DNA from: Nitrospirota bacterium
Lineage (GTDB): Bacteria > Nitrospirota > Thermodesulfovibrionia > Thermodesulfovibrionales > JdFR-85
Assembly (NCBI GenBank): GCA_015492645.1
Contig: WGER01000068.1
Location: forward strand, 23,605-87,604
Length of the DNA: 64,000 bases
Direction: 5' to 3'
In this document: piece by piece, positions 1 to 64,000 of the stretch
Position numbering within the stretch: position 1 is the first letter of the stretch
How the letters are laid out: every line of letters begins with the position of its first letter
The notes under the pieces: generated by a model
Told to the model about the DNA's origin: nothing
What the model saw: the letters and a program-made list of their open reading frames with translations, nothing else
The model's database searches: none
Made by a program: the position numbers and the translations under genes

Positions 1-725
1 GTCTCCTCCATAAAATTACAGAAAAAGGTGAGATGGGAGGGGAATCCACATACAAACTCGGGTCTAAATCTTCTTATCATTTCTACAAACCTTACCAGCC
101 ACTGCCTGTTAAAAAAGTTTCTTGAAATTATTAACTGATTTGCATATTTCTTGTAGGGCATAAAGTTCCTCTTACCATAGGTGATATTATGATAAAAACT
201 CACAACCCTTGAACGGGGATGGTAGCCGATCCTGCTCCAGAGGTCCACTATAGTGGCCCAGTGCTTTTCTTCGGCATCCTTGGTGGTATAGATGATTACA
301 GGTATGCCTGTTGTCCCGCCGGTCCCTGTTCTTATCATCCGCCTCCTCGGGATGTTCTCCGAAAGAAGGTCCTGCCAGTTATCCCTTACTGTCTCTTTGT
401 CAAGAAGCGGTAAGATCTCTATATCCTTGGGTTCCTGTATCTTTTCAGGGTTAAAACCATATTCACTGAAAACCCTGCGGTAGTAAGGGACGTTCTTTCC
501 CGCATGGATCAATAATGCCCTGAGTTGCTCAAATTGAAATGTCTCAATCCTCTCTCTATCCCATTCCTCGGACTCCTTTAAAAAAGCGAGCCAGTATCTG
601 AATATCGGACCATAAGATATTCCAAATCTGAACCTCACTGGCAGTCTCTCCAAGAATTCTCTTGTGATCTTCTCCACCGCCCAGTTTGACTCTATGAACC
701 TCTTTATGATCTCAATTGTTCCCAT
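1..725 (-). CDS. Adenylate-forming enzyme, phenylacetate-CoA ligase / coenzyme F390 synthetase-like (CapK family); N-terminal part, runs off the left window edge
   Basis: Absent from the ORF track because it has no stop in the window. My own translation of the minus strand from ATG 725-723 reads MGTIEIIKRFIESNWAVEKITREFLERLP...RRMIRTGTGGTTGIPVIIYTTKDAEEKHW... with no stop down to base 1. TGGTTGIP resembles the (S/T)GTTGxP AMP-binding loop of PaaK/CapK-type ligases. It overlaps the end of the GT2 gene by 22 nt. Confidence 0.6.
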   Translation of the reverse strand, partial: MGTIEIIKRFIESNWAVEKITREFLERLPVRFRFGISYGPIFRYWLAFLKESEEWDRERIETFQFEQLRALLIHAGKNVPYYRRVFSEYGFNPEKIQEPKDIEILPLLDKETVRDNWQDLLSENIPRRRMIRTGTGGTTGIPVIIYTTKDAEEKHWATIVDLWSRIGYHPRSRVVSFYHNITYGKRNFMPYKKYANQLIISRNFFNRQWLVRFVEMIRRFRPEFVCGFPSHLTFFCNFMEE

Positions 726-1738
726 TTATCAGCGAGTAAGGCATTCGTCTTTTTTATCTGGCTGTATAACCTCACTGCGTGGGGGAAACAGGAGGATGGA
801 AAGACCAAGGCCAGAATAATTATAGCAACTGTCCCAATCAGTTCATTGAAAGATGATACCCCTCTGAACAATAGGGGTATCTCTCTGAACGCCTCTGTTC
901 TTTTTCCGGATATTACTTTATAAAAAATGACCTCCTTGGCCTTTATCCTGTGAAGCATGTTTAGAATTCCTTGATGCTCCTTTATGTTATGGAAGGTTGA
1001 GAGTCTCTCTATAACTCTCTGCCTCATGTGTGCAAGATCTCTGTTGAGCAGGGCAATATCTTCATTGTTATTCCTGTCCTTTGCCAGGGTTATATTTCCA
1101 CCATGGAGCCTGTATCTGCCGAGTACCTCAGGGATATAAACCGCCCTCCCAAAACAGGATGCTATTACTGTCAGATAGAAATCTATTCCCCGCATGATAT
1201 CTTCTGGAATCGGGAATGCCCTCAGGATCTGGTCTCTCTTGAAGGCGAAGGAACTGCCACCACAGAATATCCTGCCTGATATTACGTCCTTTGTAATATA
1301 TCCATTAACACCCTCTTTATATCCAAAGGCCCTGTAAAAATTGGGGTAAATGGCCTCACCGTTGTCATCTATCAATTCGATACAGTGATATACTATTGCT
1401 GTATCCTCACTTTCAGTGAAAGGTCTTACCACCTTTTCTATCCTGTTTTTATACCATTCATCATCTGCATCAAGAAAGGTTATTATCTCTCCCTTGCTGA
1501 GCAACATACCACGGTTTCTTGCACTTGCAATACCCTTCCTCTGTTGAAAGAGATAGGTTATTCTGCCCTGATAACTCTTCAGGACCTTTTTTGTCTCATC
1601 TGTTGATCCGTCATCCACAACAATTATCTCTATCAACTCGAGGGGGTAAGTTTGGCTGAGGATGCTCTTGATTGCCCTTTCTATAAACCGACCATAATTA
1701 AAGGCTGGAATGATTACACTAACGGTGGTACTATCCAT
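704..1738 (-). CDS. Family 2 glycosyltransferase (GT-A fold)
   Basis: ORF 704..1762. VSVIIPAFNYGRFIERAIKSILSQTYPLELIEIIVVDDGSTDET and FLDADDEW (DxD) are the classic GT2 signature. The track start is TTG, so I prefer the first ATG (MDSTTVSV) at 1738. Confidence 0.8.
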   Translation of the reverse strand: MDSTTVSVIIPAFNYGRFIERAIKSILSQTYPLELIEIIVVDDGSTDETKKVLKSYQGRITYLFQQRKGIASARNRGMLLSKGEIITFLDADDEWYKNRIEKVVRPFTESEDTAIVYHCIELIDDNGEAIYPNFYRAFGYKEGVNGYITKDVISGRIFCGGSSFAFKRDQILRAFPIPEDIMRGIDFYLTVIASCFGRAVYIPEVLGRYRLHGGNITLAKDRNNNEDIALLNRDLAHMRQRVIERLSTFHNIKEHQGILNMLHRIKAKEVIFYKVISGKRTEAFREIPLLFRGVSSFNELIGTVAIIILALVFPSSCFPHAVRLYSQIKKTNALLADKWEQLRS

Positions 1739-1745
1739 CACAATA

Positions 1746-1775
1746 ATAATAAAAATTATCAAATTAATTTTTCAA
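1746..1775 (-). promoter_or_regulatory. Putative sigma-70-type promoter of the GT2 gene, predicting a leaderless or near-leaderless mRNA
   Basis: Minus strand reads TTGAAA (1775-1770) - 18 nt - TATTAT (1751-1746) - 7 nt - ATG (1738). No Shine-Dalgarno sequence. Confidence 0.4.
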
Positions 1776-1779
1776 TTCA

Positions 1780-1847
1780 AGACTGACTCTCCAGAGTTGC
1801 CGCTTATTGTAGTTTTTGACCAAAAGTCTAACGGTAAAGTCGGGGCT
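1780..1847 (+). repeat. Intergenic mosaic repeat, locus A (right part of M2 region + M3 module)
   Basis: GAGTTGCCGCTTATTGTAGTTTTTGACCAAAAGTCTAACGGTAAAGTCGGGGCT aligns with 29424-29480 (GAGTTCCTGCTGCCCACTGTAGTTTTGACCGAAAGCCTAACGACAAATCTGGGACC) and with 8195-8227. Confidence 0.7.
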
Positions 1848-1882
1848 AATAGTGTAGTTTGTGCAAACACCCCGTTTCAGGT

Positions 1883-1888
1883 TAAAAT
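1883..1888 (+). promoter_or_regulatory. Putative -10 box upstream of rluB (near-leaderless)
   Basis: TAAAAT at 1883-1888, 9 nt before ATG 1898. No Shine-Dalgarno sequence. The -35 is weak (TTGTGC around 1859). Confidence 0.35.
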
Positions 1889-1897
1889 TAAAGTTCT

Positions 1898-2623
1898 ATG
1901 GAAGAGCGGATTCAGAAGATTCTGGCGAGGATGGGGGTCGCATCACGGAGGGCGGCTGAGGAGATGATCCGTGAAGGGAGGGTAACGGTTAATGGACAGG
2001 TGGCCACCATAGGGATGAAGGCAGACCCTGACAGGGACCACATAAAGGTTGATGGCAGGCTTCTTCTGAGACCTGAGCCAAGGGCATACCTCATCCTCAA
2101 TAAACCAAAGGGGGTACTGACCACACTTGAGGACCCGGAGGGCAGACCCACAATCAAGGAACTCTTAAAGGGGGTAAAGTTCAGGGTCTATCCCGTGGGC
2201 CGGCTGGACTTCAACTCAGAGGGACTGCTTATACTTACCAATGATGGGGACCTTGCCTACAGACTGATACACCCAAAGTTCAAGGTCCCAAAGACCTATC
2301 TTGTTAAGGTGAAGGGGATAGTGGAAGAGAAGAAACTCGATCTACTGAGGCGGGGAATAAGGCTTGAAGAGGGCGTCACTGCACCTGCAGAGATAAGGAG
2401 GGTTTTCATGCCAAGGACAAAGAACAACACCTGGCTCGAGATAACCCTCCATGAGGGTAAGAAGAGACAGATAAGGAGGATGTTTGAGAAGATCAGGCAT
2501 CCTGTGCTTAAACTGAAGAGGATCAGGATAGATGGTATAAGGCTTGGAGACCTGAAACCAGGGCAGTGGAGATATCTCAGTCCAGAAGAGGTGAAGAAAC
2601 TGAAGGCAGCAGTTGGGTTATAA
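1898..2623 (+). CDS. rluB: Pseudouridine synthase, RsuA/RluB family, with N-terminal S4 RNA-binding domain
   Basis: S4 motif RIQKILARMGVASRRAAEEMIREGRVTVNG, followed by the catalytic core VGRLDFNSEGLLILTNDGDL. Confidence 0.85.
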   Translation: MEERIQKILARMGVASRRAAEEMIREGRVTVNGQVATIGMKADPDRDHIKVDGRLLLRPEPRAYLILNKPKGVLTTLEDPEGRPTIKELLKGVKFRVYPVGRLDFNSEGLLILTNDGDLAYRLIHPKFKVPKTYLVKVKGIVEEKKLDLLRRGIRLEEGVTAPAEIRRVFMPRTKNNTWLEITLHEGKKRQIRRMFEKIRHPVLKLKRIRIDGIRLGDLKPGQWRYLSPEEVKKLKAAVGL

Positions 2624-2647
2624 TAAAAGATTAGTGGAGGTTAGGGG

Positions 2648-4420
2648 ATGTTCAGAGATAAGTGTTGTGGAGAGGTTGGAGAAAGGGACATTGGGAGGAT
2701 TCTGACACTGTCAGGCTGGGTCTTCCGGAGAAGGGACCACGGTGGTCTCATCTTCGTGGACCTGAGGGACAGGACCGGCATAATACAGGTGGTCTTCTCA
2801 CCAGAGGTCTCCCCTGACTCCCATGAACTGGCCCATACACTCAGAACAGAGTATGTGATAACGGTCAGGGGGGAGGTGAGGAGGAGGCCAGAGGGTACCG
2901 AAAACCCTGATATCCCAACAGGTAATTTAGAACTCTATGTGTCTGAACTGAGGATACTCTCCAGGGCCGCCCCTCTACCGTTCATGCTCGACGAACCCAA
3001 GGAGGTATCGGAGTACCTCAGACTGAAATTCAGATACCTGGACCTCCGGAGACCGGAGATGTACCGTAACCTACTGATGAGACACAGGGTCACAAAACTT
3101 GTAAGGGACTTCATGGACTCCAAGGGCTTCCTGGAGATAGAGACCCCGATGCTCACAAAGTCAACCCCTGAAGGTGCAAGGGATTACTTGGTGCCGAGCA
3201 GGGTCAACCCGGGCCACTTCTATGCACTCCCACAGTCACCTCAATTATTCAAACAGATACTGATGGTGGCAGGTGTGGACAGGTACTTCCAGATCGTTAA
3301 GTGCTTCAGAGACGAAGACCTGAGGGCCGATCGGCAGCCCGAGTTCACGCAGATTGATGTTGAGATGTCATTTGTGGACATGGAGGATGTAATAAACTTA
3401 GTTGAGGAGATGCTCTCATTTGTCTTCAGAGAGGCCCTCTCTGTTGACCTCTCCAGACCCTTCCCGAGGTTCACTTACGCAGAGGCGATGGAGAGGTTTG
3501 GTACTGACAAGCCCGACCTCAGGCTGGATCTCGAACTGAAGGAGATGGGAGACCTTGCTGAAAAGGGCAGTTTCAGGGTGTTCCTTGATGCGATTAGTGA
3601 CGGTGGAAGGGTGAAGGGGCTCTGTGGAAAGGGGATGGCGGGGCTCTCCCGAAGAGAGATTGATCTCCTCACTGAAGAGGCTCAATCCTATGGGGCAAAG
3701 GGGCTTGCCTGGATAAAGGTTAAGGGAGGCTTTGACTCCCCAATTGCCAAGTTCTTCCCCACGCAGGTGCTTGAGCAGATGGCAGAGAGGCTGGGCGCAG
3801 AGGATGGAGACCTCATGCTCTTCGTGGCTGACTCGGAGGAGGTTGTCCATAACACCTTGGGGCGGCTCAGGGTCTCCATTGGCAGGAGACAGGGGCTCAT
3901 GAGGGATGGCTACAGTTTCTGCTGGATACTGGACTTCCCCCTCCTTGAATGGGACCCTGATGAAGGGAGGTTCGTGGCGATGCACCATCCCTTCACGAGC
4001 CCGAAGGAGGAAGATATACCGCTGCTTCTGGAGGCCGACCCACAGGACAGACAGACACTGGCATCACTGAAGGCGAGGGCCTATGACATAGTGCTGAATG
4101 GCTATGAGATAGGTGGTGGTAGCATAAGGATACACAGGCCCGATATCCAGAAGAAACTCTTTGAGGTATTGAACCTCTCCCATGATGAGGTGGAAGAGAA
4201 ATTCGGCTTTCTCATAGAGGCATTGAAGTATGGGGCCCCTCCCCATGGAGGCATAGCCCTCGGACTGGACAGACTGCTGATGCTGATGGTTGGTGCCGAC
4301 AGCATCAGGGATGTTATAGCCTTTCCGAAGACCCAGAAGGCCCAGTGCCTGCTGAGTGGTGCCCCATCACCTGTTCAGGAGAGGCAGTTAAAGGAGTTAC
4401 ACATCAAACTGGACCTGTAG
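2648..4420 (+). CDS. aspS: Aspartate--tRNA ligase (bacterial type, 590 aa)
   Basis: FRRRDHGGLIFVDLRDRTG, QSPQLFKQILMVAG, FRDEDLRADRQPEFTQID, GGGSIRIH and GLDRLLML are class IIb AspRS motifs. GGAGG lies upstream of the ATG. Confidence 0.95.
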   Translation: MFRDKCCGEVGERDIGRILTLSGWVFRRRDHGGLIFVDLRDRTGIIQVVFSPEVSPDSHELAHTLRTEYVITVRGEVRRRPEGTENPDIPTGNLELYVSELRILSRAAPLPFMLDEPKEVSEYLRLKFRYLDLRRPEMYRNLLMRHRVTKLVRDFMDSKGFLEIETPMLTKSTPEGARDYLVPSRVNPGHFYALPQSPQLFKQILMVAGVDRYFQIVKCFRDEDLRADRQPEFTQIDVEMSFVDMEDVINLVEEMLSFVFREALSVDLSRPFPRFTYAEAMERFGTDKPDLRLDLELKEMGDLAEKGSFRVFLDAISDGGRVKGLCGKGMAGLSRREIDLLTEEAQSYGAKGLAWIKVKGGFDSPIAKFFPTQVLEQMAERLGAEDGDLMLFVADSEEVVHNTLGRLRVSIGRRQGLMRDGYSFCWILDFPLLEWDPDEGRFVAMHHPFTSPKEEDIPLLLEADPQDRQTLASLKARAYDIVLNGYEIGGGSIRIHRPDIQKKLFEVLNLSHDEVEEKFGFLIEALKYGAPPHGGIALGLDRLLMLMVGADSIRDVIAFPKTQKAQCLLSGAPSPVQERQLKELHIKLDL

Positions 4421-4429
4421 GAGACACTG

Positions 4430-6217
4430 ATGCTTAGACTGAAGAGGACATATGCGATAACCAGAGGTAAGGTGATCTTTGACTACACATCACTTTACTG
4501 TGAAACTCCGGAGGCACTCCTCAGAAGTCCCCTCTTTGAGGAGGTGATCAGGAGGTTTATAAGAAGACATGCCAGCAAGGGGAGTTCCATCTTTGCATTC
4601 CTCAGTTACAATCTCCCCTGGACCTCCAGGGATGAACTGCCCTTCGAGGTGGTCAAACTATTCCGGCTCCTCTTCAGTTACACTGCCGACGAGGTAGCCT
4701 CCATGCACGAGCAATACAGGCCCATACTCTCAGACAGGGAGAACCTCTATGAGTTTGTGGAAGAACTCTACAACTACTGGAGGAGGTTTGAGAGGTTCTT
4801 TTATATAGAGGCCCCTGAGCGGTCCAACCTGCCAAGGAGCACCATCCACCATGCCCAGTTCATCAAGGCAAATGAAGAATTAAAAAATCTTGTCCTTTAT
4901 GTATATAGAAAGATAAGCGAACATATAACAGGAAAGAACCCGAGGGTATACAGGCAGTTGCCTGCAGGTGCAAATATGGGTATGCTCCTTGAGAGGATCC
5001 CCTGGAGGTGTCCTGACAGATACAGGAGACTCCTTGAGGTCCCGTTCATCAGGCTCACCCTGATGGAACCCCCCCTCATCCTGTATCCTGAGATGAACAG
5101 GAGGAAGGGAAGGTTTGAGGAGGTCCATGATATACCCGATGGCGTTCTGGATATAGACCCCTCTGAGTGGTACTGCTTCCCTGCAAAGGTGGGGGAACTG
5201 AATGGGTTTATATACTTCCACCAGGACTTCATATCTCTGGGACTGTCACTTTCAAACCTCTTTGAGATCGCTGATTACGAAGACATACACAATCAGAGGC
5301 CTGACCTGATACTGGTGTTTGGCATCAGGGGGCTCTCCTCAGCAGAGGAGGGTGTGAAGACGGTCTTCTTTGATGACAGGGAAAATGATCTGATGGTTGG
5401 GTTGATTGAACATTCCCCTGAGGTGGACTACTTTGGCTACTTCAAGAAGATGACCCTCACGCTTCACAACATCGTGATGATAAAGAGGGGCAGACTCCCC
5501 CTCCATGGTGCAATGGTCTGTTTAAAACTGAAGGGTGGTGAGAGCGCAAATGTGATACTTGTTGGTGACAGCGGTGCCGGTAAGTCAGAGACACTGGAGG
5601 CATTGAGGGTCCTGGCTGATGAGTACATCTGTGAGATGAGGGTGATCTTTGATGATATGGGTTCCCTCGGTTTAGATGCCACCGGAAGGGTGGTCGGGTA
5701 CGGAACCGAGATAGGTGCCTTTGTGAGACTTGATGACCTGCAGCCAGGGTATGCATACGAGGAGATAGACCGGAGCATCTTCATGAACCCTGACAAGACG
5801 AATGCCAGACTGATAATCCCGGTCACCAGATACCACCATGTGGTGAAGGGATACCCTGTTGACTTCTTTCTCTACGCGAACAACTATGAGCAGGTGGACA
5901 GTGAACACCCTGTGATAGAGTTCTTCCATACCCCTGAGGAGGCATTGGAGGTCTTTCGGCACGGGGCAAGGCTGGCAAAGGGGACAACGGATGAGGTGGG
6001 TCTCGTGCATACCTACTTTGCCAACCCCTTTGGTGCCCCCCAGAGGAGGGACGACCATGAGGTCCTTGCCAGCAGATACTTTGAACTGATGTTCCATCAG
6101 GCTGTGGCTGTGGGCCAGATAAGGACAAGGCTGGGGATCGAGGGATATGAGCAGGAGGGTCCAAAGGAGGCAGCAAAGGGCCTCTTTGAGGTGATGAGAA
6201 GGAGGACGGGCTTCTGA
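4430..6217 (+). CDS. Uncharacterised protein with HprK/PEPCK-superfamily P-loop domain in its C-terminal half
   Basis: LPLHGAMVCLKLKGGESANVILVGDSGAGKSETLEALRVLADEY...VIFDDMG resembles the HPr kinase GxSGxGKSE P-loop followed by DD, and the PEPCK-ATP kinase-1a region. The roughly 350 aa N-terminal region has no motif I recognise. AGGAG lies 6 nt upstream of the ATG. The gene starts 9 nt after the aspS stop and overlaps the next gene by 1 nt (TGATG). Confidence 0.55.
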   Translation: MLRLKRTYAITRGKVIFDYTSLYCETPEALLRSPLFEEVIRRFIRRHASKGSSIFAFLSYNLPWTSRDELPFEVVKLFRLLFSYTADEVASMHEQYRPILSDRENLYEFVEELYNYWRRFERFFYIEAPERSNLPRSTIHHAQFIKANEELKNLVLYVYRKISEHITGKNPRVYRQLPAGANMGMLLERIPWRCPDRYRRLLEVPFIRLTLMEPPLILYPEMNRRKGRFEEVHDIPDGVLDIDPSEWYCFPAKVGELNGFIYFHQDFISLGLSLSNLFEIADYEDIHNQRPDLILVFGIRGLSSAEEGVKTVFFDDRENDLMVGLIEHSPEVDYFGYFKKMTLTLHNIVMIKRGRLPLHGAMVCLKLKGGESANVILVGDSGAGKSETLEALRVLADEYICEMRVIFDDMGSLGLDATGRVVGYGTEIGAFVRLDDLQPGYAYEEIDRSIFMNPDKTNARLIIPVTRYHHVVKGYPVDFFLYANNYEQVDSEHPVIEFFHTPEEALEVFRHGARLAKGTTDEVGLVHTYFANPFGAPQRRDDHEVLASRYFELMFHQAVAVGQIRTRLGIEGYEQEGPKEAAKGLFEVMRRRTGF

Positions 6218-8097
6218 TGAAGGTTACCCTACATGATGGGACTATTCTGGAGGTCTCAGAGGGTGAGACCCTCTATGAGGTCCTCACCCGGAGTGGTATA
6301 TATCTGACCGCCTCCTGTGGCGGGAAGGGTGTATGTGGAAAGTGCAGGGTGAAGGTCCTTGATGGCGAGTTTGATTGTCGTGGCTATGCCAAACTCACAA
6401 AGGCGGAAATCGATGCGGGCATTGTCCTCGCCTGCCAGACGGTGCCAAGGACCGACCTCAGGATCGAGATCCCCCAGGAGTCAAGACTCACCGTTGGCGA
6501 CAGGATAGCACTCTCAAGGACGAAGGACCTTGCTGGAATCCTACAGGACTATGGCGCCTCTGTATCACCCCTTATCAGGAGGACCACCCTTCAACTGCCA
6601 CCTCCAAGCCTTGACGACAACCTCTCTGACCTAGAAAGGATAAAAAGATCACTCGATGAAGAGGGTATAACGCTGAGGTATCCGAGGAGGTTCTTCGAAG
6701 ACCTCGCCCAGCACCTCAGAAGGCACCAGTGGGGGGTGAACCTCTGCTGGCAGCCTGACAACAGAGATGCCCTGTTTATAGAGCCCCTGTCATCAGAGAA
6801 GAGATACGGCCTGGCAGTGGATGTGGGCACGACCACAGTGGTCGTTTACCTGGTGGACCTTGACACAGGGGAGGTGATAGACACTGGCTCCACCTATAAC
6901 TCCCAGATGAGATACGGTGATGATGTGATAACAAGGATCATAAATGCCACAGAGGGAGGTCTCCTGAGAGAACTGAGAAAGGCGGTGATAGAGGATGTGA
7001 ATGACCTGCTGGAGGTTATGTTAAAGAGACACGGGCTGGACAGGAGGAAGGTAGAGTCTGTCTCTATTGCTGGCAACACCACAATGAGTCACCTGTTCTG
7101 GGGACTTGATCCCGAGTTTATAAGGCTCGACCCCTACATACCAACGATCAATCTGTTTCCAGTCTGGTATGCAAGGGAAGCGGGATTGAGGACAAATCCT
7201 GATGCACCTGTCTTCACCCTGCCCTGTGTGGCCAGTTATGTGGGTGGGGATATAGTGGCAGGTGTGCTTGCCACAGGTATCCACAGGCGGCACGAACTCT
7301 CCCTGTTCATGGATATCGGCACGAACGGGGAGATCGTGATAGGCAACAGGGACTGGCTTGTCACAGCAGCCTGCTCTGCTGGTCCCTGCTTTGAGGGGAG
7401 CGGTATAAAATGCGGGATGAGGGCGACAGAGGGCGCGATTGAGGGGGTGAGGATTGACCCTGTCACCCTTGAACCTGAACTGAAGGTAATAGGTGACACC
7501 AGACCCATGGGTATATGTGGCTCAGGGATGATCGATGCAGTGGCCGAGATGTTCCTGAAAGGGGTGGTTGACCAGAAGGGCAGGCTCCAGGATACCCCCA
7601 ACAATGCAAGGGTGAGAGAGGGAGAGGATGGTCTTGAGTACCTATTTTACGGCGAGGACAACAGAGAGGTGGTACTCACCCAGGTTGACCTGGATAACCT
7701 GATAAGGGCAAAGGGTGCTATATTTGCAGGAATATCACTGCTCCTTAAGGAGGTCGGCCTTGACCTGAACTCCATAGAGAAGGTCTACATAGCAGGTGGC
7801 TTTGGTAATTATATAGACGTCAGGAAGGCGATAGTGCTTGGTATGTTGCCAGACCTGCCTGAAGAGAGGTTCCAGTTCGTGGGCAATACATCTGTCGCAG
7901 GGGCCTACCTCTGCCTGCTGTCAGAGGATATGAGGAGGGAGGCGGAGACCGTGGCATCTATGATGACCTATATTGAACTGTCGATGAAGCCGAACTACAT
8001 GGACGAGTTTATGTCAGCCCTCTTTCTGCCACATACAGACCTGGGCCTCTTTCCCACAGTCAGGGGCCTCCTTCAGGAGATGAGTAAAAACTCCTGA
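6217..8097 (+). CDS. 2Fe-2S ferredoxin domain fused to an ASKHA-type ATPase (DUF4445; RACo-like reductive activator of corrinoid proteins)
   Basis: N-terminal plant-type ferredoxin motif SCGGKGVCGKCRVKV...LACQT. The ASKHA phosphate-1 motif YGLAVDVGTTTVVVYLVD is followed by FMDIGTNGEIV and AGGFGNY. This architecture is typical of the RACo/AcsV family. Confidence 0.75.
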   Translation: MKVTLHDGTILEVSEGETLYEVLTRSGIYLTASCGGKGVCGKCRVKVLDGEFDCRGYAKLTKAEIDAGIVLACQTVPRTDLRIEIPQESRLTVGDRIALSRTKDLAGILQDYGASVSPLIRRTTLQLPPPSLDDNLSDLERIKRSLDEEGITLRYPRRFFEDLAQHLRRHQWGVNLCWQPDNRDALFIEPLSSEKRYGLAVDVGTTTVVVYLVDLDTGEVIDTGSTYNSQMRYGDDVITRIINATEGGLLRELRKAVIEDVNDLLEVMLKRHGLDRRKVESVSIAGNTTMSHLFWGLDPEFIRLDPYIPTINLFPVWYAREAGLRTNPDAPVFTLPCVASYVGGDIVAGVLATGIHRRHELSLFMDIGTNGEIVIGNRDWLVTAACSAGPCFEGSGIKCGMRATEGAIEGVRIDPVTLEPELKVIGDTRPMGICGSGMIDAVAEMFLKGVVDQKGRLQDTPNNARVREGEDGLEYLFYGEDNREVVLTQVDLDNLIRAKGAIFAGISLLLKEVGLDLNSIEKVYIAGGFGNYIDVRKAIVLGMLPDLPEERFQFVGNTSVAGAYLCLLSEDMRREAETVASMMTYIELSMKPNYMDEFMSALFLPHTDLGLFPTVRGLLQEMSKNS

Positions 8098-8107
8098 CCC
8101 CTTCTGT

Positions 8108-8227
8108 TGCCTAAATTGCCGTTAGAATCTTTCGGTAAGGGTCCCAGGAAAGTCGGAGATTTTTCTGGGCAGGACCCCCAGCCACCTTTTATGTCTTTTG
8201 ACCAAAGTCTAACGGCAGTCTGGGACC
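8108..8227. repeat. Intergenic mosaic repeat, locus B part 1 (inverted M3 - M2 hairpin - M3)
   Basis: CTAAATTGCCGTTAGAATCTTTCGGTAAG (8111-8139) is the inverted complement of the M3 core TTGACCAAAGTCTAACGGCAGT (8198-8219). Between them lies the M2 hairpin CCCAGGAAAGTCGGAGATTTTTCTGGG (8143-8169). Confidence 0.75.
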
Positions 8228-8270
8228 TAACCCCAAATCCGAATTTGACTGAAGTTCAAAATGTTTTCCT

Positions 8271-8413
8271 CTGTCAGGGCAACTTGCCTCAGAACTGAAT
8301 TAATGCGATAGGATTTTATTAAGATCAGGGCTCATCGCATTCAGTTTATGGATGAAGGCTATACATCCGGTCTTACGCACTGGTGGTATCGCTGAATTCA
8401 GGTTCTTCGGCAA
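8271..8413 (+). repeat. Intergenic mosaic repeat, locus B part 2 (M4 - M1)
   Basis: M4 is GCCTCAGAACTGAATTAATGCGATAGGATTTTATTAAGATCAGG (8286-8329), with internal hairpin 8293-8309 / 8334-8346. M1 is CGCACTGGTGGTATCGCTGAATTCAGGTTCTTCGGC (from 8376). Confidence 0.7.
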
Positions 8414-8465
8414 GTTGTCCTGACACTGACTATGGTCAATTTAGGATTTTGGCTAATCCAAATCC

Positions 8466-8496
8466 TTGACAATAAAGGCTTCACATGGGTTATCAT
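8466..8496 (+). promoter_or_regulatory. Possible promoter of yebC operon
   Basis: TTGACA at 8466-8471, then TATCAT at 8491-8496 with a suboptimal 19-nt spacer. A leader follows with GAAGGAGGG before GTG 8524. Confidence 0.3.
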
Positions 8497-8523
8497 AAAT
8501 AGTTATGTTTGAAGGAGGGTCAT

Positions 8524-9279
8524 GTGGCAGGCCACAGTAAATGGGCACAGATAAAGCATAAAAAGGCGATTGTAGATGCAAGAAAGGGAAAACTCTTCTC
8601 AAAACTGGCAAAGGAGATATCTGTAGCAGCCCGCCTTGGTGGTGGTGATCCATCCATGAATCCCCGTCTCCGAACCGCAATCGAAAAGGCGAAAGATGCG
8701 AATATGCCGCAGGACAACATCAGGAGGGCGATCCAGAAGGGGACAGGGGAATTGCCAGGTGCATCCTATGAAGAGGTGTATTACGAGGGCTATGGACCCG
8801 GAGGTGTGGCCCTCATGATTCATGCCCTTACTGACAACAAGAACAGGACAGTGGCAGAACTGAGACATATACTCAGCAAACACGGAGGAAACCTCGGAGA
8901 GGCGGGTTGTGTCTCGTGGATATTTGAGAAGAAGGGGTATATCCTCGTTAGTAAGGAGAGTATAGATGAAGATAGCCTGATGGGTATTGTTATTGAGGCA
9001 GGTGCAGAGGACCTCCGGTCAGACCCGAGGGAAGATAACTACGAGGTCATAACCTCGGTAGAAGAGTTTCATAATGTGAAGGAGGCCATTGAGAGAGCGG
9101 GGATAAGGCCCGTCAGTGCAGAGATAACGATGCTGCCAAAGACAGTGGTAAGGATAGAGGGAGATGTGGCTGAGAGGATGTTGAGATTAATGGACGCCCT
9201 CGAAGAACATGATGATGTCCAGAATGTCTATGCAAACTTTGATATACCAGAAGAGGTCATGGCCAAGGCAGGGGCATGA
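8524..9279 (+). CDS. yebC: YebC/PmpR family DNA-binding transcriptional regulator
   Basis: [31 protein letters not shown] is the canonical YebC N-terminus. I prefer GTG at 8524 with GAAGGAGGG 5-6 nt upstream; the track start at 8509 adds 5 atypical residues. Confidence 0.9.
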
Positions 9280-10349
9280 AGGATCCCTCTGATGGGCTGA
9301 GGAAGACTCCTGTAAGAGGGGTAACACTCCTTCTGCTGATTCTCCTTTATGCCTCTCAGGGTCTCTGCCTCACTCAAGAAGAAAAGACAAACATCCGGGT
9401 CTACAAGGAGGCGAGTCCATCTGTTGTAAACATAACCACCATGACACTCATCAGGGACTTCTTCTCTGTTTATCCCCAGAGGGGGGCCGGGTCCGGTTCT
9501 ATAATCACTGAGGATGGGTATATCCTCACAAACTACCATGTGGTTGAGGATGCACAGCAGATAACCGTCACTCTGTACGATGGGAGTAAGTATGATGCAA
9601 CCTTTGTAGGTGCTGACCCGGAGAATGATATAGCGATAATAAAGATAGAACCAAAGGGTAAACTGAAGCCACTCAAACTGGGCGATTCTGACACACTCCA
9701 GGTGGGGCAGAAGGTCTTTGCCATAGGTAACCCCTTTGGCCTGAACTCCACCCTCACCACAGGCATCATAAGTGCACTGGGCAGACCCCTTACCACCGAA
9801 AGTGGCAGGGTTATTGAGAACGTTATCCAGACAGACGCACCTATAAACCCTGGCAACTCAGGGGGCCCCCTCATAGACACATCCGGCAGGATGATCGGGA
9901 TAAACACGGCGATCTTCACCCCTTCCGGTGGAAATATCGGGATAGGCTTTGCCATCCCTGTCAACACCGCCAGAGAACTCATCCCGGACCTCATCAAATA
10001 TGGAAAGGTGAGGCGCCCCTGGATCGGGATTGTGGGTGTGCCCCTCTGGCCGGACCTGGCGAGGGCCCTCGGGCTGCCTGTGAATGAGGGTATACTCGTA
10101 TCAGAGGTGATCAGAGGGAGCCCGGCCCACAGGGCAGGACTGAGGGGTGGCTCCATACCGGTAGAGATAAGTGGGACCATCATCTACATCGGTGGTGATG
10201 TTATCCTGAAGATAAACCAGCGAAAGATCACCTCCCTTGAGGATGTGAGAAAGGCCCTGAAGGGGGTAAAAGAGGGTAGTAAGGTGGATGTCTTGGTGAT
10301 GCGTGACAGCACCCTCAGGCACCTCAAGATGGAGGTGGTGCTCCGATGA
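9276..10349 (+). CDS. htrA: Periplasmic S1C serine protease (HtrA/DegP/DegS family) with one PDZ domain
   Basis: Signal-anchor sequence [14 protein letters not shown]. The catalytic triad contexts are TNYHVV, NDIAIIK and GNSGGPL. A C-terminal PDZ-like region follows. The start overlaps the yebC stop (ATGA). Confidence 0.85.
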
Positions 10350-11731
10350 GTGGGCTCCATTGTGTGGTCCTTGCAGCGGGTCTCGGCACGAGGATGCGTT
10401 CCGGTATCTCCAAGGTCCTTCATCCCCTTAATGGGAGGCCGATGCTCCAGTGGGTCCTCTCATGCCTTGCCCCCCTCAGACCCAGAAGGGTCATAGTGGT
10501 GGCAAACAGATCAAACCTTGAGCCGCTGAGGCGGAGTGTCTCTGCAGAGGCGATCGAGTTTGTGGTCCAGAGGAAACCCCTGGGCACTGCCCATGCGGTC
10601 ATAACGGCCACAAGGCACCTGGGTGAGTTCCAGGGAGACCTCATGATACTGAATGGTGACACCCCCCTCTTGAGATCTGATACCCTGAGGGCCTTTCTCA
10701 GGAGACACCGGAGGGCCTCCAATAACCTGAGCATCATCTCCTTCGTTCCGGAAGACCCTACGGGTTACGGGAGGGTCCTGAGAGACGCCTATGGCAGACC
10801 GGTAGAGATCAGAGAAGAAAGGGACCTCTCGGACGATGAAAGGGCTGTGAGAGAGGTGAACAGCGGGGTGTATCTGATGGACGAAAGGGTCATCCCACTT
10901 CTGAAGAGGATAAAGAAGAATCCTGACAAAGGGGAATACTACCTCACCGACATCCTCTCCCTTGCAGAGAAGAGGGGTCTGAAGGTGGGGGTTTATACCA
11001 TTGGGGAACCCTCTGAGTTCATCGGCATAAACACAAAGGAGGAACTTCTGAGGGCCCAGAGAATTCTCAGACTGAGGAAGGTGAGGGAACTGGTGGAGGC
11101 AGATGTCCATGTGATGGACGAAGAGAGGGTTTACGCCTCTGAAGAATCCAGCGTTGGTGAGGGCACCCTCCTTTATCCTGATGTCTATATTGAGGGCACA
11201 ACAACCATAGGGAGAAACTGTGTGATCCATCAGAATGTGAAACTCGTTGACTGCGTTATTGGTGACAATGTGGTTATAAGGGAGAACTCCACCCTTGAGG
11301 GCGCCTCTGTAGAGGAAGGGGCCACAGTGGGGCCCTTTGCAAGGTTGAGACCGGGTACAGAGGTGAAAAGAGGTGCCAGGGTGGGTAATTTTGTTGAGGT
11401 GAAGAACTCCACAGTAGGACCGGACACCAAGGCCCTCCACCTCAGTTACTTAGGTGATGCAGAGATTGGCAGTAAGGTAAACATAGGTGCAGGCACGATC
11501 ACCTGCAATTATGACGGAATAAAGAAATACAGGACCATTATTGAAGACGGAGTCTTTGTGGGGAGCGATACACAACTGGTCGCTCCGGTCAGGATAAGGA
11601 AGGGGGCATATATAGGGGCTGGTTCTACCATCACAAAGGATGTACCTGAGGGGGCCCTTGCATTGAGCAGGTGTGAACAGAGGGTGATTAAGGGCTGGGT
11701 AAAGAAGAGGTTCAAAAGGAGAGGGTCCTGA
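10346..11731 (+). CDS. glmU: Bifunctional UDP-N-acetylglucosamine pyrophosphorylase / glucosamine-1-phosphate N-acetyltransferase
   Basis: N-terminal VVLAAGLGTRMRS nucleotidyltransferase loop and C-terminal left-handed beta-helix hexapeptide repeats (GDNVVIRENSTLEGASVEEGATVGPFARLRPG...). 461 aa. Confidence 0.9.
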   Translation: MSGLHCVVLAAGLGTRMRSGISKVLHPLNGRPMLQWVLSCLAPLRPRRVIVVANRSNLEPLRRSVSAEAIEFVVQRKPLGTAHAVITATRHLGEFQGDLMILNGDTPLLRSDTLRAFLRRHRRASNNLSIISFVPEDPTGYGRVLRDAYGRPVEIREERDLSDDERAVREVNSGVYLMDERVIPLLKRIKKNPDKGEYYLTDILSLAEKRGLKVGVYTIGEPSEFIGINTKEELLRAQRILRLRKVRELVEADVHVMDEERVYASEESSVGEGTLLYPDVYIEGTTTIGRNCVIHQNVKLVDCVIGDNVVIRENSTLEGASVEEGATVGPFARLRPGTEVKRGARVGNFVEVKNSTVGPDTKALHLSYLGDAEIGSKVNIGAGTITCNYDGIKKYRTIIEDGVFVGSDTQLVAPVRIRKGAYIGAGSTITKDVPEGALALSRCEQRVIKGWVKKRFKRRGS

Positions 11732-13554
11732 TGTGTGGTATCATCGGTTACCTCGGTAAAGGTAATGCCATTGATATTGTGTTGAGGGGTCTGAAGAGGC
11801 TCGAGTACAGGGGCTATGACTCTGCAGGAGTGGCCTTCTTCAATGGAGGGGACTTTGAGATCCGGAGATGCAAGGGGAAGATAAGGGACCTTGAGGCCCT
11901 GATCCAGGTCTCCCTGAACTCCAACCTGGCGGTAGGACACACCAGGTGGGCAACTCACGGTGTCCCTGCTGACCACAATGCCCATCCCCATTGTTCTGAC
12001 TCTGTGGTCCTGGTCCATAACGGGATTATCGAAAACTATCTCGTTCTGAAGGAAGAACTTACCTCCCTCGGGTATCAATTCACTTCGGAGACGGATACAG
12101 AGGTGATAGTGCACCTCATAGAACACTTCCACAGGGATATGCCCCTGGAAGAGGCGGTAAGGGAGGCGACAGGCAGGCTTCATGGTGCGTTCGCCCTTGT
12201 GGTGGTCTCCAGAAAGACGCCTGATATGATGGTGGGTGTGAGGAAGGACAGCCCCCTTGTTATGGGAATATCTGAGGATGGTTACTTCCTTGCCTCTGAT
12301 GTGCCTGCCTTTCTTGAATGGACAAGGAGGGTTGTCTTCCTGGAGGATTCAGAGATGGCCGTTGTCACACCTGATGGTTACAGGATCGTCACATTTGATG
12401 GCAGAGAGGTCCACAGATCACCTACCACTGTGGACTGGACGGCATCAATGGCCGACAAGGGTGGTTACAGACACTACATGTTAAAGGAGATCCACGAGCA
12501 GCCCAGTTCCATCGCCAATACCCTGAGGGGCAGAATCGACCTGTCAAGGATGGCGGTGAATCCGGGGGAGTTTATGCTGCCCGATGGACTTCTAACCAGT
12601 ATCAACAGGGTCTTTATAGTCGCCTGCGGTACCTCCTGGCATGCAGGTCTGGTCGGTAAATACATGATAGAGTCGCTATGCAGGATTCCCGTTGAGGTAG
12701 ACCTTGCCTCAGAGTTCCGTTACCGGAGGTCACTGATCAGCAGGGGTGACCTCTTTGTGGTCATAACCCAGTCAGGAGAGACGGCCGATACCCTTGCTGC
12801 CCAGAGGGAGGCGAAGAGACAGGGTGCCTTTACGTTGAGTATCTGCAATGTGATAGGCTCCAGTTCGGCAAGGGAGGCCGATGCGGTCTTTTATCTCCAT
12901 TCAGGCCCTGAGATAGGTGTTGCCTCCACCAAGGCATTCACCTCCCAACTGGTGGCCCTCTACCTGTTCAGCCTCCTTATGGCAGAGGCGAGGGGGCAGA
13001 TAGACTCATCCCTGAGGAGGCAGATGCTCCAGGATGTGATGGGTATACCAGAGAAGGTGGAGGGGGTGCTGAAGAGGGAGTCAGAGATCGAGGAGATGGC
13101 GAGGAGGTATAGCAATTCTAAGGACTTCCTCTATCTCGGCAGGGGTATCCTCTATCCAGTGGCCCTTGAGGGTGCCCTAAAACTGAAGGAGATATCCTAT
13201 ATCCATGCCGAGGGTTATCCGGCTGGTGAGATGAAACACGGTCCGATAGCCCTCATAGATGAACAGATGCCGACGGTATTTCTGGTCCAGGCGGGTGAAC
13301 TGAGAAGGAAGGTCTTTTCAAACATCGAGGAGGTGACCGCCAGGGGTGGCAGGGTGATTGTCTTCAAGTCAGAAGATGTAAGGGACCCGATACCCTCTGC
13401 TGAGCATATCTTCGAGGTTCCCAGGACAAACGAGTTCTTAGAGCCTGTACTGATGGCCGTCCCCCTGCAACTTCTGGCTTATTATATAGGGGTGAGGAAG
13501 GGGTATGATGTGGATCAGCCGAGAAATCTTGCAAAGAGCGTGACAGTGGAGTGA
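11731..13554 (+). CDS. glmS: Glutamine--fructose-6-phosphate aminotransferase (isomerizing)
   Basis: MCGIIGY Ntn-amidotransferase start, GHTRWATHG, two SIS domains, and the C-terminal DQPRNLAKSVTVE. Confidence 0.95.
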   Translation: MCGIIGYLGKGNAIDIVLRGLKRLEYRGYDSAGVAFFNGGDFEIRRCKGKIRDLEALIQVSLNSNLAVGHTRWATHGVPADHNAHPHCSDSVVLVHNGIIENYLVLKEELTSLGYQFTSETDTEVIVHLIEHFHRDMPLEEAVREATGRLHGAFALVVVSRKTPDMMVGVRKDSPLVMGISEDGYFLASDVPAFLEWTRRVVFLEDSEMAVVTPDGYRIVTFDGREVHRSPTTVDWTASMADKGGYRHYMLKEIHEQPSSIANTLRGRIDLSRMAVNPGEFMLPDGLLTSINRVFIVACGTSWHAGLVGKYMIESLCRIPVEVDLASEFRYRRSLISRGDLFVVITQSGETADTLAAQREAKRQGAFTLSICNVIGSSSAREADAVFYLHSGPEIGVASTKAFTSQLVALYLFSLLMAEARGQIDSSLRRQMLQDVMGIPEKVEGVLKRESEIEEMARRYSNSKDFLYLGRGILYPVALEGALKLKEISYIHAEGYPAGEMKHGPIALIDEQMPTVFLVQAGELRRKVFSNIEEVTARGGRVIVFKSEDVRDPIPSAEHIFEVPRTNEFLEPVLMAVPLQLLAYYIGVRKGYDVDQPRNLAKSVTVE

Positions 13555-13570
13555 AAAATACTGAAAATCT

Positions 13571-13600
13571 TTGAAAAAATGAGGGACAATATCGTAAAAT
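13571..13600 (+). promoter_or_regulatory. Possible promoter of the helicase-gatC-panD operon
   Basis: TTGAAA (13571-13576) - 18 nt - TAAAAT (13595-13600), followed by AAGGAGAGG and ATG 13617. Confidence 0.35.
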
Positions 13601-13616
13601 AAAAAAGGAGAGGGCT

Positions 13617-15722
13617 ATGAAAAGGGATGACCTATTTGAGGGCCTCAGTGAACAACAGAAAGAGGCTATTTGTTATGTGGAGGGGCCTCTACTTGTGCTG
13701 GCCGGTGCAGGCAGTGGTAAGACAAAGGTAATCACTCACAAACTCCTGTATCTGGAGAGAGAGGAAGGACTCCCGGCAGAGGGTATCCTCACGGTCACAC
13801 TTACAAACAGGGCGGCCTCAGAGATCAGACACACCGTGGCAGAGTTTATGAATGGACCCGAACACAACTATCCAATAGGCACACCCAGGTGGCACTGTCT
13901 TCAGATCCTCAGAAGGGAGATCACTGCACTCGGATACGGTACAGACTTTGTTATCTATGATGATGATGACAGGGAGGCTCTTATAAGGCATATCCTCAGG
14001 GAATTCAATATATATGAGGCCCTTTACAAAGGGGTTGCCTCCAGACTTGGCTATCTGAAGGCGTCCTTAGTATGGCCCGAGGAGTTTGTCTCCACAGGTG
14101 ACGGCTTCGGTTTTGACGAGAAACTGGCAAAGGTCTACGTCAGGTATCAGGACGAACTGAAGAGGTGTAATGCTGTGGATTGTGACGACCTGGTGATGTT
14201 GACCGTCAGGCTCTTCAGGGAGTTTCCTGAGATACTCGAGCAGTATAAGGAACGGTATCAGTACATCCTTGTGGATGACTTTCACGATCTGAGTCCCGCA
14301 GAGTATGAGTTTCTGAGACTCCTATTTGCCAATCGTAATTTCACAGTAACAGCAGATGATGACCAGTGCATCATGAAGTTTAAGGGCGGTGAGAGCCGGA
14401 ACATCTACAAACTTGAGGAGGATTTCCCTGAGGTGAGGGTCCTTCCCTTGGAGAAGAATTTCAGGAGCACGCAGAACATAGTGAAGGTCTTTGGCTCGGT
14501 GATCTCCAGGAACACCTCAAGAAAGGACAAGAGGATCAGACCACTGAGGGAGAAAGGTGAAAAGGTCTTCTTCTACTGGCTTCCCACTGAAGAGGATGAG
14601 GCGAAATATGTGGTGAAAAATATCAGGGAGGTGTATCTGAGAGGAGAGTATTCCTATGGCGACATGGCGATCCTGTACAGGATACCGTCTCAGTCCAGGA
14701 CAATAGAGGAGGCCCTCAAGAGGGAGAAGATCCCCTACAGGGTGATTGGAGGAGAGAACTTCTACGAGAGGAAGGAGATAAGAGACCTGATAGCCTATCT
14801 GAAACTGATCCAGAATCCCCATGACAATGTGAGTCTCAGGAGGGTTATAAATCTCCCCTCAAGGGGTATAGGTATTCAGACCCTTACAAAGCTGGAACAG
14901 GAATCTAAGGTGAAGGGGACCAGTCTCTACGAGACGATAAAGGAGGTTTGCTCCAAGAGGGGTTCAAACCAGCCAATAGTGGAACGGCTCAGGTCATTTG
15001 TCAAACTGATCGAGGCCCTCAGAAAGAGGGCCGGGGATCCGGTGTCAGAGATACTGAAGTCCATCATGGAGTTGTCAGGATATGGGCTGAATCTCTCAGA
15101 GGAAAAACTCCAGTATATAGGCGAGTTGATGGCCTCTACAGAGGAGACAGGACTTGAGGAGTTTCTGGAGAAGGTCTCCCTTATGAGCAGTTATGACGAT
15201 GTGTGTGAGAAGGACAGTGTCTCATTGATGACAATACCCATGTCAAGGGGGCTGGAGTTTCCGGTTGTATTTATCATCGGCCTTGAAGAGGGTCTGATTC
15301 CCTATTTCAAGACACTGGAAGACGAGGAGGGGATCTCTGATGAAAGAAGGCTCTTCTATCTCGGCATGACAAGGGCTAAGGACATCCTGTTTTTGACAGG
15401 TGCGAAGAAGAGGAGGGTACTGTCCAGGCTGCAGGAGCAGGAGCCTTCGAGGTTTCTGAAGGACATACCAAGGCAGTACTGTGCCTGGATAGAAAAGTCT
15501 CCCTGTCATATCCCTGCATCTCTGGGGGACGGAAAGAAACCAAAGACCTTCAGGGTGGCTACCGTATACAAGACCGGTTGCAGGGTGAGGCACCCGAAGT
15601 GGGGTATTGGAGTGATCAGGGAGTGTTATGGGGAAGGGGATGAGATGAAGGTGTGTGTCAACTTTCCCAAGGTGGGTCTCAAAAGGCTCGCAATAAAGTA
15701 CGCACAACTGGAGAGGCTCTAA
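13617..15722 (+). CDS. uvrD: UvrD/PcrA/Rep-family SF1 DNA helicase (divergent motif II)
   Basis: Walker A AGAGSGKT, motif Ia TLTNRAASEI, motif III TADDDQCI, motif IV EKNFRSTQNIV, GLEFPVVFIIGLEEGLIP, and RRLFYLGMTRAKD. Motif II reads VDDFHD instead of DEFQD. Confidence 0.85.
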   Translation: MKRDDLFEGLSEQQKEAICYVEGPLLVLAGAGSGKTKVITHKLLYLEREEGLPAEGILTVTLTNRAASEIRHTVAEFMNGPEHNYPIGTPRWHCLQILRREITALGYGTDFVIYDDDDREALIRHILREFNIYEALYKGVASRLGYLKASLVWPEEFVSTGDGFGFDEKLAKVYVRYQDELKRCNAVDCDDLVMLTVRLFREFPEILEQYKERYQYILVDDFHDLSPAEYEFLRLLFANRNFTVTADDDQCIMKFKGGESRNIYKLEEDFPEVRVLPLEKNFRSTQNIVKVFGSVISRNTSRKDKRIRPLREKGEKVFFYWLPTEEDEAKYVVKNIREVYLRGEYSYGDMAILYRIPSQSRTIEEALKREKIPYRVIGGENFYERKEIRDLIAYLKLIQNPHDNVSLRRVINLPSRGIGIQTLTKLEQESKVKGTSLYETIKEVCSKRGSNQPIVERLRSFVKLIEALRKRAGDPVSEILKSIMELSGYGLNLSEEKLQYIGELMASTEETGLEEFLEKVSLMSSYDDVCEKDSVSLMTIPMSRGLEFPVVFIIGLEEGLIPYFKTLEDEEGISDERRLFYLGMTRAKDILFLTGAKKRRVLSRLQEQEPSRFLKDIPRQYCAWIEKSPCHIPASLGDGKKPKTFRVATVYKTGCRVRHPKWGIGVIRECYGEGDEMKVCVNFPKVGLKRLAIKYAQLERL

Positions 15723-16009
15723 TGGGCATATCAATTGAGCAGGTAGAACATATAGCCAGACTTGCGAGATTGGGGCTGTCTGATGAGGAGAAGGTCCTTT
15801 ACACAGGTCAGTTGAGTAAGATCTTAGAGTACATAGAGAAACTGAACGAACTGGACACCTCAGGGGTGGAACCGACAAGCCATGTGGTCCAATTAAGCAA
15901 TGTGATGAGGGAGGATGTCCCGAAGGAGTCCCTGCCCCTTGAGGAGGCACTCCGTAACGCCCCTGACAGAAAGGGACCATTTTACAGGGTACCCCCGATA
16001 ATAGAGTAG
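15722..16009 (+). CDS. gatC: Asp-tRNA(Asn)/Glu-tRNA(Gln) amidotransferase subunit C
   Basis: MGISIEQVEHIARLARLGLSDEEKVLYTGQLSKILEYIEKLNELDTSGVEPTSH is the typical GatC sequence. ATG 15722 overlaps the helicase stop; the longer track ORF from 15653 is unlikely. Confidence 0.9.
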   Translation: MGISIEQVEHIARLARLGLSDEEKVLYTGQLSKILEYIEKLNELDTSGVEPTSHVVQLSNVMREDVPKESLPLEEALRNAPDRKGPFYRVPPIIE

Positions 16010-16010
16010 G

Positions 16011-16388
16011 ATGCAGAGGTTCGTACTCCTCTCAAAACTCCATATGGCGACGGTCACCTCCTGCCAGTTGCACTATGAGGGGAGCATCACAGTGGATGAG
16101 GAGTTAATGGAGGTTGCCGGGATGCGCCCCTACGAGCAGGTCCATGTGAGCAACCTGAACAACGGTGAAAGATTCATTACCTACCTTATACCAGGTGCAA
16201 GGGGCAAGCGGGAAGTGATCCTGAATGGCCCTACAGCAAGGCTGGCTGTACCAGGTGACAGACTGATTGTATTTGCCTATGTGCTGATGGATGAGGCGGA
16301 GTTAGAGGGGCACTCTCCAACAGTGGTAGTCCTTGATGAGAAAAACAATATACAGACTGTCCTGAGGAGGCATGTGTGGAGAGGATGA
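16011..16388 (+). CDS. panD: Aspartate 1-decarboxylase (pyruvoyl-dependent)
   Basis: LLSKLHMATVTSCQLHYEGSITVDEELM contains the G-S self-processing site. 125 aa. Confidence 0.9.
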   Translation: MQRFVLLSKLHMATVTSCQLHYEGSITVDEELMEVAGMRPYEQVHVSNLNNGERFITYLIPGARGKREVILNGPTARLAVPGDRLIVFAYVLMDEAELEGHSPTVVVLDEKNNIQTVLRRHVWRG

Positions 16389-17415
16389 TGATGAGAGGCA
16401 ATGAGGTGATTGCCGAGGCTGCTGTGCAGGCCGGCTGCCGGTTCTATGCAGGCTATCCCATAACACCCCAGAACGAGATACCGGAGTATATGTCCTGGAG
16501 ACTGCCTGAGGTGGGTGGCGTATTCATACAGGCAGAGAGCGAACTTGCCGCTATAAATATGGTGTATGGGGCTGCGGCTGCAGGTGTTAGGGCGATGACC
16601 TCTTCCTCCTCTCCGGGTATAAGCCTCAAACAGGAGGGACTGTCTTTCCTTGCCGGTGCTGAACTGCCTGCTGTGGTGGTGAACGTGCAGAGGGGTGGGC
16701 CTGGCCTGGGTAACATCTCCGGTTCCCAACAGGACTACTTTCAGGCGGTGAAGGGAGGTGGCCATGGAGACTACCGTCTGCTTGTCTATGCACCATACAA
16801 CCACCAGGAACTCTGGCAACTCACAATGAGGGCCTTTGACAGGGCAGACATGTACCGGACCCCTGTAATGATCCTTATAGACGGGGTGCTTGGTCAGATG
16901 ATGGAACCCTTCCTGCCAATGCCATATGAACCGCCAGAGTTGCCACCCAAGGACTGGATCCTCGATGGTTGTGAGGGCAGGGAACCGAGGGTGATCAAGA
17001 CCCTTTACATGGGCGAAGGGGAACTGGAGGGGAAGAACCTCCACCTCAGGGAAAAGTACCGGAGGATGAGACAGAGAGAGACGATGTATGAGGTCATCTA
17101 TGGAGATGATGCAGATGTGATGCTGGTTGCCTTTGGAGTGGCTGCAAGGGTCTGCCTTACTGCCTGTAGAGTCTTGAGGCAGAAGGGTATAAAGGCGGGT
17201 CTCCTGAGGCCCATAACCCTCTACCCCTTCCCTGACTCGGCGATAAGAGAGGCTGCACAGGAGGTGAGGTTCTTCCTTGTGGTGGAGTTGAATCTTGGCC
17301 AGATGGTGGAGGATGTGAGACTTGCCGTAAATGGCCGGAGGGAGGTCTTTTTCTACGGAAGAGGTGGTGGTAGCATGGTCTTCCCTGAGGAGGTGGTGGA
17401 TGAGGTCTGCAGGCT

Positions 17416-19595
<2,180 letters not shown>

Positions 19596-19612
19596 TCAGT
19601 GAAGTCCTCAGA

Positions 19613-19709
19613 AGGCACCGAATTTGTCTTTGCTTCAGGGGTCTCACAGAATCAGAGATTTTGCTGGACAGAGGAGCCCCCGCCCTGAAAGATCAAGGAT
19701 TTTCCAGGG
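19613..19709 (+). repeat. Intergenic mosaic repeat, locus F (M1 - M2), between two minus-strand genes
   Basis: M1-like AGGCACCGAATTTGTCTTTGCTTCAGG (19613-19639). M2 hairpin CCCTGAAAGATCAAGGATTTTCCAGGG (19683-19709), with a compensatory A-T to T-A swap at stem position 4 relative to 29396-29422. Confidence 0.65.
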
Positions 19710-19730
19710 GATACCTGTATCAAAAAAGAT

Positions 19731-22700
19731 CTATGTGTGAGTTCCGAAGCCTCCCCCTCCAGGTGTCTTTATTATGATAGATTCACCAGGTGCCACCCTG
19801 AGGGTCACCCTGTGCTGAAGCCTTCTGATACCATTCCGGGTCCTCAGGAGGTTCACACCCCTCAGACCGTTCTCTCCGCCCTTTATACCCTTCGGAGGCA
19901 CGGCCCTCCTCTCAGACACTATGCTTACAGTAGCCCGATTCAGGAACTCCACCTCCCTGATAATCCCGTCTCCACCCCTGTATCTACCCCTGCCTCCGGA
20001 TCCCCTCCTCACAAGGAACCTTCTCAGCCTCACACCGGGGTGTCTCAACTCAAGGAACTCGGGGTCTGTTATCCTGGTATTGGTCATATGGACCTGTACA
20101 GCAGAGCCACCATCGCAACCCTCTGATCCACCACCTCCTCCTCCGATCGTTTCGTAGTAGGGAGGCTCTCCATCGACCTGAAACAGGAGGTTATTCATCG
20201 TCCCCTGAGACGCCGCAGCCACCCCCAGTGCCATGAACAGCAGGTCAGCAAGTCTCTGTGATGTCTCCACATTTCCACTGGCCACAGGAGCGGGAGGCTG
20301 TGGGTTGAGGATGGAGCCCTCAGGGACAGACAGTTTCACTGGATTCAGGCACCCACTGTTCAGGGGTATTTCCCTTGCTATAAGGCATCTGAGCAGATAC
20401 AGAAGCACAGACTTTACCACAGACAGAGGTGCATTCAGGTTGTCTCTCAGATGCTGTGGACCGGTGCCGCTGAAGTCGAATTCAACTGATGTGGTCCCAG
20501 GAGGGTCGTCTCCAGCAGTGATCTTCACAGTTACCGCAAGAGGGGTACCATCATCAAGGTGCTCCTTTTGTGCGGACTGAAACACCCTCTCCCCATCCAG
20601 TAGCCTCCAGAGGGCCTCCCTCACTGCTATCTCTGCATTCTGCTGGATGAAGTACATATATCTCTGAACGGTCTCAACCCCGTATCTCTGGATCAACCTC
20701 CAGAGCAGTCTTTCACCCTTTCTACAGGCAGCGATCTGGGCTATGATGTCTGCCATATTCTGTTCTATATTCCTCACAGGGTAGGGCGCCTCAGTGAGTG
20801 CCTGTCTGAGTTCTTCCTCATGGAACTGGCCGTCCCTCATCAGCAGAAAGTTGTCTATCAGCACACCCTCTTCTGAGATGTCTCCTGCCTCAGGAGGTAT
20901 AGAGCCAGGTGTTGTGCCACCTATGTCTGCATGATGTCCCCTTGCTGCAGTGAAGAAGAGGAGGTCTCCCCTGTCAGAGAATACGGGCTGTATCACCGTA
21001 AGGTCGGGCAGATGGGAGCCACCCCTGTAGGGGTTATTCGTCAGATAGAGGTCGCCCGGCCTTATATCCCCTCTCCTCTCCTTTATCAACTCCCTTACTG
21101 TCTCTGCCATGGACCCGATATGCACAGGGATATGGGGTGCATTTGCGACAAGGGACCCGTCAGGGGCAAATATGGCACAGGAGTAGTCCTGTCTCTCCCT
21201 TATATTCACGGAATGGGCAGTACTCCTGAGGGTGTGGCCCATCTCGGTTGCCACTGAACTGAAGTGGTTGTTGAAGACCTCCAGAAGTACAGGATCCGGG
21301 ACATCGATCTCCTTTCTCGGAGAACTCTTCATCACCTTTCTCGTCGCAACGATTGAGCCATCTTCCTTCACCTCCGCATCAAAACCATCCTCTATCACCA
21401 GTGTTGTATAGGGTTCAACCACGATACAGGCCCCCCTCAGGAGATGCCCAACCGGCAGGTCCTTCCTCTGATAGACCGGGACAATCTGTGGTCCCCTGGT
21501 GGTGAACATCCTCTGATGGCAGATTGGCTTAGGATGATCAACTGCCTCAGGTCTGCAGTATATTCCTTCAAAGAGGGTCTCCTGCTGTTTGAAGACGGAT
21601 CTTATCGTAACCACCTCGATCTCTGCCTCGGGCCTGTAAAATCCGTACAGGACCTTATGCCTTTCAGCAAATTCCCTCAGACTCTCCTTGTAGGTACTGT
21701 ACCTGACTGTAATCGGTCTCTCAGAACCCTTTATCCTCAAGTCGATGTATCTTTCGGTGAGGTCATAGGCCACCCCTTCAGAGGACTCCAGTTCTGAGAA
21801 TGCCCTGTTGAGGGACCTGTGGGTCTGCTCTGTGTATTTAACAAACAGGCTCCTTGACAGCCTCTTCTCCGGCATGGCGATCCCTATCCCGTATGCAGAG
21901 AGCATGCTGGAGAGTGGATGGAAGATCACCCTCTGTATCTCAAGTAACTCTGCCACCTTGCAGGCATGCTGCCCTGCTGCTCCGCCGTAACTCACCAAGG
22001 TGTACTCCCTGACATCCATTCCCTTTGCCACTGTGGTCTCCCTTACCGCAAGGGCCATCTTCTCATTTGCTACCTCCAAGAAACCCATCGCCACCTCCTC
22101 CTCTGTGAGGACCTTATCCGTCTCCTTCCGGATGATCTCGGACAGCCTCTTAAAACCCTCTCTCACAGGCTCAAGGACCACAGGGGAGTGTCTGTCCCTG
22201 CCGAAGGTCCTTGGCATGAACCCTGGCAGGAGCCTGCCTGTCATGAGGTTCGCATCAGTGATGGTGAGGGGGCCTCCAAGGCCGTAACAGGCAGGCCCCG
22301 GGACAGCACCTGCTGAGTCAGGGCCCACCAGCATCCTGCCGTCCTGAAACCTGAGGATAGAGCCGCCTCCAGAGGCGATTGTATGGATACTGATCATCTC
22401 TGTCTGGACCTCTATACCTGCTATCCTTGTATCATCGAGCATCTCGAGGGTCCCGTCATATCTACAGACATCAGTGGAAGTCCCTCCCATATCAAGACCG
22501 ACCAGCCTCTTCGAGCCTGTCTTTTCCGCCACATCTTCAAGTGCTACAGCACCCCCTGCCGGCCCTGACAGTATCGCATCCCTCGCCGTGAACTCATTCA
22601 GGGCCTTTGTCCCACCGGAACTGCAGAAGAACTCCACCCTGATGCCCCCGACCTCCCTGCTGAGCATATCCCTGTACCTCTGAAGCACAGGGCTCAGGTA

Positions 22701-23330
22701 TGCCTCAAGAACCGTTGCATGCCCCCTCGTCACCACCCTTATCCTGTTGGAGACGGCATGAGACAGATACACCTCCCTGAAGCCCAGCCCCCTGAGCACC
22801 TCACCTGCCAGCAGTTCATGCTCAGGGTTTATCCAACTATGTAGAAAGACCACCGCCACTGCATCAAACTCCTCCGGCCCCACCTGCCTCACTGCCTCTT
22901 CAACCATCCCTGCCTCTAAGGGGATAACCACCCTCCCATCAGGCCCCATCCTCTCTTCCACCTCCACCACCTTTCTGTAAAGGGGAGAGGGTCTCTTTAT
23001 ACAGATCTGGAAGAGGTGCTCCCTCTCCTGATAACCGATCTGAAGGAGGTCCCTGAACCCCTTGGTTGTGACGAGCAGGACACTGCCACCCTTTCTCTCA
23101 AGCAATGCATTTGTGACCACAGTCGTCCCAACCCTTATACACTCCACCCTATCCTGAGGGAGGGAATCCTCCGGATCTATACCCAGTATCTCCTTGATAC
23201 CCTGAATGGCAGGCTCACCTGTACCACTGTCAGATAACACCTTGAGGGTGTGTATACCTCCATTCGGGTCGACCCCTATGATATCCGTGAAGGTCCCTCC
23301 CCTGTCAGCCGCAAAGCGCCACTTCCTCAA
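19731..23330 (-). CDS. Fused hydantoinase/oxoprolinase family protein (HyuA + HyuB domains; ATP-dependent 5-oxoprolinase-like)
   Basis: 1199 aa. N-terminal WRFAADRGGTFTDIIG (hydantoinase A/ASKHA). The C-terminal half has DYSCAIF, HIPVHIGSM and NNPYRGGSHLPD (hydantoinase B/oxoprolinase). Confidence 0.85.
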   Translation of the reverse strand: MRKWRFAADRGGTFTDIIGVDPNGGIHTLKVLSDSGTGEPAIQGIKEILGIDPEDSLPQDRVECIRVGTTVVTNALLERKGGSVLLVTTKGFRDLLQIGYQEREHLFQICIKRPSPLYRKVVEVEERMGPDGRVVIPLEAGMVEEAVRQVGPEEFDAVAVVFLHSWINPEHELLAGEVLRGLGFREVYLSHAVSNRIRVVTRGHATVLEAYLSPVLQRYRDMLSREVGGIRVEFFCSSGGTKALNEFTARDAILSGPAGGAVALEDVAEKTGSKRLVGLDMGGTSTDVCRYDGTLEMLDDTRIAGIEVQTEMISIHTIASGGGSILRFQDGRMLVGPDSAGAVPGPACYGLGGPLTITDANLMTGRLLPGFMPRTFGRDRHSPVVLEPVREGFKRLSEIIRKETDKVLTEEEVAMGFLEVANEKMALAVRETTVAKGMDVREYTLVSYGGAAGQHACKVAELLEIQRVIFHPLSSMLSAYGIGIAMPEKRLSRSLFVKYTEQTHRSLNRAFSELESSEGVAYDLTERYIDLRIKGSERPITVRYSTYKESLREFAERHKVLYGFYRPEAEIEVVTIRSVFKQQETLFEGIYCRPEAVDHPKPICHQRMFTTRGPQIVPVYQRKDLPVGHLLRGACIVVEPYTTLVIEDGFDAEVKEDGSIVATRKVMKSSPRKEIDVPDPVLLEVFNNHFSSVATEMGHTLRSTAHSVNIRERQDYSCAIFAPDGSLVANAPHIPVHIGSMAETVRELIKERRGDIRPGDLYLTNNPYRGGSHLPDLTVIQPVFSDRGDLLFFTAARGHHADIGGTTPGSIPPEAGDISEEGVLIDNFLLMRDGQFHEEELRQALTEAPYPVRNIEQNMADIIAQIAACRKGERLLWRLIQRYGVETVQRYMYFIQQNAEIAVREALWRLLDGERVFQSAQKEHLDDGTPLAVTVKITAGDDPPGTTSVEFDFSGTGPQHLRDNLNAPLSVVKSVLLYLLRCLIAREIPLNSGCLNPVKLSVPEGSILNPQPPAPVASGNVETSQRLADLLFMALGVAAASQGTMNNLLFQVDGEPPYYETIGGGGGGSEGCDGGSAVQVHMTNTRITDPEFLELRHPGVRLRRFLVRRGSGGRGRYRGGDGIIREVEFLNRATVSIVSERRAVPPKGIKGGENGLRGVNLLRTRNGIRRLQHRVTLRVAPGESIIIKTPGGGGFGTHT

Positions 23331-24742
23331 TGCTCCACCTCTGGTAGCAGTATCTGCACGGTTGTCCCCCTCCCTCTTTCAGAGGTGAGGTTTACCCTGC
23401 CACCGTGTTCCTCTACAACCCTCTTGGTTAAGGCGAGTCCGAGCCCTATACCCTCCTTCTTGGTCGTAAAGAAGGGTTCAAAGACCCTGTCGAGCACCTC
23501 AGGCGGGATGCCTTCTCCTGTGTCAGAGACCTCTACTGTCACACCTTCCGGGGCCTCATAGACCCTCACCCTCAGTCTCCCTCCGGCCGGCATCGCCTGG
23601 AGGGCATTCTGGAGTATATTCAGCAGGGATGTCTTTATCAACTCCGGGTCGAGAAGGAGGGTCCTTGCTTCTGGTATCTCATACTCCTCTTCCACCTGCA
23701 CCGCCTGTGCTGCTGCCTTGGCCCTCACAAGAGAGAGGGAATCCCTAAGCAAGGCCACCACAGATACAGGCTGTCTCTGGATCCTGAGGGGTCTGCCGTA
23801 GGCAAGAAACTGGTTTACTATTCTGTCAAGCCTCTTCACCTCTTCCTTTACATTTCTGAGGAGTTCCTGCATGGTATCAGAGCCCTCAGCATCTCCTCCT
23901 TTTAACCTGCTCAACAGGTGGTCCACTGTCAAACTGATGAAGTTAAGGGGATTTCTCAATTCGTGTGCGATCGACCTGGATAACTCACCTATACTTGAAA
24001 GGTGTTCCGCCTCCCTCAGCCTCTCCTCAAGTTTCCTCATCTCCGAAAGTTTCTCTGCCATCTCATTAAAACTCCTCTTCAGGACCCCTATCTCGTCCCT
24101 CTCCTTCACAGGGAGCCTGATGCTCAGATCACCTGATGCGACGGCCCTTACTGACTCCACAACCTCCCTGATGGGCCTTGTATACCTCCTTGAAAGCAAT
24201 GCAGCCACTGCCACACCCACCATAAAGACCAGCAATGTCGCCATGAGTCTGTACTTAGTGTTTCTCCGCATCAGCCTTATGAGTTCCTCCGTGCTGATCA
24301 CGGTGTGGATATAGCCCTGGTGTTCACCCTTCACCACCACTGGAAGTACCAAATGATAGAGGGTACCCTTCTTTGTAACAAACTTCCCCAGTTCAGACTG
24401 AAAGATCAACTCAGTTATCTCCTCTGGTGTGGTTTCGCCGATCTTGAAGGGGTTGGTGCTCGCCCTTATCCTGGTCGCTCCGTCTATTATATTGATCTCC
24501 CTGATACCTCTGGGTTTCAGTTCCTTTAATCTGTAGTATAGTTTCATGTAGTCCTTCTCTCCGGTTCCCACCGTTTCCTCAATCGCAAGATGGATCGCCT
24601 CTGCGAGTTCGACGGTCCTCCGTTCTGTTTCTTGAAGAAGCGCCCTCTCTGAGTACAGGTTCAGTAACCACATCAACAGTATCAGGGCACCACTGAGGCA
24701 GAGCATCATAAAGGTGAGTTTTATATTCAAACTCCACCTCAT
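23327..24742 (-). CDS. Membrane sensor histidine kinase (TM - sensor - TM - HAMP - HisKA - HATPase_c), no cognate response regulator adjacent
   Basis: HAMP region PIREVVESVRAVASGDLSIRLPVKERDEIGVLKRSFNEMA. H-box SIAHELRNPLN, N-box LLNILQNALQAM, G-boxes VSDTGEGIP and GIGLGLAL. Confidence 0.8.
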   Translation of the reverse strand: MRWSLNIKLTFMMLCLSGALILLMWLLNLYSERALLQETERRTVELAEAIHLAIEETVGTGEKDYMKLYYRLKELKPRGIREINIIDGATRIRASTNPFKIGETTPEEITELIFQSELGKFVTKKGTLYHLVLPVVVKGEHQGYIHTVISTEELIRLMRRNTKYRLMATLLVFMVGVAVAALLSRRYTRPIREVVESVRAVASGDLSIRLPVKERDEIGVLKRSFNEMAEKLSEMRKLEERLREAEHLSSIGELSRSIAHELRNPLNFISLTVDHLLSRLKGGDAEGSDTMQELLRNVKEEVKRLDRIVNQFLAYGRPLRIQRQPVSVVALLRDSLSLVRAKAAAQAVQVEEEYEIPEARTLLLDPELIKTSLLNILQNALQAMPAGGRLRVRVYEAPEGVTVEVSDTGEGIPPEVLDRVFEPFFTTKKEGIGLGLALTKRVVEEHGGRVNLTSERGRGTTVQILLPEVEH

Positions 24743-25800
24743 CAGTTTGATGACAGTATCACCCCTCCTCCCAACACCACCTCACCATCATAAAAGACAG
24801 CAGACTGCCCTGGGGCAGGTGCCCACTGGGGTTCGTCAAACTCCAGTTCTACCATCCCATCCTGTAGGACACTGAGGGATGCGGGCATCGGCCTCATTGT
24901 AGAGCGGATCTTTGCCTCCACCCTTTCCCTGGGTGATTCGAGCCAGTTGAGGTCCCCCACTATGACCCTCCTGTGATAGAGGGCATCTCTCTTTGCGAGG
25001 TATATGGTATTGGTTTCAGGATCTATCCTCGCAACGTAGAGGGGCTCACCATAGGCGACCCCTGAGCCCTTTCTCTGACCTATGGTGAAGTTAAAGATAC
25101 CCTCATGTCGGCCGATCACCCTGCCATCAGGCCCCACTATCGGGCCAGGGCTGGATGCCTCTGGGACCACCTCCCTTATGAAACACTTATAACTCCCTCC
25201 AACAAAGCATATCTCAACACTTTCAGGTCTGCTACTCACAGGCAATCCAGCCTCTGATGCGATCTTCCTCACCTCCTCCTTGAGCATTTCTCCAAGAGGA
25301 AAGAGTATCATCTCAAGGTCATCCCTCTGGAGGACATAGAGGAAGTAGGACTGGTCCTTCTTCTCATCCATCCCCTTTTTCAGGAGGCACCTGCCGTCAG
25401 GGGTCATCTCCACCCTCGCATAATGACCTGTTGCTATGTAGTGAAAGCCTCCCTTTCTGGCCTCTTCAAGGAGATAGGGGAACTTGATATACCTGTTGCA
25501 GAGGATACAGGGGTTTGGGGTCACGCCCTTCAGATATCCCTGTACAAATGGCTCTATCACTTTATCTATAAAGTCTGCCCTCGCCTCTATGGTGTAGTGC
25601 TCAATCCCGATGAACTCAGCAGTCCTCTTTGCCTCCTGGATCGCCTCAATGGAGCAACAACTCCTCGGATGTACTCTGCCCCTTGTCTCGATGAGAAGTA
25701 GAGTTATCCCGGTCACCTCATATCCCTGTCTCTTGAGCAGATAGGCAGAGACAGAGGAGTCCACTCCACCACTCATCCCCACAAGGACCCTTCTGGTCAC
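24742..25800 (-). CDS. mnmA: tRNA 2-thiouridine(34) synthase
   Basis: VLVGMSGGVDSSVSAYLL PP-loop, NPCILCNRYIKF, and ATGHYAR. Confidence 0.92.
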   Translation of the reverse strand: MTRRVLVGMSGGVDSSVSAYLLKRQGYEVTGITLLLIETRGRVHPRSCCSIEAIQEAKRTAEFIGIEHYTIEARADFIDKVIEPFVQGYLKGVTPNPCILCNRYIKFPYLLEEARKGGFHYIATGHYARVEMTPDGRCLLKKGMDEKKDQSYFLYVLQRDDLEMILFPLGEMLKEEVRKIASEAGLPVSSRPESVEICFVGGSYKCFIREVVPEASSPGPIVGPDGRVIGRHEGIFNFTIGQRKGSGVAYGEPLYVARIDPETNTIYLAKRDALYHRRVIVGDLNWLESPRERVEAKIRSTMRPMPASLSVLQDGMVELEFDEPQWAPAPGQSAVFYDGEVVLGGGVILSSN

Positions 25801-27203
25801 AACCTCTGCTGCCTCTTTCTTATGTACTCATGGGCCTTATCCAGGAGGGCCATTGCACCTTCAATACACCTGAGCATAATCCCAAAGAGGGTTCCCTTTC
25901 TGGGCTTCACCTCAATCTCGATCTCCTCCACCACTTTGCCTGCCTCTACATATACTGAAGGGGACTTTGTCCTTATCACAACCTGGGAAGGGTAAACGCT
26001 CCTGTGTCCTGTGAACAGGTAACTTATTATACAGATAATTGCTGCGTAGGGACCTATCTTTGAACCAAACAGTTCTATTGCCATGATACTGGCTGAGATG
26101 GGGGTGTTTGCAGCACCGGCGAGCACGCTCACCAGACCTATGGCAGCAAAGGTAGAGACATCAGCACCTGTGAGTCTGGCAAACAGAGCCCCGGAGGTGG
26201 CCCCCACGAAGAATATGGGGGTTACCACTCCTCCACTTCCTCCAAAGGCGAGGGTCAAGGAGGTGAATATTATCTTGAGAAAGAAGTAATACCAGCCGAC
26301 CTCAGAGCCCTCAAGGGTTGACCTTATGGTGGAAAGCCCGAGGCCGAGAAACTCCCTTCCGACAATCAGTGCCATCACTGCGAGTACTCCTCCTGCAACA
26401 GCAGCCTTCAGAGGTCCCCATATTCTTATCCTCTTGCTCAGTTCGTCAAAGAAACTCATGGATTCAACGAATATCAGGGATACAAACCCGAAAAAGAGCC
26501 CAGCCATCGCAATCTCTATCACAAAGGACCTGTCAAAGATGGGGGAGAACTCCAGTGCATGATAGTAATAACTGAGGCCAAGGAACTGAGCCGTCTGATA
26601 GGCGACCATCCCTGAGACAAATGATGGAAATAGTGCCTCATAAAAGACATTGCCGATGTAAAGGACCTCTATACCAAAGATCGCACCAGCAATTGGGGTA
26701 CCAAACACAGTGGAGAATCCAGCGCTGATACCACATATTACCAGTTTCCTCCTGTCGTTACCCTCAAACCTGAACAACTCGGCCAGAAGTGATGCCACCC
26801 CACCGCCTATCTGTGCACAGGGGCCCTCCTTACCAACAGACCCCCCAGTGGATAATGTGATTATGGTTGCTATAAACTTAACCGGAATCACAGGTATACT
26901 TATCTTTCCTGCCTTCTTATGCACCGCCTCTATCACCTTCTCTGTGCCATGTCCGACCGCCTCGGGGGCGAGATACTTTATAGACAGTGCGCTCAGGAAC
27001 ATCCCTGCAGGCAACAGGAGAAAGTAGTAAGAGTACTGTGAAAGGTAGTTCATACTTCTTTCAAGGGCCTTCAGAAAGGCCGTTGCCGTGATCCCCACCA
27101 CCACTCCGGTAATCAGTGATATCGCAAACCACTTCAGGACACTTGTGAAAAGGACGACCTCTTCAACGACTGTTGAGGGAATCCTCTTGGAGAGCCGTGC
27201 CAT
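25797..27203 (-). CDS. ClC-family voltage-gated chloride channel / H+-Cl- antiporter
   Basis: GGSVGKEGP (GKEGP selectivity motif), GIFGIEV-like GAIFGIEV, and GGVVTPIFFVGA (GxFxP-like). The protein is multi-TM throughout. Confidence 0.85.
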   Translation of the reverse strand: MARLSKRIPSTVVEEVVLFTSVLKWFAISLITGVVVGITATAFLKALERSMNYLSQYSYYFLLLPAGMFLSALSIKYLAPEAVGHGTEKVIEAVHKKAGKISIPVIPVKFIATIITLSTGGSVGKEGPCAQIGGGVASLLAELFRFEGNDRRKLVICGISAGFSTVFGTPIAGAIFGIEVLYIGNVFYEALFPSFVSGMVAYQTAQFLGLSYYYHALEFSPIFDRSFVIEIAMAGLFFGFVSLIFVESMSFFDELSKRIRIWGPLKAAVAGGVLAVMALIVGREFLGLGLSTIRSTLEGSEVGWYYFFLKIIFTSLTLAFGGSGGVVTPIFFVGATSGALFARLTGADVSTFAAIGLVSVLAGAANTPISASIMAIELFGSKIGPYAAIICIISYLFTGHRSVYPSQVVIRTKSPSVYVEAGKVVEEIEIEVKPRKGTLFGIMLRCIEGAMALLDKAHEYIRKRQQRL

Positions 27204-27208
27204 ATTGT

Positions 27209-27217
27209 GTTATATCA
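27209..27217 (-). promoter_or_regulatory. Putative extended -10 promoter of the clc-mnmA-HK-oxoprolinase operon (leaderless)
   Basis: Minus strand reads TGATATAAC (27217-27209), 5 nt before ATG 27203. No Shine-Dalgarno sequence. Confidence 0.4.
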
Positions 27218-27243
27218 CAAAAGGAACACTTTTGACCAGAAAA

Positions 27244-28185
27244 TTATTCTCTGTAGATACATTCCTCGGGCCTTTTGTCACTCCTGAGCCCGAGGAAGAC
27301 AGGTGCCCTCAGTTTTCCAGACTCGGTCCACTCCATGGCTGTCACCCTTACCACTGTATCGGGTATTACCCATCTCACCCCTGAGGGATGCTCAAATAAG
27401 GGGACCCCTGTCTCCTTTTCTCTGAGTATCTCTATAATCTCTCTCCTCTCCTTCTCAGTAAAGCCTGTGCCAACCTGGCCGATATGGACAAGTGTACTGT
27501 TCCTGTAAAGGCCCAACACAAGGGAAGCAAAGGGCCTCTTCTCTGAGTCGATCCATCCGCAGACAACAGCGTCTATATCGATCGTCTTCTTTATCTTAAG
27601 CCAGGAGCGTGACCTCACACCTGGCTGGTATAGACTCCTTCTCTCCTTTGCCATGATCCCTTCAAAGCCCCTCTTTACAGCCTCTCTAAAGAGGGGTATC
27701 CCCTCTCTGTAGGTCCTTGAGATGATGATATGTTCACCCTCCCTCACCAGTTCCTCAAGCAGTCTCCTCCTTTCCATCAGGGGCCTTTTGAAGAGTCTCT
27801 CCTGTCTGAAGTAGAGTATATCAAAAACGATATACATGGCAGGAGACAGCCTTGAGAGGATGGATATCCTGTGCGGGTCAGTGATGTGCTCCCTCCTCTG
27901 GAGAGTCTTAAAATCAGGTACACCTTCCTTTAACATCACAATCTCTCCATCCAGTATGACATCCTCTCCATCAACTGCCTTAGCAAGGGAACCAAACTCG
28001 GGATACCTGTAAGTGATATCCAGAAGTCTCCGGTTCTGAAGCCTTACATTGCTACCCTGGATATAGGCTATACACCTTGTGCCGTCCCATTTGAGTTCAT
28101 AGAGGAATTCTTCAGAGTCCAAGGGTTCCTTAGCCTTTTCTGCAAGCATGGGTTTTATAGGCCAGCATTTAAAGGGCGAGGCCAT
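27244..28185 (-). CDS. ligD: ATP-dependent DNA ligase, LigD ligase domain only (no polymerase or phosphoesterase domains)
   Basis: Adenylation motif I YELKWDGTRCIAY (KxDG). Also GEIVML, EGIMAK, WLKIK, and a C-terminal OB-fold region. 313 aa. It lies directly downstream of ku. Confidence 0.85.
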   Translation of the reverse strand: MASPFKCWPIKPMLAEKAKEPLDSEEFLYELKWDGTRCIAYIQGSNVRLQNRRLLDITYRYPEFGSLAKAVDGEDVILDGEIVMLKEGVPDFKTLQRREHITDPHRISILSRLSPAMYIVFDILYFRQERLFKRPLMERRRLLEELVREGEHIIISRTYREGIPLFREAVKRGFEGIMAKERRSLYQPGVRSRSWLKIKKTIDIDAVVCGWIDSEKRPFASLVLGLYRNSTLVHIGQVGTGFTEKERREIIEILREKETGVPLFEHPSGVRWVIPDTVVRVTAMEWTESGKLRAPVFLGLRSDKRPEECIYRE

Positions 28186-28193
28186 TGACTGGA

Positions 28194-28988
28194 TTATCCA
28201 GCAGTCTTTCTTTTCCGGGTCTTTGGCTCTGTTACAGAGAGACTCTTCTTCAATGCCTCCATGAGACTCACAACCCTTTCGGCCTCTCTTGCTGGTTTTA
28301 CCTTCACCTCTCCACCGCTTATCTTCTGATTGATCAATTCCATCAGGGCCTCAGTGGACCTGTCGTGATACTCTGAGATATCAAAACGTGCAGAAAATCT
28401 CTCCACCAGTTCCTCTGCAAGGGCGAGGGCCTCCTTGCTCACCTCCATCTCTTCCGGTATGGTGATAAAGTCTGTACTTGCGATCTCGTTGGCGAAGTGG
28501 AGTGTATGGATTGCGAGGACCTTCTGATAGGGTCTGAGAATACCTATATGTTCTTTCCCCCTCATGGCAAACCTCAGGAGCCCGACTCTTCTCTTGTTCT
28601 GAAGGGCCTTCTTCAGCAACAGATATGCCTCAAGGCCATCCTTCTCAGGAGCGAGATAGTAGGTGCTATCAAAATAGACAGGATCAATCTCCTCTAAGGG
28701 TACAAAAGAGATTATCCTGATCGCCCTGCTTTCTTCCCGGAAGAGGGACTCCAGTTCCTCATCAGAGATGATCACGTATCTGTCCTTTTCATATTCATAA
28801 CCGTGGGTCACATCGGACCACTCTACCTCTTTCTGGCAGGTGGGGCAGTACCTCTCATATTTCAGATGAGTGGAGCAGGCCTTATGCAGTAGATGCAGCG
28901 GGACCCCTCTCTTTCTGACGGCAGAGTAGAGTTTTACAGGCACAGAAAGCAGGGCTACTGATAGATTCCCCTTCCACAGGGCCTTCAT
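28194..28988 (-). CDS. ku: Ku protein (non-homologous end joining)
   Basis: ALWKGNLSVALLSVPVKLYSAV...YERYCPTCQKEV...GYEYEKDRYVIISDEELE is the typical bacterial Ku core. The C-terminal tail is basic. Confidence 0.9.
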   Translation of the reverse strand: MKALWKGNLSVALLSVPVKLYSAVRKRGVPLHLLHKACSTHLKYERYCPTCQKEVEWSDVTHGYEYEKDRYVIISDEELESLFREESRAIRIISFVPLEEIDPVYFDSTYYLAPEKDGLEAYLLLKKALQNKRRVGLLRFAMRGKEHIGILRPYQKVLAIHTLHFANEIASTDFITIPEEMEVSKEALALAEELVERFSARFDISEYHDRSTEALMELINQKISGGEVKVKPAREAERVVSLMEALKKSLSVTEPKTRKRKTAG

Positions 28989-29035
28989 AGTTATAAGATA
29001 CCATACTATCCGGCAGTATCACAAATAAGGTAAAT

Positions 29036-29217
29036 TGGCCATGGCACTTGTGGTGTCACTGAACAGATTGGTTCTGGCCACTGAATTATCAAATGAGTGA
29101 AACACTCGTAATTTTTCTGCAGGAGCCTCTCTGTCCCACAAAGTCTCTGATTTGGAGGGGGATCCCCTGCCGCCTTCCAAAGTTTTGCTTGAATCCTTTC
29201 GGTAATATGGAGGGACC
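29036..29217 (+). repeat. Intergenic mosaic repeat, locus C part 1 (M1 copy followed by degenerate modules)
   Basis: GCCATGGCACTTGTGGTGTCACTGAA (29038-29063) matches 29347-29372 at 25 of 26 positions, 309 nt apart. Downstream fragments (AATTTTTCTGCAGGAGCC, GAATCCTTTCGGTAATATGGAGGGACC) resemble the M1 tail and inverted M3 of locus B. Confidence 0.7.
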
Positions 29218-29480
29218 GGACCGTAGATTGCCGTTAGAAATGTGTGCTTTTGCGGCAGGGACTGCCTCAAAACATGATTTATGCGACAATTTTAATCAAA
29301 AGATTTCAGCCTTTTTTCACCTAATAGGTGAAACGTCATTACATTTGCCATGGCACTTGTGGTGTCGCTGAAATTCTGATTTTTCGGCAGGGGTTCCCAG
29401 GAAAATCGTGGATTTTCCTGGGCTGAGTTCCTGCTGCCCACTGTAGTTTTGACCGAAAGCCTAACGACAAATCTGGGACC
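29218..29480 (+). repeat. Intergenic mosaic repeat, locus C part 2: most complete cassette (inverted M3 - M4 - M1 - M2 - M3)
   Basis: Inverted M3 at 29223-29257. M4 at 29264-29311, sharing the 18-nt identity AACATGATTTATGCGACA with 48136-48153. M1 at 29347-29390. M2 is a perfect 10-bp hairpin, CCCAGGAAAATCGTGGATTTTCCTGGG, at 29396-29422. M3 at 29446-29480. Confidence 0.8.
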
Positions 29481-29493
29481 GGATATATTTGTT

Positions 29494-29521
29494 TTGGAAG
29501 ACAGTGGTTTTAGTGTATAAT
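29494..29521 (+). promoter_or_regulatory. Putative promoter of nrdJ-pdxJ-acpS-nnr operon (leaderless)
   Basis: TTGGAA (29494-29499) - 16 nt - TATAAT (29516-29521) - 5 nt - ATG 29527. No Shine-Dalgarno sequence. Confidence 0.45.
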
Positions 29522-29526
29522 TTAAT

Positions 29527-31257
29527 ATGCTTCAACTGTCACAGAATGCCCTCAAGGTGCTGAGAGCGAGGTATCTACTGAAGAATGAAAGGGGAGAGGT
29601 GGTTGAGACACCTGAGCAGATGTTCCACAGGGTGGCCACTCATGTTGCTTCCAGCGAGGATCTCTATGGTGGTGACAGGGCATACTGGCAGGAGAGGTTT
29701 TATGATATTATGACATCCCTCAGATTTCTGCCAAATTCTCCCACCCTGATGAATGCTGGCAAGGAACTTGGCCAACTCGCCGCCTGCTTTGTCCTTCCTG
29801 TGGAAGACTCGATGAAGAGCATCTTTGATACACTCAAACATGCGGCCCTGATTCTGCAGAGCGGGGGAGGTACAGGGTTTTCCTTTTCCCGCCTTAGGCC
29901 GAAATCCGATATCGTCAAGTCTACAGGTGGGATTGCGAGCGGTCCGGTATCATTTATGAAGATATACAATACTGCCACTGAGGTGATCAAGCAGGGCGGT
30001 GCAAGGAGAGGGGCAAATATGGGTATCCTGAGGGTTGATCACCCGGATATACTCGAGTTTGTCAGGGCGAAGATGGACAGAGAGGAACTGACCAATTTCA
30101 ACATCTCTGTGGCTATTACGGATGAGTTTATGGAGGCATTGAAGAGGGATGGTTATTACAATCTCATTAATCCAAGAACAGGACAGATGGTCGGGAGGCT
30201 AAAGGCCCGTGAGGTCTTTAACGAGATGGTCAGGTGTGCATGGCTTACCGGAGATCCAGGACTGGTGTTTATAGACAGGATCAACAGAGACAACCCCACC
30301 CCCCACCTCGGCAGGATAGAGAGCACAAACCCCTGTGGAGAACAGCCACTTCTTCCCTACGAGGCCTGTGTACTCGGTTCTATCAACCTCTCAAAGTTTG
30401 TACTCAACCCGATCACGGATAACCCTGACAATACCCCGACAATAGATTACCAGAGATTGAGGGATGACATATACACTGCTGTAAGGTTTCTTGATGACTG
30501 CATAGATGCCAGCAGGTATCCGCTTGAGGAGATTGAGAGGATGCACAAGGGGAACAGAAAGATCGGTCTCGGTGTTATGGGGTGGGCGGATATGCTGGTG
30601 ATGCTGGGTGTCCAGTACAACTCCCGCAGGGGGTTCAGACTTGCAGAGGAGGTGATGGGTTTTATCCAGAAGACATCAAAGGAGGCATCTCAAAGACTGG
30701 CTGAGGAGAGGGGTGTATTCCCCAATTTTAAGGGCTCAATATACGACAGGCCGGGTATGCCGAAGGTGAGGAATGCCACAACCACCACCATAGCGCCCAC
30801 AGGCACCCTTTCAATCATTGCAGACTGCTCAAGCGGCATTGAACCCTATTTTGCCCTTGCCTACAAGAGGTATGTACTGGATACAGAACTGCCAGAGGTG
30901 AACAGGTACTTCTTCAAACTGGCAAAATTGATGGGTTTTTATTCACCTGAACTGGAAAGGGAGGTGATCAGAAAGGGGAACCTGAGGGGGGTGAAGGGGG
31001 TCCCGACAAAGGTGAAGAAACTCTTCAAGACTGCACTTGAGATACCTCCTGATGACCATATCGAGATGCAGGCGTCCTTTCAGAGACATACTGACAATGC
31101 GGTATCAAAGACGATAAATCTTCCAAGGTCAGCAAAACCTGAGGATGTGGAGAGGGCCTTCCTGCTCGCCTATGAGAAGGGTTGTAAGGGGATAACCGTT
31201 TTCAGATATGGCTCCAGGAAGAGGGGCACATTGGTGAGGTTTGATGATACCTATTGA
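29527..31257 (+). CDS. nrdJ: Adenosylcobalamin-dependent (class II) ribonucleotide reductase
   Basis: NALKVLRARYLLKNERGEVVETPEQMFHRVA, PNSPTLMNAG, GGGTGFSFSRLRP, STNPCGEQPLLPYEACVLGSINL and AVSKTINLP match the compact monomeric-type class II RNR. Confidence 0.85.
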   Translation: MLQLSQNALKVLRARYLLKNERGEVVETPEQMFHRVATHVASSEDLYGGDRAYWQERFYDIMTSLRFLPNSPTLMNAGKELGQLAACFVLPVEDSMKSIFDTLKHAALILQSGGGTGFSFSRLRPKSDIVKSTGGIASGPVSFMKIYNTATEVIKQGGARRGANMGILRVDHPDILEFVRAKMDREELTNFNISVAITDEFMEALKRDGYYNLINPRTGQMVGRLKAREVFNEMVRCAWLTGDPGLVFIDRINRDNPTPHLGRIESTNPCGEQPLLPYEACVLGSINLSKFVLNPITDNPDNTPTIDYQRLRDDIYTAVRFLDDCIDASRYPLEEIERMHKGNRKIGLGVMGWADMLVMLGVQYNSRRGFRLAEEVMGFIQKTSKEASQRLAEERGVFPNFKGSIYDRPGMPKVRNATTTTIAPTGTLSIIADCSSGIEPYFALAYKRYVLDTELPEVNRYFFKLAKLMGFYSPELEREVIRKGNLRGVKGVPTKVKKLFKTALEIPPDDHIEMQASFQRHTDNAVSKTINLPRSAKPEDVERAFLLAYEKGCKGITVFRYGSRKRGTLVRFDDTY

Positions 31258-31269
31258 GAGGAGGATACA

Positions 31270-31992
31270 ATGATACTGGGTGTAAATGTTGATCATGTGG
31301 CCACGGTAAGACAGGCGAGGGGTACCTTTGAGCCTGACCCGGTTATGGCCGCTGTGCTCGCCATACTGGGAGGGGCTGATGGGATTACAGTCCACCTGAG
31401 AGAGGACCGCCGCCACATCCAGGATAGGGACCTGAAGTTGCTCAGAGAGATTGTGCCTGTGGAGTTGAATCTGGAGATGGCAGCCACGGATGAGATGGTT
31501 AAGATAGCCCAGGAGGTTAGGCCTGATATGGTGACTATAGTACCGGAGAGGAGAGAGGAACTCACAACAGAGGGTGGGCTTGATGTGAGAGGACTGAAGA
31601 AGAGACTGAGGGATGTGGTGAAGGTGCTACATGGTTCAGGCATCCAGGTGAGTTTCTTCATCAATCCTGATCCAAAGGATGTAGCATTGTCAAAGGAAAT
31701 TGGCGCTGACATGGTAGAGATTCATACAGGGCATTATGCAAATGCGAGGGGTAAAAAGCAACTCGATGAACTGGAGCAGGTGAAAAAGGCGGTCCAGAAG
31801 GGATTAAAACTGGACCTTCAGGTGAACGCAGGACACGGTCTCACCTACTATAATGTCAGACCAATCGCCTCTATCCCTGGATTGAGGGGGCTTTACATCG
31901 GACACAGTATAGTCTCAAGGGCGGTGCTTGTCGGGATACAGGAGGCGGTCAGACAGATGAAGGCCCTGATAGAGAGTGCCTCCTGTAGATGA
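31270..31992 (+). CDS. pdxJ: Pyridoxine 5'-phosphate synthase
   Basis: [35 protein letters not shown], and VELNLEMA. Confidence 0.92.
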
Positions 31993-32351
31993 TCCATTCC
32001 GTAGGTGTGGATATAGTTGAGGTAGCCCGTATAAGGGAGGCTGTACAGAGGTGGGGGGAGAGGTTTTTGAAGCGGGTCTTTACAGATGAAGAGGTGAGGT
32101 ACTGCTTGAGGAGGAGAAACCCCTATCCCTGTCTGGCAGCGAGATTTGCCCTGAAAGAGGCCTTTATCAAGGCATTGAGACCGGAGGTCCCTGTTGGGTT
32201 CAGACAGATAGAGGTGAAAAACGACTCCCGGGGGGCGCCTTATGTTGAACTACGTGGTCTTTGTCTGGATGACAGGAGGGTCCATTTAAGCATCAGTCAT
32301 GAAAATGAATTTGCCGTTGCTGTGGTGGTTATAGAGGAGGTACAGAGGTGA
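31989..32351 (+). CDS. acpS: Holo-[acyl-carrier-protein] synthase
   Basis: [11 protein letters not shown]..., [12 protein letters not shown], and [15 protein letters not shown]. 120 aa. Confidence 0.88.
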
Positions 32352-33910
32352 AGGTCGTTACATCATCACAGATGCAGGAGATTGACAGGGTGAGTATAGA
32401 AGAGATTGGTATCCCTTCATTGGTGCTGATGGAGAGGGCGGGACTTGCTGTGGTCAGAAGGATCAAGGAGTGTTATGAAGGGTCTCCTGTGGTGGTGGTT
32501 GCAGGGGGTGGTAACAACGGTGGAGACGGTCTTGTGGTGGCAAGAGAACTCTTCAGACAGGGGTATGATGTGACCGCCTTTGTGACTACTGAAAGAGAGA
32601 GGTTGAGTGAGGACTGCAGGAGCCAACTGGAGATAGCAGAGAGGATAGGGGTGCCAGTGAGGGTGAATCAACTGCCGAAGATACAGCACCTGAGGGGACG
32701 CTTAATTGTAGATGCCCTCTTTGGTACAGGGCTGAACAGACCGATAAGGGAACCCCTCTCGACCCTTATAGAACGTATAAATCGGGCTGGTACTCAGGTG
32801 GTGGCGGTAGATATACCTTCAGGGGTCTCTGCTGATACAGGAGGGGTCCTCGGGATTGCCGTAAGGGCAGATATCACGGTGACCTTTGGCCTTCCGAAGG
32901 TGGGCCATCTCCTTTATCCAGGCAGGCACTATACAGGCCGTCTTTATGTAGAAGATATAGGATTTCCAGAGGCCCTGCTACAGAGTGACAGCATAAAGAC
33001 AGAACTGGTTGAGGCCCCTCAGGTGAGATCAGCACTGCCCTACAGAGACCCTGCGGGTCACAAGGGGACATTTGGACACGTCCTGGTGGTGGGTGGTTCT
33101 GTGGGGAAAACAGGTGCAGCATTGATGACCGCAAGGGCTTCACTCAAGATAGGAGCCGGCCTGGTGACTGTCGGTATACCAGAGGATGCCCTCGGTGGCC
33201 TCTCGGTTGTTGAAGAGATGACCCTTCCGCTTCCCTCCACTCCTGTGGGTACTGTTAGCAGAGAGGCGACCGAGGAGATCCTCAGGTTCATCCATGAGAG
33301 GGCAGATGTGCTTGCAGTGGGTCCAGGGCTCGGCAGGCAGGAAGAGACCATGGAGTTGGTGGTTGAGGTGATCAGGGGTTCAACCGTACCTGTGGTGGTG
33401 GATGCTGATGCGTTGTATGCACTGAGTAGACTGGGTAAGGGGGTTTATGATTTCCTCTACAATGAGGTCTCCTCACCCCTTGTCCTTACCCCCCATCCGG
33501 CAGAGATGGGGAGGCTCCTTTCAAGGGATGCGAGGGAGGTAGACAGGGACCGTCTGGAGGTAGCAAGGTATTTTGCTGCTCGGACAGGCATGTGTGTAGT
33601 CCTGAAGGGTGCCCCTACAGTGGTGGCCTCTCCTGAGGAATACTGCTACATCAACTCCACAGGAGGGTCATCTCTTGCAACAGCAGGCTCTGGGGATATC
33701 CTTACGGGTATGATAGCAGGCCTCATAGCACAGGGTGTTGCACCACTGGAGGCGGCGATTGCAGGTGTCTGGCTGCATGGGCTGGCAGGCGATATCGGTG
33801 CCTCTAAGGTAACGGAGTACTCATTCACAGCCTCTGATATTCTCACCTTCCTGCCCGAGGCCCTTAAGAGTCTCCTAAAAACCTGTTCAACCTCTCTATC
33901 CTGTACTTGA
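32348..33910 (+). CDS. nnr: Bifunctional NAD(P)H-hydrate epimerase / ADP-dependent (S)-NAD(P)H-hydrate dehydratase
   Basis: N-terminal YjeF_N (VVVAGGGNNGGDGLVVAR, DALFGTGLNRP). C-terminal carbohydrate-kinase-like region (KGTFGHVLVVGGS, VVDADAL, TAGSGDILTGMIAGL). GTG start at 32348. Confidence 0.88.
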   Translation: MKVVTSSQMQEIDRVSIEEIGIPSLVLMERAGLAVVRRIKECYEGSPVVVVAGGGNNGGDGLVVARELFRQGYDVTAFVTTERERLSEDCRSQLEIAERIGVPVRVNQLPKIQHLRGRLIVDALFGTGLNRPIREPLSTLIERINRAGTQVVAVDIPSGVSADTGGVLGIAVRADITVTFGLPKVGHLLYPGRHYTGRLYVEDIGFPEALLQSDSIKTELVEAPQVRSALPYRDPAGHKGTFGHVLVVGGSVGKTGAALMTARASLKIGAGLVTVGIPEDALGGLSVVEEMTLPLPSTPVGTVSREATEEILRFIHERADVLAVGPGLGRQEETMELVVEVIRGSTVPVVVDADALYALSRLGKGVYDFLYNEVSSPLVLTPHPAEMGRLLSRDAREVDRDRLEVARYFAARTGMCVVLKGAPTVVASPEEYCYINSTGGSSLATAGSGDILTGMIAGLIAQGVAPLEAAIAGVWLHGLAGDIGASKVTEYSFTASDILTFLPEALKSLLKTCSTSLSCT

Positions 33911-34967
33911 GGATTATACTGATGAACCTCTCATCCCTCATCGGTTCCGAACGCATCCAGTAGAGATGTCCCTTGCATTTGCAGTCAGAGGATCCAACAC
34001 CTTGAACCACACCGTCAGCAATCGCGCTCACCTCCTTGGAGAGGAGGCACTCTAAAGCCTCTGAGGCCCTTATCGGGATGGGCCTTATCGACTCTGCTAC
34101 GGACAGTACAGTGTCTATATGCCAGTGGTGACGCTTTCTTCTCCTCAGGTGTCTGTTTATCCTCTTCACGAGGGAGTTCATGGCAGAACCCACGTATATG
34201 TAATGGCCCCTCTGGAGGTCTATCTCACCGAGACTGCCGACCTTCAGTCTTCGGGGAGTTCTCACTTCAAAGACAAGGAGGTATGCCCCCCTGTCCCTTG
34301 CCTCCATCTCATATACATGCCAGGGGATGGACAATTCCCTGACAGGAAGGCACTCAAGTGGCTCGGTATCCCACCTGAGTGCTACTGCTTTAAGAAGCAG
34401 ACGCCTTCTGTACCTGTAGAGCGTGTCTGAGAATTGCGGGTCTGTGTGGAAGTCAGGGAGAAAGAACTCCGGATGGGGTGCATGAACAAGGAAAAGGACC
34501 CCGCCTCCTGACTCACCGAGCACCTCAACATGCCTCCTGCCACGTAGCGTCACTGCATCAGGGAACATCGCAATCCGACTCCCGAAGAGTGTACAGGATT
34601 TCACCTCAAGGAGGAGCCTCCTCTGTCCTTTCTCAATGAGGAAGTCAAACCTGTGTCCACCGTAATTGACCTCTCTTCTGAGGACACTGTAACCCTCAAG
34701 CCCGGGTATCATATCACTCTGAAGCATTTTTTCTGCTACCTTGGTGGTATAATGGGTATGAAGGAGTACGGGTATACCATCCCTATTCACAGCCCATACT
34801 GTATAAGGGATTTTCCCTTTTGATTTCCTGAGATAAACGGTCCGGCCAGGCAGGAGCAGTTCCCAGAGCCTGCCAGGATTGGGCAGATAGGCCGTAATGG
34901 GGCGGCCGTTCAGTCTACAGAGCAGGGTAAACCTGTTCAGCCTCTCTATTATTGAGGCCTCTATCAA
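33864..34967 (-). CDS. sfsA: Fusion protein: SfsA (sugar fermentation stimulation / nuclease-fold DNA-binding) N-terminal + DUF123 (GIY-YIG-like) C-terminal
   Basis: The N-terminal portion, roughly the first 60% of the 367 aa protein, carries the SfsA pattern IIERLNRFTLLCRLNGRPITAYLPNPGRLWELL...HRFDFLIE...LLEVKSCTL...FPDAVTLRGRRHVEVL. The remaining C-terminal portion reads GAYLLVFEV...LKVGSLGEIDLQRGHYIYVGSAMNSLVKRINRHLRRRKRHHWHIDTVL, the DUF123 signature. The apparent start codon is TTG, so the start is uncertain. Confidence 0.7.
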   Translation of the reverse strand: MIEASIIERLNRFTLLCRLNGRPITAYLPNPGRLWELLLPGRTVYLRKSKGKIPYTVWAVNRDGIPVLLHTHYTTKVAEKMLQSDMIPGLEGYSVLRREVNYGGHRFDFLIEKGQRRLLLEVKSCTLFGSRIAMFPDAVTLRGRRHVEVLGESGGGVLFLVHAPHPEFFLPDFHTDPQFSDTLYRYRRRLLLKAVALRWDTEPLECLPVRELSIPWHVYEMEARDRGAYLLVFEVRTPRRLKVGSLGEIDLQRGHYIYVGSAMNSLVKRINRHLRRRKRHHWHIDTVLSVAESIRPIPIRASEALECLLSKEVSAIADGVVQGVGSSDCKCKGHLYWMRSEPMRDERFISIILKYRIERLNRFLGDS

Positions 34968-35000
34968 TGCTACGAGGCCCCTTTGATCAACATTATGGGG

Positions 35001-35477
35001 CTATTTGACCTGTCTGCTGAACTCACCACTCTTTCCTCCCCTCTTTTCAAGGAGCATCACATCGGTTATGGTCATCTCCCTGTCCACTGCCTTACACATG
35101 TCATAGACCGTAAGGGCGGCAATACTTACAGCAGTGAGGGCCTCCATCTCAACCCCTGTCTGAGCCACGGTCTTTACTCTGGAGTTTATCTGGAGGGTCT
35201 GTTCATCGAGGAACTCAAAGTCAACCTCAACAGAGGTGACGGAGATAGGATGGCAGAGGGGGATCAACTGCCATGTCTTCTTGGCACCCATGATCCCTGC
35301 TACCCTTGCCACCTGAAGGACATCACCCTTCTTCATCCTTCCCTCCTTGATGAGTTTCATCGTCTCCTTCTTCATCCTGACCCTTGAGATGGCGACCGCC
35401 TCACGGACTGTGGACGGCTTGTTTGACACATCCACCATCCTTGCCCTGCCCTCTCTGTCTAAATGGGTGAGTTCCAT
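35001..35477 (-). CDS. moaC: Cyclic pyranopterin monophosphate synthase accessory protein
   Basis: [25 protein letters not shown], and [24 protein letters not shown]. Confidence 0.92.
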
Positions 35478-35560
35478 GCTACCTCCATGATGTCTGAAGT
35501 TTGGACTGCTTCATAGATGGATTCTATGAAAAAAGAGACCCTTCCGTCAAATGAGAATGA

Positions 35561-36268
35561 TCACACTTCGGAAGTGTGATTATGGTTTGAGAGGATATCC
35601 ATCAGGCTCCGGAGTTTGAGGAGGTGGGGCTGTCCAGGTGCCTTCTCTTCCCCCACCGCACCGAAGGTAAAGCAGGAGCCAATAAATGGTAAAAGGACCC
35701 TGCTCAGCAGGGACATCCTTCCCATACAGAGGGTCACAACCCTTCCAGGATAGTTGATGGTGAGCCGGGCCAGCCTTAGGAAGTCGGTGTAGGTATTTGC
35801 AAGGGTTGCAATTTTTACGAGATCGGCACCTCTGTCAAAACCCATTTCACAGAGGTCAGTCAGTGCTCTCTCTTCCGGGGTATGATTGAAGTTGTGATAG
35901 GAACCTATGAGGAGCCTGCCCTGGGTCTTTACCTCGTTCCTCACCTTTTCAAATATCTCTGACCGTATCTCTACATCAAGCAGGTCTGCCAGAGGGATAA
36001 AGACACTGTATAGGGATAGCCTGTGTTCTGGGGAGATATGGACTCTGCCCCCCTCAGTGTGGTCTCTGAGGGTACCTATTATTGGTTTCCCAAATTCTCT
36101 CACCTTCAAAAAGACATCCCTTATCCGCTCCTTTCTGAGTTCACCAAACCAGTCGACCCTCAGTTCTATCAGGTCTGTTGCCTGGAGTATCTCTTCAGTG
36201 ACGAGTCCCAGTTCAGCATCTGACAGGGAGGCAGCAATGGCGGGCCTCAGAAAGGTTGGAGCGGTCAT
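35561..36268 (-). CDS. aroD: Type I 3-dehydroquinate dehydratase
   Basis: ELRVDWF, IGTLRDHTEGG, SYHNFNHTP, and GADLVKIATLANT (the catalytic Lys in a VKIA context). 235 aa. Confidence 0.8.
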   Translation of the reverse strand: MTAPTFLRPAIAASLSDAELGLVTEEILQATDLIELRVDWFGELRKERIRDVFLKVREFGKPIIGTLRDHTEGGRVHISPEHRLSLYSVFIPLADLLDVEIRSEIFEKVRNEVKTQGRLLIGSYHNFNHTPEERALTDLCEMGFDRGADLVKIATLANTYTDFLRLARLTINYPGRVVTLCMGRMSLLSRVLLPFIGSCFTFGAVGEEKAPGQPHLLKLRSLMDILSNHNHTSEV

Positions 36269-36273
36269 CCCCT

Positions 36274-36636
36274 TCAGGTGATGAACTCCTGTTCTATCTT
36301 TGGTACCACAGTCCTGAGTACGAACCTTGCCTTTCCGTAGTTGGCGTCAGGTTTGAGTACTACGGTAATGTAATACTCATCGGTTATCTTTCTCATAATG
36401 ATCCCACAGGAATCAGCGATTACAGAAAACTCACGTGCCTTACCTATCCCGAGATCCTCTGAAGCGAGTTCAATATCCTTTATAAGGGTTGAGGCCTCTG
36501 CTGAGAGGTCATTAAAATCGATCAGTCTCTCTGTCGTATACTCTTCTACAGGGATACCATCTGAGGCGAGGATTATACAGGAGGTAGCGCCCTCGATCCT
36601 CTCCACCACCTCTCTAAGCACTTCCGAAAAACTCAT
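36274..36636 (-). CDS. Roadblock/LC7 (MglB-like) domain protein
   Basis: 120 aa. LREVVERIEGATSCIILASDGIPVEEY...AEASTLIKD...IIMRKITDEYYITVVLKPDANYGKARF matches the Robl_LC7 alpha-beta-alpha sandwich pattern. Confidence 0.7.
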   Translation of the reverse strand: MSFSEVLREVVERIEGATSCIILASDGIPVEEYTTERLIDFNDLSAEASTLIKDIELASEDLGIGKAREFSVIADSCGIIMRKITDEYYITVVLKPDANYGKARFVLRTVVPKIEQEFIT

Positions 36637-37654
36637 CTCTCCTCTTTCTTATACCTCCAAGAAAGTCCTCGAGTCTGTTGACGAGTTCCTGGGGATCCTT
36701 TCCTAAAATCTTCATATAGTATTTTATCTCTTCAAGCCGCTGTCTTGCCATTCTGTGGTCAGGGTTAAATTCGAGGATCCTCTGGTAGGTCTCTGCAGCA
36801 AGTATATATCTGCCCTCTCTCACATGTTCATCCGCCTCAGACAGAAGGGCCTCAACATCTGTTGCCTCCGTGGGGGGTTCCTCTGTAGAGGGGGTTGACT
36901 CTTGGACCTCCATAGCCTGATATGAAGTACCCTCATAGAGGCTGGCAAATTCTGTTTCAGTGCCCACGGCTGATTCTGCAGTGAGGTCTTTCGGTTCGTG
37001 TACATCCTCCTGTATAAACTGGGTAAATTCCCTGTACTGCTGAAAGGCATTCTCTTCTGATCCCACGGCCTCTCCTTCAGTCGTTTCTTCTGCCTCTTCT
37101 GCTCCTGCCTCCTCTGCAACTTTCGCCTCATCGAATGAGGTCTTCTCAAAGGCCTCTTCCAAGACCCCTTTATCCTCCTCCGTTTCCTCGACTGCCTCTA
37201 CGGGTTCTTCCATAAAGTCTTCTGCCTCAAAGAGGTCTTCTACGGGTTCTTCTTCCCCGGGCTTCAGTTCATCCACCACCCTTCTGGCATCCTCATCAGA
37301 TGGGTTAAGTTCAAGGACCTTTTCATAGTGGTACAGGGCCTTCTCCATATTACCTGTGTCCCTGTATATCTCTGCCAGTTTCTTCTGGGCAAAGAGGTTG
37401 TCTGGTACAATCTGCACAACCCTTTCAAACTCTTCCTTTGCCTTCTCCACATCTCCCCTTTCAAGATATATCTTTCCCAAGACCACCCTCGCACTGGTGT
37501 AATTGGGATGTCTCTCGAGACCCTTAAGAAGGACCTCAATCGCCTCATCGTACATACCGGCCTGCCTGTACTCTTCGGCAAGGGGGACAAATAACTTGGA
37601 GGAGGGGTCCCTTGCAAGTCTCTCCTTCAGTTTTTCTATTTCTTCAAGTCCCAT
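36614..37654 (-). CDS. TPR-repeat protein with long central acidic low-complexity linker
   Basis: N-terminal TPRs (AEEYRQAGMYDEAIEVLLKGLERHPNYTSARVVLGKIYLERGDVEKAKEEFERVVQIVPDN...). An E/D-rich stretch lies mid-protein. There is a C-terminal TPR (EGRYILAAETYQRILEFNPDH). The 3' end overlaps the roadblock gene by 23 nt. Confidence 0.75.
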   Translation of the reverse strand: MGLEEIEKLKERLARDPSSKLFVPLAEEYRQAGMYDEAIEVLLKGLERHPNYTSARVVLGKIYLERGDVEKAKEEFERVVQIVPDNLFAQKKLAEIYRDTGNMEKALYHYEKVLELNPSDEDARRVVDELKPGEEEPVEDLFEAEDFMEEPVEAVEETEEDKGVLEEAFEKTSFDEAKVAEEAGAEEAEETTEGEAVGSEENAFQQYREFTQFIQEDVHEPKDLTAESAVGTETEFASLYEGTSYQAMEVQESTPSTEEPPTEATDVEALLSEADEHVREGRYILAAETYQRILEFNPDHRMARQRLEEIKYYMKILGKDPQELVNRLEDFLGGIRKRRDEFFGSA

Positions 37655-37703
37655 CCTTACCTCCTTCTGTTATCATCAGGCCCATTTCTATGTGGCCTCT
37701 GGA

Positions 37704-37726
37704 CAAAAAATGTCAGTCCACTGACA
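37704..37726 (-). terminator. Weak intrinsic terminator/attenuator-like hairpin between coaBC and the TPR gene
   Basis: Minus strand reads TGTCAG-TGGA-CTGACA (6-bp stem) followed by TTTTTTG. The stem is short, so this is tentative. Confidence 0.35.
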
Positions 37727-37733
37727 AACTTGG

Positions 37734-38927
37734 TCAGGTCTTCCCACTCAACCTCTCCACCACTGCATCGAGTATATACCCAGCGCAGGCCTCCTTACTC
37801 ATTAAGGGTATCTCTTTTTCTGAAATTCTGTCAATAATTACTATGTGATTTGTATCCACACCGAACCCTGCTCCGGGCTCTGTTACATCATTGAACACTA
37901 TCATGTCCATCCCTTTTTTTATCATCTTTTCTTTTGCTTTTGCAATATTTGGGCCAGTTTCGGCAGAGAAACCCACCACAAATGGTCTCGAGGGCAGAGA
38001 AGTAACAGTCTCTACTATATCGGGTGTCTCTGTCAGTTTGAGGGACTGGATGGCCTCCTTTTCTAACTTTTCCTGAAAAGGGGTCTCCAATCTGAAGTCA
38101 GCCACTGCTGCAGCCATAATGAATATATCCGCATCATGGACCGTCTCCAACACCGCATTTAACATCTGTTCAGTGGTCTCCACCAGTATTGTATGGACAC
38201 CCTCAGGAGGCAGAAGTTGGGTAGGACCTGATATCAGCACAACTTCTGCTCCTCTCCTCCTGGCATCCCTTGCAATGGCATACCCCATCTTTCCCGAAGA
38301 CCTGTTTGAGATATATCTTACAGGATCAATGGGCTCAAGGGTGGGGCCGGCAGTAACCACCACCTTCCTGCCAGAGAGGTCCTTCTTTGAAAGTACTGTC
38401 CTTACAGTCTCCATTATCCTCTCAACAGAGGCCATCCTTCCCTTACCCTCCTCACCACAGGCAAGCCGACCTGTATCTGGCTCCACTTCATAGCAGCCCA
38501 TATCCCTGAGGGTCTGGATGTTCTTCCTTACCACAGGGTGCTCGTACATCCTCCAGTTCATGGCAGGGGCGAATACGACAGGTCCATTGAATGCGAGAAA
38601 ACAGAGGGTAACCGGGTTGTCTCCAATACCGGCAACGAATTTCCCTATTGTATTTGCTGTGGCAGGTGCTACAAGCATCAGGTCCGCCTCTCTGGTAAGG
38701 GTGATATGGTCCACCTCAGGAGAGTATATATCGGTATATACCCTGCCTGTTGAGAGTGCCTTCACTGTAAGAGGTGGGATAAAACGAGTGGCAGCCTCAG
38801 TCATCGCAACATCCACTGAGGCCCCCTCTGTTTCTAATGCCCTGAGGATATCCAGGGACCTATAGGCCGCTATACCACCTGTGATGCATAAAAGGATCCT
38901 CTTATTCTTCAGACTCTGGGATTTCAT
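37734..38927 (-). CDS. coaBC: Bifunctional phosphopantothenoylcysteine decarboxylase / phosphopantothenate--cysteine ligase
   Basis: ILLCITGGIAAYRSLDILRAL (flavoprotein), PAMNWRMYEHP, VTAGPTLEPIDPVRYISNRSSGKMG, and AAAVADF. Confidence 0.92.
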   Translation of the reverse strand: MKSQSLKNKRILLCITGGIAAYRSLDILRALETEGASVDVAMTEAATRFIPPLTVKALSTGRVYTDIYSPEVDHITLTREADLMLVAPATANTIGKFVAGIGDNPVTLCFLAFNGPVVFAPAMNWRMYEHPVVRKNIQTLRDMGCYEVEPDTGRLACGEEGKGRMASVERIMETVRTVLSKKDLSGRKVVVTAGPTLEPIDPVRYISNRSSGKMGYAIARDARRRGAEVVLISGPTQLLPPEGVHTILVETTEQMLNAVLETVHDADIFIMAAAVADFRLETPFQEKLEKEAIQSLKLTETPDIVETVTSLPSRPFVVGFSAETGPNIAKAKEKMIKKGMDMIVFNDVTEPGAGFGVDTNHIVIIDRISEKEIPLMSKEACAGYILDAVVERLSGKT

Positions 38928-39273
38928 CAGACAGAGAGGATTCCTTCTCCTCGAGGTATACCTGCAGGTCCTTTTCGAGTTCAGTAAGGTCCTCTGGTTC
39001 CCTCTCCTCCTCTCTCAGTTCAAGCAGTCTCCTGAAGTCCAGTTTTCTGGCCTCCTCCTGGGCCTTAACGGCCTCCTCTCCGGTTAGATAGTCCAGTTTT
39101 CCGGTAATCGCCTCAATAAGGGCAATTGTGGGGATCTTCCTGGCCTTTTGTTCGATCTTTGGTTCGTCGCCTGCTGCAAGTTGTTTTGCCCTCTGCGCAG
39201 CAATATTGACCAGTCTAAATCTGCCGTCAATTTTTTCCTCATCAAACTCAATGGGTAAAGAGATTATATCCAT
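38902..39273 (-). CDS. rpoZ: DNA-directed RNA polymerase subunit omega, with acidic C-terminal extension
   Basis: GRFRLVNIAAQRAKQL is the omega core motif. Its location between gmk and coaBC is the conserved context. Confidence 0.8.
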   Translation of the reverse strand: MDIISLPIEFDEEKIDGRFRLVNIAAQRAKQLAAGDEPKIEQKARKIPTIALIEAITGKLDYLTGEEAVKAQEEARKLDFRRLLELREEEREPEDLTELEKDLQVYLEEKESSLSDEIPESEE

Positions 39274-39287
39274 TCTAACACCTCCTT

Positions 39288-39893
39288 TTATTTCAGAAAT
39301 TCTCGTCTTATATATTCATGGTCGACCCTCTTAATCCTTAATCTTTCAGCCACCACTATTGAAATGAGTTCGGAGATTGCCTTCTCCAGTTCATCATTAA
39401 ATATAACATAATCATACATGGTGTAGTCACTAATCTCCTTTTTCGCCTGCTTCAACCTCCTCTGGATAACCTCTTCAGGGTCTGTCTCTCTCTTTCTCAA
39501 CCTCTCTTCCAGTACCTTCATTGATGGTGGAAGTATAAACACAAAGACCGCTTCAAGCCCCGAGCCCTTTATCTGTCTTGCACCCTGGGTGTCAATATCC
39601 AGGATCACATCCATTCCTGAGTTAACGATTTCAAAGAGATGGGCCTTTGAGGTCCCGTAGAGATTTCCATGAACCTCTGCCCATTCTATGAATTCTCCCC
39701 TTCTGACCATCCCCATAAACTCCTCTTCTGATATGAAGAAGTAGTCCCTGCCGTGAACCTCATTCTTTCTCGGGGGTCTGGTGGTATAGGAGATTGAGTG
39801 TCTAATACCCGATAGCCTTTCTGTCAGCAGTCTGCAGAGTGTTGTCTTTCCCGCTCCTGAAGGGGCAGAGACAATGAATATAGAACCCCTCAC
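39288..39893 (-). CDS. gmk: Guanylate kinase
   Basis: [40 protein letters not shown], and [13 protein letters not shown]. Confidence 0.93.
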
Positions 39894-40171
39894 TCTCCGA
39901 CAGACTCCTCTTTACCGAGGAATCTCTGGGTGATGGTTTCAGGATTCAGTGCAGATAACACGATATGGTCGCTGTCCATCACGATTATCGATCTTGTCTT
40001 TCTCCCCTCCGTGGCATCTATCAGTTTGCCCTTCTTTTTTGCTTCTTCTTTTAATCTCTTCAGGGGGGCAGAATTTGGGCTTACCACGGCTATCACCCTC
40101 TGAGATGAGATCACGTTGCCAAACCCGATGTTTATCAATGCAGGTACCGTATCTCTTTTGACACTCACCAT
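39890..40171 (-). CDS. DUF370 / RemA-like small DNA-binding protein
   Basis: [69 protein letters not shown] is the YlzA/RemA family pattern. It sits upstream of gmk, as in many bacteria. Confidence 0.85.
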
Positions 40172-40227
40172 GTCTCAATTTTAACTTACTGAGAATTGAA
40201 TCTTCAAGAGACCAGCCAAAAAGGCGG

Positions 40228-41391
40228 TTACAGTATCTGCAGTATTGCACATTTGAGGTACCTCGTCTCGGGCATACTGAGCAGTACTGGATGGTCTCTT
40301 GCCTGCCCCCTTAACTCTACAATCCTCAGGTAACGGTTGTTCGCCCTGGCTGCATAGTGAAGGACATCCAGGAATGCCTCCTCTGTTAGGTGATGAGAAC
40401 AGGAGGAGGTGGCCATCATTCCTCCTCTCTTCAGTACGGCCATCGCATTTGCATTTATGGACCTGTACCCCTTTATCGCATTCCTGAGGGTTGAACGGGA
40501 CTTGACAAAGGCAGGCGGATCAAGCACAATGTAGTCATACCTCTTACCAGTTGAACGTAGTTCAGTCAAAAACTCAAAGACATCTGCAGAAAGGAAGGTG
40601 ATCCTGTCCTGCAGGCCATTCAGTTCCGCATTCTGCCTCGCCATCTGTAGTGCAACATCAGAGGAATCCACTGCGGTCACCCTGATACCCCTCTGTGCCA
40701 TATGTAATCCCCAGGGGGCCGTGTAGCAGAACAGATCGAGGCCCTCGCCCTCCTGGAGCATTGTGGAAAAGGCGAGCCTGTTTTCTCTCTGGTCCAGAAA
40801 GAATCCTGTCTTCTGCCCCTCCAAGGGGTCCACATAGAACCTCAGTTCACCTTCAGTTATGACCGGCAGTGACCTTAACTCACCATGTACAATCGCCTTC
40901 TGTAGAGAGAGCCCCTCCAGTTCCCTGTACGGGGAGTCATTCCTGAGGACTATACATCCGGGGGAGATGGTATCCCTGATTACCTTGAGGATCCTCTCCT
41001 TCAGTCTCTCCATCCCGGCGGTGAGTATCTGGACAACCACCACATCAGAGTATCTGTCAACGACGAGACCAGGAAGGAGGTCCGATTCAGAGAACACCCA
41101 CCTGTAAGTATCCGATCCCTGATAGAGGCCCTGGCGGTAGAGGAGTGCCTCCGTAAGTCTCTGTCTGAAAAAGGCCTCTCCGGCGTCTGTCTTTCTACGG
41201 CTGAGGAGCCTGACGGTGATGTAACTCTGGGGATTGATATATCCAGTGCCAAGGAAGTTGCCACTTCTGTCAACCAGTTCGACGAGTTCTCCAGGTTCAA
41301 ACCCCTTGAGGGAACCGTATATCTCCTTTGAGAAGACCCAGAGGTGGCCTTCCAGCAGTCTCTTCGGGTTTTTAACAATCACCCTCTTCAT
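40228..41391 (-). CDS. Class I SAM-dependent rRNA (cytosine-C5) methyltransferase, RlmI-like, with N-terminal PUA domain
   Basis: HLWVFSKEIY (PUA-like), LDLFCYTAPWG, VTAVDSS, and DYIVLDPPAF (SAM MTase motifs I and IV). Confidence 0.8.
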   Translation of the reverse strand: MKRVIVKNPKRLLEGHLWVFSKEIYGSLKGFEPGELVELVDRSGNFLGTGYINPQSYITVRLLSRRKTDAGEAFFRQRLTEALLYRQGLYQGSDTYRWVFSESDLLPGLVVDRYSDVVVVQILTAGMERLKERILKVIRDTISPGCIVLRNDSPYRELEGLSLQKAIVHGELRSLPVITEGELRFYVDPLEGQKTGFFLDQRENRLAFSTMLQEGEGLDLFCYTAPWGLHMAQRGIRVTAVDSSDVALQMARQNAELNGLQDRITFLSADVFEFLTELRSTGKRYDYIVLDPPAFVKSRSTLRNAIKGYRSINANAMAVLKRGGMMATSSCSHHLTEEAFLDVLHYAARANNRYLRIVELRGQARDHPVLLSMPETRYLKCAILQIL

Positions 41392-41977
41392 ACAGTCGCA
41401 TCAGGTCTTCGTATATCCTTTTCACCTGGTCACGGGTGACCTCTATCTCTCCGGAGTTGTCAATCACAAAATCGGCCCTTCTCACTTTCTCATCCTCTGA
41501 CATCTGGTTGTTGAGACGGCTGATAATCTCCTCCTGGGAGTATCCCCTCTCAAGGAGCCTCCTTATCACATTCTGTCTTCCTGCCTTCACCACCACTGTA
41601 TAGTCGAACATCCCCTCAGAGGATGTCTCAAAAAGGAGGGGTACCTCTACCACCCTCAACCAGCCATCCTCACTCTGGAGGAATCTCCTTATCTCATCAA
41701 AGACCCGTGGATGGATGATACCTTCCAGTCTCTCTTTCGCCTCAGGGTCTGAAAAAACGACTCCTGCAAGGAGCGATCTCTGGACAACCCCATCCCTCAC
41801 ATATTCTGCCCCGAAGACCTCTTTTATCTGTGAGACGACCCCGGGTTCTTCAAGAAGGCGATGTACAAGGTGATCTGCGCTGAGGGTCTCTGCACCCAAG
41901 GCCCTGAACATCTCAAGCACGGTGCTCTTACCAGAACCCCAGATACCGGTCAGGCCCAGAGAGATCCTCTTACCCAA
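41372..41977 (-). CDS. coaE: Dephospho-CoA kinase
   Basis: LGLTGIWGSGKSTV P-loop and VVEVPLLFE. 201 aa. Confidence 0.88.
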   Translation of the reverse strand: MGKRISLGLTGIWGSGKSTVLEMFRALGAETLSADHLVHRLLEEPGVVSQIKEVFGAEYVRDGVVQRSLLAGVVFSDPEAKERLEGIIHPRVFDEIRRFLQSEDGWLRVVEVPLLFETSSEGMFDYTVVVKAGRQNVIRRLLERGYSQEEIISRLNNQMSEDEKVRRADFVIDNSGEIEVTRDQVKRIYEDLMRLYEEGDC

Positions 41978-44558
41978 TTCCGAGCAGCCTCTTCAGTTCT
42001 CTCTGTAATTGTCTCAATTTTTTTATCGCATCCTGGGGGCTGAGTCCGTCTGGATCTATTGCCAGGAGCCTCCTCATGATAGGTTCATAGTCTACGCTGA
42101 AGAGATCCAGTTGGGCCGCCTTCTGCTGACACCTGCCTGATGGCCTTGGGCTGAAGGGAGATGAAAACTCCGCCTTCTCAAGGTTATGGAGCACCTCTTT
42201 CGCCCTGTTCACAGCCTCCTCTGGTAGTCCCGCAAGCCTTGCCACATGTATCCCGTAACTCTTGTCTGCCGGGCCCTCCTGCACCTTCCTCAGGAATATG
42301 ATCTCATCACCCCACTCCTTCACCACCACATTGAAGTTCCTCACCCCCTCGTTGTTTATCACCAGTTCTGTGAGTTCATGATAATGGGTTGCAAAGAGTG
42401 TTCTTGCCTTTATCCTGTGCAGGATATACTCAGCCACTGCCCATGCTATGCTTATGCCATCAAAGGTGCTTGTTCCCCTGCCAACCTCATCGAGCAGTAT
42501 GAGACTCCTGTCTGTGGCATTGTGGAGGATGTTTGCTGTCTCTATCATCTCCACCATAAAGGTGCTCTGGCCACGGGAGAGAAAGTCTGAGGCACCGATT
42601 CTTGTGAAGATCCTGTCTACAAGCCCTATCCTTGCCCGGGAGGCAGGCACAAAGGAGCCGATCTGGGCCATAAGCACAATAAGGGCCACCTGTCTCATAA
42701 AGGTGGACTTACCAGCCATGTTAGGCCCTGTGATGATCAGCAGTCTCTGGCCCTCGTTATCCAAGTAGGCACTGTTTGGTATAAACCGTTCCTGAGTTGT
42801 CCTCTCAAGCACAGGATGCCTTCCATCTGAGATGTCTATTACATAGGAGTCATCGACAGAGGGCCTGTTGTAGTTGTTTCTTCTGGCTACAACAGCGAGA
42901 CAGAGGAGGAAGTCCAGTTCTGCAAGTGCCTCTGCGGTGGAGAGCAAACAGTCAGCCTCCGCTGCCACCTCTTCCAGGACCCCCTGGAAGACCTCGTATT
43001 CAAGCGCCTTCAGTTTCTCCTCTGCACCAAGGACCTTCTCTTCATACTCCTTCAACTCCTCTGTAATAAACCTCTCAGAACCAACCAGTGTCTGTTTCCT
43101 TATATAGTCCTTTGGGACCAGGTGGAGGTTCGGTTTGGTCACTTCAATGTAATAGCCAAAGACCCTGTTATATCCTACCTTAAGGGACTGGATGCCTGTC
43201 CTCTGTCTCTCCTTCTGCTCCAAGGCTGCTATGTAGTCCCTGCCGTGGGTGGCGAGTCTCCTCAGTTCATCGACCTCCTTATGAAAACCACTCTTTATGA
43301 TTCCTCCGTCCCTCAGGCCGTGTGGAGGGTCATCCACTATCGCCTTATCTATCAAATCCATTATGTGGGAGAACTCTCCTATTGATTCCCTCAGGATCCT
43401 GAGCCGATCTGCAGTAGCATCCCTCAGGGTCTGCCTGATGGATGGAAGTACCTCCAACGAGTTCTTTACTGCCACCAGGTCCCTGCCGTTTGCAGTCCTG
43501 TTAACTATCTTAGTGGAGAGCCTCTGGAGGTCCCCCAGTCTCTGCAGGTATGTCCTGAGGGACTCCTGCATATGGAGGTCTCTGAACAGGTTCTCCACCG
43601 CATCCAGTCTCTCCTGTATCAGGGTGAGGTCCACCAGCGGCCTCAGGACCGCCTGTCTCAGGTATCTGCCACCCATGGGGGTGAGCGTCTCATCCAGCAC
43701 ACTCAGCAGTGTACCCTCATGGGTTCCATCCCTCAGGTTTCTCACAAGTTCAAGGTTCTTCTTCGTGTAAGAATCAAGGAACATGTACTGTCCCTGTCTG
43801 TCCACCTTTGGTGGCCTTAGTGTGAAGGATTCTCTAAGGTTTTCTCTCAGATACTGCAGAAGGGCACCGGCAGCAGACACCGCCTCAGACTCATTCTCAA
43901 TCCCGAATGTCTCGAGGGCATAGACCCTGTAATAATTGACCAGGTTCCTGTAGGCTTCTGTGTAGTCGTAGTACCACTCGTCCAGATAACTCACATACAG
44001 GCCATCAAGGGCCTCGCTGAAGTGTATATCCTCTCTTACCCTTTCAGGACAGAGGACCTCCCTTGGTTCAAACCTCTCTATCTCATCCCTCACCGCCTTT
44101 TCACTCTGATAGAGGAGAAACTCTCCTGTGGACAGATCAGCAACAGCAAAGCCTGCCCTGTGGCCTGATGGGTAGATGCTCATGATGTAGGTGTTCTCCT
44201 TGGGCTCCATGGGTGTGTGGGTGCCTGCGGTTATGACCCTTACAACCTCTCTCTTTACAATCCCCTTTGCCTGTTTCGGGTCCTCTACCTGTTCACAGAC
44301 TGCCACCTTGTAGCCCGCATTGATCAGTTTGGTTATATAGGATTCTGCTGCAAAGTGGGGCACACCGCACATTGGTACAGGGTCCTCCCTTCCCTTGTCC
44401 CTGCTGGTGAGAGTGATCTGAAGGACCTTAGAGGCGACAATTGCGTCATCACCGAACATCTCATAGAAGTCCCCAAGGCGGAAGAAGAGGATACAGTCAG
44501 GGTATCGGGCCTTGATCTCCTGATATTGTCTCATCAGAGGGGTAGCACCTGAAGACAT
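41970..44558 (-). CDS. mutS: DNA mismatch repair protein MutS
   Basis: TPLMRQYQEIKARYPDCILFFRLGDFYEMFGDDA, Walker A ITGPNMAGKSTFMRQ, and SLILLDEVGRGTSTFDG. 862 aa. Confidence 0.95.
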   Translation of the reverse strand: MSSGATPLMRQYQEIKARYPDCILFFRLGDFYEMFGDDAIVASKVLQITLTSRDKGREDPVPMCGVPHFAAESYITKLINAGYKVAVCEQVEDPKQAKGIVKREVVRVITAGTHTPMEPKENTYIMSIYPSGHRAGFAVADLSTGEFLLYQSEKAVRDEIERFEPREVLCPERVREDIHFSEALDGLYVSYLDEWYYDYTEAYRNLVNYYRVYALETFGIENESEAVSAAGALLQYLRENLRESFTLRPPKVDRQGQYMFLDSYTKKNLELVRNLRDGTHEGTLLSVLDETLTPMGGRYLRQAVLRPLVDLTLIQERLDAVENLFRDLHMQESLRTYLQRLGDLQRLSTKIVNRTANGRDLVAVKNSLEVLPSIRQTLRDATADRLRILRESIGEFSHIMDLIDKAIVDDPPHGLRDGGIIKSGFHKEVDELRRLATHGRDYIAALEQKERQRTGIQSLKVGYNRVFGYYIEVTKPNLHLVPKDYIRKQTLVGSERFITEELKEYEEKVLGAEEKLKALEYEVFQGVLEEVAAEADCLLSTAEALAELDFLLCLAVVARRNNYNRPSVDDSYVIDISDGRHPVLERTTQERFIPNSAYLDNEGQRLLIITGPNMAGKSTFMRQVALIVLMAQIGSFVPASRARIGLVDRIFTRIGASDFLSRGQSTFMVEMIETANILHNATDRSLILLDEVGRGTSTFDGISIAWAVAEYILHRIKARTLFATHYHELTELVINNEGVRNFNVVVKEWGDEIIFLRKVQEGPADKSYGIHVARLAGLPEEAVNRAKEVLHNLEKAEFSSPFSPRPSGRCQQKAAQLDLFSVDYEPIMRRLLAIDPDGLSPQDAIKKLRQLQRELKRLLGIG

Positions 44559-44564
44559 AGAAAT

Positions 44565-44570
44565 ATTATA
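44565..44570 (-). promoter_or_regulatory. Putative -10 box of mutS operon (leaderless)
   Basis: Minus strand reads TATAAT (44570-44565), 6 nt before ATG 44558. No Shine-Dalgarno sequence. Confidence 0.4.
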
Positions 44571-44582
44571 ACTGAAGGTTCA

Positions 44583-44645
44583 GTAGAAAGTCGCCCTGGG
44601 TTAAAGCCGGATTTTGCCGTTAGGAATGACTGTTTTTACCACGGG
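44583..44645 (-). repeat. Intergenic mosaic repeat, locus E (partial, inverted M3) in the mutS/acn divergent region
   Basis: GGATTTTGCCGTTAGGAATGACTGTTTTTACCAC (44609-44642) aligns with inverted M3 copies at 8111-8139 and 29223-29257 (core TTGCCGTTAGAA). Confidence 0.55.
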
Positions 44646-44673
44646 TTCTTGCCGTCCTTAGATTCCTTTGAGG

Positions 44674-44679
44674 TATAAT
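44674..44679 (+). promoter_or_regulatory. Putative -10 box of aconitase-ADH operon (leadered)
   Basis: TATAAT at 44674-44679. The leader of about 25 nt contains AAGGAGG (44701-44707) before ATG 44712. Confidence 0.4.
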
Positions 44680-44711
44680 TCTCTTAGAGCCAGATTGTTA
44701 AAGGAGGAGTA

Positions 44712-46670
44712 ATGGGAAGGAACGTAGTGCAGAAGATCTTTGAGTCTCACCTTCTGGATGGAGAACTGAAGGCGGGTGAGCCTGTCTCTCTCAGGGTTGA
44801 TGAGGTGTATACGCAGGATGCCACGGGAACGATGGCCTGGCTTGAGTTTGAGGCGATAGGGGTGGATCGTGTGAGGGTCCCCCTTGCGGTCAGTTATGTT
44901 GACCACAACATGATCCAGTCCAACTTCAGAAATCCTGATGATCATCTCTTCCTGCAGACAGCAGCAGCCCGTTTCGGTGCATACTTTTCAAAACCAGGCA
45001 ATGGTATCTGTCACCAGGTAAACTTGGAGAGGTTTGCCCGTCCTGGCTGGATTGGTCTTGGTACAGACAGCCATACCCCCACTAATGGTGGCATAGGTAT
45101 GATAGCGATAGGTGTTGGTGGGCTTGAGGCCGCAACAGTGATGGCCGGGCTGCCCTTTGAGATGAGGATGCCCCGTGTGGTGCTGGTGAGACTCACGGGC
45201 AGACTCCAGAGACCCTGGGTTACTGCAATGGATGTAATCCTGGAACTGCTGAGGAGGTTAACTGTGAAGGGTGGGGTTGGAAAGGTCTTTGAATATGGAG
45301 GGCCAGGAGTCTCAGACCTGTCTGTACCGGAGAGGGCGACCATAACCAATATGGGGGCAGAACTGGGGGCTACCACATCTGTCTTCCCCAGTGATGAAGT
45401 GACCCGTAGGTACCTTAAGGCACAGGGAAGGGAGGAACACTGGATACCCCTTCAGGCAGACTATGATGCAGAGTATGATGAGGTGATAGAGATAGACCTC
45501 GGTAGTCTTGAACCACTGGTGGCGAGACCCCATAGCCCTGACAATGTGGTCCCTGTGAGGGAGATTGATGGGCTGAGGGTGGATCAGGTCTGTATAGGCA
45601 GTTGCACCAACTCCTCCTATCAGGTTATGGAGATGGTGGCCAGGGTGTTGAGGGGCAGGTCTGTGGCTCCCCATGTGAGTCTGCTGATAAACCCTGGCTC
45701 CAGACAGGTATACGAGATGCTTGCAAGGGATGGTGCCCTGGCAGATATGGTGGCAGCAGGGGCGAGGGTGCTTGAGATATCCTGTGGCCCCTGTATAGGT
45801 ATGGGTGGTGCCCCAGGTACCGGCCAGGTGTCCCTCCGTTCCTATAATAGAAATTTCAGAGGTAGATGTGGCAATAAGGAGGCAGAGGTCTATCTGGCAA
45901 GTCCACTGGTCTGTGCAGTGACGGCAGTAAAGGGAGAACTGGTTGATCCGAGGCAGTTGGGGATCGATATAGAGATGCCACAAGAGCCTGAGGTGTTTAT
46001 CAATAGTGATTCCCTCCTCATACCACCACCTGCTGACCCAGAGGGCGTTCAGATAATAAAAGGGCCGAACATCAAGGATGTGCCCCTTAAGGAACCCCTT
46101 TCTGACCTGATAGAAGCAGAGGTTGTTTTGAAGGTGGGTGACAATATCACCACAGATGACATAATGCCTGCAGGGGCACAGGTGCTACCACTCCGTTCCA
46201 ATATCCCTGCTATATCGGAGTATGTCTTTCACCATATTGATCCCGAGTTTCCCAGGAGGGCACTCCGTGCCAAGGAGAGGGGAGGGGGTATAGTGGTCGG
46301 TGGAGAGAATTATGGACAGGGCTCCTCGAGGGAACATGCGGCGATTGCCCCGATGTACTTAGGGGTGAAGGCGGTGATAGCAATCTCCTTCGCGAGGATA
46401 CATAGGGCAAATCTCATAAACTTCGGGATACTTCCGCTGGTGTTTATGGATCCCTCAGACAGGGAGAGGATAAACACTGGTGACATATTAAGGATAGAGG
46501 GTGTGAGGGAGGTGATTCAGGGGGAGCAGGTCTACCTGGTGAAGAACCTCAGCAGTTCAGAGGAGTTTTCAGTGAGGAGTGATCTGAGCGAAAGGGAAAA
46601 GCGGTTGATCCTTGCAGGGGGGCTTCTGCCATACGCAAAACAGGTGGCAGGCAGTTATGTATCTGGGTGA
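44712..46670 (+). CDS. acn: Aconitate hydratase, compact ~650 aa (Aquifex-type) aconitase family
   Basis: VDEVYTQDATGTMA, GLGTDSHTPTNGG, VCIGSCTNSS, and EISCGPCIGMG (three Fe-S Cys ligand regions). The C-terminal swivel domain has GENYGQGSSREHAA. Confidence 0.85.
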   Translation: MGRNVVQKIFESHLLDGELKAGEPVSLRVDEVYTQDATGTMAWLEFEAIGVDRVRVPLAVSYVDHNMIQSNFRNPDDHLFLQTAAARFGAYFSKPGNGICHQVNLERFARPGWIGLGTDSHTPTNGGIGMIAIGVGGLEAATVMAGLPFEMRMPRVVLVRLTGRLQRPWVTAMDVILELLRRLTVKGGVGKVFEYGGPGVSDLSVPERATITNMGAELGATTSVFPSDEVTRRYLKAQGREEHWIPLQADYDAEYDEVIEIDLGSLEPLVARPHSPDNVVPVREIDGLRVDQVCIGSCTNSSYQVMEMVARVLRGRSVAPHVSLLINPGSRQVYEMLARDGALADMVAAGARVLEISCGPCIGMGGAPGTGQVSLRSYNRNFRGRCGNKEAEVYLASPLVCAVTAVKGELVDPRQLGIDIEMPQEPEVFINSDSLLIPPPADPEGVQIIKGPNIKDVPLKEPLSDLIEAEVVLKVGDNITTDDIMPAGAQVLPLRSNIPAISEYVFHHIDPEFPRRALRAKERGGGIVVGGENYGQGSSREHAAIAPMYLGVKAVIAISFARIHRANLINFGILPLVFMDPSDRERINTGDILRIEGVREVIQGEQVYLVKNLSSSEEFSVRSDLSEREKRLILAGGLLPYAKQVAGSYVSG

Positions 46671-47868
46671 ATTAGACCTCAGAGGGGTCGTTGAGATTAG
46701 ATGTGGCTCCGTGGTCTATTTTGGACCAGGCTCTGTAAAGAGACTGGAGGGTATTCTCGAGTATTACAAAAAGAAGGGGATCAGAAGGGTGGCCGTGGTG
46801 ACAGGGAGGAGTTCCTACCTGAGAAGCGGTGCCTGGGATATCATCAGGTCCATAATAGAGTCCCTTAAGATGGAGTACCTCCACTATGATGGTGTGGAGC
46901 CAAATCCAACAGTGGATCATATAGATGAGGCTGTTGCGAGGCTGAGCCCGATAGAGCCGCAGTTGGTTATCGGGATTGGTGGAGGTAGCCCGCTGGATGT
47001 CTCAAAGGCGGTGGCTGTACTGCTGAAGTATCCGGGTGAAAACGGCCGAAGGCTCTACTCCGAGGAATTTACTCCCCTGGAGGCGCTTCCAGTGGTGGCA
47101 GTCAATCTTACTCATGGTACAGGCTCTGAGGTAGATCGGTATGCGGTAGCCACAATCCCTGAGGAACGGGACAAGTCAGGTATAGGTTATGACTGCATGT
47201 ATCCAGAGTACTCTGTGGATGACCCTGAACTGACCATCACACTTGACGCCAGACAGACCCTTTATACCACACTGGATACCCTTAACCATGTGATCGAGGC
47301 ATCCACAACCAGGATTGCCAGCGCCTATACGGTTATGCTGGCTACTGAAACGGTTAGGCTCATTAGCCAATATCTGCAGAAGGCGCTGAAGGACCCACAG
47401 GACATAGAGGCCAGATACTGGCTTCTTTACGCCTCCCTCCTCGGTGGGATCGCTATTGACTGCTCGGTGGTCCATATCACCCATCCCCTGGAGCATACCA
47501 TCAGTGCCTTCAAACCAGAAGTGGAGCATGGGCTGGGGCTTAGCATACTGCTGCCATCGGTCCTCAAGGTGATATATCCAGCAAGGCCAAAGACCCTGGC
47601 CACAGTATTAGCACCAATTATACCCGGCCTGAAGGGAGACCCCTCAGAGACAAAAAGGGTGGTACTTTCAATGTATGAATGGCTTGGTGGTATGGGGCTC
47701 ACCCAGAGACTCAGTGATCTTGGCTTTGGAGAGAACGATGTTCCGGAGATGGTGAGATACCTTCTCCGGAGTCAGGAGGGTGGTGGTAGCCTCACACTCT
47801 CACCCGTTCCAGTAACTGAGGAACTGATCAGCCAGATTTACAGGGAGGCACTCTATCCATTGAAGTAA
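46657..47868 (+). CDS. Iron-containing (group III) alcohol dehydrogenase family protein
   Basis: GIGGGSPLDVSKAVA (the GGGS NAD-binding motif), plus metal-binding His contexts HVIE and HITHPLEH. I prefer ATG 46657 (MYLGELDL...), which overlaps the aconitase stop by 14 nt; the track start is 46612. Confidence 0.8.
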   Translation: MYLGELDLRGVVEIRCGSVVYFGPGSVKRLEGILEYYKKKGIRRVAVVTGRSSYLRSGAWDIIRSIIESLKMEYLHYDGVEPNPTVDHIDEAVARLSPIEPQLVIGIGGGSPLDVSKAVAVLLKYPGENGRRLYSEEFTPLEALPVVAVNLTHGTGSEVDRYAVATIPEERDKSGIGYDCMYPEYSVDDPELTITLDARQTLYTTLDTLNHVIEASTTRIASAYTVMLATETVRLISQYLQKALKDPQDIEARYWLLYASLLGGIAIDCSVVHITHPLEHTISAFKPEVEHGLGLSILLPSVLKVIYPARPKTLATVLAPIIPGLKGDPSETKRVVLSMYEWLGGMGLTQRLSDLGFGENDVPEMVRYLLRSQEGGGSLTLSPVPVTEELISQIYREALYPLK

Positions 47869-47943
47869 TGGCTGGGGCGGGAGGATTCGAACCTCCAAAT
47901 GGGAGATCCAAAGTCTCCTGCCTTACCCTTTGGCTACGCCCCA
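47869..47943 (-). tRNA. tRNA-Gln (anticodon UUG), CCA encoded
   Basis: The reverse complement reads TGGGGCGTAGCCAAAGGGTAAGGCAGGAGACTTTGGATCTCCCATTTGGAGGTTCGAATCCTCCCGCCCCAGCCA. The acceptor stem is TGGGGCG/CGCCCCA. The anticodon stem-loop is GGAGA-CTTTGGA-TCTCC. The T-arm is GGAGGTTCGAATCCTCC. The U1-A72 pair is typical of bacterial tRNA-Gln. Confidence 0.9.
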
Positions 47944-47952
47944 TCTAAATCA

Positions 47953-47961
47953 ATTATATCA
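47953..47961 (-). promoter_or_regulatory. Putative extended -10 promoter of tRNA-Gln
   Basis: Minus strand reads TGATATAAT (47961-47953), about 10 nt upstream of the mature tRNA 5' end (47943). Confidence 0.5.
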
Positions 47962-48119
47962 CAGAGAAATACCCTGAGTGTAACCTCACGAAAGGTTCTT
48001 CTTCAATTTGGTTGGTTTCAGAAAAGGTATTTTTGATTACAAAGTTGTGAAATATTCAATCTTTAACTTGGAATTCCCCGTGCTCATGCCACTGGGATGA
48101 AATGCTGTAATAACCACCA

Positions 48120-48347
48120 GGCCGCCCTGCTTCAGAACATGATTTATGCGACAGATTTTATCCATAAAAAGTCCAATGTCTTATCAGGTAGTGTTGAAGG
48201 TTATTATTTTGTCAGAGGCACTGTCGGTGTCGCTGAAATCCCTGATTTTTCAGCAGGGCGGCCTATCCTAATTTTTCAGGAAAAGATACCTCGTGGTCTT
48301 GCCACAGGGTAGTCCATTTGACCAAAATTCTACTCGCAATTAGGGAT
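48120..48347 (+). repeat. Intergenic mosaic repeat, locus D (M4 - M1 - degenerate M2 - M3)
   Basis: M4 is GCTTCAGAACATGATTTATGCGACAGATTTTATCC (from 48129). M1 is AGGCACTGTCGGTGTCGCTGAAATCCCTGATTTTTCAGCAGGG (48216-48258), containing hairpin GCTGAAA/TTTCAGC. M3 is CATTTGACCAAAATTCTACTCGCAATTAGGGAT (48315-48347). Confidence 0.75.
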
Positions 48348-48380
48348 ATTTTATGGAGTGGGTCAGAAAGGCGAGAGGTT

Positions 48381-48389
48381 TGATATAAT
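48381..48389 (+). promoter_or_regulatory. Putative extended -10 promoter of trkA operon (near-leaderless)
   Basis: TGATATAAT at 48381-48389, 8 nt before ATG 48398. No Shine-Dalgarno sequence. It is the same nonamer as the tRNA-Gln promoter. Confidence 0.5.
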
Positions 48390-48397
48390 CATTACCT

Positions 48398-49744
48398 ATG
48401 AGGGTGATCATAATAGGCGCAGGAGAGGTGGGTTATCATCTGGCGAGGTTCCTCTCCAGGGAGAGGGATGTAGAGGTGGTTGTGGTTGACACTGACAGCC
48501 AGAAACTGAGGAGGATCAGTGAAGAGATGGATATTGCCACCATAGAGGGTGAGGGTGGTTCGCCTGAGGTCCTGAGGGAGGCAGGTGCAGATGATGCCGA
48601 TATACTGCTGGCTGTGACAAACAGTGATGAGACGAACATGATCGCCTGTCTTGTTGCGAAGGCCCTCTTCAATGTAAAGAGAAAGATCGCCAGGATAAGG
48701 AACCGAGAGTACTATACAAACCAGAAGTTGCTTTCACCAGAGAATCTCGATATAAACCCGGCCATAAATCCCGAGTATGAGAGTGCAAAGGCGATACTCA
48801 GGTTGATAGATGTCCCCTTCGCATACGATGTGGAGGAGTTTGAGAATGGTCAGATCAAGGTGCTCGGGCTTAAGGTTGAGGAGGACTCGATAATAACGGG
48901 CAGGAGTCTGAGGGAGTTCCGTGAGAAGACAAAGGAGAATCTATTAATAGGGATAATACAGAGGGAGGACAGGGCGATCATACCAAGGGGTGATGACAGG
49001 GTGAAAATGGGTGACATCATCTACCTGCCTGTACACAAAGATGATGTGGAGAGGGTGGGTGCATTCCTTACCAAGGGACCCAAGGTGGTGAGGAAACTAA
49101 TGATTGTGGGTGGTGGGAGGATAGGCTTTACCGTGGCATCAGAACTGCAGGGTAGAGATATAACGGTAAAATTGATAGAGAAGGATCCTGAAAGGTGTAA
49201 GTACATATCCAAGAGGCTCAAGAACATTATAGTCCTTCAGGGTGATGGCTCAGACAGGGGTCTTCTGGAGGAAGAAAACATCCGGGACATGGACCTGTTT
49301 GTTGCCCTCAGTAACAATGAAGAACTGAACATCATGTCCTCGCTGCTTGCAAAGAGGCTTGGTGTAAAGAAGGTAATAACCCTGGTAAACAGGACGGACT
49401 ACATCACCCTTGCCAACAACCTGGGCATTGAGGTCGTTATCAGTCCGAGGCTCATCACTGCCAGCAGGATACTCAGATATGTGAGGAGGGGAGATATACT
49501 GAGTCTGACTGCTATCGCTGAGGACATGGCGGAGATCATTGAGGCTAAGGTGGCTGGGGGCTCCAGGTTTGTGGGTAGACCTCTGAAGGATGTCGGTCTA
49601 CCAAGGGATGCCCTGGTAGGGGCGATAGTGAGAGGGATGGAGGTCATAATCCCTGGTGGTGAAGATGCGGTAAGACCAGAGGATCGTCTCATAATCTTTA
49701 CCCTCAGGGAGGCGATCAAGGCGGTGGAAGAGTTTCTCCTATGA
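48398..49744 (+). CDS. trkA: Trk potassium uptake system NAD-binding subunit (tandem RCK domains)
   Basis: MRVIIIGAGEVGYHLARFL, and a second Rossmann fold at LMIVGGGRIGFTVA. 448 aa. Confidence 0.9.
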   Translation: MRVIIIGAGEVGYHLARFLSRERDVEVVVVDTDSQKLRRISEEMDIATIEGEGGSPEVLREAGADDADILLAVTNSDETNMIACLVAKALFNVKRKIARIRNREYYTNQKLLSPENLDINPAINPEYESAKAILRLIDVPFAYDVEEFENGQIKVLGLKVEEDSIITGRSLREFREKTKENLLIGIIQREDRAIIPRGDDRVKMGDIIYLPVHKDDVERVGAFLTKGPKVVRKLMIVGGGRIGFTVASELQGRDITVKLIEKDPERCKYISKRLKNIIVLQGDGSDRGLLEEENIRDMDLFVALSNNEELNIMSSLLAKRLGVKKVITLVNRTDYITLANNLGIEVVISPRLITASRILRYVRRGDILSLTAIAEDMAEIIEAKVAGGSRFVGRPLKDVGLPRDALVGAIVRGMEVIIPGGEDAVRPEDRLIIFTLREAIKAVEEFLL

Positions 49745-51186
49745 GATACAGGGGTATCTTCAATCTCCTGGGGATTGTCCTGCTCCTGGAGTCTGTCTTC
49801 CTGGCCATTTCACTCCTTGTCTCTGTACTGTTTGGTGAGGATCCCCTGCCACTGCTCTATACATTCGGCCTTACATTTGTGGCAGGCCTGTGTCTTTTCC
49901 TGTTTACAGGTGGCAGGGGTGCAGTTGAGATCATGCACAGGGAGGGTTTCCTTACAGTGACCCTCAGTTGGCTCTTTGTTGCGTTATTTGGAAGCCTTCC
50001 CTACATCTTCTCTGGCACCTTTGAGACCTTTACTGATGCCTATTTTGAGGCGATGGCAGGGTTTACCACCACGGGTTCCTCTGTGATGACCGACATCGAG
50101 GGTGTACCAAAGGGGATACTCTTCTGGAGGAGCATCACCCAGTGGCTCGGGGGTATGGGAGTGGTCCTATTCTCCTTAGCGATTATGCCCCTGATAGGAG
50201 GGGGTCTCCAGTTGTTTAAGGCAGAGGTGCCAGAGATTATGGTGGAGAAACTGAGGCCGAGACTCATCGACACAGCAAAGTCCCTCTGGTATATCTACAC
50301 AACTCTCACAGTCCTTGCCATGGTGCTATACATGCTCGGTGGTATGGATATCTACAATGCGTTATGTCATGCCTTTACCACACTTGCGACAGGGGGCTTC
50401 TCAACCCTTAACACAAGCATAAAGGGGTTTAACAGTGCCTACATAGAGACAGTGGCCACGATATTCATGTTTCTGGCCGGTGTAAATTACTCTCTGTATT
50501 TTTATGCCATGAGGAAGGGTGAGTTCTCCAGGTTTCTCAGGAGTGAGGAGTTCAGGTTCTACCTCTGGATAACCATACTGGCTGTACTGACAACAACGAT
50601 CAGTATATGGGGAGATGTCTACGACTCCCTCATAGAGGCCCTTCGCTATGCCTCATTTCAGGTTGTCTCTCTCATGACCACCACTGGATATGCCACTGCA
50701 GATTATGAGGGATGGCCCTATCTTGTACAGGCCCTCTTCGTTGTGCTCATGTTTTTTGGTGGAATGATAGGTTCCACCGGTGGCGGGATAAAACAGGTGA
50801 GGGTGTTACTCGCCTTCAAACAGGTCTATCGGGAACTCTACCAACTGATCCATCCCAGGGCGGTCACGGTGATCAAACTGGATGACAGACATATACCAAA
50901 GGAGGTGCTGGGCGGTATCTGGGGTTTTGTATTTCTCTTTCTGAGCATCTGGGTCTCAGGGACCCTCCTGCTGAGCGGGACAGGTCTGGATCTGGTTACA
51001 TCCGCATCAGCAGTTGCTTCGGCAGTGTGTAATGTGGGACCTGCCCTTGGCCTGGTAGGACCTACTGACAACTACTTCGGTCTATCGCCTCTTGCCAAAT
51101 GGATACTTGTGTTCTGTATGCTTGCCGGAAGACTTGAGGTGTATACGGTTATGGTACTCGTTGTACCACAGTTCTGGAGGAGGTGA
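49741..51186 (+). CDS. trkH: Trk/Ktr-type potassium transporter membrane subunit
   Basis: Four pore-loop motifs: FTTTGSSV, TLATGGFST, LMTTTGYAT and VCNVGPALG. 481 aa. The start overlaps the trkA stop. Confidence 0.9.
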   Translation: MRYRGIFNLLGIVLLLESVFLAISLLVSVLFGEDPLPLLYTFGLTFVAGLCLFLFTGGRGAVEIMHREGFLTVTLSWLFVALFGSLPYIFSGTFETFTDAYFEAMAGFTTTGSSVMTDIEGVPKGILFWRSITQWLGGMGVVLFSLAIMPLIGGGLQLFKAEVPEIMVEKLRPRLIDTAKSLWYIYTTLTVLAMVLYMLGGMDIYNALCHAFTTLATGGFSTLNTSIKGFNSAYIETVATIFMFLAGVNYSLYFYAMRKGEFSRFLRSEEFRFYLWITILAVLTTTISIWGDVYDSLIEALRYASFQVVSLMTTTGYATADYEGWPYLVQALFVVLMFFGGMIGSTGGGIKQVRVLLAFKQVYRELYQLIHPRAVTVIKLDDRHIPKEVLGGIWGFVFLFLSIWVSGTLLLSGTGLDLVTSASAVASAVCNVGPALGLVGPTDNYFGLSPLAKWILVFCMLAGRLEVYTVMVLVVPQFWRR

Positions 51187-52415
51187 TGAAGAGGTGGCTC
51201 TTTACAGGACTGCTACTGGTGGTAGTACTCACCGTTGCACTCCTGTACCTTAGGAAGACCCAATACATTACAGTAAAGGTGCAGAGGTTGGAGAGAGGCC
51301 CCTTTGAGGTCACTGTTGGGTCCACGCAGACGGGTTCAGTGAAGACGGACCTCCTGTACCACATCTCACCGGAAAGGCAGGGCAAGGTGATCAGGGTCCT
51401 ATTCAAGGAGGGAGGGTTTGTGAGCCGGGGTAGCGTTATGGTGGAGTTGGACAGAAAGGACGTGTTGTTGAGATTAAGCGCTATCAAGCAGAGGATAGAG
51501 GCGAAACAGCAGGAGATAGCCTCCATGAGGATAATGATAGAGTCTCTCAGAAAGACCTCAGAGCAGGCGATCCTTAAGGCAGAGGCCCACCTGAAAGAGG
51601 CCGAACAGAGGTGGCAGAGGTACAGGGAATTATACAGGAAAGGGTTTGTATCAGAGATGAAACTGATGGAGGCTGAAAGGGCCTACCGGGTTACCCTCGC
51701 CTCATACAGGGAAGCAGAGGCGAGAACTGAAGAGGTTGAGATAAAAGAGAGGCAACTGGAGGCCCAGCAGAAACTTCTTGAGGCCCTGAGAAAGGAAAAG
51801 GAAACTGTAGAAAGGGACCTGGAGAGGTCCTACATCAGATCGCCAGTGGATGGTGTGGTGTTGAGCAGGTCTGTTCAGGTGGGTGATGTGGTATCCCCTG
51901 GCAGAGTCCTTGCTGAGATTGCTGTCCTGGACGGGATGTATGTGGAGGCGAAGATAGATGAGGCCGATATCGGAACTGTCGACCTGGGACAGGAGGTCCA
52001 TATAACAATGGATGCCTATCCTGACAGGGTCTTCAGGGGCAGGATTGGCTTCATATCTCCGGTTGTTCTCGGCAAGAGGCTTGAGGCGCGGACCTTTACA
52101 GTGAGGGTCTACTTTGATGAACCACCTGAGAGGATCAGACCGGGCATGTCTGCTGATGTGGAGATTGTGACTGCCAGAAAGGATGACGCCCTTGTGGTCC
52201 CCACCCAGGCCGTGGTGGAGGCAGACAGCAAGCGGTTCGTCTACAGGGTGGTGGATGAAAGGGCGGTCCTTACGGAGGTGACCATCGGGACCTACTCATG
52301 GAGGTACACAGAGGTGATAAGGGGTCTCCATGAAGGGGATTTGGTTATAATAAATCCTGATGTCCCGGGACTTCACCATAATGCGAGGGTGAAGGTGATG
52401 TATGAATCCAGTTGA
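51186..52415 (+). CDS. HlyD/MacA-type periplasmic membrane-fusion (adaptor) protein; no cognate pump gene adjacent
   Basis: An N-terminal TM segment, a long coiled coil (EAHLKEAEQRWQRYRELYRKGFVSEMKLMEAERAYRVTLASYREAEAR...), then IRSPVDGVVLSRSVQVGDVV and RPGMSADVEIV beta-barrel motifs. ATG 51186 overlaps the trkH stop (TGATG). Confidence 0.75.
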   Translation: MKRWLFTGLLLVVVLTVALLYLRKTQYITVKVQRLERGPFEVTVGSTQTGSVKTDLLYHISPERQGKVIRVLFKEGGFVSRGSVMVELDRKDVLLRLSAIKQRIEAKQQEIASMRIMIESLRKTSEQAILKAEAHLKEAEQRWQRYRELYRKGFVSEMKLMEAERAYRVTLASYREAEARTEEVEIKERQLEAQQKLLEALRKEKETVERDLERSYIRSPVDGVVLSRSVQVGDVVSPGRVLAEIAVLDGMYVEAKIDEADIGTVDLGQEVHITMDAYPDRVFRGRIGFISPVVLGKRLEARTFTVRVYFDEPPERIRPGMSADVEIVTARKDDALVVPTQAVVEADSKRFVYRVVDERAVLTEVTIGTYSWRYTEVIRGLHEGDLVIINPDVPGLHHNARVKVMYESS

Positions 52416-53187
52416 GGTGTACAGACATCTACCAAAGACAAACTGTGGAAGATGTGGCCTGAGCACCTGTATGGCCTTTGCAGTGAGCCTCTGCCGGGGA
52501 GAGGCAAAGGTGAAGGACTGTCCGTTCCTTGGACAGGAGGAGAGGGCACTGCTGAACAGGGTTCGCCCCTTTGACTGGAAGAGGGAGTTGATTAATAAAA
52601 TGAGAGAAGAGGCAAGTCGTCTGGACTTTGCTGGGATATGCGACAGGATAGGGGCTGTACTGCAGGAGGACGGTTCACTGAGGCTCACCTGCCTGGGAAG
52701 ACCGTACAGGGTTACACCAGAGGGGGATGTCCTTGCTGAGGATGGAAGAGATGTAAATCCCTGGGTGAATATCCTCATACTCCATTATCTGAGATCCGGT
52801 GGTAGTGGGAACCCCACGGGTAAATGGGTCGACTTCTCTGAGTTAAAGTCAGGGATGTTGAAGGTGGCATCCTTCAGGAGGGACTGTGAAGAACCTCTCG
52901 GGGAACTCTTTGATAAGTACAGGGCCGGGGTGGAAGAAGCACTCCAGTTGCTGGGCGCAGTGAGGGTCAAAGATGCACCAACGGCGGATGCCTGGGTCTA
53001 CTATATCCTCCCTAAGGTTCCCCTTCTGCTTCTTTACTGGCCAGGGGAGGATGGTGAAGGGAGTAGGTTAAAGATCCTTTGGGACAGTTCTGCTGACAGG
53101 TTCCTTGATGTGGAGTCTCTGATCTTTGCTACAGAGGGGCTTGTACATACCATACAGGGGTTATTGAGAGGAAGGGTGAAGAAATGA
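52402..53187 (+). CDS. DUF3786 domain protein with N-terminal putative 4Fe-4S binding domain (CdhE/AcsC-like FeS motif)
   Basis: N-terminus LPKTNCGRCGLSTCMAFAVSLCRGEAKVKDCPF (Cx2Cx4C...C), as found at the N-terminus of the corrinoid/Fe-S protein large subunit. The rest matches my recollection of the DUF3786 pattern (YLRSGGSGNPTGKWVDFSEL...LLLLYWPGEDGEG). Confidence 0.6.
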   Translation: MNPVEVYRHLPKTNCGRCGLSTCMAFAVSLCRGEAKVKDCPFLGQEERALLNRVRPFDWKRELINKMREEASRLDFAGICDRIGAVLQEDGSLRLTCLGRPYRVTPEGDVLAEDGRDVNPWVNILILHYLRSGGSGNPTGKWVDFSELKSGMLKVASFRRDCEEPLGELFDKYRAGVEEALQLLGAVRVKDAPTADAWVYYILPKVPLLLLYWPGEDGEGSRLKILWDSSADRFLDVESLIFATEGLVHTIQGLLRGRVKK

Positions 53188-54461
53188 GGAGACTTCGGAG
53201 ATGGCTTTTAATACTCTCGCTTCCTTTAATTGCGATTGTTGTCGCCTATGTGGTCTATAAACTCTTTCTTGTTCCTCCTCCAAAGGTGACAGGAACAGAG
53301 GCCTTTGTGACCCTTGGAAGAGAAAAGACCGTCACATTAAAGGGAGAGAACATCAAAAGGATAGAGATAGCCCTGGTTCAGGGTTCCAAGAGGGTGAGTA
53401 TCCTGAGGGACTCACCAAGAAAGGGAGAGGTTACCTATGAGTTAAGGATCAGACCAAAAGACCTCGGGCTTATGGACGCCCCGGCCAGGGTGATTGTGGA
53501 TGCCTCTTCAGGGATATTGAAGAAGGTCCACATGGAGATTGACACTGTAATTGACACTGTCCCGCCACAAATGGATGTCCTCGATGCACCGGGAGTGGTA
53601 AGTACAGGAGAGGCGGCAGTGGTGACACTTCAGGTGAAGGGTGCCTCTGATGTAAACCTCTGGTTGGGGGAAATGGGGTTCAGGGCCTTTCCTGTTGGTG
53701 AGGACAGATATGTGTGCATATTCCCTGTACCCCACAACACAGGGACAGATACCACAATATACGCTGCTGCAGAGGACGATGCCGGAAACAGGACCGTGAG
53801 GTCTCTGAATATAAGGATAAGGCGGAAGAACTATCGGGTGTCCACCATCACAATAGATGATGAATTCATGCAGAGGGTTGTCTATCCATTGCTCGGAAAG
53901 ATGAACTCTGATGATCCGGTCAGGGATTTCAAAGAGGTGAACGAGGTCTGGAGACAGAGGGATATCCAGAGGCTCAGACAGATAGGTGCCAAGAGTACCT
54001 CAGAGAGGCTCTGGAGAGGGAGGTTCCTGCAGATGCAGAACAGCAAGGTGATGGCAAGGTATGGAGACATGAGATATTACAGATACAGAGGTGAGGTGAT
54101 AAGCAGCAGCGTCCACCTCGGTTATGACCTCGCATCTGTGAAGGCTGCCCCTGTGGAGGCAGCCAACAGGGGCAGGGTGGTCTTTGCAGGCACCCTCGGC
54201 ATATATGGCAATACCGTAATTATTGATCACGGCCTCGGTGTGATGAGCCTGTATGGACATCTCTCCAGGATTATGGTGAAGGAGGGCGAGGAAGTGGAAA
54301 GGGGTAGCATAGTGGGAAGAACGGGGGCGACTGGTTTTGCAGGAGGAGATCACCTCCATTTCGGAATCCTTGTACAGGGTGTCGAGGTCTCACCCCTTTA
54401 CTGGTGGGACAAGAGGTGGCTTAAACAGAGGATTGTTGATAGACTCAGAGATGTTACTTGA
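53184..54461 (+). CDS. Membrane-anchored M23 family metallopeptidase
   Basis: N-terminal TM segment LLILSLPLIAIVVAYVVYKLF. The C-terminal LytM domain has HLGYDLAS, GNTVIIDHGLGVMSLYGHLS and GATGFAGGDHLHFGI (HxxxD ... HxH). Confidence 0.8.
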   Translation: MRRLRRWLLILSLPLIAIVVAYVVYKLFLVPPPKVTGTEAFVTLGREKTVTLKGENIKRIEIALVQGSKRVSILRDSPRKGEVTYELRIRPKDLGLMDAPARVIVDASSGILKKVHMEIDTVIDTVPPQMDVLDAPGVVSTGEAAVVTLQVKGASDVNLWLGEMGFRAFPVGEDRYVCIFPVPHNTGTDTTIYAAAEDDAGNRTVRSLNIRIRRKNYRVSTITIDDEFMQRVVYPLLGKMNSDDPVRDFKEVNEVWRQRDIQRLRQIGAKSTSERLWRGRFLQMQNSKVMARYGDMRYYRYRGEVISSSVHLGYDLASVKAAPVEAANRGRVVFAGTLGIYGNTVIIDHGLGVMSLYGHLSRIMVKEGEEVERGSIVGRTGATGFAGGDHLHFGILVQGVEVSPLYWWDKRWLKQRIVDRLRDVT

Positions 54462-55794
54462 TACTGATGCCGTAGGCCCTTATCTTTCTATGGAGGTTGC
54501 TCCTCTCAATCTGCAGGACCTCTGCAGTCTTGCTTATATTGAAGTTATTCTCCTGGAGTTTTTTTATAATGTAATCCCTTTCAAAGGCCTCCTTCGCCTC
54601 CTTCAGCGTTGGTATTGAGAAGTAGTCCTTTTTGCCGAGTTCGTAAAAGGTGATGTCTTTATCAGTAATGGTATCACCGGGTGTCATTATCACCATCCTC
54701 TCTATAATGTTTTTCAGTTCCCTTACATTTCCAGGCCAGTCGTATTCCTGTAACACCTTCAGGGCCCTTTCAGTGATGCCCTTCTTCGGCCTGCCGTGTT
54801 CACGGGATATCTCTTCCAGGAAGAAGTCCACCAGCATAGGGATGTCCTCCTTTCTCTCCCTCAGAGGAGGAACATGAAGTGGTATCACATTCAGTCTGTA
54901 ATAGAGGTCTTCTCTGAACCTTCCTTCTTTCACCTCCTCCCGGAGGTCTTTATTTGTTGCTGCTATTATCCTCACATCAACCTTGATGTTCTTACTACCA
55001 CCCACCCTCTGGAACTCCTGTGTCTCGATCACCCTGAGGACCTTCGCCTGTGTCTGTAGAGACATGTCACCTACTTCGTCCAGAAAGAGGGTTCCGCTGT
55101 TTGCCAGTTCAAACTTCCCCTTTTTCCTCTCATATGCACCTGTGAAGGAACCCTTCTCGTGGCCAAAGAGTTCACTCTCTATCAACTCCTGGGGTATGGC
55201 AGCACAGTTCACCTCAACAAATGGGCCCTTAGCCCTCGGAGATTTTTCATGGATGAGCCTTGCCACCAGTTCCTTGCCCACTCCACTTTCACCGGTAATC
55301 AGCACCCTGCTTGAACTGAGTGCCACGGCCTCTATCTGTTTCTTGAGGACCTTAATAGGGTCTGATTCACCGACCAGTTGCCACCTGCCCTTGAGGTCCC
55401 TCCTGAGGGCCTGGAACTGTCTCTCTAAGGTCCCCCTCTCCAGTGCCCTCTGGGTGGTGAGCAGGACCCTCTCTAAGGAGAGGGGTTTTTCAAGAAAATC
55501 ATAGGCCCCCAGTTTTGTCGCCTTTACTGCCTGCTCTATAGTGCCATGGCCTGAGATTATAACCACCGGTATATCAGGCCTCTTCGCCTTGATCTCTTCC
55601 AGGACCTCGATACCGTCTCTATCAGGCAGCCAGATGTCAAGAAACACTATATCCGGTGAGTACTCCTCGATGAGGCCCATGGCCTCTCTTGCATCAGGGG
55701 CCTTCAGGACCTCGTAGCCCTCGTCCTCAAGGATATCACCCAGGCTCTTCCTTATACCCTCCTCATCGTCCACTATCAGAACTGTATAGGCCAT
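54454..55794 (-). CDS. ntrX: Sigma-54-dependent response regulator (REC - AAA+ - HTH), NtrX/NtrC-like
   Basis: REC domain VLIVDDEEGIR...DIVFLDIWLPDRDG. AAA+ region [22 protein letters not shown] loop variant GSFTGA, and ESELFGHEKG. There is a C-terminal Fis-type HTH. Confidence 0.88.
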   Translation of the reverse strand: MAYTVLIVDDEEGIRKSLGDILEDEGYEVLKAPDAREAMGLIEEYSPDIVFLDIWLPDRDGIEVLEEIKAKRPDIPVVIISGHGTIEQAVKATKLGAYDFLEKPLSLERVLLTTQRALERGTLERQFQALRRDLKGRWQLVGESDPIKVLKKQIEAVALSSSRVLITGESGVGKELVARLIHEKSPRAKGPFVEVNCAAIPQELIESELFGHEKGSFTGAYERKKGKFELANSGTLFLDEVGDMSLQTQAKVLRVIETQEFQRVGGSKNIKVDVRIIAATNKDLREEVKEGRFREDLYYRLNVIPLHVPPLRERKEDIPMLVDFFLEEISREHGRPKKGITERALKVLQEYDWPGNVRELKNIIERMVIMTPGDTITDKDITFYELGKKDYFSIPTLKEAKEAFERDYIIKKLQENNFNISKTAEVLQIERSNLHRKIRAYGISIK

Positions 55795-57735
55795 TCAGCC
55801 TCCTGTGGGGATATTGATTATAAATCTCGTGCCTTTCGGCTTGTTGTCCATCACTGTAATTGTACCACCATGTCCAGTCACAATTCTATGCACGATGGCA
55901 AGACCCAGCCCCGAACCCTCCTTCTTGGTAGAAAAATACGGGACAAAGAGTTTTTTCTTCGTCTTCTCATCTATCCCGATCCCGGTATCTGCCACTTCTA
56001 CTATAAGAACCCCTGGAGATTCTCCCATCTGTATCCTGATACTTATATCCCCTTCTCCCTTTGTGGCTGCTATTGCGTTGTCTATTAGATTAATAATCGC
56101 CCTTTTGAACTGCTCCCTGTCAAGGTCTACCAGGGGTAATGTGTCGTCCATCTCTACAGATATTGGCCTTTTTAGATGGCTGTAAAGAGAGACCACCTCA
56201 TTAACAATCTCTCTAATGTCCGTAGGTTCCTTTTTTATCTCTGGTATACGACCAAACCTGGAGAAGTCATTCACCAGTCTCTGTAAACCCTCTACCTCCC
56301 TTATGATAGTCTCTGCTGCAGAGACAAGGGCATCGCCGAAGTCTCCATCCTGTTTCCTCCATTTCCTCAGGAGCCTCTCTGTTGAGAGTTTGATAGGGGT
56401 GAGGGGGTTCTTTATCTCATGTGCCATCTGTCTGGTCACCTCCTGCCAGAGCAATGCCTCCTTTGCCTTCAGCAGTTCTGTGATATCATCAAAGACGACG
56501 AGGAGTCCAAGGGATTGGTTGTTCTTGTCTTTCAACTGGGTTATGAACACACGGAGTATAACCGGGGCATCTGCTATCCTCACATTGAACTCCCTCTGAA
56601 TCAACCCCACCTCATCTATCTTTATCCCTTTTATAAACTCCTTCAATTCCTCTGACTGGACGTTCCTTAGCAGCGCCTCATAGGTGTTGTGGATCACATC
56701 CCTCTCTTCAAGTTTGAGTATCCTGAGGGCCGCACTGTTTATTGTTATTATCCTTCCCTGCCTGTCAAAGGATATGACACCTGAGTTTATACCCTCAAGG
56801 ACATTTTCAAGACAGACCCTCCTCCTTTCTGACTCGAGGTAGGCCTCCTCGAGCGACTTCTTGCTCTCTCTTAACTCTTCCACCATCCTGTTGAAGGAAT
56901 TGACCAGGAGTCCGAACTCATCCTCCCTCTTCAGGTCGACCCTGATGTTCAGGTCCCCCTTTGCAACCACCTCTGTGGCATGGGCAAGTCGCTGAACAGG
57001 CTCGGTTATCCATCGTGATATCTTTATCGCAACCCACAGGGCTGTAAAGACCACCAGGAGGGTGAAGAAGGCGAGGGCTATTATATAGTTTATCTTGAGG
57101 GGTAGTTTTACCTGGTAGAGGAGGATATAGTTCTGGTATGCCCTCTTTATCTTTTCGGCCTTTAGGGTTATCTCCTCCGGCAGTACCTGTTCAACCTCTA
57201 TAACCCCAACCACCCTTGATCCTCTCTTTATAGGGACAAAGGCCCTTATAATATCACCATCAGGGGTTGTTATCACCTCTGCACCTTTTTTGCCCTCGAA
57301 GGCCTCCTTCAGTGTCTCTGAGGCATTTTCAGGTAATGCATTTAATCTTCTCACGGTAAACCCCTCTGCCACTGGATATCCCTTTTCTGCCCTTTCTGCC
57401 TCCTTTAAGGTCCTGTCCAACTCCCTTTCATAGAGGTGTCTGCCGAGGTTGAAGGAGAGTTCTATCGGTTCCTTTATGTTGGGAGTGAGGTACCGATCTA
57501 TGTAAGTGGTTATGAGACCACTGGCCACCACAAACAGTAAGACAGACGGTAGCAGAACAATCCCCACAAACAGGGCCACAACCTTTGTCCTGAATTTGTA
57601 TCCCAGGACCCTGTTTCTGCTCTCCATGTAAAGTAAGAAGAGGTTCTTGAAGACAAAGAAGACAAGGGCCATAAAGGCAACAATGACAAAGGCGATAATA
57701 AATAGCAGTATTATGTTCAGAGGTCCTATATTCAT
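55795..57735 (-). CDS. ntrY: Sensor histidine kinase, NtrY-like (multi-TM - HAMP - PAS - HisKA - HATPase_c)
   Basis: HAMP region PVQRLAHATEVVAKGDLNIRVDLKREDEFGLLVNSFNRM. PAS region LEGINSGVISFDRQGRIITINSAA. H-box MAHEIKNPLTPI. Also DNAIAAT, VADTGIGI and GSGLGLAIV. Confidence 0.8.
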   Translation of the reverse strand: MNIGPLNIILLFIIAFVIVAFMALVFFVFKNLFLLYMESRNRVLGYKFRTKVVALFVGIVLLPSVLLFVVASGLITTYIDRYLTPNIKEPIELSFNLGRHLYERELDRTLKEAERAEKGYPVAEGFTVRRLNALPENASETLKEAFEGKKGAEVITTPDGDIIRAFVPIKRGSRVVGVIEVEQVLPEEITLKAEKIKRAYQNYILLYQVKLPLKINYIIALAFFTLLVVFTALWVAIKISRWITEPVQRLAHATEVVAKGDLNIRVDLKREDEFGLLVNSFNRMVEELRESKKSLEEAYLESERRRVCLENVLEGINSGVISFDRQGRIITINSAALRILKLEERDVIHNTYEALLRNVQSEELKEFIKGIKIDEVGLIQREFNVRIADAPVILRVFITQLKDKNNQSLGLLVVFDDITELLKAKEALLWQEVTRQMAHEIKNPLTPIKLSTERLLRKWRKQDGDFGDALVSAAETIIREVEGLQRLVNDFSRFGRIPEIKKEPTDIREIVNEVVSLYSHLKRPISVEMDDTLPLVDLDREQFKRAIINLIDNAIAATKGEGDISIRIQMGESPGVLIVEVADTGIGIDEKTKKKLFVPYFSTKKEGSGLGLAIVHRIVTGHGGTITVMDNKPKGTRFIINIPTGG

Positions 57736-58328
57736 TTCATCACCCTGATCTCATTTTTGTCCCACTTGAAGGGAGGAGAATGAAGTGAGACCCTGAACTC
57801 CCTTGAGGGCAAAAAGATGAGGAGATCAGTGATGATCGAGGGTATCTTCTTAGTCTTTGACTCTGCCGTAACCTTCACAAAGTATATGCCCTCAGGCAAT
57901 CCCTTCAGGTCAGCCACCTTGACCTCCTTGAAGGTGAATGCCCACTTAAGCATGGATTCAAGTCCCTTGAATCTCTTCTCAATGAGGGTGTTACCATCAA
58001 AGGATGTGGCGGTAAACTCCTTTTTCATCGGGTCGACATACAGGACCCTTACCACCTTCAGCCCGGTAATGAACTCATCAGGGAAGATTTCCCACCTCCT
58101 GAAGAGATCGATATAGAAGATTATCTCTTTCTGTCCACCCCTTTTCAGTGTCTCAAGTTCCCCCTGGTTAAGGGAGAAACTGAAGGTTGCATATACCTCA
58201 GTAGAGTTAAAAGAGATATCAAGGTCCTCTACCAGGGCCCCTGTGGCCTTTTGTGAAAGGACAAATATCAACAGGATGGTCAGTACCTTTATCTTCATTC
58301 TGGCAAAGCGTCTTGTCTTCAGATACAT
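57732..58328 (-). CDS. DUF4390-like secreted protein associated with ntrYX
   Basis: Signal-peptide-like MKIKVLTILLIFVLSQKATG. The beta-rich body and its position directly upstream of ntrY (4-nt overlap) match the DUF4390 context. The start is uncertain: ATG 58328, or ATG 58298 (MKIKV...); the track start of 58364 is unlikely. Confidence 0.55.
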   Translation of the reverse strand: MYLKTRRFARMKIKVLTILLIFVLSQKATGALVEDLDISFNSTEVYATFSFSLNQGELETLKRGGQKEIIFYIDLFRRWEIFPDEFITGLKVVRVLYVDPMKKEFTATSFDGNTLIEKRFKGLESMLKWAFTFKEVKVADLKGLPEGIYFVKVTAESKTKKIPSIITDLLIFLPSREFRVSLHSPPFKWDKNEIRVMK

Positions 58329-58535
58329 GTCCTTTGCAGTGTAACTGAACAAGGTTACACACAAATAAAATTCATCGCATGGTTGGCACTGCCCACATTC
58401 TATATAATTGAGACAGTCCCTGCTACATTTTTAGAGATTTGTAATGACAAATCAATCAGGACTATCCAGCCACTTGCCTGAATGGACTATAACATTATAT
58501 CATATTTAACTGTATTAAACTCGTAGGAGGTGGAA

Positions 58536-59018
58536 ATGGAATTTGAGGCCATCAGTTTGGAGATACCAGAGGGGTGCAATATTATCCTCGGCCAGACCCA
58601 CTTCATAAAGACGATCGAGGACCTCTATGAGATCATAGTCACCTCTGTACCGCAGGCAAGGTTTGGTGTTGCCTTCACTGAGGCATCGGGGCCCTGTCTG
58701 GTAAGGAGAGAGGGAAATGATCAGGCACTCATCGATGCCTGTGTGAAGAATCTCCTGAGGATAGGAGCAGGTCACGTCTTCTGTATCCTGCTCAGGGATG
58801 CCTACCCGATTAACATTCTCAACCAGATAAAGAACTGTCAGGAGGTCTGTCGGGTCTTCTGTGCCACTGCCAACCCTGTGGAGGTGGTGGTTGTGAGGAC
58901 AGGACAGGGTGGAGCGGTTATTGGTGTTGTGGATGGATTCGGGCCGAAAGGGGTGGAATCAGAAGAAGACATAAGGCATAGAAAGGAATTCCTCCGGAAG
59001 ATCGGGTATAAACTATGA
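58536..59018 (+). CDS. Adenosine-specific kinase family protein (PF04008-like)
   Basis: [44 protein letters not shown]...[43 protein letters not shown] matches my recollection of this small family. ATG 58536 has AGGAGG 6 nt upstream; the track start is GTG 58530. Confidence 0.6.
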
Positions 59019-59389
59019 TACACCTCAGGTATGATGAGAAGGGCCTTATACCAGTTATAGTTCAGGATGTCAACTCTGGTGAGGTCTTAATGATGGCCTA
59101 CATGAACAAAGAGGCACTGGAGAACACTATTAAAACCGGCTATACCCATTTTTATTCAAGGTCGAGGAAGAGGCTCTGGAAGAAGGGTGAGACCTCTGGA
59201 CATCTGCAAGCGGTGAGGCAGATACTGGTTGACTGCGACAGTGACGCCCTTCTTGTAAAGGTAGTCCAGCATGGACCAGGGGCATGCCATACAGGTCACA
59301 GGAGTTGCTTTTACAGGGATATAAACGGTAAAGAGGTCTCTCAAAAGGTCTTTTCAGAAGAGGATGTCTATGGAAGAGACACTAACTGA
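59015..59389 (+). CDS. hisI: Phosphoribosyl-AMP cyclohydrolase (stand-alone)
   Basis: [44 protein letters not shown], and [27 protein letters not shown]. Confidence 0.9.
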
Positions 59390-59651
59390 ACTCTATGGAG
59401 TGATCCTGGAAAGAAAGAGGGCAATGCCTGAGGACTCCTATACTGCTTCGCTCCTCAAAAAGGGCAGAGGAGGGATTGTGAAGAAGGTGGCGGAGGAGTG
59501 CATGGAGGTGGTCATTGCTGCCCTTGAGGACAAGAGGGAGCAGGTTGTATATGAGATGGCAGACCTCTGGTATCATCTCCTGGTGCTGATGGCCAATGAA
59601 CAGGTCAGGCCTGAGGATGTCACCAAGGAACTCAGAAGGAGATTCCGATAG
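59364..59651 (+). CDS. hisE: Phosphoribosyl-ATP pyrophosphatase (stand-alone)
   Basis: [25 protein letters not shown]...[14 protein letters not shown]...[13 protein letters not shown] is the MazG-like HisE pattern. It overlaps hisI by 26 nt. Confidence 0.88.
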
Positions 59652-59659
59652 GAGGTACT

Positions 59660-60001
59660 ATGGACTGTATATTCTGCAGAATAGCCAGCGGTAGGGCGGA
59701 GGCGAAGGTCCTCTATGAGGATGAACTCGCTGTTGCTTTTGAGGATATAAGGCCACAGGCACCCGTACATGTCTTAGTGATTCCAAAGAAACACATCCCG
59801 AACAACCTTGCCCTCACAGAAGAGGATGCGCCACTGGTGGGCCATCTGTTTCTTGTGGCAAACAGGATAGCAAAGGAGAAGGGGATTGCAGAACGGGGGT
59901 TCAGGCTTGTCACCAACTGTAACAGCGAGGCAGGCCAGACCGTCTTTCACCTGCATCTACATCTGCTGGGTGGGAGATTGATGCACTGGCCACCTGGATA
60001 A
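59660..60001 (+). CDS. HIT-family (histidine triad) nucleotide hydrolase
   Basis: CIFCRIASG... and VFHLHLHLLGG (HxHxHxx). Confidence 0.88.
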   Translation: MDCIFCRIASGRAEAKVLYEDELAVAFEDIRPQAPVHVLVIPKKHIPNNLALTEEDAPLVGHLFLVANRIAKEKGIAERGFRLVTNCNSEAGQTVFHLHLHLLGGRLMHWPPG

Positions 60002-60573
60002 TGTCCAGACCTGAGATACTGAAAAGGGATATCCTCTGGGAGGGGAGGTTCCTCAGAAGCCTGCTTATAACTTATCGTAACTCAAGGGGTGAGACAGTAA
60101 CATGGGAGGCCTACCAGAGGAAGGGTACAGAGGGAATTGTAGCGGTTGTCCCCTTCACCGAGGGGGATGAGGTTGTCCTGATAAAGCAGTTCAGGCCACC
60201 GGTGGGCAGATATGTGGTGGAGTTTCCAGCAGGTCTGAATGACAGGGATGAGCCACTTGAAGAGGTGGCGAGAAGGGAACTCCTGGAGGAGACCGGCTAC
60301 AGTGCAGACAGGTTGTTTCCGATTCTCACAGGCCCTCTGTCTTCTGGTGCCTCCACAGAACTCCTCACGGTCTTTCTGGCAATTGATGCTGTTGATACAG
60401 GAAGCCAGAGGCTGGATGATGTGGAGGAGATAGAGGTGATCAGGATACCTGTAGGGGAATTCTATGACAGGATTATGGACCTCATTGATGAGGAGACCTA
60501 TCTGGACCTGAAGATACCCGGGTTGTTTGAACTTGCAAAGAGGAAGAGGGATGAGATTAAGAAGGCGGGTTAA
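60001..60573 (+). CDS. NUDIX hydrolase (ADP-ribose pyrophosphatase-like)
   Basis: Nudix box GLNDRDEPLEEVARRELLEETGY (GX5EX7REUXEEXGU). Confidence 0.8.
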   Translation: MSRPEILKRDILWEGRFLRSLLITYRNSRGETVTWEAYQRKGTEGIVAVVPFTEGDEVVLIKQFRPPVGRYVVEFPAGLNDRDEPLEEVARRELLEETGYSADRLFPILTGPLSSGASTELLTVFLAIDAVDTGSQRLDDVEEIEVIRIPVGEFYDRIMDLIDEETYLDLKIPGLFELAKRKRDEIKKAG

Positions 60574-62308
60574 TCTCTTGCTGAGTGTGAGCCTTGCGGT
60601 TATTGCCGTGATGGCAGTCACGGATCTGTATATCCTGTTCACCTTCTTTGATCAACTGTCACGGATCCACAACCTTACTGCTCGGGTTATAGAACTGAAT
60701 CTGGTGGATGACCTGATCTCCGAGCATGAGGCGACTCTCAGGGGTTATTTCCTGAACAGAGACCAGAGAAAGAAAGATCTCCTGAGAGATCAGGTCTCGA
60801 AGATGAATAACCTGATCACCTCCCTGTCCCAAGATGGGTTATCTACGGCAGGATATGAGTATCTCTTACAGAGTCAATGGATGAATTATGAGAAGGCCCT
60901 GCAGGAGATGCTTAGCGGAAGGCAGGAGGGGGACACCATGGAGTTACTCACCAAGGTCCGGGAGGTATTACAACTGCTCTGGCATGACATCTCTTCAGAG
61001 TTGAGAATCCTGCAGGAAGGGGTAGGAGAACTCAAGACCTTGCTGGCTCTCGGTCTGTTACTCTCCCTTTTCATTCTGACAGGACTGTTTTTTGTCTTCA
61101 GGAGATCGGTTATGAGGTGGATGGTCGAACCCCTTCTCCAGATCAATCGTGTAGGGACCCTTGTGGCTGGAGGCAACCTCAATGAGAGGCTCTACATGGA
61201 GAGGGAGGATGAGATAGGTGAGATAGCAGAGACGTTGAACCAACTTACAAGGACACTTAAAGAGAAAGTGGATGTGCTGGAGGAGACCGTCAGGAGAGAG
61301 CAGAAGGTTGTGAGGGAACTCACCATACTTAGCGAGTTCATCGGGTATATCTCTGCAGAGATAGAGATGGAGACACTCTATGAGAGGTTTGCAGAGAGGA
61401 CGAGAGATCTCCTCAAGGCAGAACATTGCTTCTTTGTGGTTGTCCACAATGCCGTGCCAAGGGTCTTTGGTACTTATCAGGGTATAGGTCTGGATGAAAT
61501 ATGTCACCTCATCGGGACAGAAGGTATGGAGACGGTCCTCTCAGAGGATTTCTATCGGGTGAACAGAGAGGTGGATACTACCATCAAGGGACTGAGGGTG
61601 AAGAACATCCTCGGCCTTACAGTGACTTCCAGTGTTGGACTGAGAGGATTCATACTCCTCTGCAATAAGGTGGGTGGGTTCACCCAGGAGGACGAAGACT
61701 CTCTCTTCAATTTTGCCTTTCAGGCATTCCATGCCATCTCACTACACTCGGAACTCACCCGTCTTGCCACAACCGATGGCCTGACAGGTCTTTATAACCA
61801 CAGGATGTTTCAGGAGAGGCTCGATGAAGAAATCAAGAGGGCTGAGAGATACAGGAGAAAACTATTTATCCTCATGATTGATATAGACTGGTTCAAGAGG
61901 TTCAATGATACCTATGGCCATCAGGCAGGTGATCAGGTGCTGAAGACCGTTGGCAGAATAATAAAAGAAAACACCCGTAGTATAGATTTTGCCGCAAGGT
62001 ATGGAGGCGAGGAATTCGTTATCATCCTGCCTGACACAGACTGTAAGAATGCCCTTACAGTGGCTGAGAGATTGAGGAAGGCTGTGGAGGATTATGTCCT
62101 GGAACTATCAGACGGCACGAAGGTGAAGGTCACCATAAGTATAGGGATATCCTGCTATCCTGAGGACAGTAAGGACCGGGATGACCTCTTAAAGAAGGCA
62201 GATATCGCGCTTTATGAGGCGAAGAGAAGAGGCAAGAACCGGGTGGTACTCTACCGGGAGATAGAGAGAAGTGAAGGGCTACATCCAGAAGAGGATAAAG
62301 AGGGTTAA
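60551..62308 (+). CDS. Membrane diguanylate cyclase (TM - sensor - TM - HAMP - GAF-like - GGDEF)
   Basis: Active site RYGGEEFVIIL, with an RxxD I-site (RSID) 5 residues upstream. Also DIDWFKRFNDTYGHQAGD and HAMP-like GGNLNERLYMEREDEIGEIAETLNQL. I prefer ATG 60551 (MRLRRRVNLLL); the track start is 60527. Confidence 0.85.
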   Translation: MRLRRRVNLLLSVSLAVIAVMAVTDLYILFTFFDQLSRIHNLTARVIELNLVDDLISEHEATLRGYFLNRDQRKKDLLRDQVSKMNNLITSLSQDGLSTAGYEYLLQSQWMNYEKALQEMLSGRQEGDTMELLTKVREVLQLLWHDISSELRILQEGVGELKTLLALGLLLSLFILTGLFFVFRRSVMRWMVEPLLQINRVGTLVAGGNLNERLYMEREDEIGEIAETLNQLTRTLKEKVDVLEETVRREQKVVRELTILSEFIGYISAEIEMETLYERFAERTRDLLKAEHCFFVVVHNAVPRVFGTYQGIGLDEICHLIGTEGMETVLSEDFYRVNREVDTTIKGLRVKNILGLTVTSSVGLRGFILLCNKVGGFTQEDEDSLFNFAFQAFHAISLHSELTRLATTDGLTGLYNHRMFQERLDEEIKRAERYRRKLFILMIDIDWFKRFNDTYGHQAGDQVLKTVGRIIKENTRSIDFAARYGGEEFVIILPDTDCKNALTVAERLRKAVEDYVLELSDGTKVKVTISIGISCYPEDSKDRDDLLKKADIALYEAKRRGKNRVVLYREIERSEGLHPEEDKEG

Positions 62309-63038
62309 CGGTGAGAGTACCTTAGAACTTGATGACCCTGTGGCAGTGGAGCAGAGGCTCAGGATACTGGTGAATGGGACCCCTGTCCTGAGCCTGCTCT
62401 GCAGTCCTGTCATGGTGAGGGAACTGGTCACGGGTCTTCTTATGACAGAGGGGATAATCAGGGGTGAGTGGTGTGCTGAGAGGATGAGCATTGTCTATTC
62501 TGAGAACGGAGAGATCACAGTGGATGTGCCTGCAGAAGGTGAAGTGGTGCTTGAAGGGGGCACCATTACCTCTGGATGTGTGGGTGGTATCACCTTCGAG
62601 ATACCAGCAGAGGAGGTGCCTGTAGCGGGGGGTCCCTATCTCACCTCTGCAGATCTCGTATCCCTGTTCAGGACATTTCAACAGGCCTCAACCCTATATA
62701 ACCTCACCGGGTGCGTGCATACTGCTGCGGTCTCTGATGGGAGGCATCTGATTGTCCTTGCAGAGGATATAGGCCGGCATAATGCGGTGGACAAGGCAGT
62801 CGGCTACTGTCTCCTTGAAGGGATACCCCTGTCTGATAAGATAATGCTCGTGAGCGGGAGACTCTCCTCCGAGATGGCAAAGAAGTGTTCCCGATGGGGG
62901 ATACCGATGGTGGTGAGCAGGACCGCACCAACCACAAGGGCGATTGAGATAGCAGAGCGGAGGGGAATAACTATGATAGGCTTTATGAGGGGAAAGAGAT
63001 TCAACATATATACCGCACCTGAAAGGATTCTATCTTAG
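62271..63038 (+). CDS. fdhD: Formate dehydrogenase accessory sulfurtransferase
   Basis: [31 protein letters not shown] (active-site Cys loop), [17 protein letters not shown], and [11 protein letters not shown] start; overlaps the GGDEF gene end. Confidence 0.85.
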
Positions 63039-64000
63039 TCTTCTGCTTCGCCTATACCATACTTTGCAAGCCTGTGCCGGAAGGACCTGAAGGAGAGGTT
63101 GAGAAGTTTTGCTGCCTCGGTCTTCACCCCTGAGGCTATCTCGAGGGCCTTTTTTAAATAGGTGATCTCAATCTCCTCGAGCAACCTGTCAAGGTCAATC
63201 CCCTTTTCAGTCAGTTCAGGCAGACCTCCAGGGCTGCTGTTCTGTTGCTGGAGTTCTGATGGTAGATCCTCGGGCAGGATGATCTCCCTTTCAGTCAGTA
63301 ATAGTATCCTCTCAATCATATTTTCCAGTTCCCTCACGTTCCCCTTCCACTCGTACTCAAGGAGTCTCTTCATCGCCTCTGGAGAAAACCTCACGTTCTC
63401 AGCCCCGGCCTTTTTCAGGAAGTGCTCAACAAGCAGGGGTATGTCCTCCTTCCTCTCTCTCAGCGGTGGAATCCTTATCGGGATGACATTGAGGCGATAG
63501 TAGAGGTCTTCCCTGAATCTGCCCTTCTGGGTCTCTTCTTTCAGGTCTTTATTTGTGGCTGCTATTATCCTTACATCGACCTTTATGTCAGAGGTGCTCC
63601 CGAGTCTCCGGAAGGTGCCCGTTTCTATCACCCTGAGGAGTTTTGCCTGAAGTTGGAAGGGCATTTCTGCAATCTCGTCCAGGAATATGCTGCCTCCGTC
63701 TGCGATCTCGAAGAGCCCCTCCTTGTTGTGCGTGGCCCCGGTAAATGCCCCCTTCATGTATCCAAACAGTTCGCTCTCGAGAAGGCCCTCTGGCAGGGTG
63801 GCACAGTTAATGGCCACGAACTGCTTTTCAGCACGGGTGCTGAGGTTGTGTATTGCCCTTGCCACCAGTTCCTTTCCAGAGCCGCTTTCTCCTGTAATCA
63901 GCACATTGGAGTTGCTCCTTGCTATCTTTGGTAGTGCCTGCATCAACTCCTGCATCTTCTTGCTTCTGCCAATTATGTCCTCAAGCCTGTAGGTAGTCTT
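63035..64000 (-). CDS. Sigma-54-dependent transcriptional activator (AAA+ and Fis-type HTH visible; N-terminal sensory part lies beyond the right edge)
   Basis: [34 protein letters not shown] (GAFTGA), and [10 protein letters not shown]. The C-terminal HTH reads [21 protein letters not shown]. The reading frame stays open upstream of the track Met ([19 protein letters not shown]...) to base 64000. Confidence 0.85.

What the first reader, a model, noticed from the sequence alone, without database searches (positions are those of the whole stretch)
4430..8097. Translationally coupled pair: HprK/PEPCK-like P-loop protein plus 2Fe-2S/ASKHA RACo-like ATPase, tucked behind aspS
The 595 aa ORF has a long N-terminal region I cannot assign. 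Its C-terminal region contains LPLHGAMV...VILVGDSGAGKSETLEAL...FDDMG, the P-loop signature of the HPr kinase / PEP carboxykinase superfamily. Its stop overlaps the start of the next gene (TGATG at 6215-6219).

The next gene encodes a 626 aa protein with a plant-type 2Fe-2S ferredoxin domain fused to an ASKHA ATPase (DUF4445). That is the architecture of RACo-type ATP-dependent reductive activators of corrinoid proteins.

No corrinoid protein, methyltransferase or CODH/ACS gene is adjacent. A kinase-like P-loop partner for a RACo-like reductase is not a combination I know to be characterised. It may be an ATP-driven redox-repair or activation module for an unknown client.
Basis: partly seen in the sequence, partly recalled or inferred. 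Interest (0 to 1): 0.6.

Follow-up and report, generated by a model that had tools for sequence, protein, structure and literature searches.

The report
Unlinked PEPCK-like enzyme beside corrinoid activator
Two real, tightly packed genes sit behind aspS: an ordinary corrinoid-protein reactivating ATPase (RACo) and a member of a large, strongly conserved, unstudied branch of the PEP-carboxykinase fold. They are neighbours only in one small bacterial lineage, so they are probably not a functional pair.

Summary
ORF1 (4430-6217, 595 aa) and ORF2 (6217-8097, 626 aa) are intact, and TGA and ATG share base 6217.

ORF2 is a textbook RACo. It has the Fer2, RACo_linker, Raco_middle and RACo_C_ter domains and matches the solved C. 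hydrogenoformans RACo (3ZYY) over its full length at E = 4e-173.

ORF1 has no Pfam or NCBIfam family. Its AlphaFold model hits only PEP carboxykinases (Foldseek top 50, E about 1e-12). The PEPCK catalytic motifs are conserved: Y-x-G-x-x-K-K, the P-loop, DD and N-x-R. It belongs to a distinct family, more than 7,000 proteins in one search. That family has no characterised member that I could find.

The "module" reading is not supported:
- Only 3 of 80 species-representative loci, the closest relatives, have RACo next to ORF1.
- A genome nested inside that clade has aspS-RACo with no ORF1 between them.
- In two other genomes both genes are present but unlinked, 58 kb apart in one and on separate contigs in the other.

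Neighbours of ORF1 elsewhere are mostly aspartate-handling enzymes: aspA, aspS, argGH, purA and an aminotransferase. This points to a role at the PEP/oxaloacetate node.

Interest is modest and rests on the ORF1 family alone.

The parts
4430..6217 (+). ORF1, 595 aa. It belongs to a distinct, strongly conserved family with the PEP-carboxykinase fold. Probable NTP-dependent phosphoryl-transfer enzyme.
   Evidence: ORF and translation. Pfam gives no hit at E<=0.01; the best sub-threshold hit is PEPCK_ATP at 13.6 bits, below the gathering score of 26.5. NCBIfam gives only a PEPCK subfamily hit of 16.6 bits against a cut-off of 369. AF2 model: pLDDT 75, pTM 0.79. Foldseek against PDB: all top 50 hits are ATP- or GTP-PEPCK, E 1e-12 to 1e-10. 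hhalign against E. coli Pck: E 1.4e-5 to 3.9e-5.
5426..5449 (+). Codons for residues 333-340, DYFGYFKK. This is the counterpart of the PEPCK substrate/metal motif Y207-G-G209-E-M-K212-K213.
   Evidence: hhalign pairs Y334/G336/K339/K340 with E. coli Y207/G209/K212/K213. These residues are invariant in alignment A1. K339 is invariant across the 47 divergent family representatives.
5564..5590 (+). Codons for residues 379-387, GDSGAGKSE. This is the P-loop (kinase-1a), the counterpart of E. coli Pck G248-LSGTGKTT.
5645..5662 (+). Codons for residues 406-411, IFDDMG. This is the counterpart of PEPCK IGDDEH (D268/D269, metal ligand).
5801..5821 (+). Codons for residues 458-464, NARLIIP. This is the counterpart of PEPCK NTRVSYP (R333, which binds OAA/PEP).
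6200..6219 (+). Junction between the two ORFs. AGGAGG (6200-6205) lies inside the end of ORF1, and the ORF1 stop TGA (6215-6217) overlaps the ORF2 start ATG (6217-6219) by one base.
   Evidence: The overlap is not conserved: relatives have gaps of 12, 12 and 74 nt.
6217..8097 (+). ORF2, 626 aa. RACo-type reductive activator of corrinoid proteins: a plant-type [2Fe-2S] ferredoxin domain (Cys34, 40, 43, 73), a linker, a middle domain and an ASKHA ATPase domain.
   Evidence: Pfam: Fer2 2.6e-13, RACo_linker 2.7e-12, Raco_middle 2.1e-59, RACo_C_ter 1.4e-106. NCBIfam AcsV: 685 bits against a cut-off of 800. PDB: 3ZYY at E 4e-173 over residues 11-615, and 4C1N.
1898..4420 (+). Upstream same-strand housekeeping genes: rluB-like pseudouridine synthase (1898-2623) and aspS (2648-4420). 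With the two ORFs they form a tightly packed run, with gaps of 24 nt and 9 nt.
   Evidence: The order rluB-aspS-(ORF1)-RACo is shared with L007-L009. L091 has the same order without ORF1.

Best explanation
My reading is that the two genes are functionally independent. They lie next to each other in a compact run of same-strand housekeeping genes: rluB, aspS, ORF1, ORF2.

**ORF2.** It is a conventional RACo. Its [2Fe-2S] domain accepts a low-potential electron. ATP binding and hydrolysis in the ASKHA domain then drive that electron uphill onto Co(II) of an inactivated corrinoid protein. The client is most likely the CoFeSP of a Wood-Ljungdahl pathway, or another B12 enzyme such as a MetH that lacks its reactivation domain. 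I infer that the client is encoded elsewhere in the genome.

**ORF1.** It belongs to a separate, widespread, strongly conserved family with the PEP-carboxykinase fold. It keeps the nucleotide and phosphoryl-transfer machinery (P-loop GDSGAGKS, DD) and the PEPCK substrate-site residues (Y334, K339/K340, R460). It carries a larger, helix-rich N-terminal region.

The most likely mechanism for ORF1 is NTP-dependent phosphoryl transfer to or from a small carboxylate or enolate at the PEP/oxaloacetate node. That would feed or drain the aspartate family.

The stop/start overlap gives co-expression in this genome only.

**Shown:** gene structures, domain and fold assignments, motif conservation, and the lack of conserved linkage.
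**Inferred:** the substrate of ORF1, the client of ORF2, and co-transcription.
For: **ORF2 is a RACo.**
- It has the full RACo domain set.
- It matches solved RACo 3ZYY at E 4e-173 over its full length, with the CGGxGxCGKC...C cluster motif aligned.
- Its orthologues in other Nitrospirota are lone genes among unrelated housekeeping genes.
- DUF4445/RamA-like proteins are genetically linked to B12 reactivation for methionine synthase in bacteria (PMC5764234).

**ORF1 is PEPCK-like.**
- All top 50 Foldseek hits are PEPCKs.
- hhalign against E. coli Pck pairs the catalytic motifs.
- The only sub-threshold Pfam hit shared by several family members is PEPCK_ATP.
- Mean column identity is 74% across 30 homologues whose source names span several phyla.
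- 712 clusters at 50% identity match the family profile.

**The two genes are independent.**
- RACo is adjacent to the ORF1 homologue in 3 of 80 loci.
- No neighbour is conserved.
- L091 has RACo 85% and AspRS 89% identical to L008, yet it has aspS-RACo without ORF1.
- The two genes are 58 kb apart on one contig.
- They lie on different contigs of one MAG (L012 and L092).

**Neighbours of ORF1 homologues point to aspartate and oxaloacetate.**
- aspA lies directly downstream in 7 loci, down to 57% ORF1 identity.
- argG and argH are nearby in two lineages.
- purA and class-I aminotransferases also occur as neighbours.
- aspS lies upstream in the window clade.
Against: - The tight packing (1-nt overlap here, 12-nt gaps in two relatives) would also fit a real partnership that exists only in this clade.
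- I could not test whole-genome co-occurrence. Most ORF1-bearing anaerobes may also carry some RACo-like gene.
- ORF1 fails every curated PEPCK model. The His that ligates Mn in PEPCK (H232) does not align with a conserved His: H359 lies 4-5 residues upstream. The counterpart of R65 could not be aligned. True PEPCK chemistry is therefore unproven.
- The aspartate theme rests on a handful of lineage-level events and was not tested statistically.
- The model has low-confidence loops, and TM-scores are only 0.38-0.50.
Confidence: 0.6

Rival explanations
1. One reading: ORF1 and ORF2 form a dedicated two-component module. The P-loop protein would act as a kinase-like partner, for example by loading, gating or phosphorylating, and so help the RACo-like reductase repair or activate an unknown redox client.
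For: - The genes share a one-base stop/start overlap with a Shine-Dalgarno sequence inside ORF1.
- The same order is kept in the three nearest species-level relatives.
- Matching longest-contig lengths in the two hit lists suggest that several further close metagenomic homologue pairs share a contig. Adjacency was not checked for these.
Against: - Adjacency is confined to ORF1 homologues about 77-80% identical to one another. Loci at 74-75% (L029, L010) already lack it.
- L091, nested inside the clade, has lost ORF1 from between aspS and RACo.
- Two genomes have both genes unlinked.
- The ORF1 family is present in organism groups such as Anaerococcus, Clostridium and Mycoplasmatota, in quite different contexts.
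- The solved RACo acts on CoFeSP in a two-protein complex, entry 4C1N; that it needs no third partner is from my own knowledge of that work.
Confidence: 0.08
2. ORF1 has the PEPCK fold but a different chemistry. It would be a small-molecule kinase or ligase acting on another anionic metabolite, for example an aspartate-family or C4-dicarboxylate intermediate, rather than interconverting PEP and oxaloacetate.
For: - ORF1 fails the PEPCK profile models.
- The N-terminal ~270 residues align with nothing at the sequence level and contain a helical insertion and family-specific invariant Arg/Trp residues.
- The position of H232 is not conserved.
- The family profile does not reach canonical PEPCKs among 1.84 billion representatives.
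Against: Residues that in PEPCK contact OAA/PEP and CO2 are kept: the counterparts of Y207, K212/K213 and R333. The neighbourhood theme (aspA, aspartate consumers) fits OAA supply equally well.
Confidence: 0.25
3. ORF1 is an HprK/P-like protein kinase/phosphorylase that regulates a protein target.
For: - The P-loop GDSGAGKSETLEAL and the preceding LHGAMV resemble, from my memory of HprK/P sequences, the HprK/P motifs.
- One family member gives a 12-bit Hpr_kinase_C hit.
Against: - No HprK structure appears among the top 50 Foldseek hits; all are PEPCK.
- PEPCK-specific motifs outside the P-loop are present: YxGxxKK, NxRxxxP and AKGTTxE.
- No HPr or PTS genes recur among the neighbours.
Confidence: 0.05

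Closest known systems
ATP-dependent PEP carboxykinase (PckA, EC 4.1.1.49; Pfam PF01293; e.g. E. coli 1AQ2/1OS1, T. thermophilus 2PC9)
   Same: - Overall fold: Foldseek probability 1.0, E about 1e-12, with 385-533 aligned columns.
- Same order and identity of the catalytic motifs: Y-x-G-x-x-K-K, P-loop GxSGxGK[ST], DD, N-x-R-x-x-x-P and AK..T.E.G.
   Different: - About 12-18% identity.
- Below every curated threshold: PEPCK_ATP 13.6 bits against 26.5; NCBIfam 16.6 bits against 369.
- Longer N-terminal region (about 330 aa against about 228 aa) with a helical insertion.
- The Mn-ligand His is not in register.
- The R65 counterpart is not identified.
- No biochemical data.
HPr kinase/phosphorylase C-terminal domain (PF07475)
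   Same: Same superfamily P-loop, with GDSG-GKSE and an upstream H-G-x-x-V strand.
   Different: There is no significant profile or fold hit. ORF1 has a full PEPCK-like two-domain body and PEPCK-specific motifs.
RACo of Carboxydothermus hydrogenoformans (PDB 3ZYY; complex with CoFeSP 4C1N) / AcsV (NCBIfam NF040756)
   Same: ORF2 shares the four-domain architecture and the Cys ligands. Full-length similarity is E 4e-173 (580 bits).
   Different: ORF2 is not encoded beside acs/CoFeSP genes. Its AcsV model score of 685 bits is below the cut-off of 800. The client in this organism is unknown.
RamA-like/DUF4445 B12-reactivation proteins for methionine synthase (Price et al. 2018, PMC5764234)
   Same: Ferredoxin plus DUF4445 proteins, encoded as lone genes and needed to reactivate a B12 enzyme.
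   Different: By my own recollection those proteins are only distantly related to CoFeSP-type RACo. ORF2 is much closer to the CoFeSP activator.

Membership tests
PEP carboxykinase (ATP), PF01293 / NCBIfam PckA models | Scores above the curated profile threshold | tested here: not met
   No Pfam hit at E<=0.01. PEPCK_ATP scores 13.6 bits against a gathering score of 26.5. NF006821 scores 16.6 bits against 369.
PEP carboxykinase (ATP), PF01293 / NCBIfam PckA models | PEPCK two-domain fold | tested here: met
   All top 50 Foldseek PDB hits are PEPCKs: E 1.4e-12 to 1.4e-10, probability 1.00, TM 0.38-0.50. The model has pLDDT 75.
PEP carboxykinase (ATP), PF01293 / NCBIfam PckA models | Kinase-1a P-loop (GxxGxGK[ST]) and the DD metal/nucleotide motif | tested here: met
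   G379-DSGAGKS-E387 and D408/D409 align with E. coli G248-K254-T255 and D268/D269. They are conserved at >=90% in 47 divergent members.
PEP carboxykinase (ATP), PF01293 / NCBIfam PckA models | Substrate-site residues Y207, K212/K213 and R333 | tested here: met
   Y334, K339/K340 and R460 align to them. K339 is invariant; Y334 and R460 are conserved at >=90%.
PEP carboxykinase (ATP), PF01293 / NCBIfam PckA models | Mn2+-ligand His232 and OAA-binding Arg65 | tested here: inconclusive
   H232 aligns with C364, which is not conserved. The conserved H359 lies 4-5 residues upstream. The N-terminal region containing R65 is outside the hhalign alignment.
PEP carboxykinase (ATP), PF01293 / NCBIfam PckA models | Catalyses OAA + NTP <-> PEP + CO2 + NDP | not testable with these tools
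   Needs an enzyme assay or genetic complementation.
HPr kinase/phosphorylase (PF07475) | Profile or fold match to Hpr_kinase_C | tested here: not met
   ORF1 gives no hit. One family member scores 12.1 bits against a gathering score of 33.3. No HprK structure is in the Foldseek top 50.
RACo (reductive activator of corrinoid proteins) | Architecture of N-terminal [2Fe-2S] ferredoxin, linker, middle domain and ASKHA ATPase | tested here: met
   All four Pfam domains score above their gathering thresholds. The pattern C34-x5-C40-x2-C43-x29-C73 is read from the translation.
RACo (reductive activator of corrinoid proteins) | Full-length homology to an experimentally characterised RACo | tested here: met
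   3ZYY at E 4e-173, residues 11-615 against 15-630. 4C1N at E 3e-148.
RACo (reductive activator of corrinoid proteins) | Encoded with its corrinoid client (acs/CoFeSP or methyltransferase cluster) | tested here: not met
   No such gene is found among the ORFs scanned in the 64-kb window or next to five orthologues. This feature is common but not obligatory for the family.
AcsV (NCBIfam NF040756) | Score of at least 800 bits | tested here: not met
   685.3 bits.
Conserved ORF1-RACo gene pair (the proposed module) | Adjacency conserved across the family's distribution | tested here: not met
   RACo is adjacent in 3 of 80 loci. RACo domains occur in 3 of 130 immediate neighbours. L091 lacks ORF1 between aspS and RACo.

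The most novel reading that the evidence does not exclude
ORF1 represents a previously unrecognised class of PEPCK-fold enzymes. The class is widespread in anaerobes and has no Pfam/NCBIfam model and no studied member that I could find. It would either be a fourth type of PEP/oxaloacetate-interconverting enzyme or carry out a new phosphoryl-transfer reaction tied to aspartate/C4 metabolism. A much less likely extension is that, in this Nitrospirota clade, it has been recruited to work with RACo.
Probability: 0.35. Interest if true: 0.6.

Novelty: new variant of a known kind. Interest (0 to 1): 0.33.

Why it matters
The proposed redox-repair module does not hold up, so nothing new follows from the pairing.

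What remains is a family with the PEPCK fold. It has more than 7,000 homologues in one search and 712 clusters at 50% identity. It keeps 60-77% identity between MAGs that their sources label as different phyla (Nitrospirota, Firmicutes, Actinomycetota, Nitrospinota), and it has no curated model or known function.

If the family proves to be the PEP/OAA enzyme of these anaerobes, or to have a new reaction, metabolic reconstructions of many uncultured lineages would change at a central node. ORF2 is a routine annotation.

Tried and rejected
- **Sequence searches of ORF1 against PDB.** phmmer and the A1 profile gave only noise: P-loop ABC proteins and designer repeat proteins. I did not use them.
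- **Literature.** Searches for PEPCK-like/HprK-like uncharacterised families found nothing on this family. The heliobacterial "PEP carboxykinase-like" mention gave nothing that bears on this family.
- **Regulatory RNA.** I looked for a cobalamin riboswitch or other RNA near the genes. The only Rfam hit in the window is one tRNA.
- **Promoters and terminators.** The scan of 1500-9000 is not above shuffled expectation, so it gives no information on operon limits.
- **A conserved partner of ORF1.** I searched by clustering all ORFs within +/-10 kb of 81 loci and by Pfam-scanning 130 immediate neighbours. No universal partner appeared.
- **Defence-system or mobile-element origin.** I considered this and dropped it. 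Composition is uniform, neighbours are housekeeping genes, and conservation is very high.
- **Alternative start for ORF2.** I considered this and rejected it. Homologues align from residue 1.


Full report
**1. Observation**

The ORF table and translations confirm two same-strand ORFs. ORF1 is 4430-6217 (595 aa) and ORF2 is 6217-8097 (626 aa).

The junction reads ...AGGAGGACGGGCTTCTGATGAAG.... TGA (6215-6217) and ATG (6217-6219) share base 6217, and AGGAGG lies at 6200-6205. aspS ends at 4420, 9 nt before ORF1, with AGGAG across its stop.

Both proteins are full length relative to many homologues.

**2. ORF2 is an ordinary RACo**

Pfam finds Fer2, RACo_linker, Raco_middle and RACo_C_ter, all above threshold. 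NCBIfam's AcsV model gives 685 bits, below its cut-off of 800.

The protein aligns over residues 11-615 with the crystallised Carboxydothermus hydrogenoformans RACo (3ZYY, E 4e-173). It also aligns with the RACo chains of the RACo-CoFeSP complex 4C1N. The CGGxGxCGKC...C cluster motif is included in the alignment, and the window protein has Cys34/40/43/73.

The mechanism known for this family is as follows (my own knowledge of the RACo literature). A low-potential electron passes from the [2Fe-2S] cluster to Co(II), driven by ATP in the ASKHA domain. This mechanism can be carried over to ORF2.

The client is not in the window. None of the roughly 40 ORFs I scanned is a corrinoid protein, a corrinoid methyltransferase or CODH/ACS. 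There is also no cobalamin riboswitch.

That is normal for this subfamily in Nitrospirota. Five orthologues (58-66% identity) sit alone among unrelated housekeeping genes: purL/cysS, panC/ispG, and cytochrome-c biogenesis or histidinol dehydrogenase/PilZ genes.

A second possible client class is a B12-dependent methionine synthase without a reactivation domain. Ferredoxin-DUF4445 proteins are genetically required for such enzymes (PMC5764234).

**3. ORF1 is a distinct PEPCK-fold family**

- ORF1 has no Pfam hit at E<=0.01. Its only NCBIfam hit is a 16.6-bit match to a PEPCK subfamily over residues 333-437.
- At permissive thresholds, PEPCK_ATP is the best or a recurrent weak hit in 3 of 6 family members. 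Scores are 13.6-18.8 bits against a gathering score of 26.5.
- An AlphaFold2 model built from a 30-sequence alignment has pLDDT 75 and pTM 0.79.
- All top 50 Foldseek hits of that model in the PDB are ATP- or GTP-dependent PEPCKs. E-values run from 1.4e-12 to 1.4e-10 at probability 1.0. Alignments span 385-533 columns with TM 0.38-0.50.

Profile-sequence hhalign against E. coli Pck gives E 3.9e-5 and 1.4e-5. It pairs the following residues:

| ORF1 | E. coli Pck |
|---|---|
| Y334/G336/K339/K340 | Y207/G209/K212/K213 |
| S381/K385/S386 | S250/K254/T255 |
| D408/D409 | D268/D269 |
| R460 | R333 |
| AKGTTDE | AKLAGTE |

Of these, Y334, G336, K339, K385, S386, D408, D409 and R460 remain invariant or at least 90% conserved in 47 divergent representatives.

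Two things are not matched. The Mn-ligand His232 aligns with a variable position, and the conserved H359 lies 4-5 residues upstream. The N-terminal ~270 residues, which would hold the R65 counterpart, are not aligned at the sequence level.

The family is large and tightly conserved:
- More than 7,167 hits, the top 120 at 60-77% identity. Source names for these hits include Nitrospirota, Nitrospinota, Firmicutes and Actinomycetota.
- Mean column identity of 74% in alignment A1.
- 712 clusters at 50% identity at E<=1e-3. None of the 150 best listed matches looks like a canonical PEPCK, and the total is small.
- Members occur in cultured Thermosulfurimonas, Neomoorella, Clostridium, Anaerococcus and Youngiibacter species, among others.

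I found no paper on this family.

**4. Is the pair a module?**

I fetched 80 species-representative loci with up to 10 kb of flank on each side where the contig allowed. Several lines of evidence argue against a module:

- tblastn with the window RACo finds it next to the ORF1 homologue only in L007, L008 and L009, the three nearest relatives. It is absent from the other 77 loci.
- Loci whose ORF1 is 74-75% identical to the window (L029, L010) already lack it.
- Clustering all flanking ORFs gives no neighbour family present in more than 11 of 81 loci.
- A Pfam scan of 130 immediate neighbours returns 137 different families, with RACo domains in 3.
- L091 carries a RACo 85% and an AspRS 89% identical to those of L008, and it nests inside the clade in a neighbour-joining tree. 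Yet its order is rluB-aspS-(15 nt)-RACo, with no ORF1.
- On contig Ga0314848_000038 the two homologues are 58 kb apart.
- In MAG GCA_015492515.1 they lie on different contigs, L012 and L092.
- The one-base overlap is unique to the window. L007, L008 and L009 have gaps of 12, 12 and 74 nt.

The simplest reading is that these are two independent genes in a compact housekeeping run. The linkage is recent, shallow and dissociable.

**5. What ORF1 probably does**

Where ORF1 homologues keep a neighbour over some evolutionary depth, that neighbour tends to handle aspartate or its precursor:

- Aspartate ammonia-lyase lies directly downstream in 7 loci whose ORF1 proteins diverge to 57% identity. The aspA assignment rests on NF008909 at 620 bits, above its cut-off of 510.
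- argG-argH lie beside it in two lineages.
- purA is the neighbour in Thermosulfurimonas.
- Class-I aminotransferases occur in 3 loci.
- AsnC-type regulators occur in Clostridium-type loci.
- aspS is upstream in the window clade.

Together with the retained PEPCK substrate-site residues, this favours a role at the PEP/oxaloacetate node, with oxaloacetate being the aspartate precursor. This is an inference from a few lineage-level events, not a statistical test. A different small-molecule substrate remains quite possible.

**6. Comparison with known systems and verdict**

ORF2 is a member of a known family. ORF1 works like a PEPCK-superfamily enzyme but fails the membership tests of the curated PEPCK and HprK families. 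I classify it as a new variant of a known kind.

The proposed ATP-driven redox-repair pair is not supported. Interest is modest (0.33) and attaches to the uncharacterised ORF1 family, not to the pairing.

Noticed in passing
window 52402-53187 (+): A 261-aa protein with a PF04060 'FeS' domain plus DUF3786. As I recall, this FeS domain is the type found at the N-terminus of the CoFeSP large subunit. It is the only gene in the window with a corrinoid-pathway flavour, and it lies about 44 kb from the RACo gene.
   Followed up: no
L092 4722-5768 (-) and L093 4791-5852 (-): In two Nitrospirota MAGs the RACo orthologue has a divergently transcribed DUF6866 gene (about 350 aa) directly upstream. This may be a recurring partner of lone RACo genes.
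   Followed up: no
L045, L046, L049, L052, L057, L068, L073 (directly downstream of the ORF1 homologue): An aspartate ammonia-lyase gene follows the ORF1-family gene on the same strand in seven loci whose record titles name FCPU426, uncultured proteobacteria or uncultured bacteria. The intergenic gaps measured in L046 and L052 are about 90-110 nt. This linkage is deeper than the RACo linkage.
   Followed up: partly
window 19731-23330 (-): A single 1199-aa ORF fuses the Hydantoinase_A (with its N-terminal region) and Hydantoinase_B/oxoprolinase domains.
   Followed up: no
window 27244-28988 (-): Adjacent genes for an ATP-dependent DNA ligase (LigD-like) and Ku. This is a bacterial NHEJ pair.
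   Followed up: no
window 33864-34967 (-): SfsA (OB plus restriction-endonuclease-like domains) is fused to a C-terminal DUF123 domain in one 367-aa ORF.
   Followed up: no
window 8098-8508: A 411-nt non-coding gap separates the RACo gene from yebC. It has no Rfam match and only short ORFs of 63 aa or fewer. It probably marks the end of the aspS-ORF1-RACo transcription unit.
   Followed up: partly
ORF1 residues 172-186 (window 4943-4987): RVYRQLPAGANMGML is almost invariant across the family, but the model gives it pLDDT below 50. It could be a mobile active-site lid, and it is one place to look for the missing counterpart of PEPCK R65.
   Followed up: no

Follow-up and report, generated by a model that had tools for sequence, protein, structure and literature searches.

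Two adjacent units of a modular hairpin repeat family lie in the spacer between a RACo-like gene and yebC in a Nitrospirota genome

We analysed the intergenic spacer that separates a RACo-like gene from yebC in a 64,000-nt stretch of DNA from a Nitrospirota bacterium (hereafter the window, to which all coordinates without a prefix refer). The spacer runs from 8098 to 8523, with the RACo-like gene ending at 8097 and the GTG start of yebC lying at 8524, and at 426 nt it is among the three longest gaps between the genes mapped. A 595-aa protein with no Pfam domain (4430-6217) is conserved upstream of the RACo-like gene, with a one-base overlap. Folded as RNA, the + strand of the spacer reaches -147.4 kcal/mol, compared with -115.4 +/- 5.7 kcal/mol for 100 dinucleotide shuffles (z = -5.57), and none of the 100 shuffles (0/100) matched it; the minus strand gives z = -4.76. 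The proposal that the gap is structured agrees with this fold.

In a search for ungapped Watson-Crick inverted repeats, the best four of the spacer were reached by 0, 4, 3, and 0 of 300 dinucleotide shuffles. The initial annotation had read 8114-8138 as pairing over about 19 bp with 8198-8219; the pairing exists and is solid for 10-17 bp (I3 in Table 1, whose arms enclose the M2 hairpin, 8143-8151 with 8161-8169), but the figure of 19 bp was generous, the inner part (8129-8138 with 8198-8207) being interrupted. The imperfect inverted repeats described at 8227-8249 and 8435-8456 were recovered as the 18-nt pair I2, and a third inverted repeat of 39 nt (8272-8310 with 8387-8425), larger than both others, had been absent from that description. 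Two further proposed elements, the pairing of 8293-8309 with 8334-8346 within module M4 and the hairpin that adjoins the TTGACA box (8466-8471), are readable in the sequence. The inverted repeats exceed those of shuffled sequence, and the feature is confirmed as real, non-random, and homologous to other loci.

Table 1. Features of the RACo-yebC spacer (locus B) and of related loci in the window and in relatives
Feature	Position	Strand	Remarks
RACo-like gene	6217-8097		Pfam RACo domains
Inverted repeat I3	8110-8126 with 8208-8224		17 nt, 82% complementary; inverted-repeat search
Arm a, 5' strand of the left unit's closing helix	8110-8127	+	Pairs with 8208-8224 (I3)
Remnant of core 3' end	8127-8138	+	ATCTTTCGGTAA compared with ATTTTTCGGCAG; inside the alignment of 8127-8227 with 29379-29480
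M2 hairpin	8139-8178	+	CCCAGGAAAGTC / GATTTTTCTGGG, two G-T wobbles; fold and alignment to locus A
Tail module T, locus B (yebC)	8181-8230	+	TTTTGACCAAAGTCTAACGGCAGTCTGGGACC; nhmmer E = 1.4e-10; includes the 3' arm of the left unit's closing helix
Inverted repeat I2	8232-8249 with 8435-8452		18 nt, 83% complementary; inverted-repeat search
P0, 5' strand	8232-8249	+	I2; left 22-nt repeat of the initial annotation (8227-8249)
Direct repeat, copy 1	8233-8240	+	CCAAATCC; possible target-site duplication
Right, complete unit	8241-8457	+	5' flank, P0, P1, core, P1', P0'
P1, 5' strand	8272-8288	+	17 bp with 8409-8425, including one G-U
Core, locus B	8285-8412	+	Conserved, 128 nt: P2, P3, and apical region of ~75 nt; modules M4-M1 of the initial annotation
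P1, 3' strand	8409-8425	+	Partner of 8272-8288
P0, 3' strand	8435-8452	+	Right 22-nt repeat of the initial annotation (8435-8456)
Local hairpin	8443-8466	+	AGGATTTTGG-CTAA-TCCAAATCCT; read from sequence
Direct repeat, copy 2	8458-8465	+	CCAAATCC
yebC promoter	8466-8496	+	TTGACA-N19-TATCAT; outside the element, marks its downstream limit
yebC	8524-9279		GTG start
Core, locus A	29263-29389	+	
Core, locus C	48128-48255	+	
Core, JdFR-85	L004:4957-5085		
Core, third lineage	L010:3198-3320		Diverged
Tail module T, locus D (rluB-like gene)	1798-1849	+	
Tail module T, locus A (nrdJ)	29432-29481	+	
Tail module T, locus C (trkA)	48300-48350	+	
Apparent leaderless boxes, window	29516-29529, 48384-48400		
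Apparent leaderless boxes, relatives	L012:6770-6790, L014:7105-7121, L015:355-380, L016:1845-1872		

The centre of the right half of the spacer is a 128-nt core that recurs elsewhere. The window holds three such cores, all on the + strand: that of locus B before yebC, that of locus A before nrdJ, which encodes a class II ribonucleotide reductase, and that of locus C before trkA; the spacers that carry them are the three longest gaps between genes mapped in the window. Scanning 185,579 species genomes with the core pattern identified one further core, in the metagenome-assembled genome Nitrospirae bacterium JdFR-85, and an exact-pattern scan of 241 million metagenome records recovered the same JdFR-85 core sequence and no further locus; the core pattern had no match in viral contigs. 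Against a first covariance model (R1) built from these four copies, the window cores score 118-133 bits on the + strand versus 8-26 bits on the - strand, the locus B core reaching 118.5 bits (E = 5e-28) on + and 16 bits on -. A fifth, diverged core was found in a third lineage (record L010) with 45.5 bits, using a model built without that record, and a second model that included it found no further copies in ~170 kb of the relatives' and flanking DNA.

The five cores, which come from ~240 kb of sequence (~73 kb of the source genome and ~165 kb from three related lineages), share 55-76% pairwise identity, and the JdFR-85 core is closer to those of loci A and C (71-76%) than that of locus B is (57%). 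At the gathering score of Rfam 15, the only match in the whole window is tRNA-Gln, and at E values up to 10 the matches of loci B and A lie far below the gathering score and were taken as chance; a BLAST search with the spacer had no hit among plasmids and phages, and nothing on such elements was found in the literature on Nitrospirota or Thermodesulfovibrio. Going by Rfam 15 and the literature that could be searched, the family is undescribed; it is small and lineage-restricted, and known only from a few uncultured Nitrospirota genomes. All five cores, and all four copies of the tail module T described below, are oriented like the gene that follows them (5/5 is not significant), and the genes downstream of the copies, namely yebC, nrdJ, trkA, a PTPS gene, and a small membrane ORF, have no common theme.

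Locus A consists of a degenerate unit, with a core fragment at 29031-29063 that matches 29340-29372 at 91% and a degenerate tail at ~29174-29221, followed by a complete one. Directly upstream of it, on the - strand and divergent, lies an NHEJ pair of genes, for Ku and for an ATP-dependent DNA ligase (27244-28988); in relatives, a rodZ-like gene and not the NHEJ pair precedes nrdJ. An ENA scaffold of the same organism (REYS20-1 scaffold_367) stops exactly where the locus A core ends (position 53057 of that record, 29389 of the window), an assembly break that the repeat or a hairpin may have caused.

A complete unit of ~225 nt is predicted to form a long irregular hairpin, in which an outer helix P0 and then a helix P1 of 11-17 bp, with a conserved TGCC/GGCA step inside it, enclose the conserved core. 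Within the core, P2 pairs CAGAAC.GATT with AAT.CTGATTnTT and P3 pairs GCGACA with TGTCGC, and the apical region of ~75 nt carries the conserved unpaired motifs AGATTTTAT, GGTGAARG, and GGCACTGnnGG. After the core there commonly come an M2 hairpin, which is optional, and then the conserved tail T of ~50 nt. Among the five cores, 96% of pair cells hold standard pairs, 6 of the 21 pairs have changes on both sides, and the covariation score was reached by none of 500 shuffles, while sliding the partners out of register makes the pairing collapse to 35-45%. The test rests on five sequences. Because the model did not include P1, this helix is an independent check of the fold: its sequences are unrelated between copies (B TGTCAGGGCAACT...; C GGCCGCCCTGC; JdFR-85 GGCAGGTTGGT), and each is perfectly or near-perfectly complementary to its own partner, as also at locus A (GCGGCAGGGACT with AGTTCCTGCTGC), where the M2 hairpin is inserted. 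P0 was found in three copies (B CCCAAATCCGAATTTGAC...; JdFR-85 TTGACTTGAGT / ACTCAAGTCAA; A ATTGCCGTTAG / CTAACGACAAT), those of B and JdFR-85 being mostly different and having in common only a TTTGAC...GTCAA core; at locus C the search gave no convincing partner for P0, and neither A nor C reached significance in the duplex test.

The folds of whole units have z values between -3.0 and -5.9, except for that of the L010 copy at z = -0.4. In 7/7 units the + strand gives the better fold of the two strands, which is not significant, nor is the hand count of ~12 G-U pairs versus ~5 A-C mismatches in the helices. Across the five aligned sequences, the helices are supported by compensatory substitutions, as in a structured RNA or ssDNA element, and comparison of the diverged copies shows them to have been kept by compensatory change; the + strand RNA is probably the level at which selection acts. 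A possible switch between TTTCGG at the 3' end of the core and CCGAAA in the tail is present in locus A and in the remnant at locus B and missing from locus C and JdFR-85, and is therefore no feature of the family. The GGCAC...GC stretch of the core was considered as a sigma-54 promoter and rejected, having a GG-N13-GC and not a GG-N10-GC layout and reading CGCAC in copy B.

The RACo-yebC spacer is two adjacent units of this family, the left one core-less and the right one complete. Arm a of the left unit is identical at 15/16 positions to 29224-29239 at locus A, to which 8112-8127 is homologous, and the stretch that follows, 8127-8227, aligns with 29379-29480 (72.6% identity over 106 nt, E = 8e-9), comprising the last 11 nt of the core, then M2 (at 29394-29426 in locus A), then T. 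From these two local alignments, the left half (8110-8230) is a unit of the locus A type minus ~139 nt of core. What had been described as the inner arm of the nested repeat 8114-8138 / 8198-8219 is the remnant of the core 3' end, and the nested repeat as a whole, judged by these alignments, is better read as mainly the closing helix of the core-less left unit.

In the right unit, the 5' flank GAATTTGACTGAAGTTCA matches CTATTTGACTTGAGTTCA of the JdFR-85 locus (L004) at 14/18 positions, and the two 22-nt repeats, going by their comparison with the other copies, are the P0 of one unit and not family-wide termini. Part of the local hairpin at 8443-8466, GGATTTTGG, can instead pair with copy 1 of the direct repeat, forming P0. 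In copy B only, the 5' strand of P2/P3 (8293-8309) has a rival local partner, ATCGCATTCAGTT at 8334-8346, versus the long-range one at 8387-8404.

The tail module T (...GTAGTTTTTGACCAAAAGTCTAACGGnAAATCTGGGAC) occurs at four places in the window, before the rluB-like gene of locus D in addition to loci A, B, and C, and has a weak counterpart after the JdFR-85 core; it was not found in the relatives. Measured from its TTGACC to the end of the -10 hexamer, its distance is 72, 71, and 72 nt at loci A, C, and D, respectively, and 298 nt at locus B; the -10 boxes were picked by eye, and the distances to the start codon, which are independent of that choice, are 82, 78, and 80 nt at D, A, and C. Excising the 225-nt segment 8241-8465 brings the distance at locus B to 73 nt, so that T would stand at a near-constant 71-73 nt before four unrelated operons (rluB-aspS, yebC without the insert, nrdJ, and trkA). 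T thus appears to behave as a promoter-linked upstream module, ~72 nt before the end of the -10. It holds a near-palindrome, TTTTGACCAAAA, whose centre would be near -72 if the -10 has its usual position, which we take to be close to the position of a class I activator, and T may be an activator or architectural site.

The yebC promoter of the window, TTGACA-N19-TATCAT, has a counterpart in the relatives L006, L008, and L010: TTGACA-N19-TATGAT stands before yebC in all three, and the scan for promoters did not list the window copy, its N19 spacer being one nt beyond the range of the scan. In the window, position 8516 in the yebC Shine-Dalgarno sequence reads A versus G (GAAGGAGGG versus GAAGGGGGG), the sole difference from three assemblies of the same organism that each overlap the window by 8.3-19.3 kb. 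The genes nrdJ and trkA appear leaderless, with a TATAAT-like box that lies 5-8 nt ahead of the ATG and without a Shine-Dalgarno sequence, an arrangement conserved in relatives; being leaderless, they have the element upstream of their transcription start.

The 225-nt segment whose excision restores the spacing of T is insertion-like in its own right, as it consists of the right unit plus one copy of an 8-nt direct repeat, CCAAATCC, that flanks this unit. The direct repeat was found after the fact, and repeats of at least 8 nt at these flanks occurred in 18 of 2000 shuffles; the predicted empty yebC site reads GGGACCTAACCCCAAATCCTTGACA. The initial annotation had suggested a look for target-site duplications flanking 8227 and 8456. 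The 8-nt repeat is a candidate for one; a TA duplication at 8228/8454 was rejected because the boundaries are too flexible for it to be meaningful. None is evident at the JdFR-85 copy, and at locus A the flanking GGGACCGGA is explained by the tandem tails.

In the three nearest relatives (L006, L008, and L010), where YebC is 83-84% identical and the downstream gene order is kept, the yebC promoter and leader are present, and neither core nor tail is found there. Next to yebC on its upstream side, these relatives carry genes of toxin-antitoxin type, a BREX-like island accompanied by a tRNA fragment, or a gene for a methyltransferase, and the gap before yebC in L010 is as short as 222 nt. The element is likewise absent from the relatives at nrdJ, which follows a rodZ-like gene by 76-94 nt, and at trkA, which follows a TPR gene by 90-110 nt. 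Sites without the element thus exist in relatives. At B, A, and C alike, the upstream gene order is broken and the downstream order kept, so that all three core-bearing spacers coincide with breaks in gene order. In JdFR-85 (L008:1-9700), a BREX/PglY-like defence island and a large methyltransferase gene lie upstream of yebC, with an apparent tRNA 3' fragment at ~9680-9725 of L008, and the site upstream of yebC looks like a hotspot of integration or rearrangement in this lineage.

From the direct repeat, the restored spacing of T (73 nt), and the element-free relatives we infer that insertion placed the right unit between T and the promoter of yebC, in keeping with the suggestion that one cassette had been inserted into or next to another. 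Copies also decay, as seen from the remnant in L006, which keeps only a degraded 3' half where its close relative L010 has a copy, and from the weak fold of that L010 copy (z = -0.4). At this site (L006:842-944 versus L010:3156-3362), the flanking genes are nearly identical and the spacer differs, which suggests loss by deletion over precise excision.

Several known kinds of element resemble this family in part. REP and REPIN elements are reportedly mobilised by RAYT transposases; the genome of a REPIN carries a RAYT (Y1 transposase) gene, and a conserved GTAG stands next to the palindrome. The family described here is similar in being made of short, non-autonomous intergenic hairpin repeats whose arms stay complementary through compensatory change, in having single, paired, and nested units, and in the GTAG that precedes the TTTTGACC part of T in 3/4 copies. 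It differs in its larger units (~225 nt), whose interior of 128 nt is conserved and non-palindromic, in an apparently low copy number, in the divergence (55-76% identity) and uniform orientation of its copies, and in that no RAYT gene was seen among ~35 annotated genes. The ERIC (IRU) elements of enterobacteria and the BOX elements of pneumococci are intergenic imperfect palindromes or modular cassettes without a transposase of their own, have variants with internal deletions or insertions at fixed points, and are thought to act as folded RNA. The present family shares with them the modular, imperfectly palindromic build, the insertion and deletion variants, and the missing transposase, yet it has no sequence similarity to them, comes from another phylum, and combines hypervariable closing stems with a conserved interior and a tail phased to promoters.

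The idea that the 22-nt repeats are the ends of a MITE-like element was only partly right: at one copy a segment bounded by inverted repeats is flanked by direct repeats, but the conserved part of the family is the interior and the outer helix varies. Likeness to MITEs and Correia elements extends to the promoter-adjacent insertion and the absence in relatives; it ends at the outer helix, which is not common to all copies, the lack of near-identical copies, the uniform orientation, and the fact that no related IS was found. A classical MITE was rejected, as terminal repeats are not the same in all copies (B CCCAAATCCGAATTTGAC..., A ATTGCCGTTAG..., JdFR-85 TTGACTTGAGT...), the best pair of copies is 76% identical, flanking direct repeats are seen at a single copy, and no transposase domain was found in the annotated genes. 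Finally, multicopy structured sRNA families and protein-binding RNAs such as RsmX/Y/Z occur as diverged paralogues within one genome, and our copies resemble them as diverged intergenic paralogues with a conserved fold and unpaired motifs; unlike them, they have no common promoter or terminator and include truncated and nested copies.

We consider the best explanation to be an old family of non-autonomous repeats that form hairpins, much like REPIN, ERIC, or BOX elements; its units were inserted, nested, truncated, and lost, and its fold is still selected. We put the probability of this explanation at about one half. Transposition or recombination would have spread the family as a non-autonomous element in which the folded single strand matters, either as ssDNA recognised by a mobilising enzyme or, more simply, as + strand RNA; such behaviour has been proposed for REPINs, ERIC elements, and hairpins derived from MITEs. 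It would now be old and no longer moving, its copies decaying at some sites and its fold selected at others. Several findings count against this explanation: no pair of copies is more than 76% identical, so that nothing points to recent transposition, the sequence of the outer helix is not common to all copies, the direct repeat occurs at one copy only and was noticed after the fact, and the uniform orientation is unusual for randomly inserting elements, though 5/5 is not significant; among ~35 annotated genes, none was of the transposase, RAYT, or IS200 type, the sequence read amounting to ~73 kb of the source genome.

Another reading, which uniform orientation supports, is that the cores are paralogous stand-alone ncRNA genes of ~150-230 nt, read from the + strand under their own promoters, with the fragments as pseudogenes and the repeats as closing helices. 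This alternative, which we regard as possible though clearly less probable, fits a sequence conservation found mostly in the predicted loops and junctions, with closing helices that vary yet stay complementary, and a + strand that is favoured by the model scores and by the folding energy in every unit. The copy from another genus is nearer to A and C (71-76%) than B is (57%), which suggests old paralogues under selection, and locus C has an extended -10-like TGcTGTAAT just before P1. However, the copies have no promoter or terminator in common and match no Rfam family, and the tandem degenerate units, the core-less unit, the insertion signature, and the loss at orthologous sites are more typical of repeat elements.

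It is doubtful that the modules act at the level of DNA, with T as a candidate activator or architectural-protein site at fixed phase and the inverted repeats as by-products or looping sites. Such a role would account for the distances of 72, 71, and 72 nt from T to the -10 at three loci and 73 at B minus 225 nt, for the near-palindrome in T with its centre near -72, and for the position of T and core upstream of the start at nrdJ and trkA, leaderless here and in relatives. It leaves the 128-nt core and the complementarity of sequence-unrelated helices unexplained; moreover, T at ~50 nt is longer than a simple operator and was not found in relatives, and the -10 boxes behind these distances were picked by eye.

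That the structured region is a cis-regulatory leader of yebC, a riboswitch or attenuator, is very improbable, even though it has the same orientation as yebC, a complex conserved fold, and, in copy B, an alternative pairing (8293-8309 with 8334-8346 or 8387-8404). The yebC promoter, which is orthologous to those of the relatives, lies downstream of the whole structure, the downstream genes at A and C are leaderless and those of the family have no functional theme, and the alternative pairing is specific to B. A riboswitch leader was rejected because the element lies outside the 5' UTR and has no terminator-like site, and no intrinsic terminator was found. Chance features of an AT-rich spacer are refuted by the fold (z = -5.6), the homologous copies (E = 1e-28 to 1e-32), and the covariation, although single short repeats of 8-12 nt are only marginally beyond random expectation.

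A further, rather speculative possibility is that the core is a new structured RNA class or an element recognised as ssDNA, that T is a portable module ~72 nt from the -10, and that together they amount to a lineage-specific rewiring of promoters in Thermodesulfovibrionia. The closing stems would then be free to vary while the interior stays constant, and T would have been placed or selected at an exact distance in unrelated operons.

Lineage-specific repeat and ncRNA candidates are common, and the finding is no breakthrough. If real, it would be an undescribed structured repeat family of an uncultured thermophilic Nitrospirota lineage, with clear compensatory evolution and an unusual layout of variable stems, a conserved interior, and nested units. 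The family marks all three sites in the window at which gene order differs from that of the relatives, and it may therefore take part in, or mark, genome rearrangement. Its promoter-phased tail, going by spacing in the sequence, is a candidate for a regulatory input shared by yebC, nrdJ, trkA, and the rluB-aspS operon.

Follow-up and report, generated by a model that had tools for sequence, protein, structure and literature searches.

What kind of element fills the long spacer upstream of nrdJ and recurs in other intergenic gaps nearby? We addressed this question in the window, i.e. the whole 64-kb (64,000-nucleotide) stretch of DNA analysed, for which a sequence-only reading had proposed a strictly intergenic, modular repeat family with conserved hairpins, made of four short modules (M1 to M4). 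Such a family is real. All seven intergenic gaps of at least 135 nt share sequence with other gaps, far above shuffled controls, each of them beating 60 of 60 shuffles on its match to another gap (28-72 bits for the real gaps; 27 bits for the best shuffle). Self-BLAST of the intergenic gaps aligned 29262-29392 with 48127-48258 (73% over 134 nt; E = 5e-15), 8275-8399 with 48118-48240 (E = 1e-6), 8127-8227 with 29379-29480 (70% over 103 nt; E = 1e-7) and 29031-29063 with 29340-29372 (91%), with weaker matches at 1798-1849, 19627-19717, 44607-44637 and 58408-58450. When at most one mismatch was allowed, TCTAACGGCA matched the window 7 times, against 1.6 matches expected by chance from dinucleotide shuffles, and TTTTGACCAAA 5 times, against 0.7. 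Reading of the gaps confirmed the coordinates previously given for M1 to M4 and the match at 25 of 26 positions between two M1 copies (29038-29063 and 29347-29372). The M2 hairpin at 29396-29422 was likewise recovered, its stem being of 12 perfect bp and not of 10 bp as claimed, while an M1 copy placed at 19613 gave no covariance-model match.

The modules were found to assemble not into the linear string M4-M1-M2-M3 originally described but into two hairpin units, which we term X (M4 and M1) and Y (inverted M3, M2 and M3). Altogether, X occurs in the 64 kb as three full copies and one fragment, and M3 about 10 times, always at intergenic sites adjoining unrelated genes. In unit X (~150 nt), M4 is the 5' arm and M1 the 3' arm of one imperfect rod of 26-30 bp; the two make up a long inverted repeat that encloses a variable core of about 60-75 nt. 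The inverted arms measure ~45 nt. From the outside inwards, they comprise a variable stem of 6-14 bp that is different in every copy, the conserved CUGCC/GGCAG, a 2x2 UC/UC internal loop, AGAAC.../...GUUCU, an AU/UG internal loop and GCGACA/UGUCGC. The core displays small AU-rich and UCA/UGA hairpins together with the conserved strings GAUUUUAU, GUGAARG and GGCACUKNNGG, and the strings conserved at the inner junction read GCGACAG(G)AUUUUAU, GUGAARG and GGCACUKNNGGUGUCGCUGAAAU. A covariance model (R1), built from four copies, subsequently found a fifth. The copies of X in the window are as follows:

29250..29400, + strand: X copy D, upstream of nrdJ and nested in Y; R1 139.6 bits, E = 2e-37; RNA fold z = -3.1; 78% identical to copy F
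48115..48266, + strand: X copy F, upstream of trkA and within a decayed Y; R1 150.8 bits; RNA fold -53 kcal/mol, z = -5.1
8272..8423, + strand: X copy B, upstream of the yebC promoter; R1 138.5 bits; RNA fold z = -6.4; 53-56% identical to the other copies and thereby the most divergent of the window
29031..29063, + strand: solo X 3'-arm fragment (M1), 91% identical to 29340-29372; partial model match (positions 93-115)

The X copies are old and divergent, with pairwise identities of 53-71%, and the identity among window copies does not exceed that to a copy from the related genome JdFR-85. No reading frame across X is conserved between copies, and none of 10 X-derived open reading frames was found in the protein collection.

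Unit Y (~125 nt) consists of an inverted M3, the M2 hairpin and a direct M3. An nhmmer profile of M3 gave 10 matches in the window, and the copies of Y and of its parts are distributed as follows:

8104..8232, + strand: complete Y, made of inverted M3 (8104-8147), M2 (8143-8169) and M3 (8181-8230)
29215..29263, - strand: inverted M3, the left Y arm around X copy D; nhmmer E = 1e-6
29396..29482, + strand: right Y arm, M2 hairpin (29396-29422, 12 perfect bp) and M3 (29432-29482); nhmmer E = 1e-7; 70% identical to 8127-8227 by self-BLAST
29134..29219, + strand: degenerate M2'-M3' half unit that meets the inverted M3 tail to tail; found by alignment; nhmmer E = 0.002
48295..48349, + strand: decayed M3 facing trkA; nhmmer E = 8e-4; 67% identical to the flank of copy D
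1799..1849, + strand: solo M3 facing a rluB-like gene; nhmmer E = 7e-7; BLAST match to 29432-29471
44602..44648, - strand: solo M3 facing mutS (- strand); nhmmer E = 4e-4; BLAST match to 29221-29251
19634..19723, + strand: between obg and a hydantoinase gene, two hairpins resembling M2 with a weak M3-like tail; found by alignment; nhmmer E = 0.065; BLAST matches to 8128-8172 and 29388-29440
58415..58454, + strand: degenerate M3 upstream of the gene at 58536; nhmmer E = 0.015

Two of these, the degenerate M3 at 58415-58454 and the M2'-M3' pair at 29134-29219, are additional to those recognised from the sequence at first; self-BLAST also matched 29119-29152 to 19683-19650. The complete Y starts 7 nt past the stop codon of the RACo gene. 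Its + strand has a folding energy of -47.7 kcal/mol and z = -2.9, whereas the - strand gives z = 0.04. When 29205-29495 is folded, the segment 29215-29263 pairs with 29432-29482, that is, the two Y arms close around X.

X lies inside Y, between the left M3 and M2, both at 29.2 kb (nrdJ) and at 48.1 kb (trkA), and the two stand side by side at 8.1-8.4 kb, upstream of yebC. The 29-kb cluster, cluster D, additionally contains the solo X arm (29031-29063) and the degenerate M2'-M3' pair (29134-29219). The 540-nt spacer between the ku and nrdJ core promoters is almost entirely repeat material. A terminator-like hairpin with a T run (29093-29119, + strand) follows the solo X fragment, with no + strand gene upstream of it. 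At the left edge of cluster F (48 kb) stands a tRNA-Gln gene (anticodon ttg; 47869-47943, - strand), divergent from trkA. Repeats are known to break assemblies, and a contig of a metagenome-assembled genome (MAG) of the same species (ERZ23495063 scaffold_8780) begins exactly at the 3' edge of X in cluster D, corresponding to window position 29391, which suggests that its assembly broke on the repeat. Because X and Y occupy all the long intergenic gaps, coincide with synteny breakpoints and disrupt MAG assemblies, they are relevant to the assembly and annotation of genomes of this clade. To our knowledge, small interspersed repeats have hardly been described in Nitrospirota.

By its NrdJ and YebC, the window belongs to an uncultured Nitrospirota lineage of the Thermodesulfovibrionia type. 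We then compared it with contigs of the same species (GCA_027053865.1 and ERZ23495063) and with the nearest other genomes, whose NrdJ is 82-85% identical (JdFR-85, the Ga0314854 genome and GCA_054045905.1). A strict X pattern, run against 185,579 species genomes and the JGI metagenomes, collections that do not include the window's own genome, matched one other locus, in JdFR-85, directly after a radical-SAM gene. A fifth, divergent copy (44.9 bits, E = 8e-11) separates queD from a phosphoribosyltransferase gene in the Ga0314854 genome. A second X covariance model revealed no more copies in ~150 kb of relatives or in the 9.3 kb to the left of the window. In JdFR-85, the density of X amounts to one copy in ~60 kb, with one strict-pattern match in the whole genome. 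X is thus common to at least three species, at low density. Y was seen in the window's species only, the M3 profile giving no match in the 150 kb of relatives. A loose X pattern gave 11 chance matches in viral contigs and a tighter one none, and no match was obtained in plasmid and phage collections.

At all three orthologous sites tested (nrdJ, yebC and queD), the element is present in one genome and absent from its relatives, the difference being one between species and not between strains. (i) At nrdJ, the three relatives have a spacer of 77-94 nt behind a rodZ-like gene, without X or Y. (ii) At yebC, JdFR-85 and the Ga0314854 genome share a TTGACA...TATGAT promoter, again without X or Y. 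(iii) At queD, the Ga0314854 genome has X in a spacer of 205 nt, and the X-less spacers of JdFR-85, GCA_054045905.1 and GCA_027050975.1 measure 57-102 nt. Among three same-species assemblies, no element was gained or lost: the cluster D region differs by only two SNPs, both within X, and the called-gene spacing at the yebC and trkA sites is as in the window. Repeat clusters coincide with breaks in synteny. The break at 29 kb falls exactly at the ku/ligase pair, the relatives having the rodZ-like gene upstream of nrdJ. Upstream of yebC (8098-8523), the window has RACo followed by Y and X, the Ga0314854 genome an 8.8-kb gene block (L027:1215-10001) and JdFR-85 a BREX/PglZ-type defence island (L025:9166-10001). 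The pair directly to the left of cluster D encodes Ku and an ATP-dependent DNA ligase, an end-joining repair module (27244-28988, - strand). Since both lie between RACo and yebC, orthology of X copy B with the Ga0314854 copy (copy K; L027:3189-3327) was considered; it was rejected, as the two are 55% identical and no closer than other pairs. The 3' outer arm of copy K, CTCTGTA, is the exact reverse complement of TACAGAG, a string present in the X-less orthologous spacer of JdFR-85 (L030:1527-1628); this match hints that X either inserted into an inverted flank or created one.

The explanation that we find somewhat probable is that X and Y are two families of small hairpin repeats, non-autonomous and mobile or formerly mobile, akin to MITE, REPIN, ERIC or Correia elements, which nest in one another and decay. 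The repetition, the hairpins, the nesting and the presence or absence at orthologous sites are observed, whereas transposition, an enzyme responsible for it and any effect on expression are inferred. Copies would have inserted into short spacers just upstream of core promoters or just past stop codons, and into one another, as X between the left M3 and M2 of Y, and would afterwards have decayed to solo arms. Either selection or a copying mechanism would have maintained the hairpins, with compensatory changes as a result. If transcribed, the elements would fold into long RNA hairpins, with possible consequences for read-through or for the stability of the mRNA. The mosaic state of the loci (nesting, solo arms, tail-to-tail units), the synteny breakpoints and the lack of a conserved open reading frame or of an Rfam family all support mobile repeats. 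In size (125-150 nt), non-coding nature, copy number and insertion polymorphism between species at orthologous sites, the units resemble MITEs. As for terminal inverted repeats, Y has inverted M3 ends, but the inverted arms of X differ in their outermost 6-14 bp from copy to copy. Several observations speak against mobility: the boundaries of X copies B, D, F, J and K show inverted flanks and no consistent direct repeat that would represent a target-site duplication; no transposase gene occurs in the 64-kb window, and no RAYT (Y1 transposase) gene in the window or in 9 kb beyond it; the X copies are old and divergent, and seem few in relatives; and the three same-species assemblies display no polymorphism. 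The conservation of X, with variable ends and an invariant inner junction and loops, is moreover the reverse of that of transposase-bound terminal repeats, and is unusual for a MITE. On present evidence, X and Y would represent a well-documented, ordinary kind of element.

The divergence of X, its variable ends, its identity relative to its flanks and the lack of a target duplication keep alive another reading, possible though improbable in our view, by which X is a new structured non-coding RNA family, a P1-P3 rod closing a small multi-branch junction, kept by a host function and not by mobility. X would then act in cis within transcripts, or might be a processed RNA that binds a protein at its conserved loops and junction, and the modules of Y would be unrelated junk or regulatory DNA around it. 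The structure of X is under constraint. An alignment of five X copies, which represent three species, shows pairing in 92.8% of stem cells and changes on both sides in 10 of 26 pairs, values reached by none of 500 column shuffles; pairing falls to 38-49% when partner columns are slid. RNAalifold predicted 30 pairs from the same five copies, 13 of which are compensatory. The outermost stem is the least conserved part, differing in sequence from copy to copy and yet paired in every one, and the inner junction strings and the two internal loops (2x2 UC/UC and AU/UG) are invariant. When the composite copies D and F are compared, their X parts are 78% identical, versus just 57-67% for the flanks. 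The stems contain ~8 G-U pairs versus 3-4 A-C mismatches on the + strand, which is also the more stable strand in three of four copies, and every copy has a neighbouring gene on the same strand. All of this would fit an RNA. However, the G-U excess is not significant, and the two strands differ little in how well they fold. X adjoins unrelated genes, has no promoter or terminator at its flanks that its copies share, and is missing at all three orthologous sites tested in close relatives. At D and F, X lies between a divergent upstream gene and a sigma-70-type promoter on its downstream side, so that its transcription is not assured. Compensatory changes have also been documented in the hairpins of mobile REPINs (PMC3116915), so that covariation is compatible with mobile DNA and is by itself no proof of an RNA gene.

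A bolder combination, which we think distinctly unlikely, would make X a previously undescribed structured nucleic acid (RNA or single-stranded DNA), restricted to an uncultured Thermodesulfovibrionia clade and spreading by insertion into hairpins, its junction and loops being bound by a host- or element-encoded protein; Y/M3 would be a mobile regulatory cassette with a fixed module at about -64 of leaderless promoters. Were X truly a functional RNA, or were M3 to act on promoters, this would represent mobile DNA that spreads structure or regulation through a compact genome of leaderless genes.

The promoters to which this refers are as follows:

29494..29521, + strand: TTGGAA-16-TATAAT, the sigma-70-type promoter of leaderless nrdJ, in agreement with the consensus at 10 of 12 positions
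29516-29527, 48384-48398 and 1883-1898; 44558-44570 and 28988-29010 (both - strand): TATAAT-like boxes

The nrdJ promoter lies downstream of the repeat cluster, its -10 box ending 5 nt ahead of the ATG at 29527. For nrdJ, trkA, the rluB-like gene, mutS and ku, a TATAAT-like box stands 5-9 nt before the ATG and no Shine-Dalgarno sequence is present, so that these genes are probably leaderless; the MAG gene call for mutS begins 24 nt further in. In the five gene-facing copies, M3 keeps a single register: 46, 46, 45, 44 and 46 nt separate its core from the -10 box (a consensus match only) at rluB, nrdJ, trkA, mutS and the gene at 58536, respectively. This spacing places the core near -64 and TTGACC near -80, and the starts of TTGACC and CTAACGG are 11-12 bp apart, i.e. 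one helical turn. Such regularity could reflect targeted insertion, selection for an upstream promoter function, or very short original spacers. The second of these would make M3 a promoter-upstream DNA site, for a transcription factor or for contacts of the RNA polymerase alpha subunit, that was spread by the repeat, with the hairpins as by-products; Neisseria Correia elements, which carry IHF sites and create promoters (PMC2649163), offer a precedent. We regard this as distinctly doubtful. The 150 kb of relatives contain no M3, not even at the orthologous nrdJ and yebC promoters, so that M3 does not qualify as a regulon site under conservation; at nrdJ, the -10 region appears to be ancestral. 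One half of the M3 copies either point away from promoters or lie 240-300 nt off them (8104-8147, 8181-8230, 29169-29219 and 29215-29263), and short original spacers would in any case have forced insertions near promoters.

The sequence-only reading had called the family BIME-like, and only the coarse layout of units in alternating orientation with linkers bears this out; the palindrome with GTAG that defines a REP does not appear. REPs are defined as palindromes of 20-50 nt with GTAG ahead (PMC8266576). M3 does not form one, five units folded alone as DNA giving -1.9 to -3.7 kcal/mol (z = 0.09 to 0.77), and X and Y are therefore not true REP/BIME elements. Copies A and D have GTAG immediately 5' of TTTTGACC, and F has it 4 nt before TTTGACC; B, G and the inverted copies lack it, so that GTAG is a feature of some M3 copies only. 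That a strict REP/BIME mobilised by a RAYT (TnpA-REP) enzyme is present is very improbable: the layout of Y (REP, inverted REP and linker), the solo units and the GTAG of copies A, D and F would agree with it, but M3 is not palindromic (z = 0.1 to 0.8), most copies lack GTAG, no Y1 transposase gene lies in the window and X has no REP-like subunits.

Set beside the closest known systems, the repeats show both likenesses and differences. Like REP, BIME and REPIN sequences with their RAYT, Y consists of two inverted conserved units around a linker that form a hairpin, as in the definition of a REPIN. Solo units resembling decayed remnants, mosaics of alternating orientation and compensatory hairpin changes are further likenesses (PMC3116915). 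The copies described here are, however, far more divergent than typical REPIN populations, and the window contains no RAYT gene. The Correia elements of Neisseria (CREE/NEMIS) are also non-coding, intergenic, 100-160 bp in length, bounded by inverted repeats and folded into long hairpins, with many copies by unrelated genes near promoters and a presence that differs between related genomes (PMC2649163). In contrast to X, whose ends are least conserved and which shows no duplication and no sequence similarity to them, Correia elements are best conserved in their 26-bp terminal repeats and have a TA duplication as well as a defined IHF site. Enterobacterial ERIC/IRU sequences are imperfect palindromes of ~127 bp in which internal insertions can occur at fixed sites, as X in Y, and BOX elements of Streptococcus pneumoniae (where RUP and SPRITE also occur) are modular (A-B-C), as are the units here (PMC3049150, PMC2229807). 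ERIC/IRU, BOX, RUP and SPRITE belong to another phylum and share no sequence similarity with X and Y; their transcription and effects as RNA have been shown, whereas X and Y are known from sequence alone. With rod-shaped RNAs such as 6S RNA and Y RNA, X has in common a long closing helix, conserved internal loops and junction, and covariation; unlike them, it has no Rfam match (E <= 10), several copies per genome, no promoter or terminator of its own and no synteny between species.

Other candidate identities were rejected. Rfam searches with four copies returned nothing relevant, only chance snoRNA and miRNA matches appearing at E <= 10, and in the window tRNA-Gln alone passed the gathering threshold; the statement that no named family matches therefore stands at either cutoff. 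Since extra copies do exist outside the window, the alignments are better than those of shuffles and no known family was matched, nothing was found that would overturn the initial proposal of a new element. A riboswitch or 5' leader is incompatible with the unrelated nature of the downstream genes (yebC, nrdJ, trkA and queD) and with the position of the elements, which precede the sigma-70-type promoters (-35/-10 boxes) of leaderless genes. The next two identities were dismissed by reading the sequence directly. Integron attC sites begin with R'' (RYYYAAC) and end with its pairing partner R' (GTTRRRY); Y displays the reverse order, GTTAGA...TCTAAC, and neither an integrase nor a cassette array accompanies it. 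A sigma-54 promoter carries GG and GC elements in a fixed -24/-12 register (TGGCAC-N5-TTGC). The TGGCAC of M1 is followed by GT at -12, and the nearest GC is 3 nt too far in all copies.

Two further features of the window were recorded. A pair of sigma-54 activator paralogues (54454-55794 and 63035-63955, both - strand) share nucleotide stretches of 74-83% identity (families D1 and D14). An open reading frame of 595 aa (4430-6217, + strand), between aspS and the RACo gene, has no Pfam domain and is conserved in the same-species contigs.

Follow-up and report, generated by a model that had tools for sequence, protein, structure and literature searches.

Why does the same repeated DNA stand at nearly the same distance from the start codons of three unrelated genes of a Nitrospirota bacterium? 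A sequence-only reading of the window (the whole 64,000-nt stretch analysed here) had proposed that a repeat cassette works like a portable promoter or control region for rluB, nrdJ and trkA, either as a shared region that defines a regulon or as an element that delivers an outward-facing promoter. The positions behind this proposal are correct. TTGACC, the core of repeat M3, starts at 1816, 29449 and 48318, which is 82, 78 and 80 nt from the ATGs of rluB (1898), nrdJ (29527) and trkA (48398), and the GGCAC of repeat M1, at 29352 and 48217, lies 175 nt from the nrdJ ATG and 181 nt from the trkA ATG. At yebC, the distance of 148 nt from M1 to the GTG at 8524 is also right, although the core at 8376 reads CGCAC and not GGCAC. 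The repeats exceed chance: in the window, the M1 pattern has 4 matches versus 0.10 expected and the M3 core 3 versus 0.33, the 3′ half of M3 has 8 versus 1.47, and the four M3 copies found by nhmmer have E = 1e-9 to 1e-6. Copy counts cover the readable DNA of the host genome, which amounts to ~78 kb (the window, L125 and L127); the 8 kb added to the left and 6.5 kb added to the right of the window hold no further copies. As the results below show, the proposed interpretation is partly supported.

The cassette had been taken for a single portable unit, but its modules form two separable elements whose order varies by locus (Table 1). One of them, Y, is a foldback of ~120 nt in which the inverted arms A and M3 surround a short perfect hairpin, H; its arm unit is roughly TGTAGTT-TTTGACC-AAAG-TCTAACGGCAA, and its terminal inverted repeats are at least 17 nt. 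The intact copy runs from arm A (8110-8138), a reverse-complement M3, through hairpin H (8139-8177) to M3 (8190-8233), a fourth M3 copy with a 1-nt deletion and with its core at 8196, about 326 nt from yebC. M3 is found on both strands by nhmmer, its internal palindrome is no more than GAC-N5-GTC, and TGTAGTT precedes TTTGACC in three of the four plus-strand copies and also in arms in L038, L008 and L123. A homologue of hairpin H lies at 8142-8170 and a degenerate version at ~48271-48300. The other element, X, is ~155 nt long and comprises the repeats M0 and M1 in a long irregular hairpin; at trkA, M0 (48136-48153) is paired with M1 (48217-48240).

The two elements are combined in several ways. 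Upstream of nrdJ and trkA the layout is X-H-M3, with arm A ahead of it at nrdJ only. X is nested in Y at both loci; the nrdJ copy has arm A on one side and hairpin H on the other, and its closing stem is short (5 bp). M3 occurs in reverse complement as this arm A (29218-29250), and the nrdJ composite at 29216-29480 folds with its outer arms paired (z = -4.2). At yebC, Y and X stand side by side, with X downstream of Y and not nested in it, so M3 comes before M0/M1, the reverse of the order at nrdJ and trkA; a half-arm (8428-8439) and 8198-8209 bracket X here. M3 or its 3′ half stands alone at rluB and mutS, and a solo M1 fragment lies ~50 nt upstream of the start of a Ku gene (28988, minus strand), where model R1, built from X copies, finds no full X around 29038-29063. 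In another genome, L038, the outer arms enclose X and the whole folds as one 230-nt hairpin, and in L117 an M3-like module follows X. Inverted doublets thus fold as one hairpin, as in REPINs, with the arms paired both in the inverted-repeat listing and in the folds. No target-site duplication was seen at yebC; a 9-nt GGGACCGGA flanks the nrdJ composite on both sides, but GGGAC also occurs within the M3 consensus.

Table 1. Repeat elements and promoter features of the window (positions in nt from its first letter)
Feature	Coordinates	Strand	Evidence or remark
M3, rluB copy	1806..1850	+	nhmmer; without X or H
rluB -10, TAAAAT	1883..1888	+	9 nt before ATG
Y, intact copy	8110..8233	+	Inverted repeat 8110-8126 / 8208-8224; fold z = -3.1
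X, yebC copy	8271..8427	+	R1 126 bits; fold z = -6.0
M3 5′ half, reverse complement (GACTATGGTCAA)	8428..8439	-	Inverted repeat, 92% complementary
Solo X fragment (M1 part only)	29038..29063	+	96% identical to 29347-29372
Arm A, nrdJ composite (ATTGCCGTTAGA...GCTTTTGCGG)	29214..29257	-	Pairs with M3 29440-29484
X, nrdJ copy	29249..29404	+	R1 116 bits; module map by blastn
Hairpin H	29392..29428	+	Perfect 12-bp stem CCCAGGAAAATC / GATTTTCCTGGG
M3, nrdJ copy	29440..29484	+	nhmmer E = 3e-9; right arm and right end of composite
nrdJ promoter, TTGGAA-16-TATAAT	29494..29521	+	Promoter scan; -10 ends 5 nt before ATG
mutS -10, TATAAT	44565..44570	-	6 nt before ATG; without Shine-Dalgarno
Partial M3, 3′ half only (CCTAACGGCAAAATCCGG)	44607..44624	-	Upstream of mutS
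X, trkA copy	48114..48270	+	R1 133 bits; RNA fold z = -4.8
M3, trkA copy	48306..48350	+	nhmmer E = 9e-7; TTGACC 48318; most diverged
Native trkA upstream segment, TTTCTGACCCACTC	48353..48372	+	Matches relatives only as reverse complement (inverted)
trkA extended -10 (TGaTATAAT)	48381..48389	+	12/12 (TGATATAATCAT) common to cassette-free relatives

X is a real structured family, which also occurs in two other Nitrospirota MAGs. When nine copies, taken from three genomes, were aligned, 28 pairs proved 91.6% paired; sliding the 3′ partners lowers this to 33-49%. Changes on both sides are seen in 16 pairs, and none of 500 shuffles reached the observed score. The cores GATTWATGCGAY and GCACTGNNGGTRTCGCTGAAWT are kept across genomes, and the pairing of the stems is kept while their sequence changes. 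Closing stems of 12-17 bp, perfect or near-perfect, characterize copy subfamilies that include all three window copies, and their sequence differs between subfamilies: the trkA copy has a perfect 13-bp stem in the inverted-repeat listing (48119-48131 / 48252-48264), and the yebC copy one of ~17 bp unlike the other copies in sequence (inverted repeat 8272-8310 / 8387-8425). A conserved core together with covarying stems would suit a functional RNA better than a decaying MITE. R1 scores its nine source copies at 116-141 bits, as expected for a model built from them; beyond these it gives one new weak match (L078:7341-7513, 26 bits). A scan of a genome collection with the M1 pattern returned mostly chance matches, because the pattern is too short, and five genuine loci in two Nitrospirota MAGs, while a metagenome scan with a gapped M0..M1 pattern returned two loci only, both in the same genome. 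In viral contigs, pattern matches were at the chance level and R1 found no X. With Rfam 15, tRNA alone scored above the gathering score, and relaxing the limit to E = 10 added only chance-level matches.

These properties raise the question of whether X is a family of non-coding RNA genes, whether as a multi-copy small RNA or as a cis-acting RNA on the transcripts of adjacent genes, with the arms incidental to it. The covariation and conserved core in three genomes, the significant folding energies, the closing stems that stay paired as their sequences diverge, the far higher R1 scores of the forward strand than of the reverse, and the sense orientation of seven of the nine copies, 87-179 nt upstream of a gene, all agree with such a family. 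However, the L116 copy runs antisense to the genes on either side and the L008 copy lies between convergent genes, which argues that X is not a dedicated 5′ leader. In addition, the genes next to X are of unrelated kinds (yebC, nrdJ, trkA, dnaJ, and genes for an old-yellow-enzyme-type reductase and a small membrane protein), the sites are not orthologous between genomes, the window copies precede the promoters predicted for the genes downstream, and X is without an Rfam family match. Promoter scans and a reading of the flanks found no conserved promoter or terminator around X. A wobble test was neutral, with 11 G.U versus 9 A.C cells of 252, and this lack of asymmetry does not indicate folding of one transcribed strand. 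We consider this reading of X unlikely.

Other identities for these sequences were set aside. A cis-regulatory leader or riboswitch does not fit the unrelated genes, the antisense and convergent copies and the position upstream of predicted promoters. Insertion of X into terminator hairpins does not fit closing stems without a following T-run. Hammerhead or other ribozyme cores, retron RNA and TnpB/IscB guide RNAs were considered, and neither a defining feature nor an adjacent gene was present. A sigma-54 promoter in M1 (GGCAC...) lacks GG-N10-GC, and RNA pairing of the M3 TTGACC with the GGTT before the -10 would involve only 4-6 bp and is absent at mutS.

Next to the elements lie the promoters of the downstream genes. 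The strings before the ATGs that had been called loosely similar (GGTT..TATAAT) are -10 promoter hexamers. From M3 to the -10 there are 33-35 nt, which have no significant similarity between loci. The hexamers at rluB, trkA and mutS were picked by eye, and the automatic scan finds a full -35/-10 pair only at nrdJ. At trkA the -10 ends 8 nt before the ATG, without a Shine-Dalgarno sequence, and from their promoters rluB, nrdJ, trkA and mutS look leaderless or nearly so. When distances are taken to the -10 and not to the ATG, the spacing is tighter: TTGACC lies 67, 67 and 66 nt away at the three loci, and CTAACG (29461 in the nrdJ copy) 55, 55 and 54 nt, with 53 nt at the mutS half-copy. The proposed shared control region thus stands as far as the position of M3 relative to the promoters is concerned, and the half-copy at mutS is in the matching place. 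Between the cassette and the ATG there are ~45-50 nt of non-repeat promoter DNA, so the two are not adjacent. The elements at yebC are followed downstream by a separate TTGACA promoter and by a start with a Shine-Dalgarno sequence.

Comparison with relatives bears on whether these promoters are native. In relatives with NrdJ 82-85% identical, a rodZ-like gene is followed by 76-93 nt and then nrdJ, and in those with TrkA 83-84% identical there are 90-110 nt upstream of trkA; searches with R1 and the M3 profile found neither X nor Y at these nrdJ and trkA loci. Synteny with the relatives is broken at the cassette sites, and in them a RACo-like gene is followed by other genes, where the window has the cassette and yebC. 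At trkA, the extended -10 and the start (TGATATAATCAT..ATGAGG) are identical in the cassette-free relatives, so the trkA promoter is native, which shows that the element does not deliver it. The proximal promoter of nrdJ has no detectable similarity to the relatives' upstream regions and could be a promoter replacement, perhaps one that arrived with the cassette. At rluB, an M3 homologue lies at the same upstream position in L124 (alignment score 27, reached by none of 300 shuffles), and this M3 is old and position-conserved, unlike a recent insertion. In L123 the proximal 40 nt of rluB are conserved and M3 is degenerate and 12 nt further away, and the contig of one relative ends inside the rluB upstream repeat. 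Orthologous sites are thus polymorphic for the elements, which are absent at nrdJ and trkA of the relatives and present or remnant at rluB.

The reading that we favour, with moderate confidence, is that of MITE/REPIN-like repeats abutting core promoters, a two-element foldback mosaic that brings in no promoter. The cassette is a mosaic of two non-coding foldback elements of one Nitrospirota clade (Thermodesulfovibrionia-like MAGs). To judge from their distribution, X and Y are dispersed and presumably mobile; they probably arrived at nrdJ, trkA and yebC once this lineage had separated from its nearest sequenced relatives, and appear to sit at synteny breakpoints. The nested and side-by-side copies, the solo M1 fragment, the solo M3 and the half M3 are counted for this reading as features of mosaicism and decay. 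No transposase is present among the Pfam-annotated genes of the ~78 kb, and neither a RAYT gene nor a target-site duplication was identified. The downstream genes would use their own sigma-70-type promoters, and since the -10 ends 5-9 nt before the ATG, their mRNAs would have no leader or almost none. M3, as the right end of Y, would abut the upstream edge of the core promoters, and the ~80 nt from M3 to the ATG would follow from this placement, with TTGACC 66-67 nt before the -10. Neither chance nor limited intergenic room easily accounts for this spacing. Since it is tighter than passive insertion tolerance predicts, we argue for a functional or mechanistic link to the promoter: M3 may be linked by position to promoter function, as an upstream control site, or may reflect promoter-edge targeting. 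Insertion could have been targeted to the promoter's upstream edge or tolerated only there; alternatively, M3 may secondarily have come into use as an upstream promoter element.

Taken further, the last option would make M3, chiefly its CTAACGGCAA half, a positioned upstream promoter element at about -66 to -47, a site for a transcription factor or the RNA polymerase alpha subunit that was spread by the repeat and co-regulates the leaderless operons rluB-aspS, nrdJ-pdxJ-acpS, trkAH and mutS. Class I activators and UP elements act in about this upstream zone of bacterial promoters. The distances to the -10 are constant though the spacers are unrelated, the position upstream of rluB is kept in L124, and in L117 a strong TTGACA-18-TTAAAT promoter comes after the M3-like module, all of which agrees with such a site. 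On the other hand, three of the seven CTAACGGCA-type sites (8125 minus, 8209 plus and 29237 minus) are off-spacing from the nearest same-strand downstream start, and the spacing is 60 nt in L117 and ~49 nt in L038. Furthermore, trkA and nrdJ of close relatives run without an M3 site, M3 is degenerate and displaced at rluB of L123, no common theme is obvious among the genes, and no candidate binding protein was identified. We consider this role of M3 unlikely. It is quite improbable that both parts hold in their strongest form, in which a mobile foldback spread the CTAACGGCAA site to these four loci as one regulon and X is a new structured RNA or single-strand DNA element bound by a conserved protein. 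Lastly, that the cassette is a mobile element whose outward-facing promoter now drives rluB, nrdJ and trkA is very unlikely: the similar distances at the three loci and the unmatched TTGGAA-16-TATAAT region of nrdJ would fit, but the trkA -10 is native, L123 has kept the rluB promoter beside a degenerate M3, the window's loci have unrelated spacers and -35 regions, promoter scans find an M3-internal promoter consensus in no more than one copy and no -35/-10 pair common to all, and yebC has a separate promoter.

A covariance model now defines X, and a motif defines M3. With the two, assembly breaks and synteny breakpoints in these Nitrospirota MAGs can be accounted for, and intergenic stretches can be marked that should not pass for gene-specific regulation. 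The constant 66-67 nt to the -10 of leaderless promoters is the sole feature that goes beyond simple insertion; if it holds genome-wide, it would point to promoter-edge targeting by a bacterial repeat or to repeat-borne spread of an upstream control site. A literature search yielded no report of such repeats in Thermodesulfovibrio or Nitrospirae, and we know of no repeat families described in uncultured subsurface or hydrothermal Nitrospirota of this kind.

Among known systems, X resembles the cis-regulatory and small RNAs of Rfam in its conserved core, covarying helices, significant folding energy and recurrence upstream of genes across genomes, but it differs from them in having no Rfam match, consistent gene context, expression signals, wobble asymmetry or orthologous sites. 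The Correia elements of Neisseria (NEMIS/CREE) and the BOX elements of Streptococcus pneumoniae are likewise small non-coding foldback or modular repeats, in the boxA-B-C style, that lie near gene starts, adjoin or contribute to promoters and form stable stem-loops. There is no sequence similarity to either. Correia ends create promoters and carry IHF sites, whereas here the trkA -10 is native and no promoter lies inside the element; Correia elements also typically have terminal repeats and a target duplication. The REP/REPIN sequences and BIMEs of Proteobacteria, in which REP doublets form hairpins and are mobilised by RAYT (Y1) transposases, share with the present elements a short intergenic unit in both orientations (M3), inverted pairs that make long hairpins (Y), mosaic combination of modules, pairing preserved by compensatory change, and a GTAG motif (TGTAGTT) that many arms carry at their outer end. 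In contrast to REPs, M3 by itself is no strong palindrome, the ~78 kb read show no RAYT gene, the host phylum differs, and X, a second conserved element and a much larger one, lies within the hairpins.

The sequence-only reading had placed the TTGACC core of repeat module M3 at a near-constant distance upstream of rluB, nrdJ and trkA, and proposed that the cassette formed by the modules is either a shared control region of a regulon or an element delivering an outward-facing promoter. The observation is real: the three TTGACC positions and their distances to the ORF starts were confirmed by sequence (see the table), and all motifs are much commoner in the window than in shuffled sequence. The distances reported for the core of module M1 also held at nrdJ (175 nt), trkA (181 nt) and yebC (148 nt), although the core at yebC is a CGCAC variant. 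Two copies had been overlooked, a fourth M3 upstream of M0/M1 and ~326 nt from yebC, and a half M3 upstream of mutS; two reverse-complement M3 copies were likewise missing from the earlier list.

The cassette was dissected by blastn of four intergenic regions against the window and by inverted-repeat searches. It proves to be a mosaic in which two foldback repeats, elements X and Y, are nested. M0 and M1, both inside X, pair with each other, and the entire X folds into a long irregular hairpin with a closing stem of 5 to 17 bp whose sequence differs among all three window copies. Element Y has arm A and M3 as inverted arms, with a short perfect hairpin (H) between them. At yebC, an intact Y is followed by X, and the M3 5' half and the complement of that half flank X on its two sides. 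The nrdJ locus has X nested inside Y, with arm A before it and H after it; trkA has the X-H-M3 series of nrdJ but no arm A; and rluB has M3 alone. The trkA copy of X is preceded, 175 nt upstream, by a tRNA-Gln gene on the opposite strand. Two repeats inside a pair of sigma-54-dependent response-regulator genes (179 nt, 74% identical, and 48 nt, 83% identical) do not belong to the cassette; the host genes are paralogous.

Coordinates of genes, promoter hexamers and repeat features in the window
Feature	Position	Detail
rluB (RluB-type pseudouridine synthase)	start 1898	TTGACC at 1816, 82 nt
nrdJ (class II ribonucleotide reductase)	start 29527	TTGACC at 29449, 78 nt
trkA (TrkA)	start 48398	TTGACC at 48318, 80 nt
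mutS	ATG 44558	region 44559-44711
Glycosyltransferase gene	ATG 1738	1738-1775, minus strand
yebC	start 8524	GTG
rluB -10	1883-1888	TAAAAT
nrdJ -10	29516-29521	TATAAT
trkA -10	48381-48389	TGaTATAAT
mutS -10	44570-44565	TATAAT
Element X	8271-8427; 29249-29404; 48114-48270	
Hairpin H	29396-29422	stem CCCAGGAAAATC/GATTTTCCTGGG; homologue at 8142-8170
Fourth M3	8190-8233	1 base deleted
Reverse-complement M3	8110-8138; 29218-29250	
Half M3	44607-44624	minus strand
Complement of M3 5' half	8428-8439	
Solo M1 fragment	29038-29063	26 nt, ~50 nt upstream of Ku start
NHEJ pair	27244-28988	minus strand; Ku 28194-28988, ATP-dependent DNA ligase 27244-28185
tRNA-Gln	47869-47943	minus strand; anticodon TTG
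179-nt direct repeat	54811-54989; 63410-63588	
48-nt repeat	55258-55305; 63857-63904	
Response-regulator genes	54454-55794; 63035 onward	

The window, which derives from a Nitrospirota MAG, is 99.98% identical to contig JALUQK010000135 of GCA_027053865.1. In the related loci L112, L114 and L115 (NrdJ 82-85% identical), a rodZ-like gene is followed after 76-93 nt by nrdJ, without a cassette; the window instead has the Ku/ligase pair and 540 nt of repeats. In L118 and L120 (TrkA 83-84% identical), trkA has 90-110 nt upstream and other upstream genes, and in L123 and L124 the RACo-like gene is followed by thyX or a type II secretion gene in place of the cassette and yebC. At rluB, L124 (RluB 81%) carries a clear M3 homologue at 82 nt, matching the window distance, and L123 (RluB 87%) a rearranged Y-like hairpin. 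By this comparison, the repeat family is old, and the nrdJ, trkA and yebC copies are lineage-specific, at synteny breakpoints. The gene upstream of trkA is different in every relative genome examined, and the Ku/ligase pair directly adjoins the nrdJ cassette, where relatives have the rodZ-like gene. The L124 contig has only 127 nt upstream of rluB and breaks off within the M3-containing repeat region (L124:1-127; GGCACT just before), as would be expected if these repeats break assemblies. In L112, the closest relative, the region upstream of nrdJ (L112:6740-6785) has GTTTGAAY repeated fourfold in tandem and a CTAACGG heptamer 52 nt before the nrdJ ATG.

A Shine-Dalgarno sequence is absent at rluB, nrdJ, trkA and mutS, unlike at yebC, uvrD, acn and others, where GGAGG is present. 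Since a -10 hexamer also ends 5-9 nt before the ATG in all four (read by eye at rluB, trkA and mutS, the automatic promoter scan agreeing at nrdJ only), their mRNAs are probably leaderless. The glycosyltransferase gene, like mutS, has a -10 hexamer 6-7 nt before the ATG and lacks a Shine-Dalgarno sequence, so leaderless starts seem common among operon-first genes in the window. At trkA, cassette-free relatives have exactly the same 12-nt TGATATAATCAT and start region, so this promoter is native. The 14-nt native upstream segment of these relatives, TTTTTGACCCACTC, occurs in the window as a reverse complement only (48353-48372 versus L120:1825-1838 and L118), still 11 nt from TGATATAAT, so a small, local inversion adjoins the M3 end. 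The proximal 40 nt of rluB are conserved with L123; the nrdJ proximal promoter, which showed no significant similarity to relatives, may or may not be native. Spacers of 33-35 nt separate M3 from the -10 and show no similarity among the window loci, and the M3 copies have no internal promoter consensus in common. Given the native trkA promoter, the rluB conservation, the dissimilar spacers and the lack of an M3 consensus, the element carries no common promoter; the repeats abut native, leaderless-type promoters and do not supply them. The public annotation starts RluB 11 codons downstream of 1898 (window 1898-1930; 230 aa, P0241); because homologues have 241-253 aa and the upstream ATG is conserved, this start is probably too short.

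TTGACC lies 67, 67 and 66 nt from the -10, tighter than the distances to the ATG, and CTAACG lies 55, 55 and 54 nt from it (53 nt for the mutS half copy); M3 ends ~12 nt before the -35 region. Room for insertion is limited, because in relatives the upstream gene lies just 76-110 nt from the ATG, and core promoter takes up ~45 nt of this. Over a uniform 30-45 nt range, we estimate the chance of 3 or 4 matches within 1-2 nt at roughly 1e-3 or less, so coincidence is unlikely. The rule is local, not universal, since CTAACGGCA also occurs at three sites that lack the spacing (in two A arms and in the M3 at 8209), and other genomes deviate (60 nt in L117, ~49 nt in L038, 12 nt longer in L123). Given the constant spacing, a weaker version of the original idea may still hold, in which M3 is a positioned upstream site or promoter edges are targeted.

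Outside the window, X was sought by a genome scan with an M1 pattern, which gave mostly chance matches, and then by a metagenome scan. The genome scan found full copies in WFTX01 (L008, L017, L038, L078) and MTOU01 (L025), both likewise Nitrospirota MAGs, and the metagenome scan added L117. Across nine aligned copies, also run through RNAalifold, 28 base pairs are 91.6% paired, compared to 33-49% with the 3' partners slid; both sides changed at 16 pairs, and the observed covariation was reached by 0 of 500 shuffles. GATTWATGCGAY and GCACTGNNGGTRTCGCTGAAWT, the core sequences, hardly vary, and shared structure is absent from the central 75 nt. R1, a covariance model built from these nine copies, matched exactly the three X copies in the window and, over ~150 kb of related loci, nothing beyond its own building copies and one diverged tandem copy. 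That copy (L078:7341-7513; 26 bits; closing stem GGGAGGCGG/CCGCCTCCC) is a second hairpin element directly upstream of the L078 X, flanked by an RND-type transporter gene and an old-yellow-enzyme-type gene. X matches no family in Rfam, and no copy was found in viral contigs. Outer arms resembling M3 enclose X in other genomes too: those of WFTX01 are TGTAGTTATTTTGAGACC and its complement, L038 folds into a single 230-nt hairpin, and in L117 an M3-like module follows X. The nested X/Y composite is thus old, with only its positions varying.

Taken together, X is a conserved structured element. Its neighbours are unrelated (yebC, nrdJ, trkA, an old-yellow-enzyme-type reductase, a small membrane protein, and dnaJ, where X sits between dnaK and dnaJ). 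Seven of nine copies have the same orientation as a gene that follows 87-179 nt downstream; the L116 copy is antisense to both neighbours and the L008 copy lies between convergent genes. No conserved promoter or terminator was found around X, and its paired columns hold 11 G.U versus 9 A.C cells, similar numbers that give no sign of one-strand-only folding. X may act as RNA, as single-stranded DNA, or as a maintained palindrome only. No family-defining protein was identified for the repeats. Although they have no sequence relationship to REPIN/BIME, BOX or Correia elements, the cassette repeats are of a broadly comparable kind.
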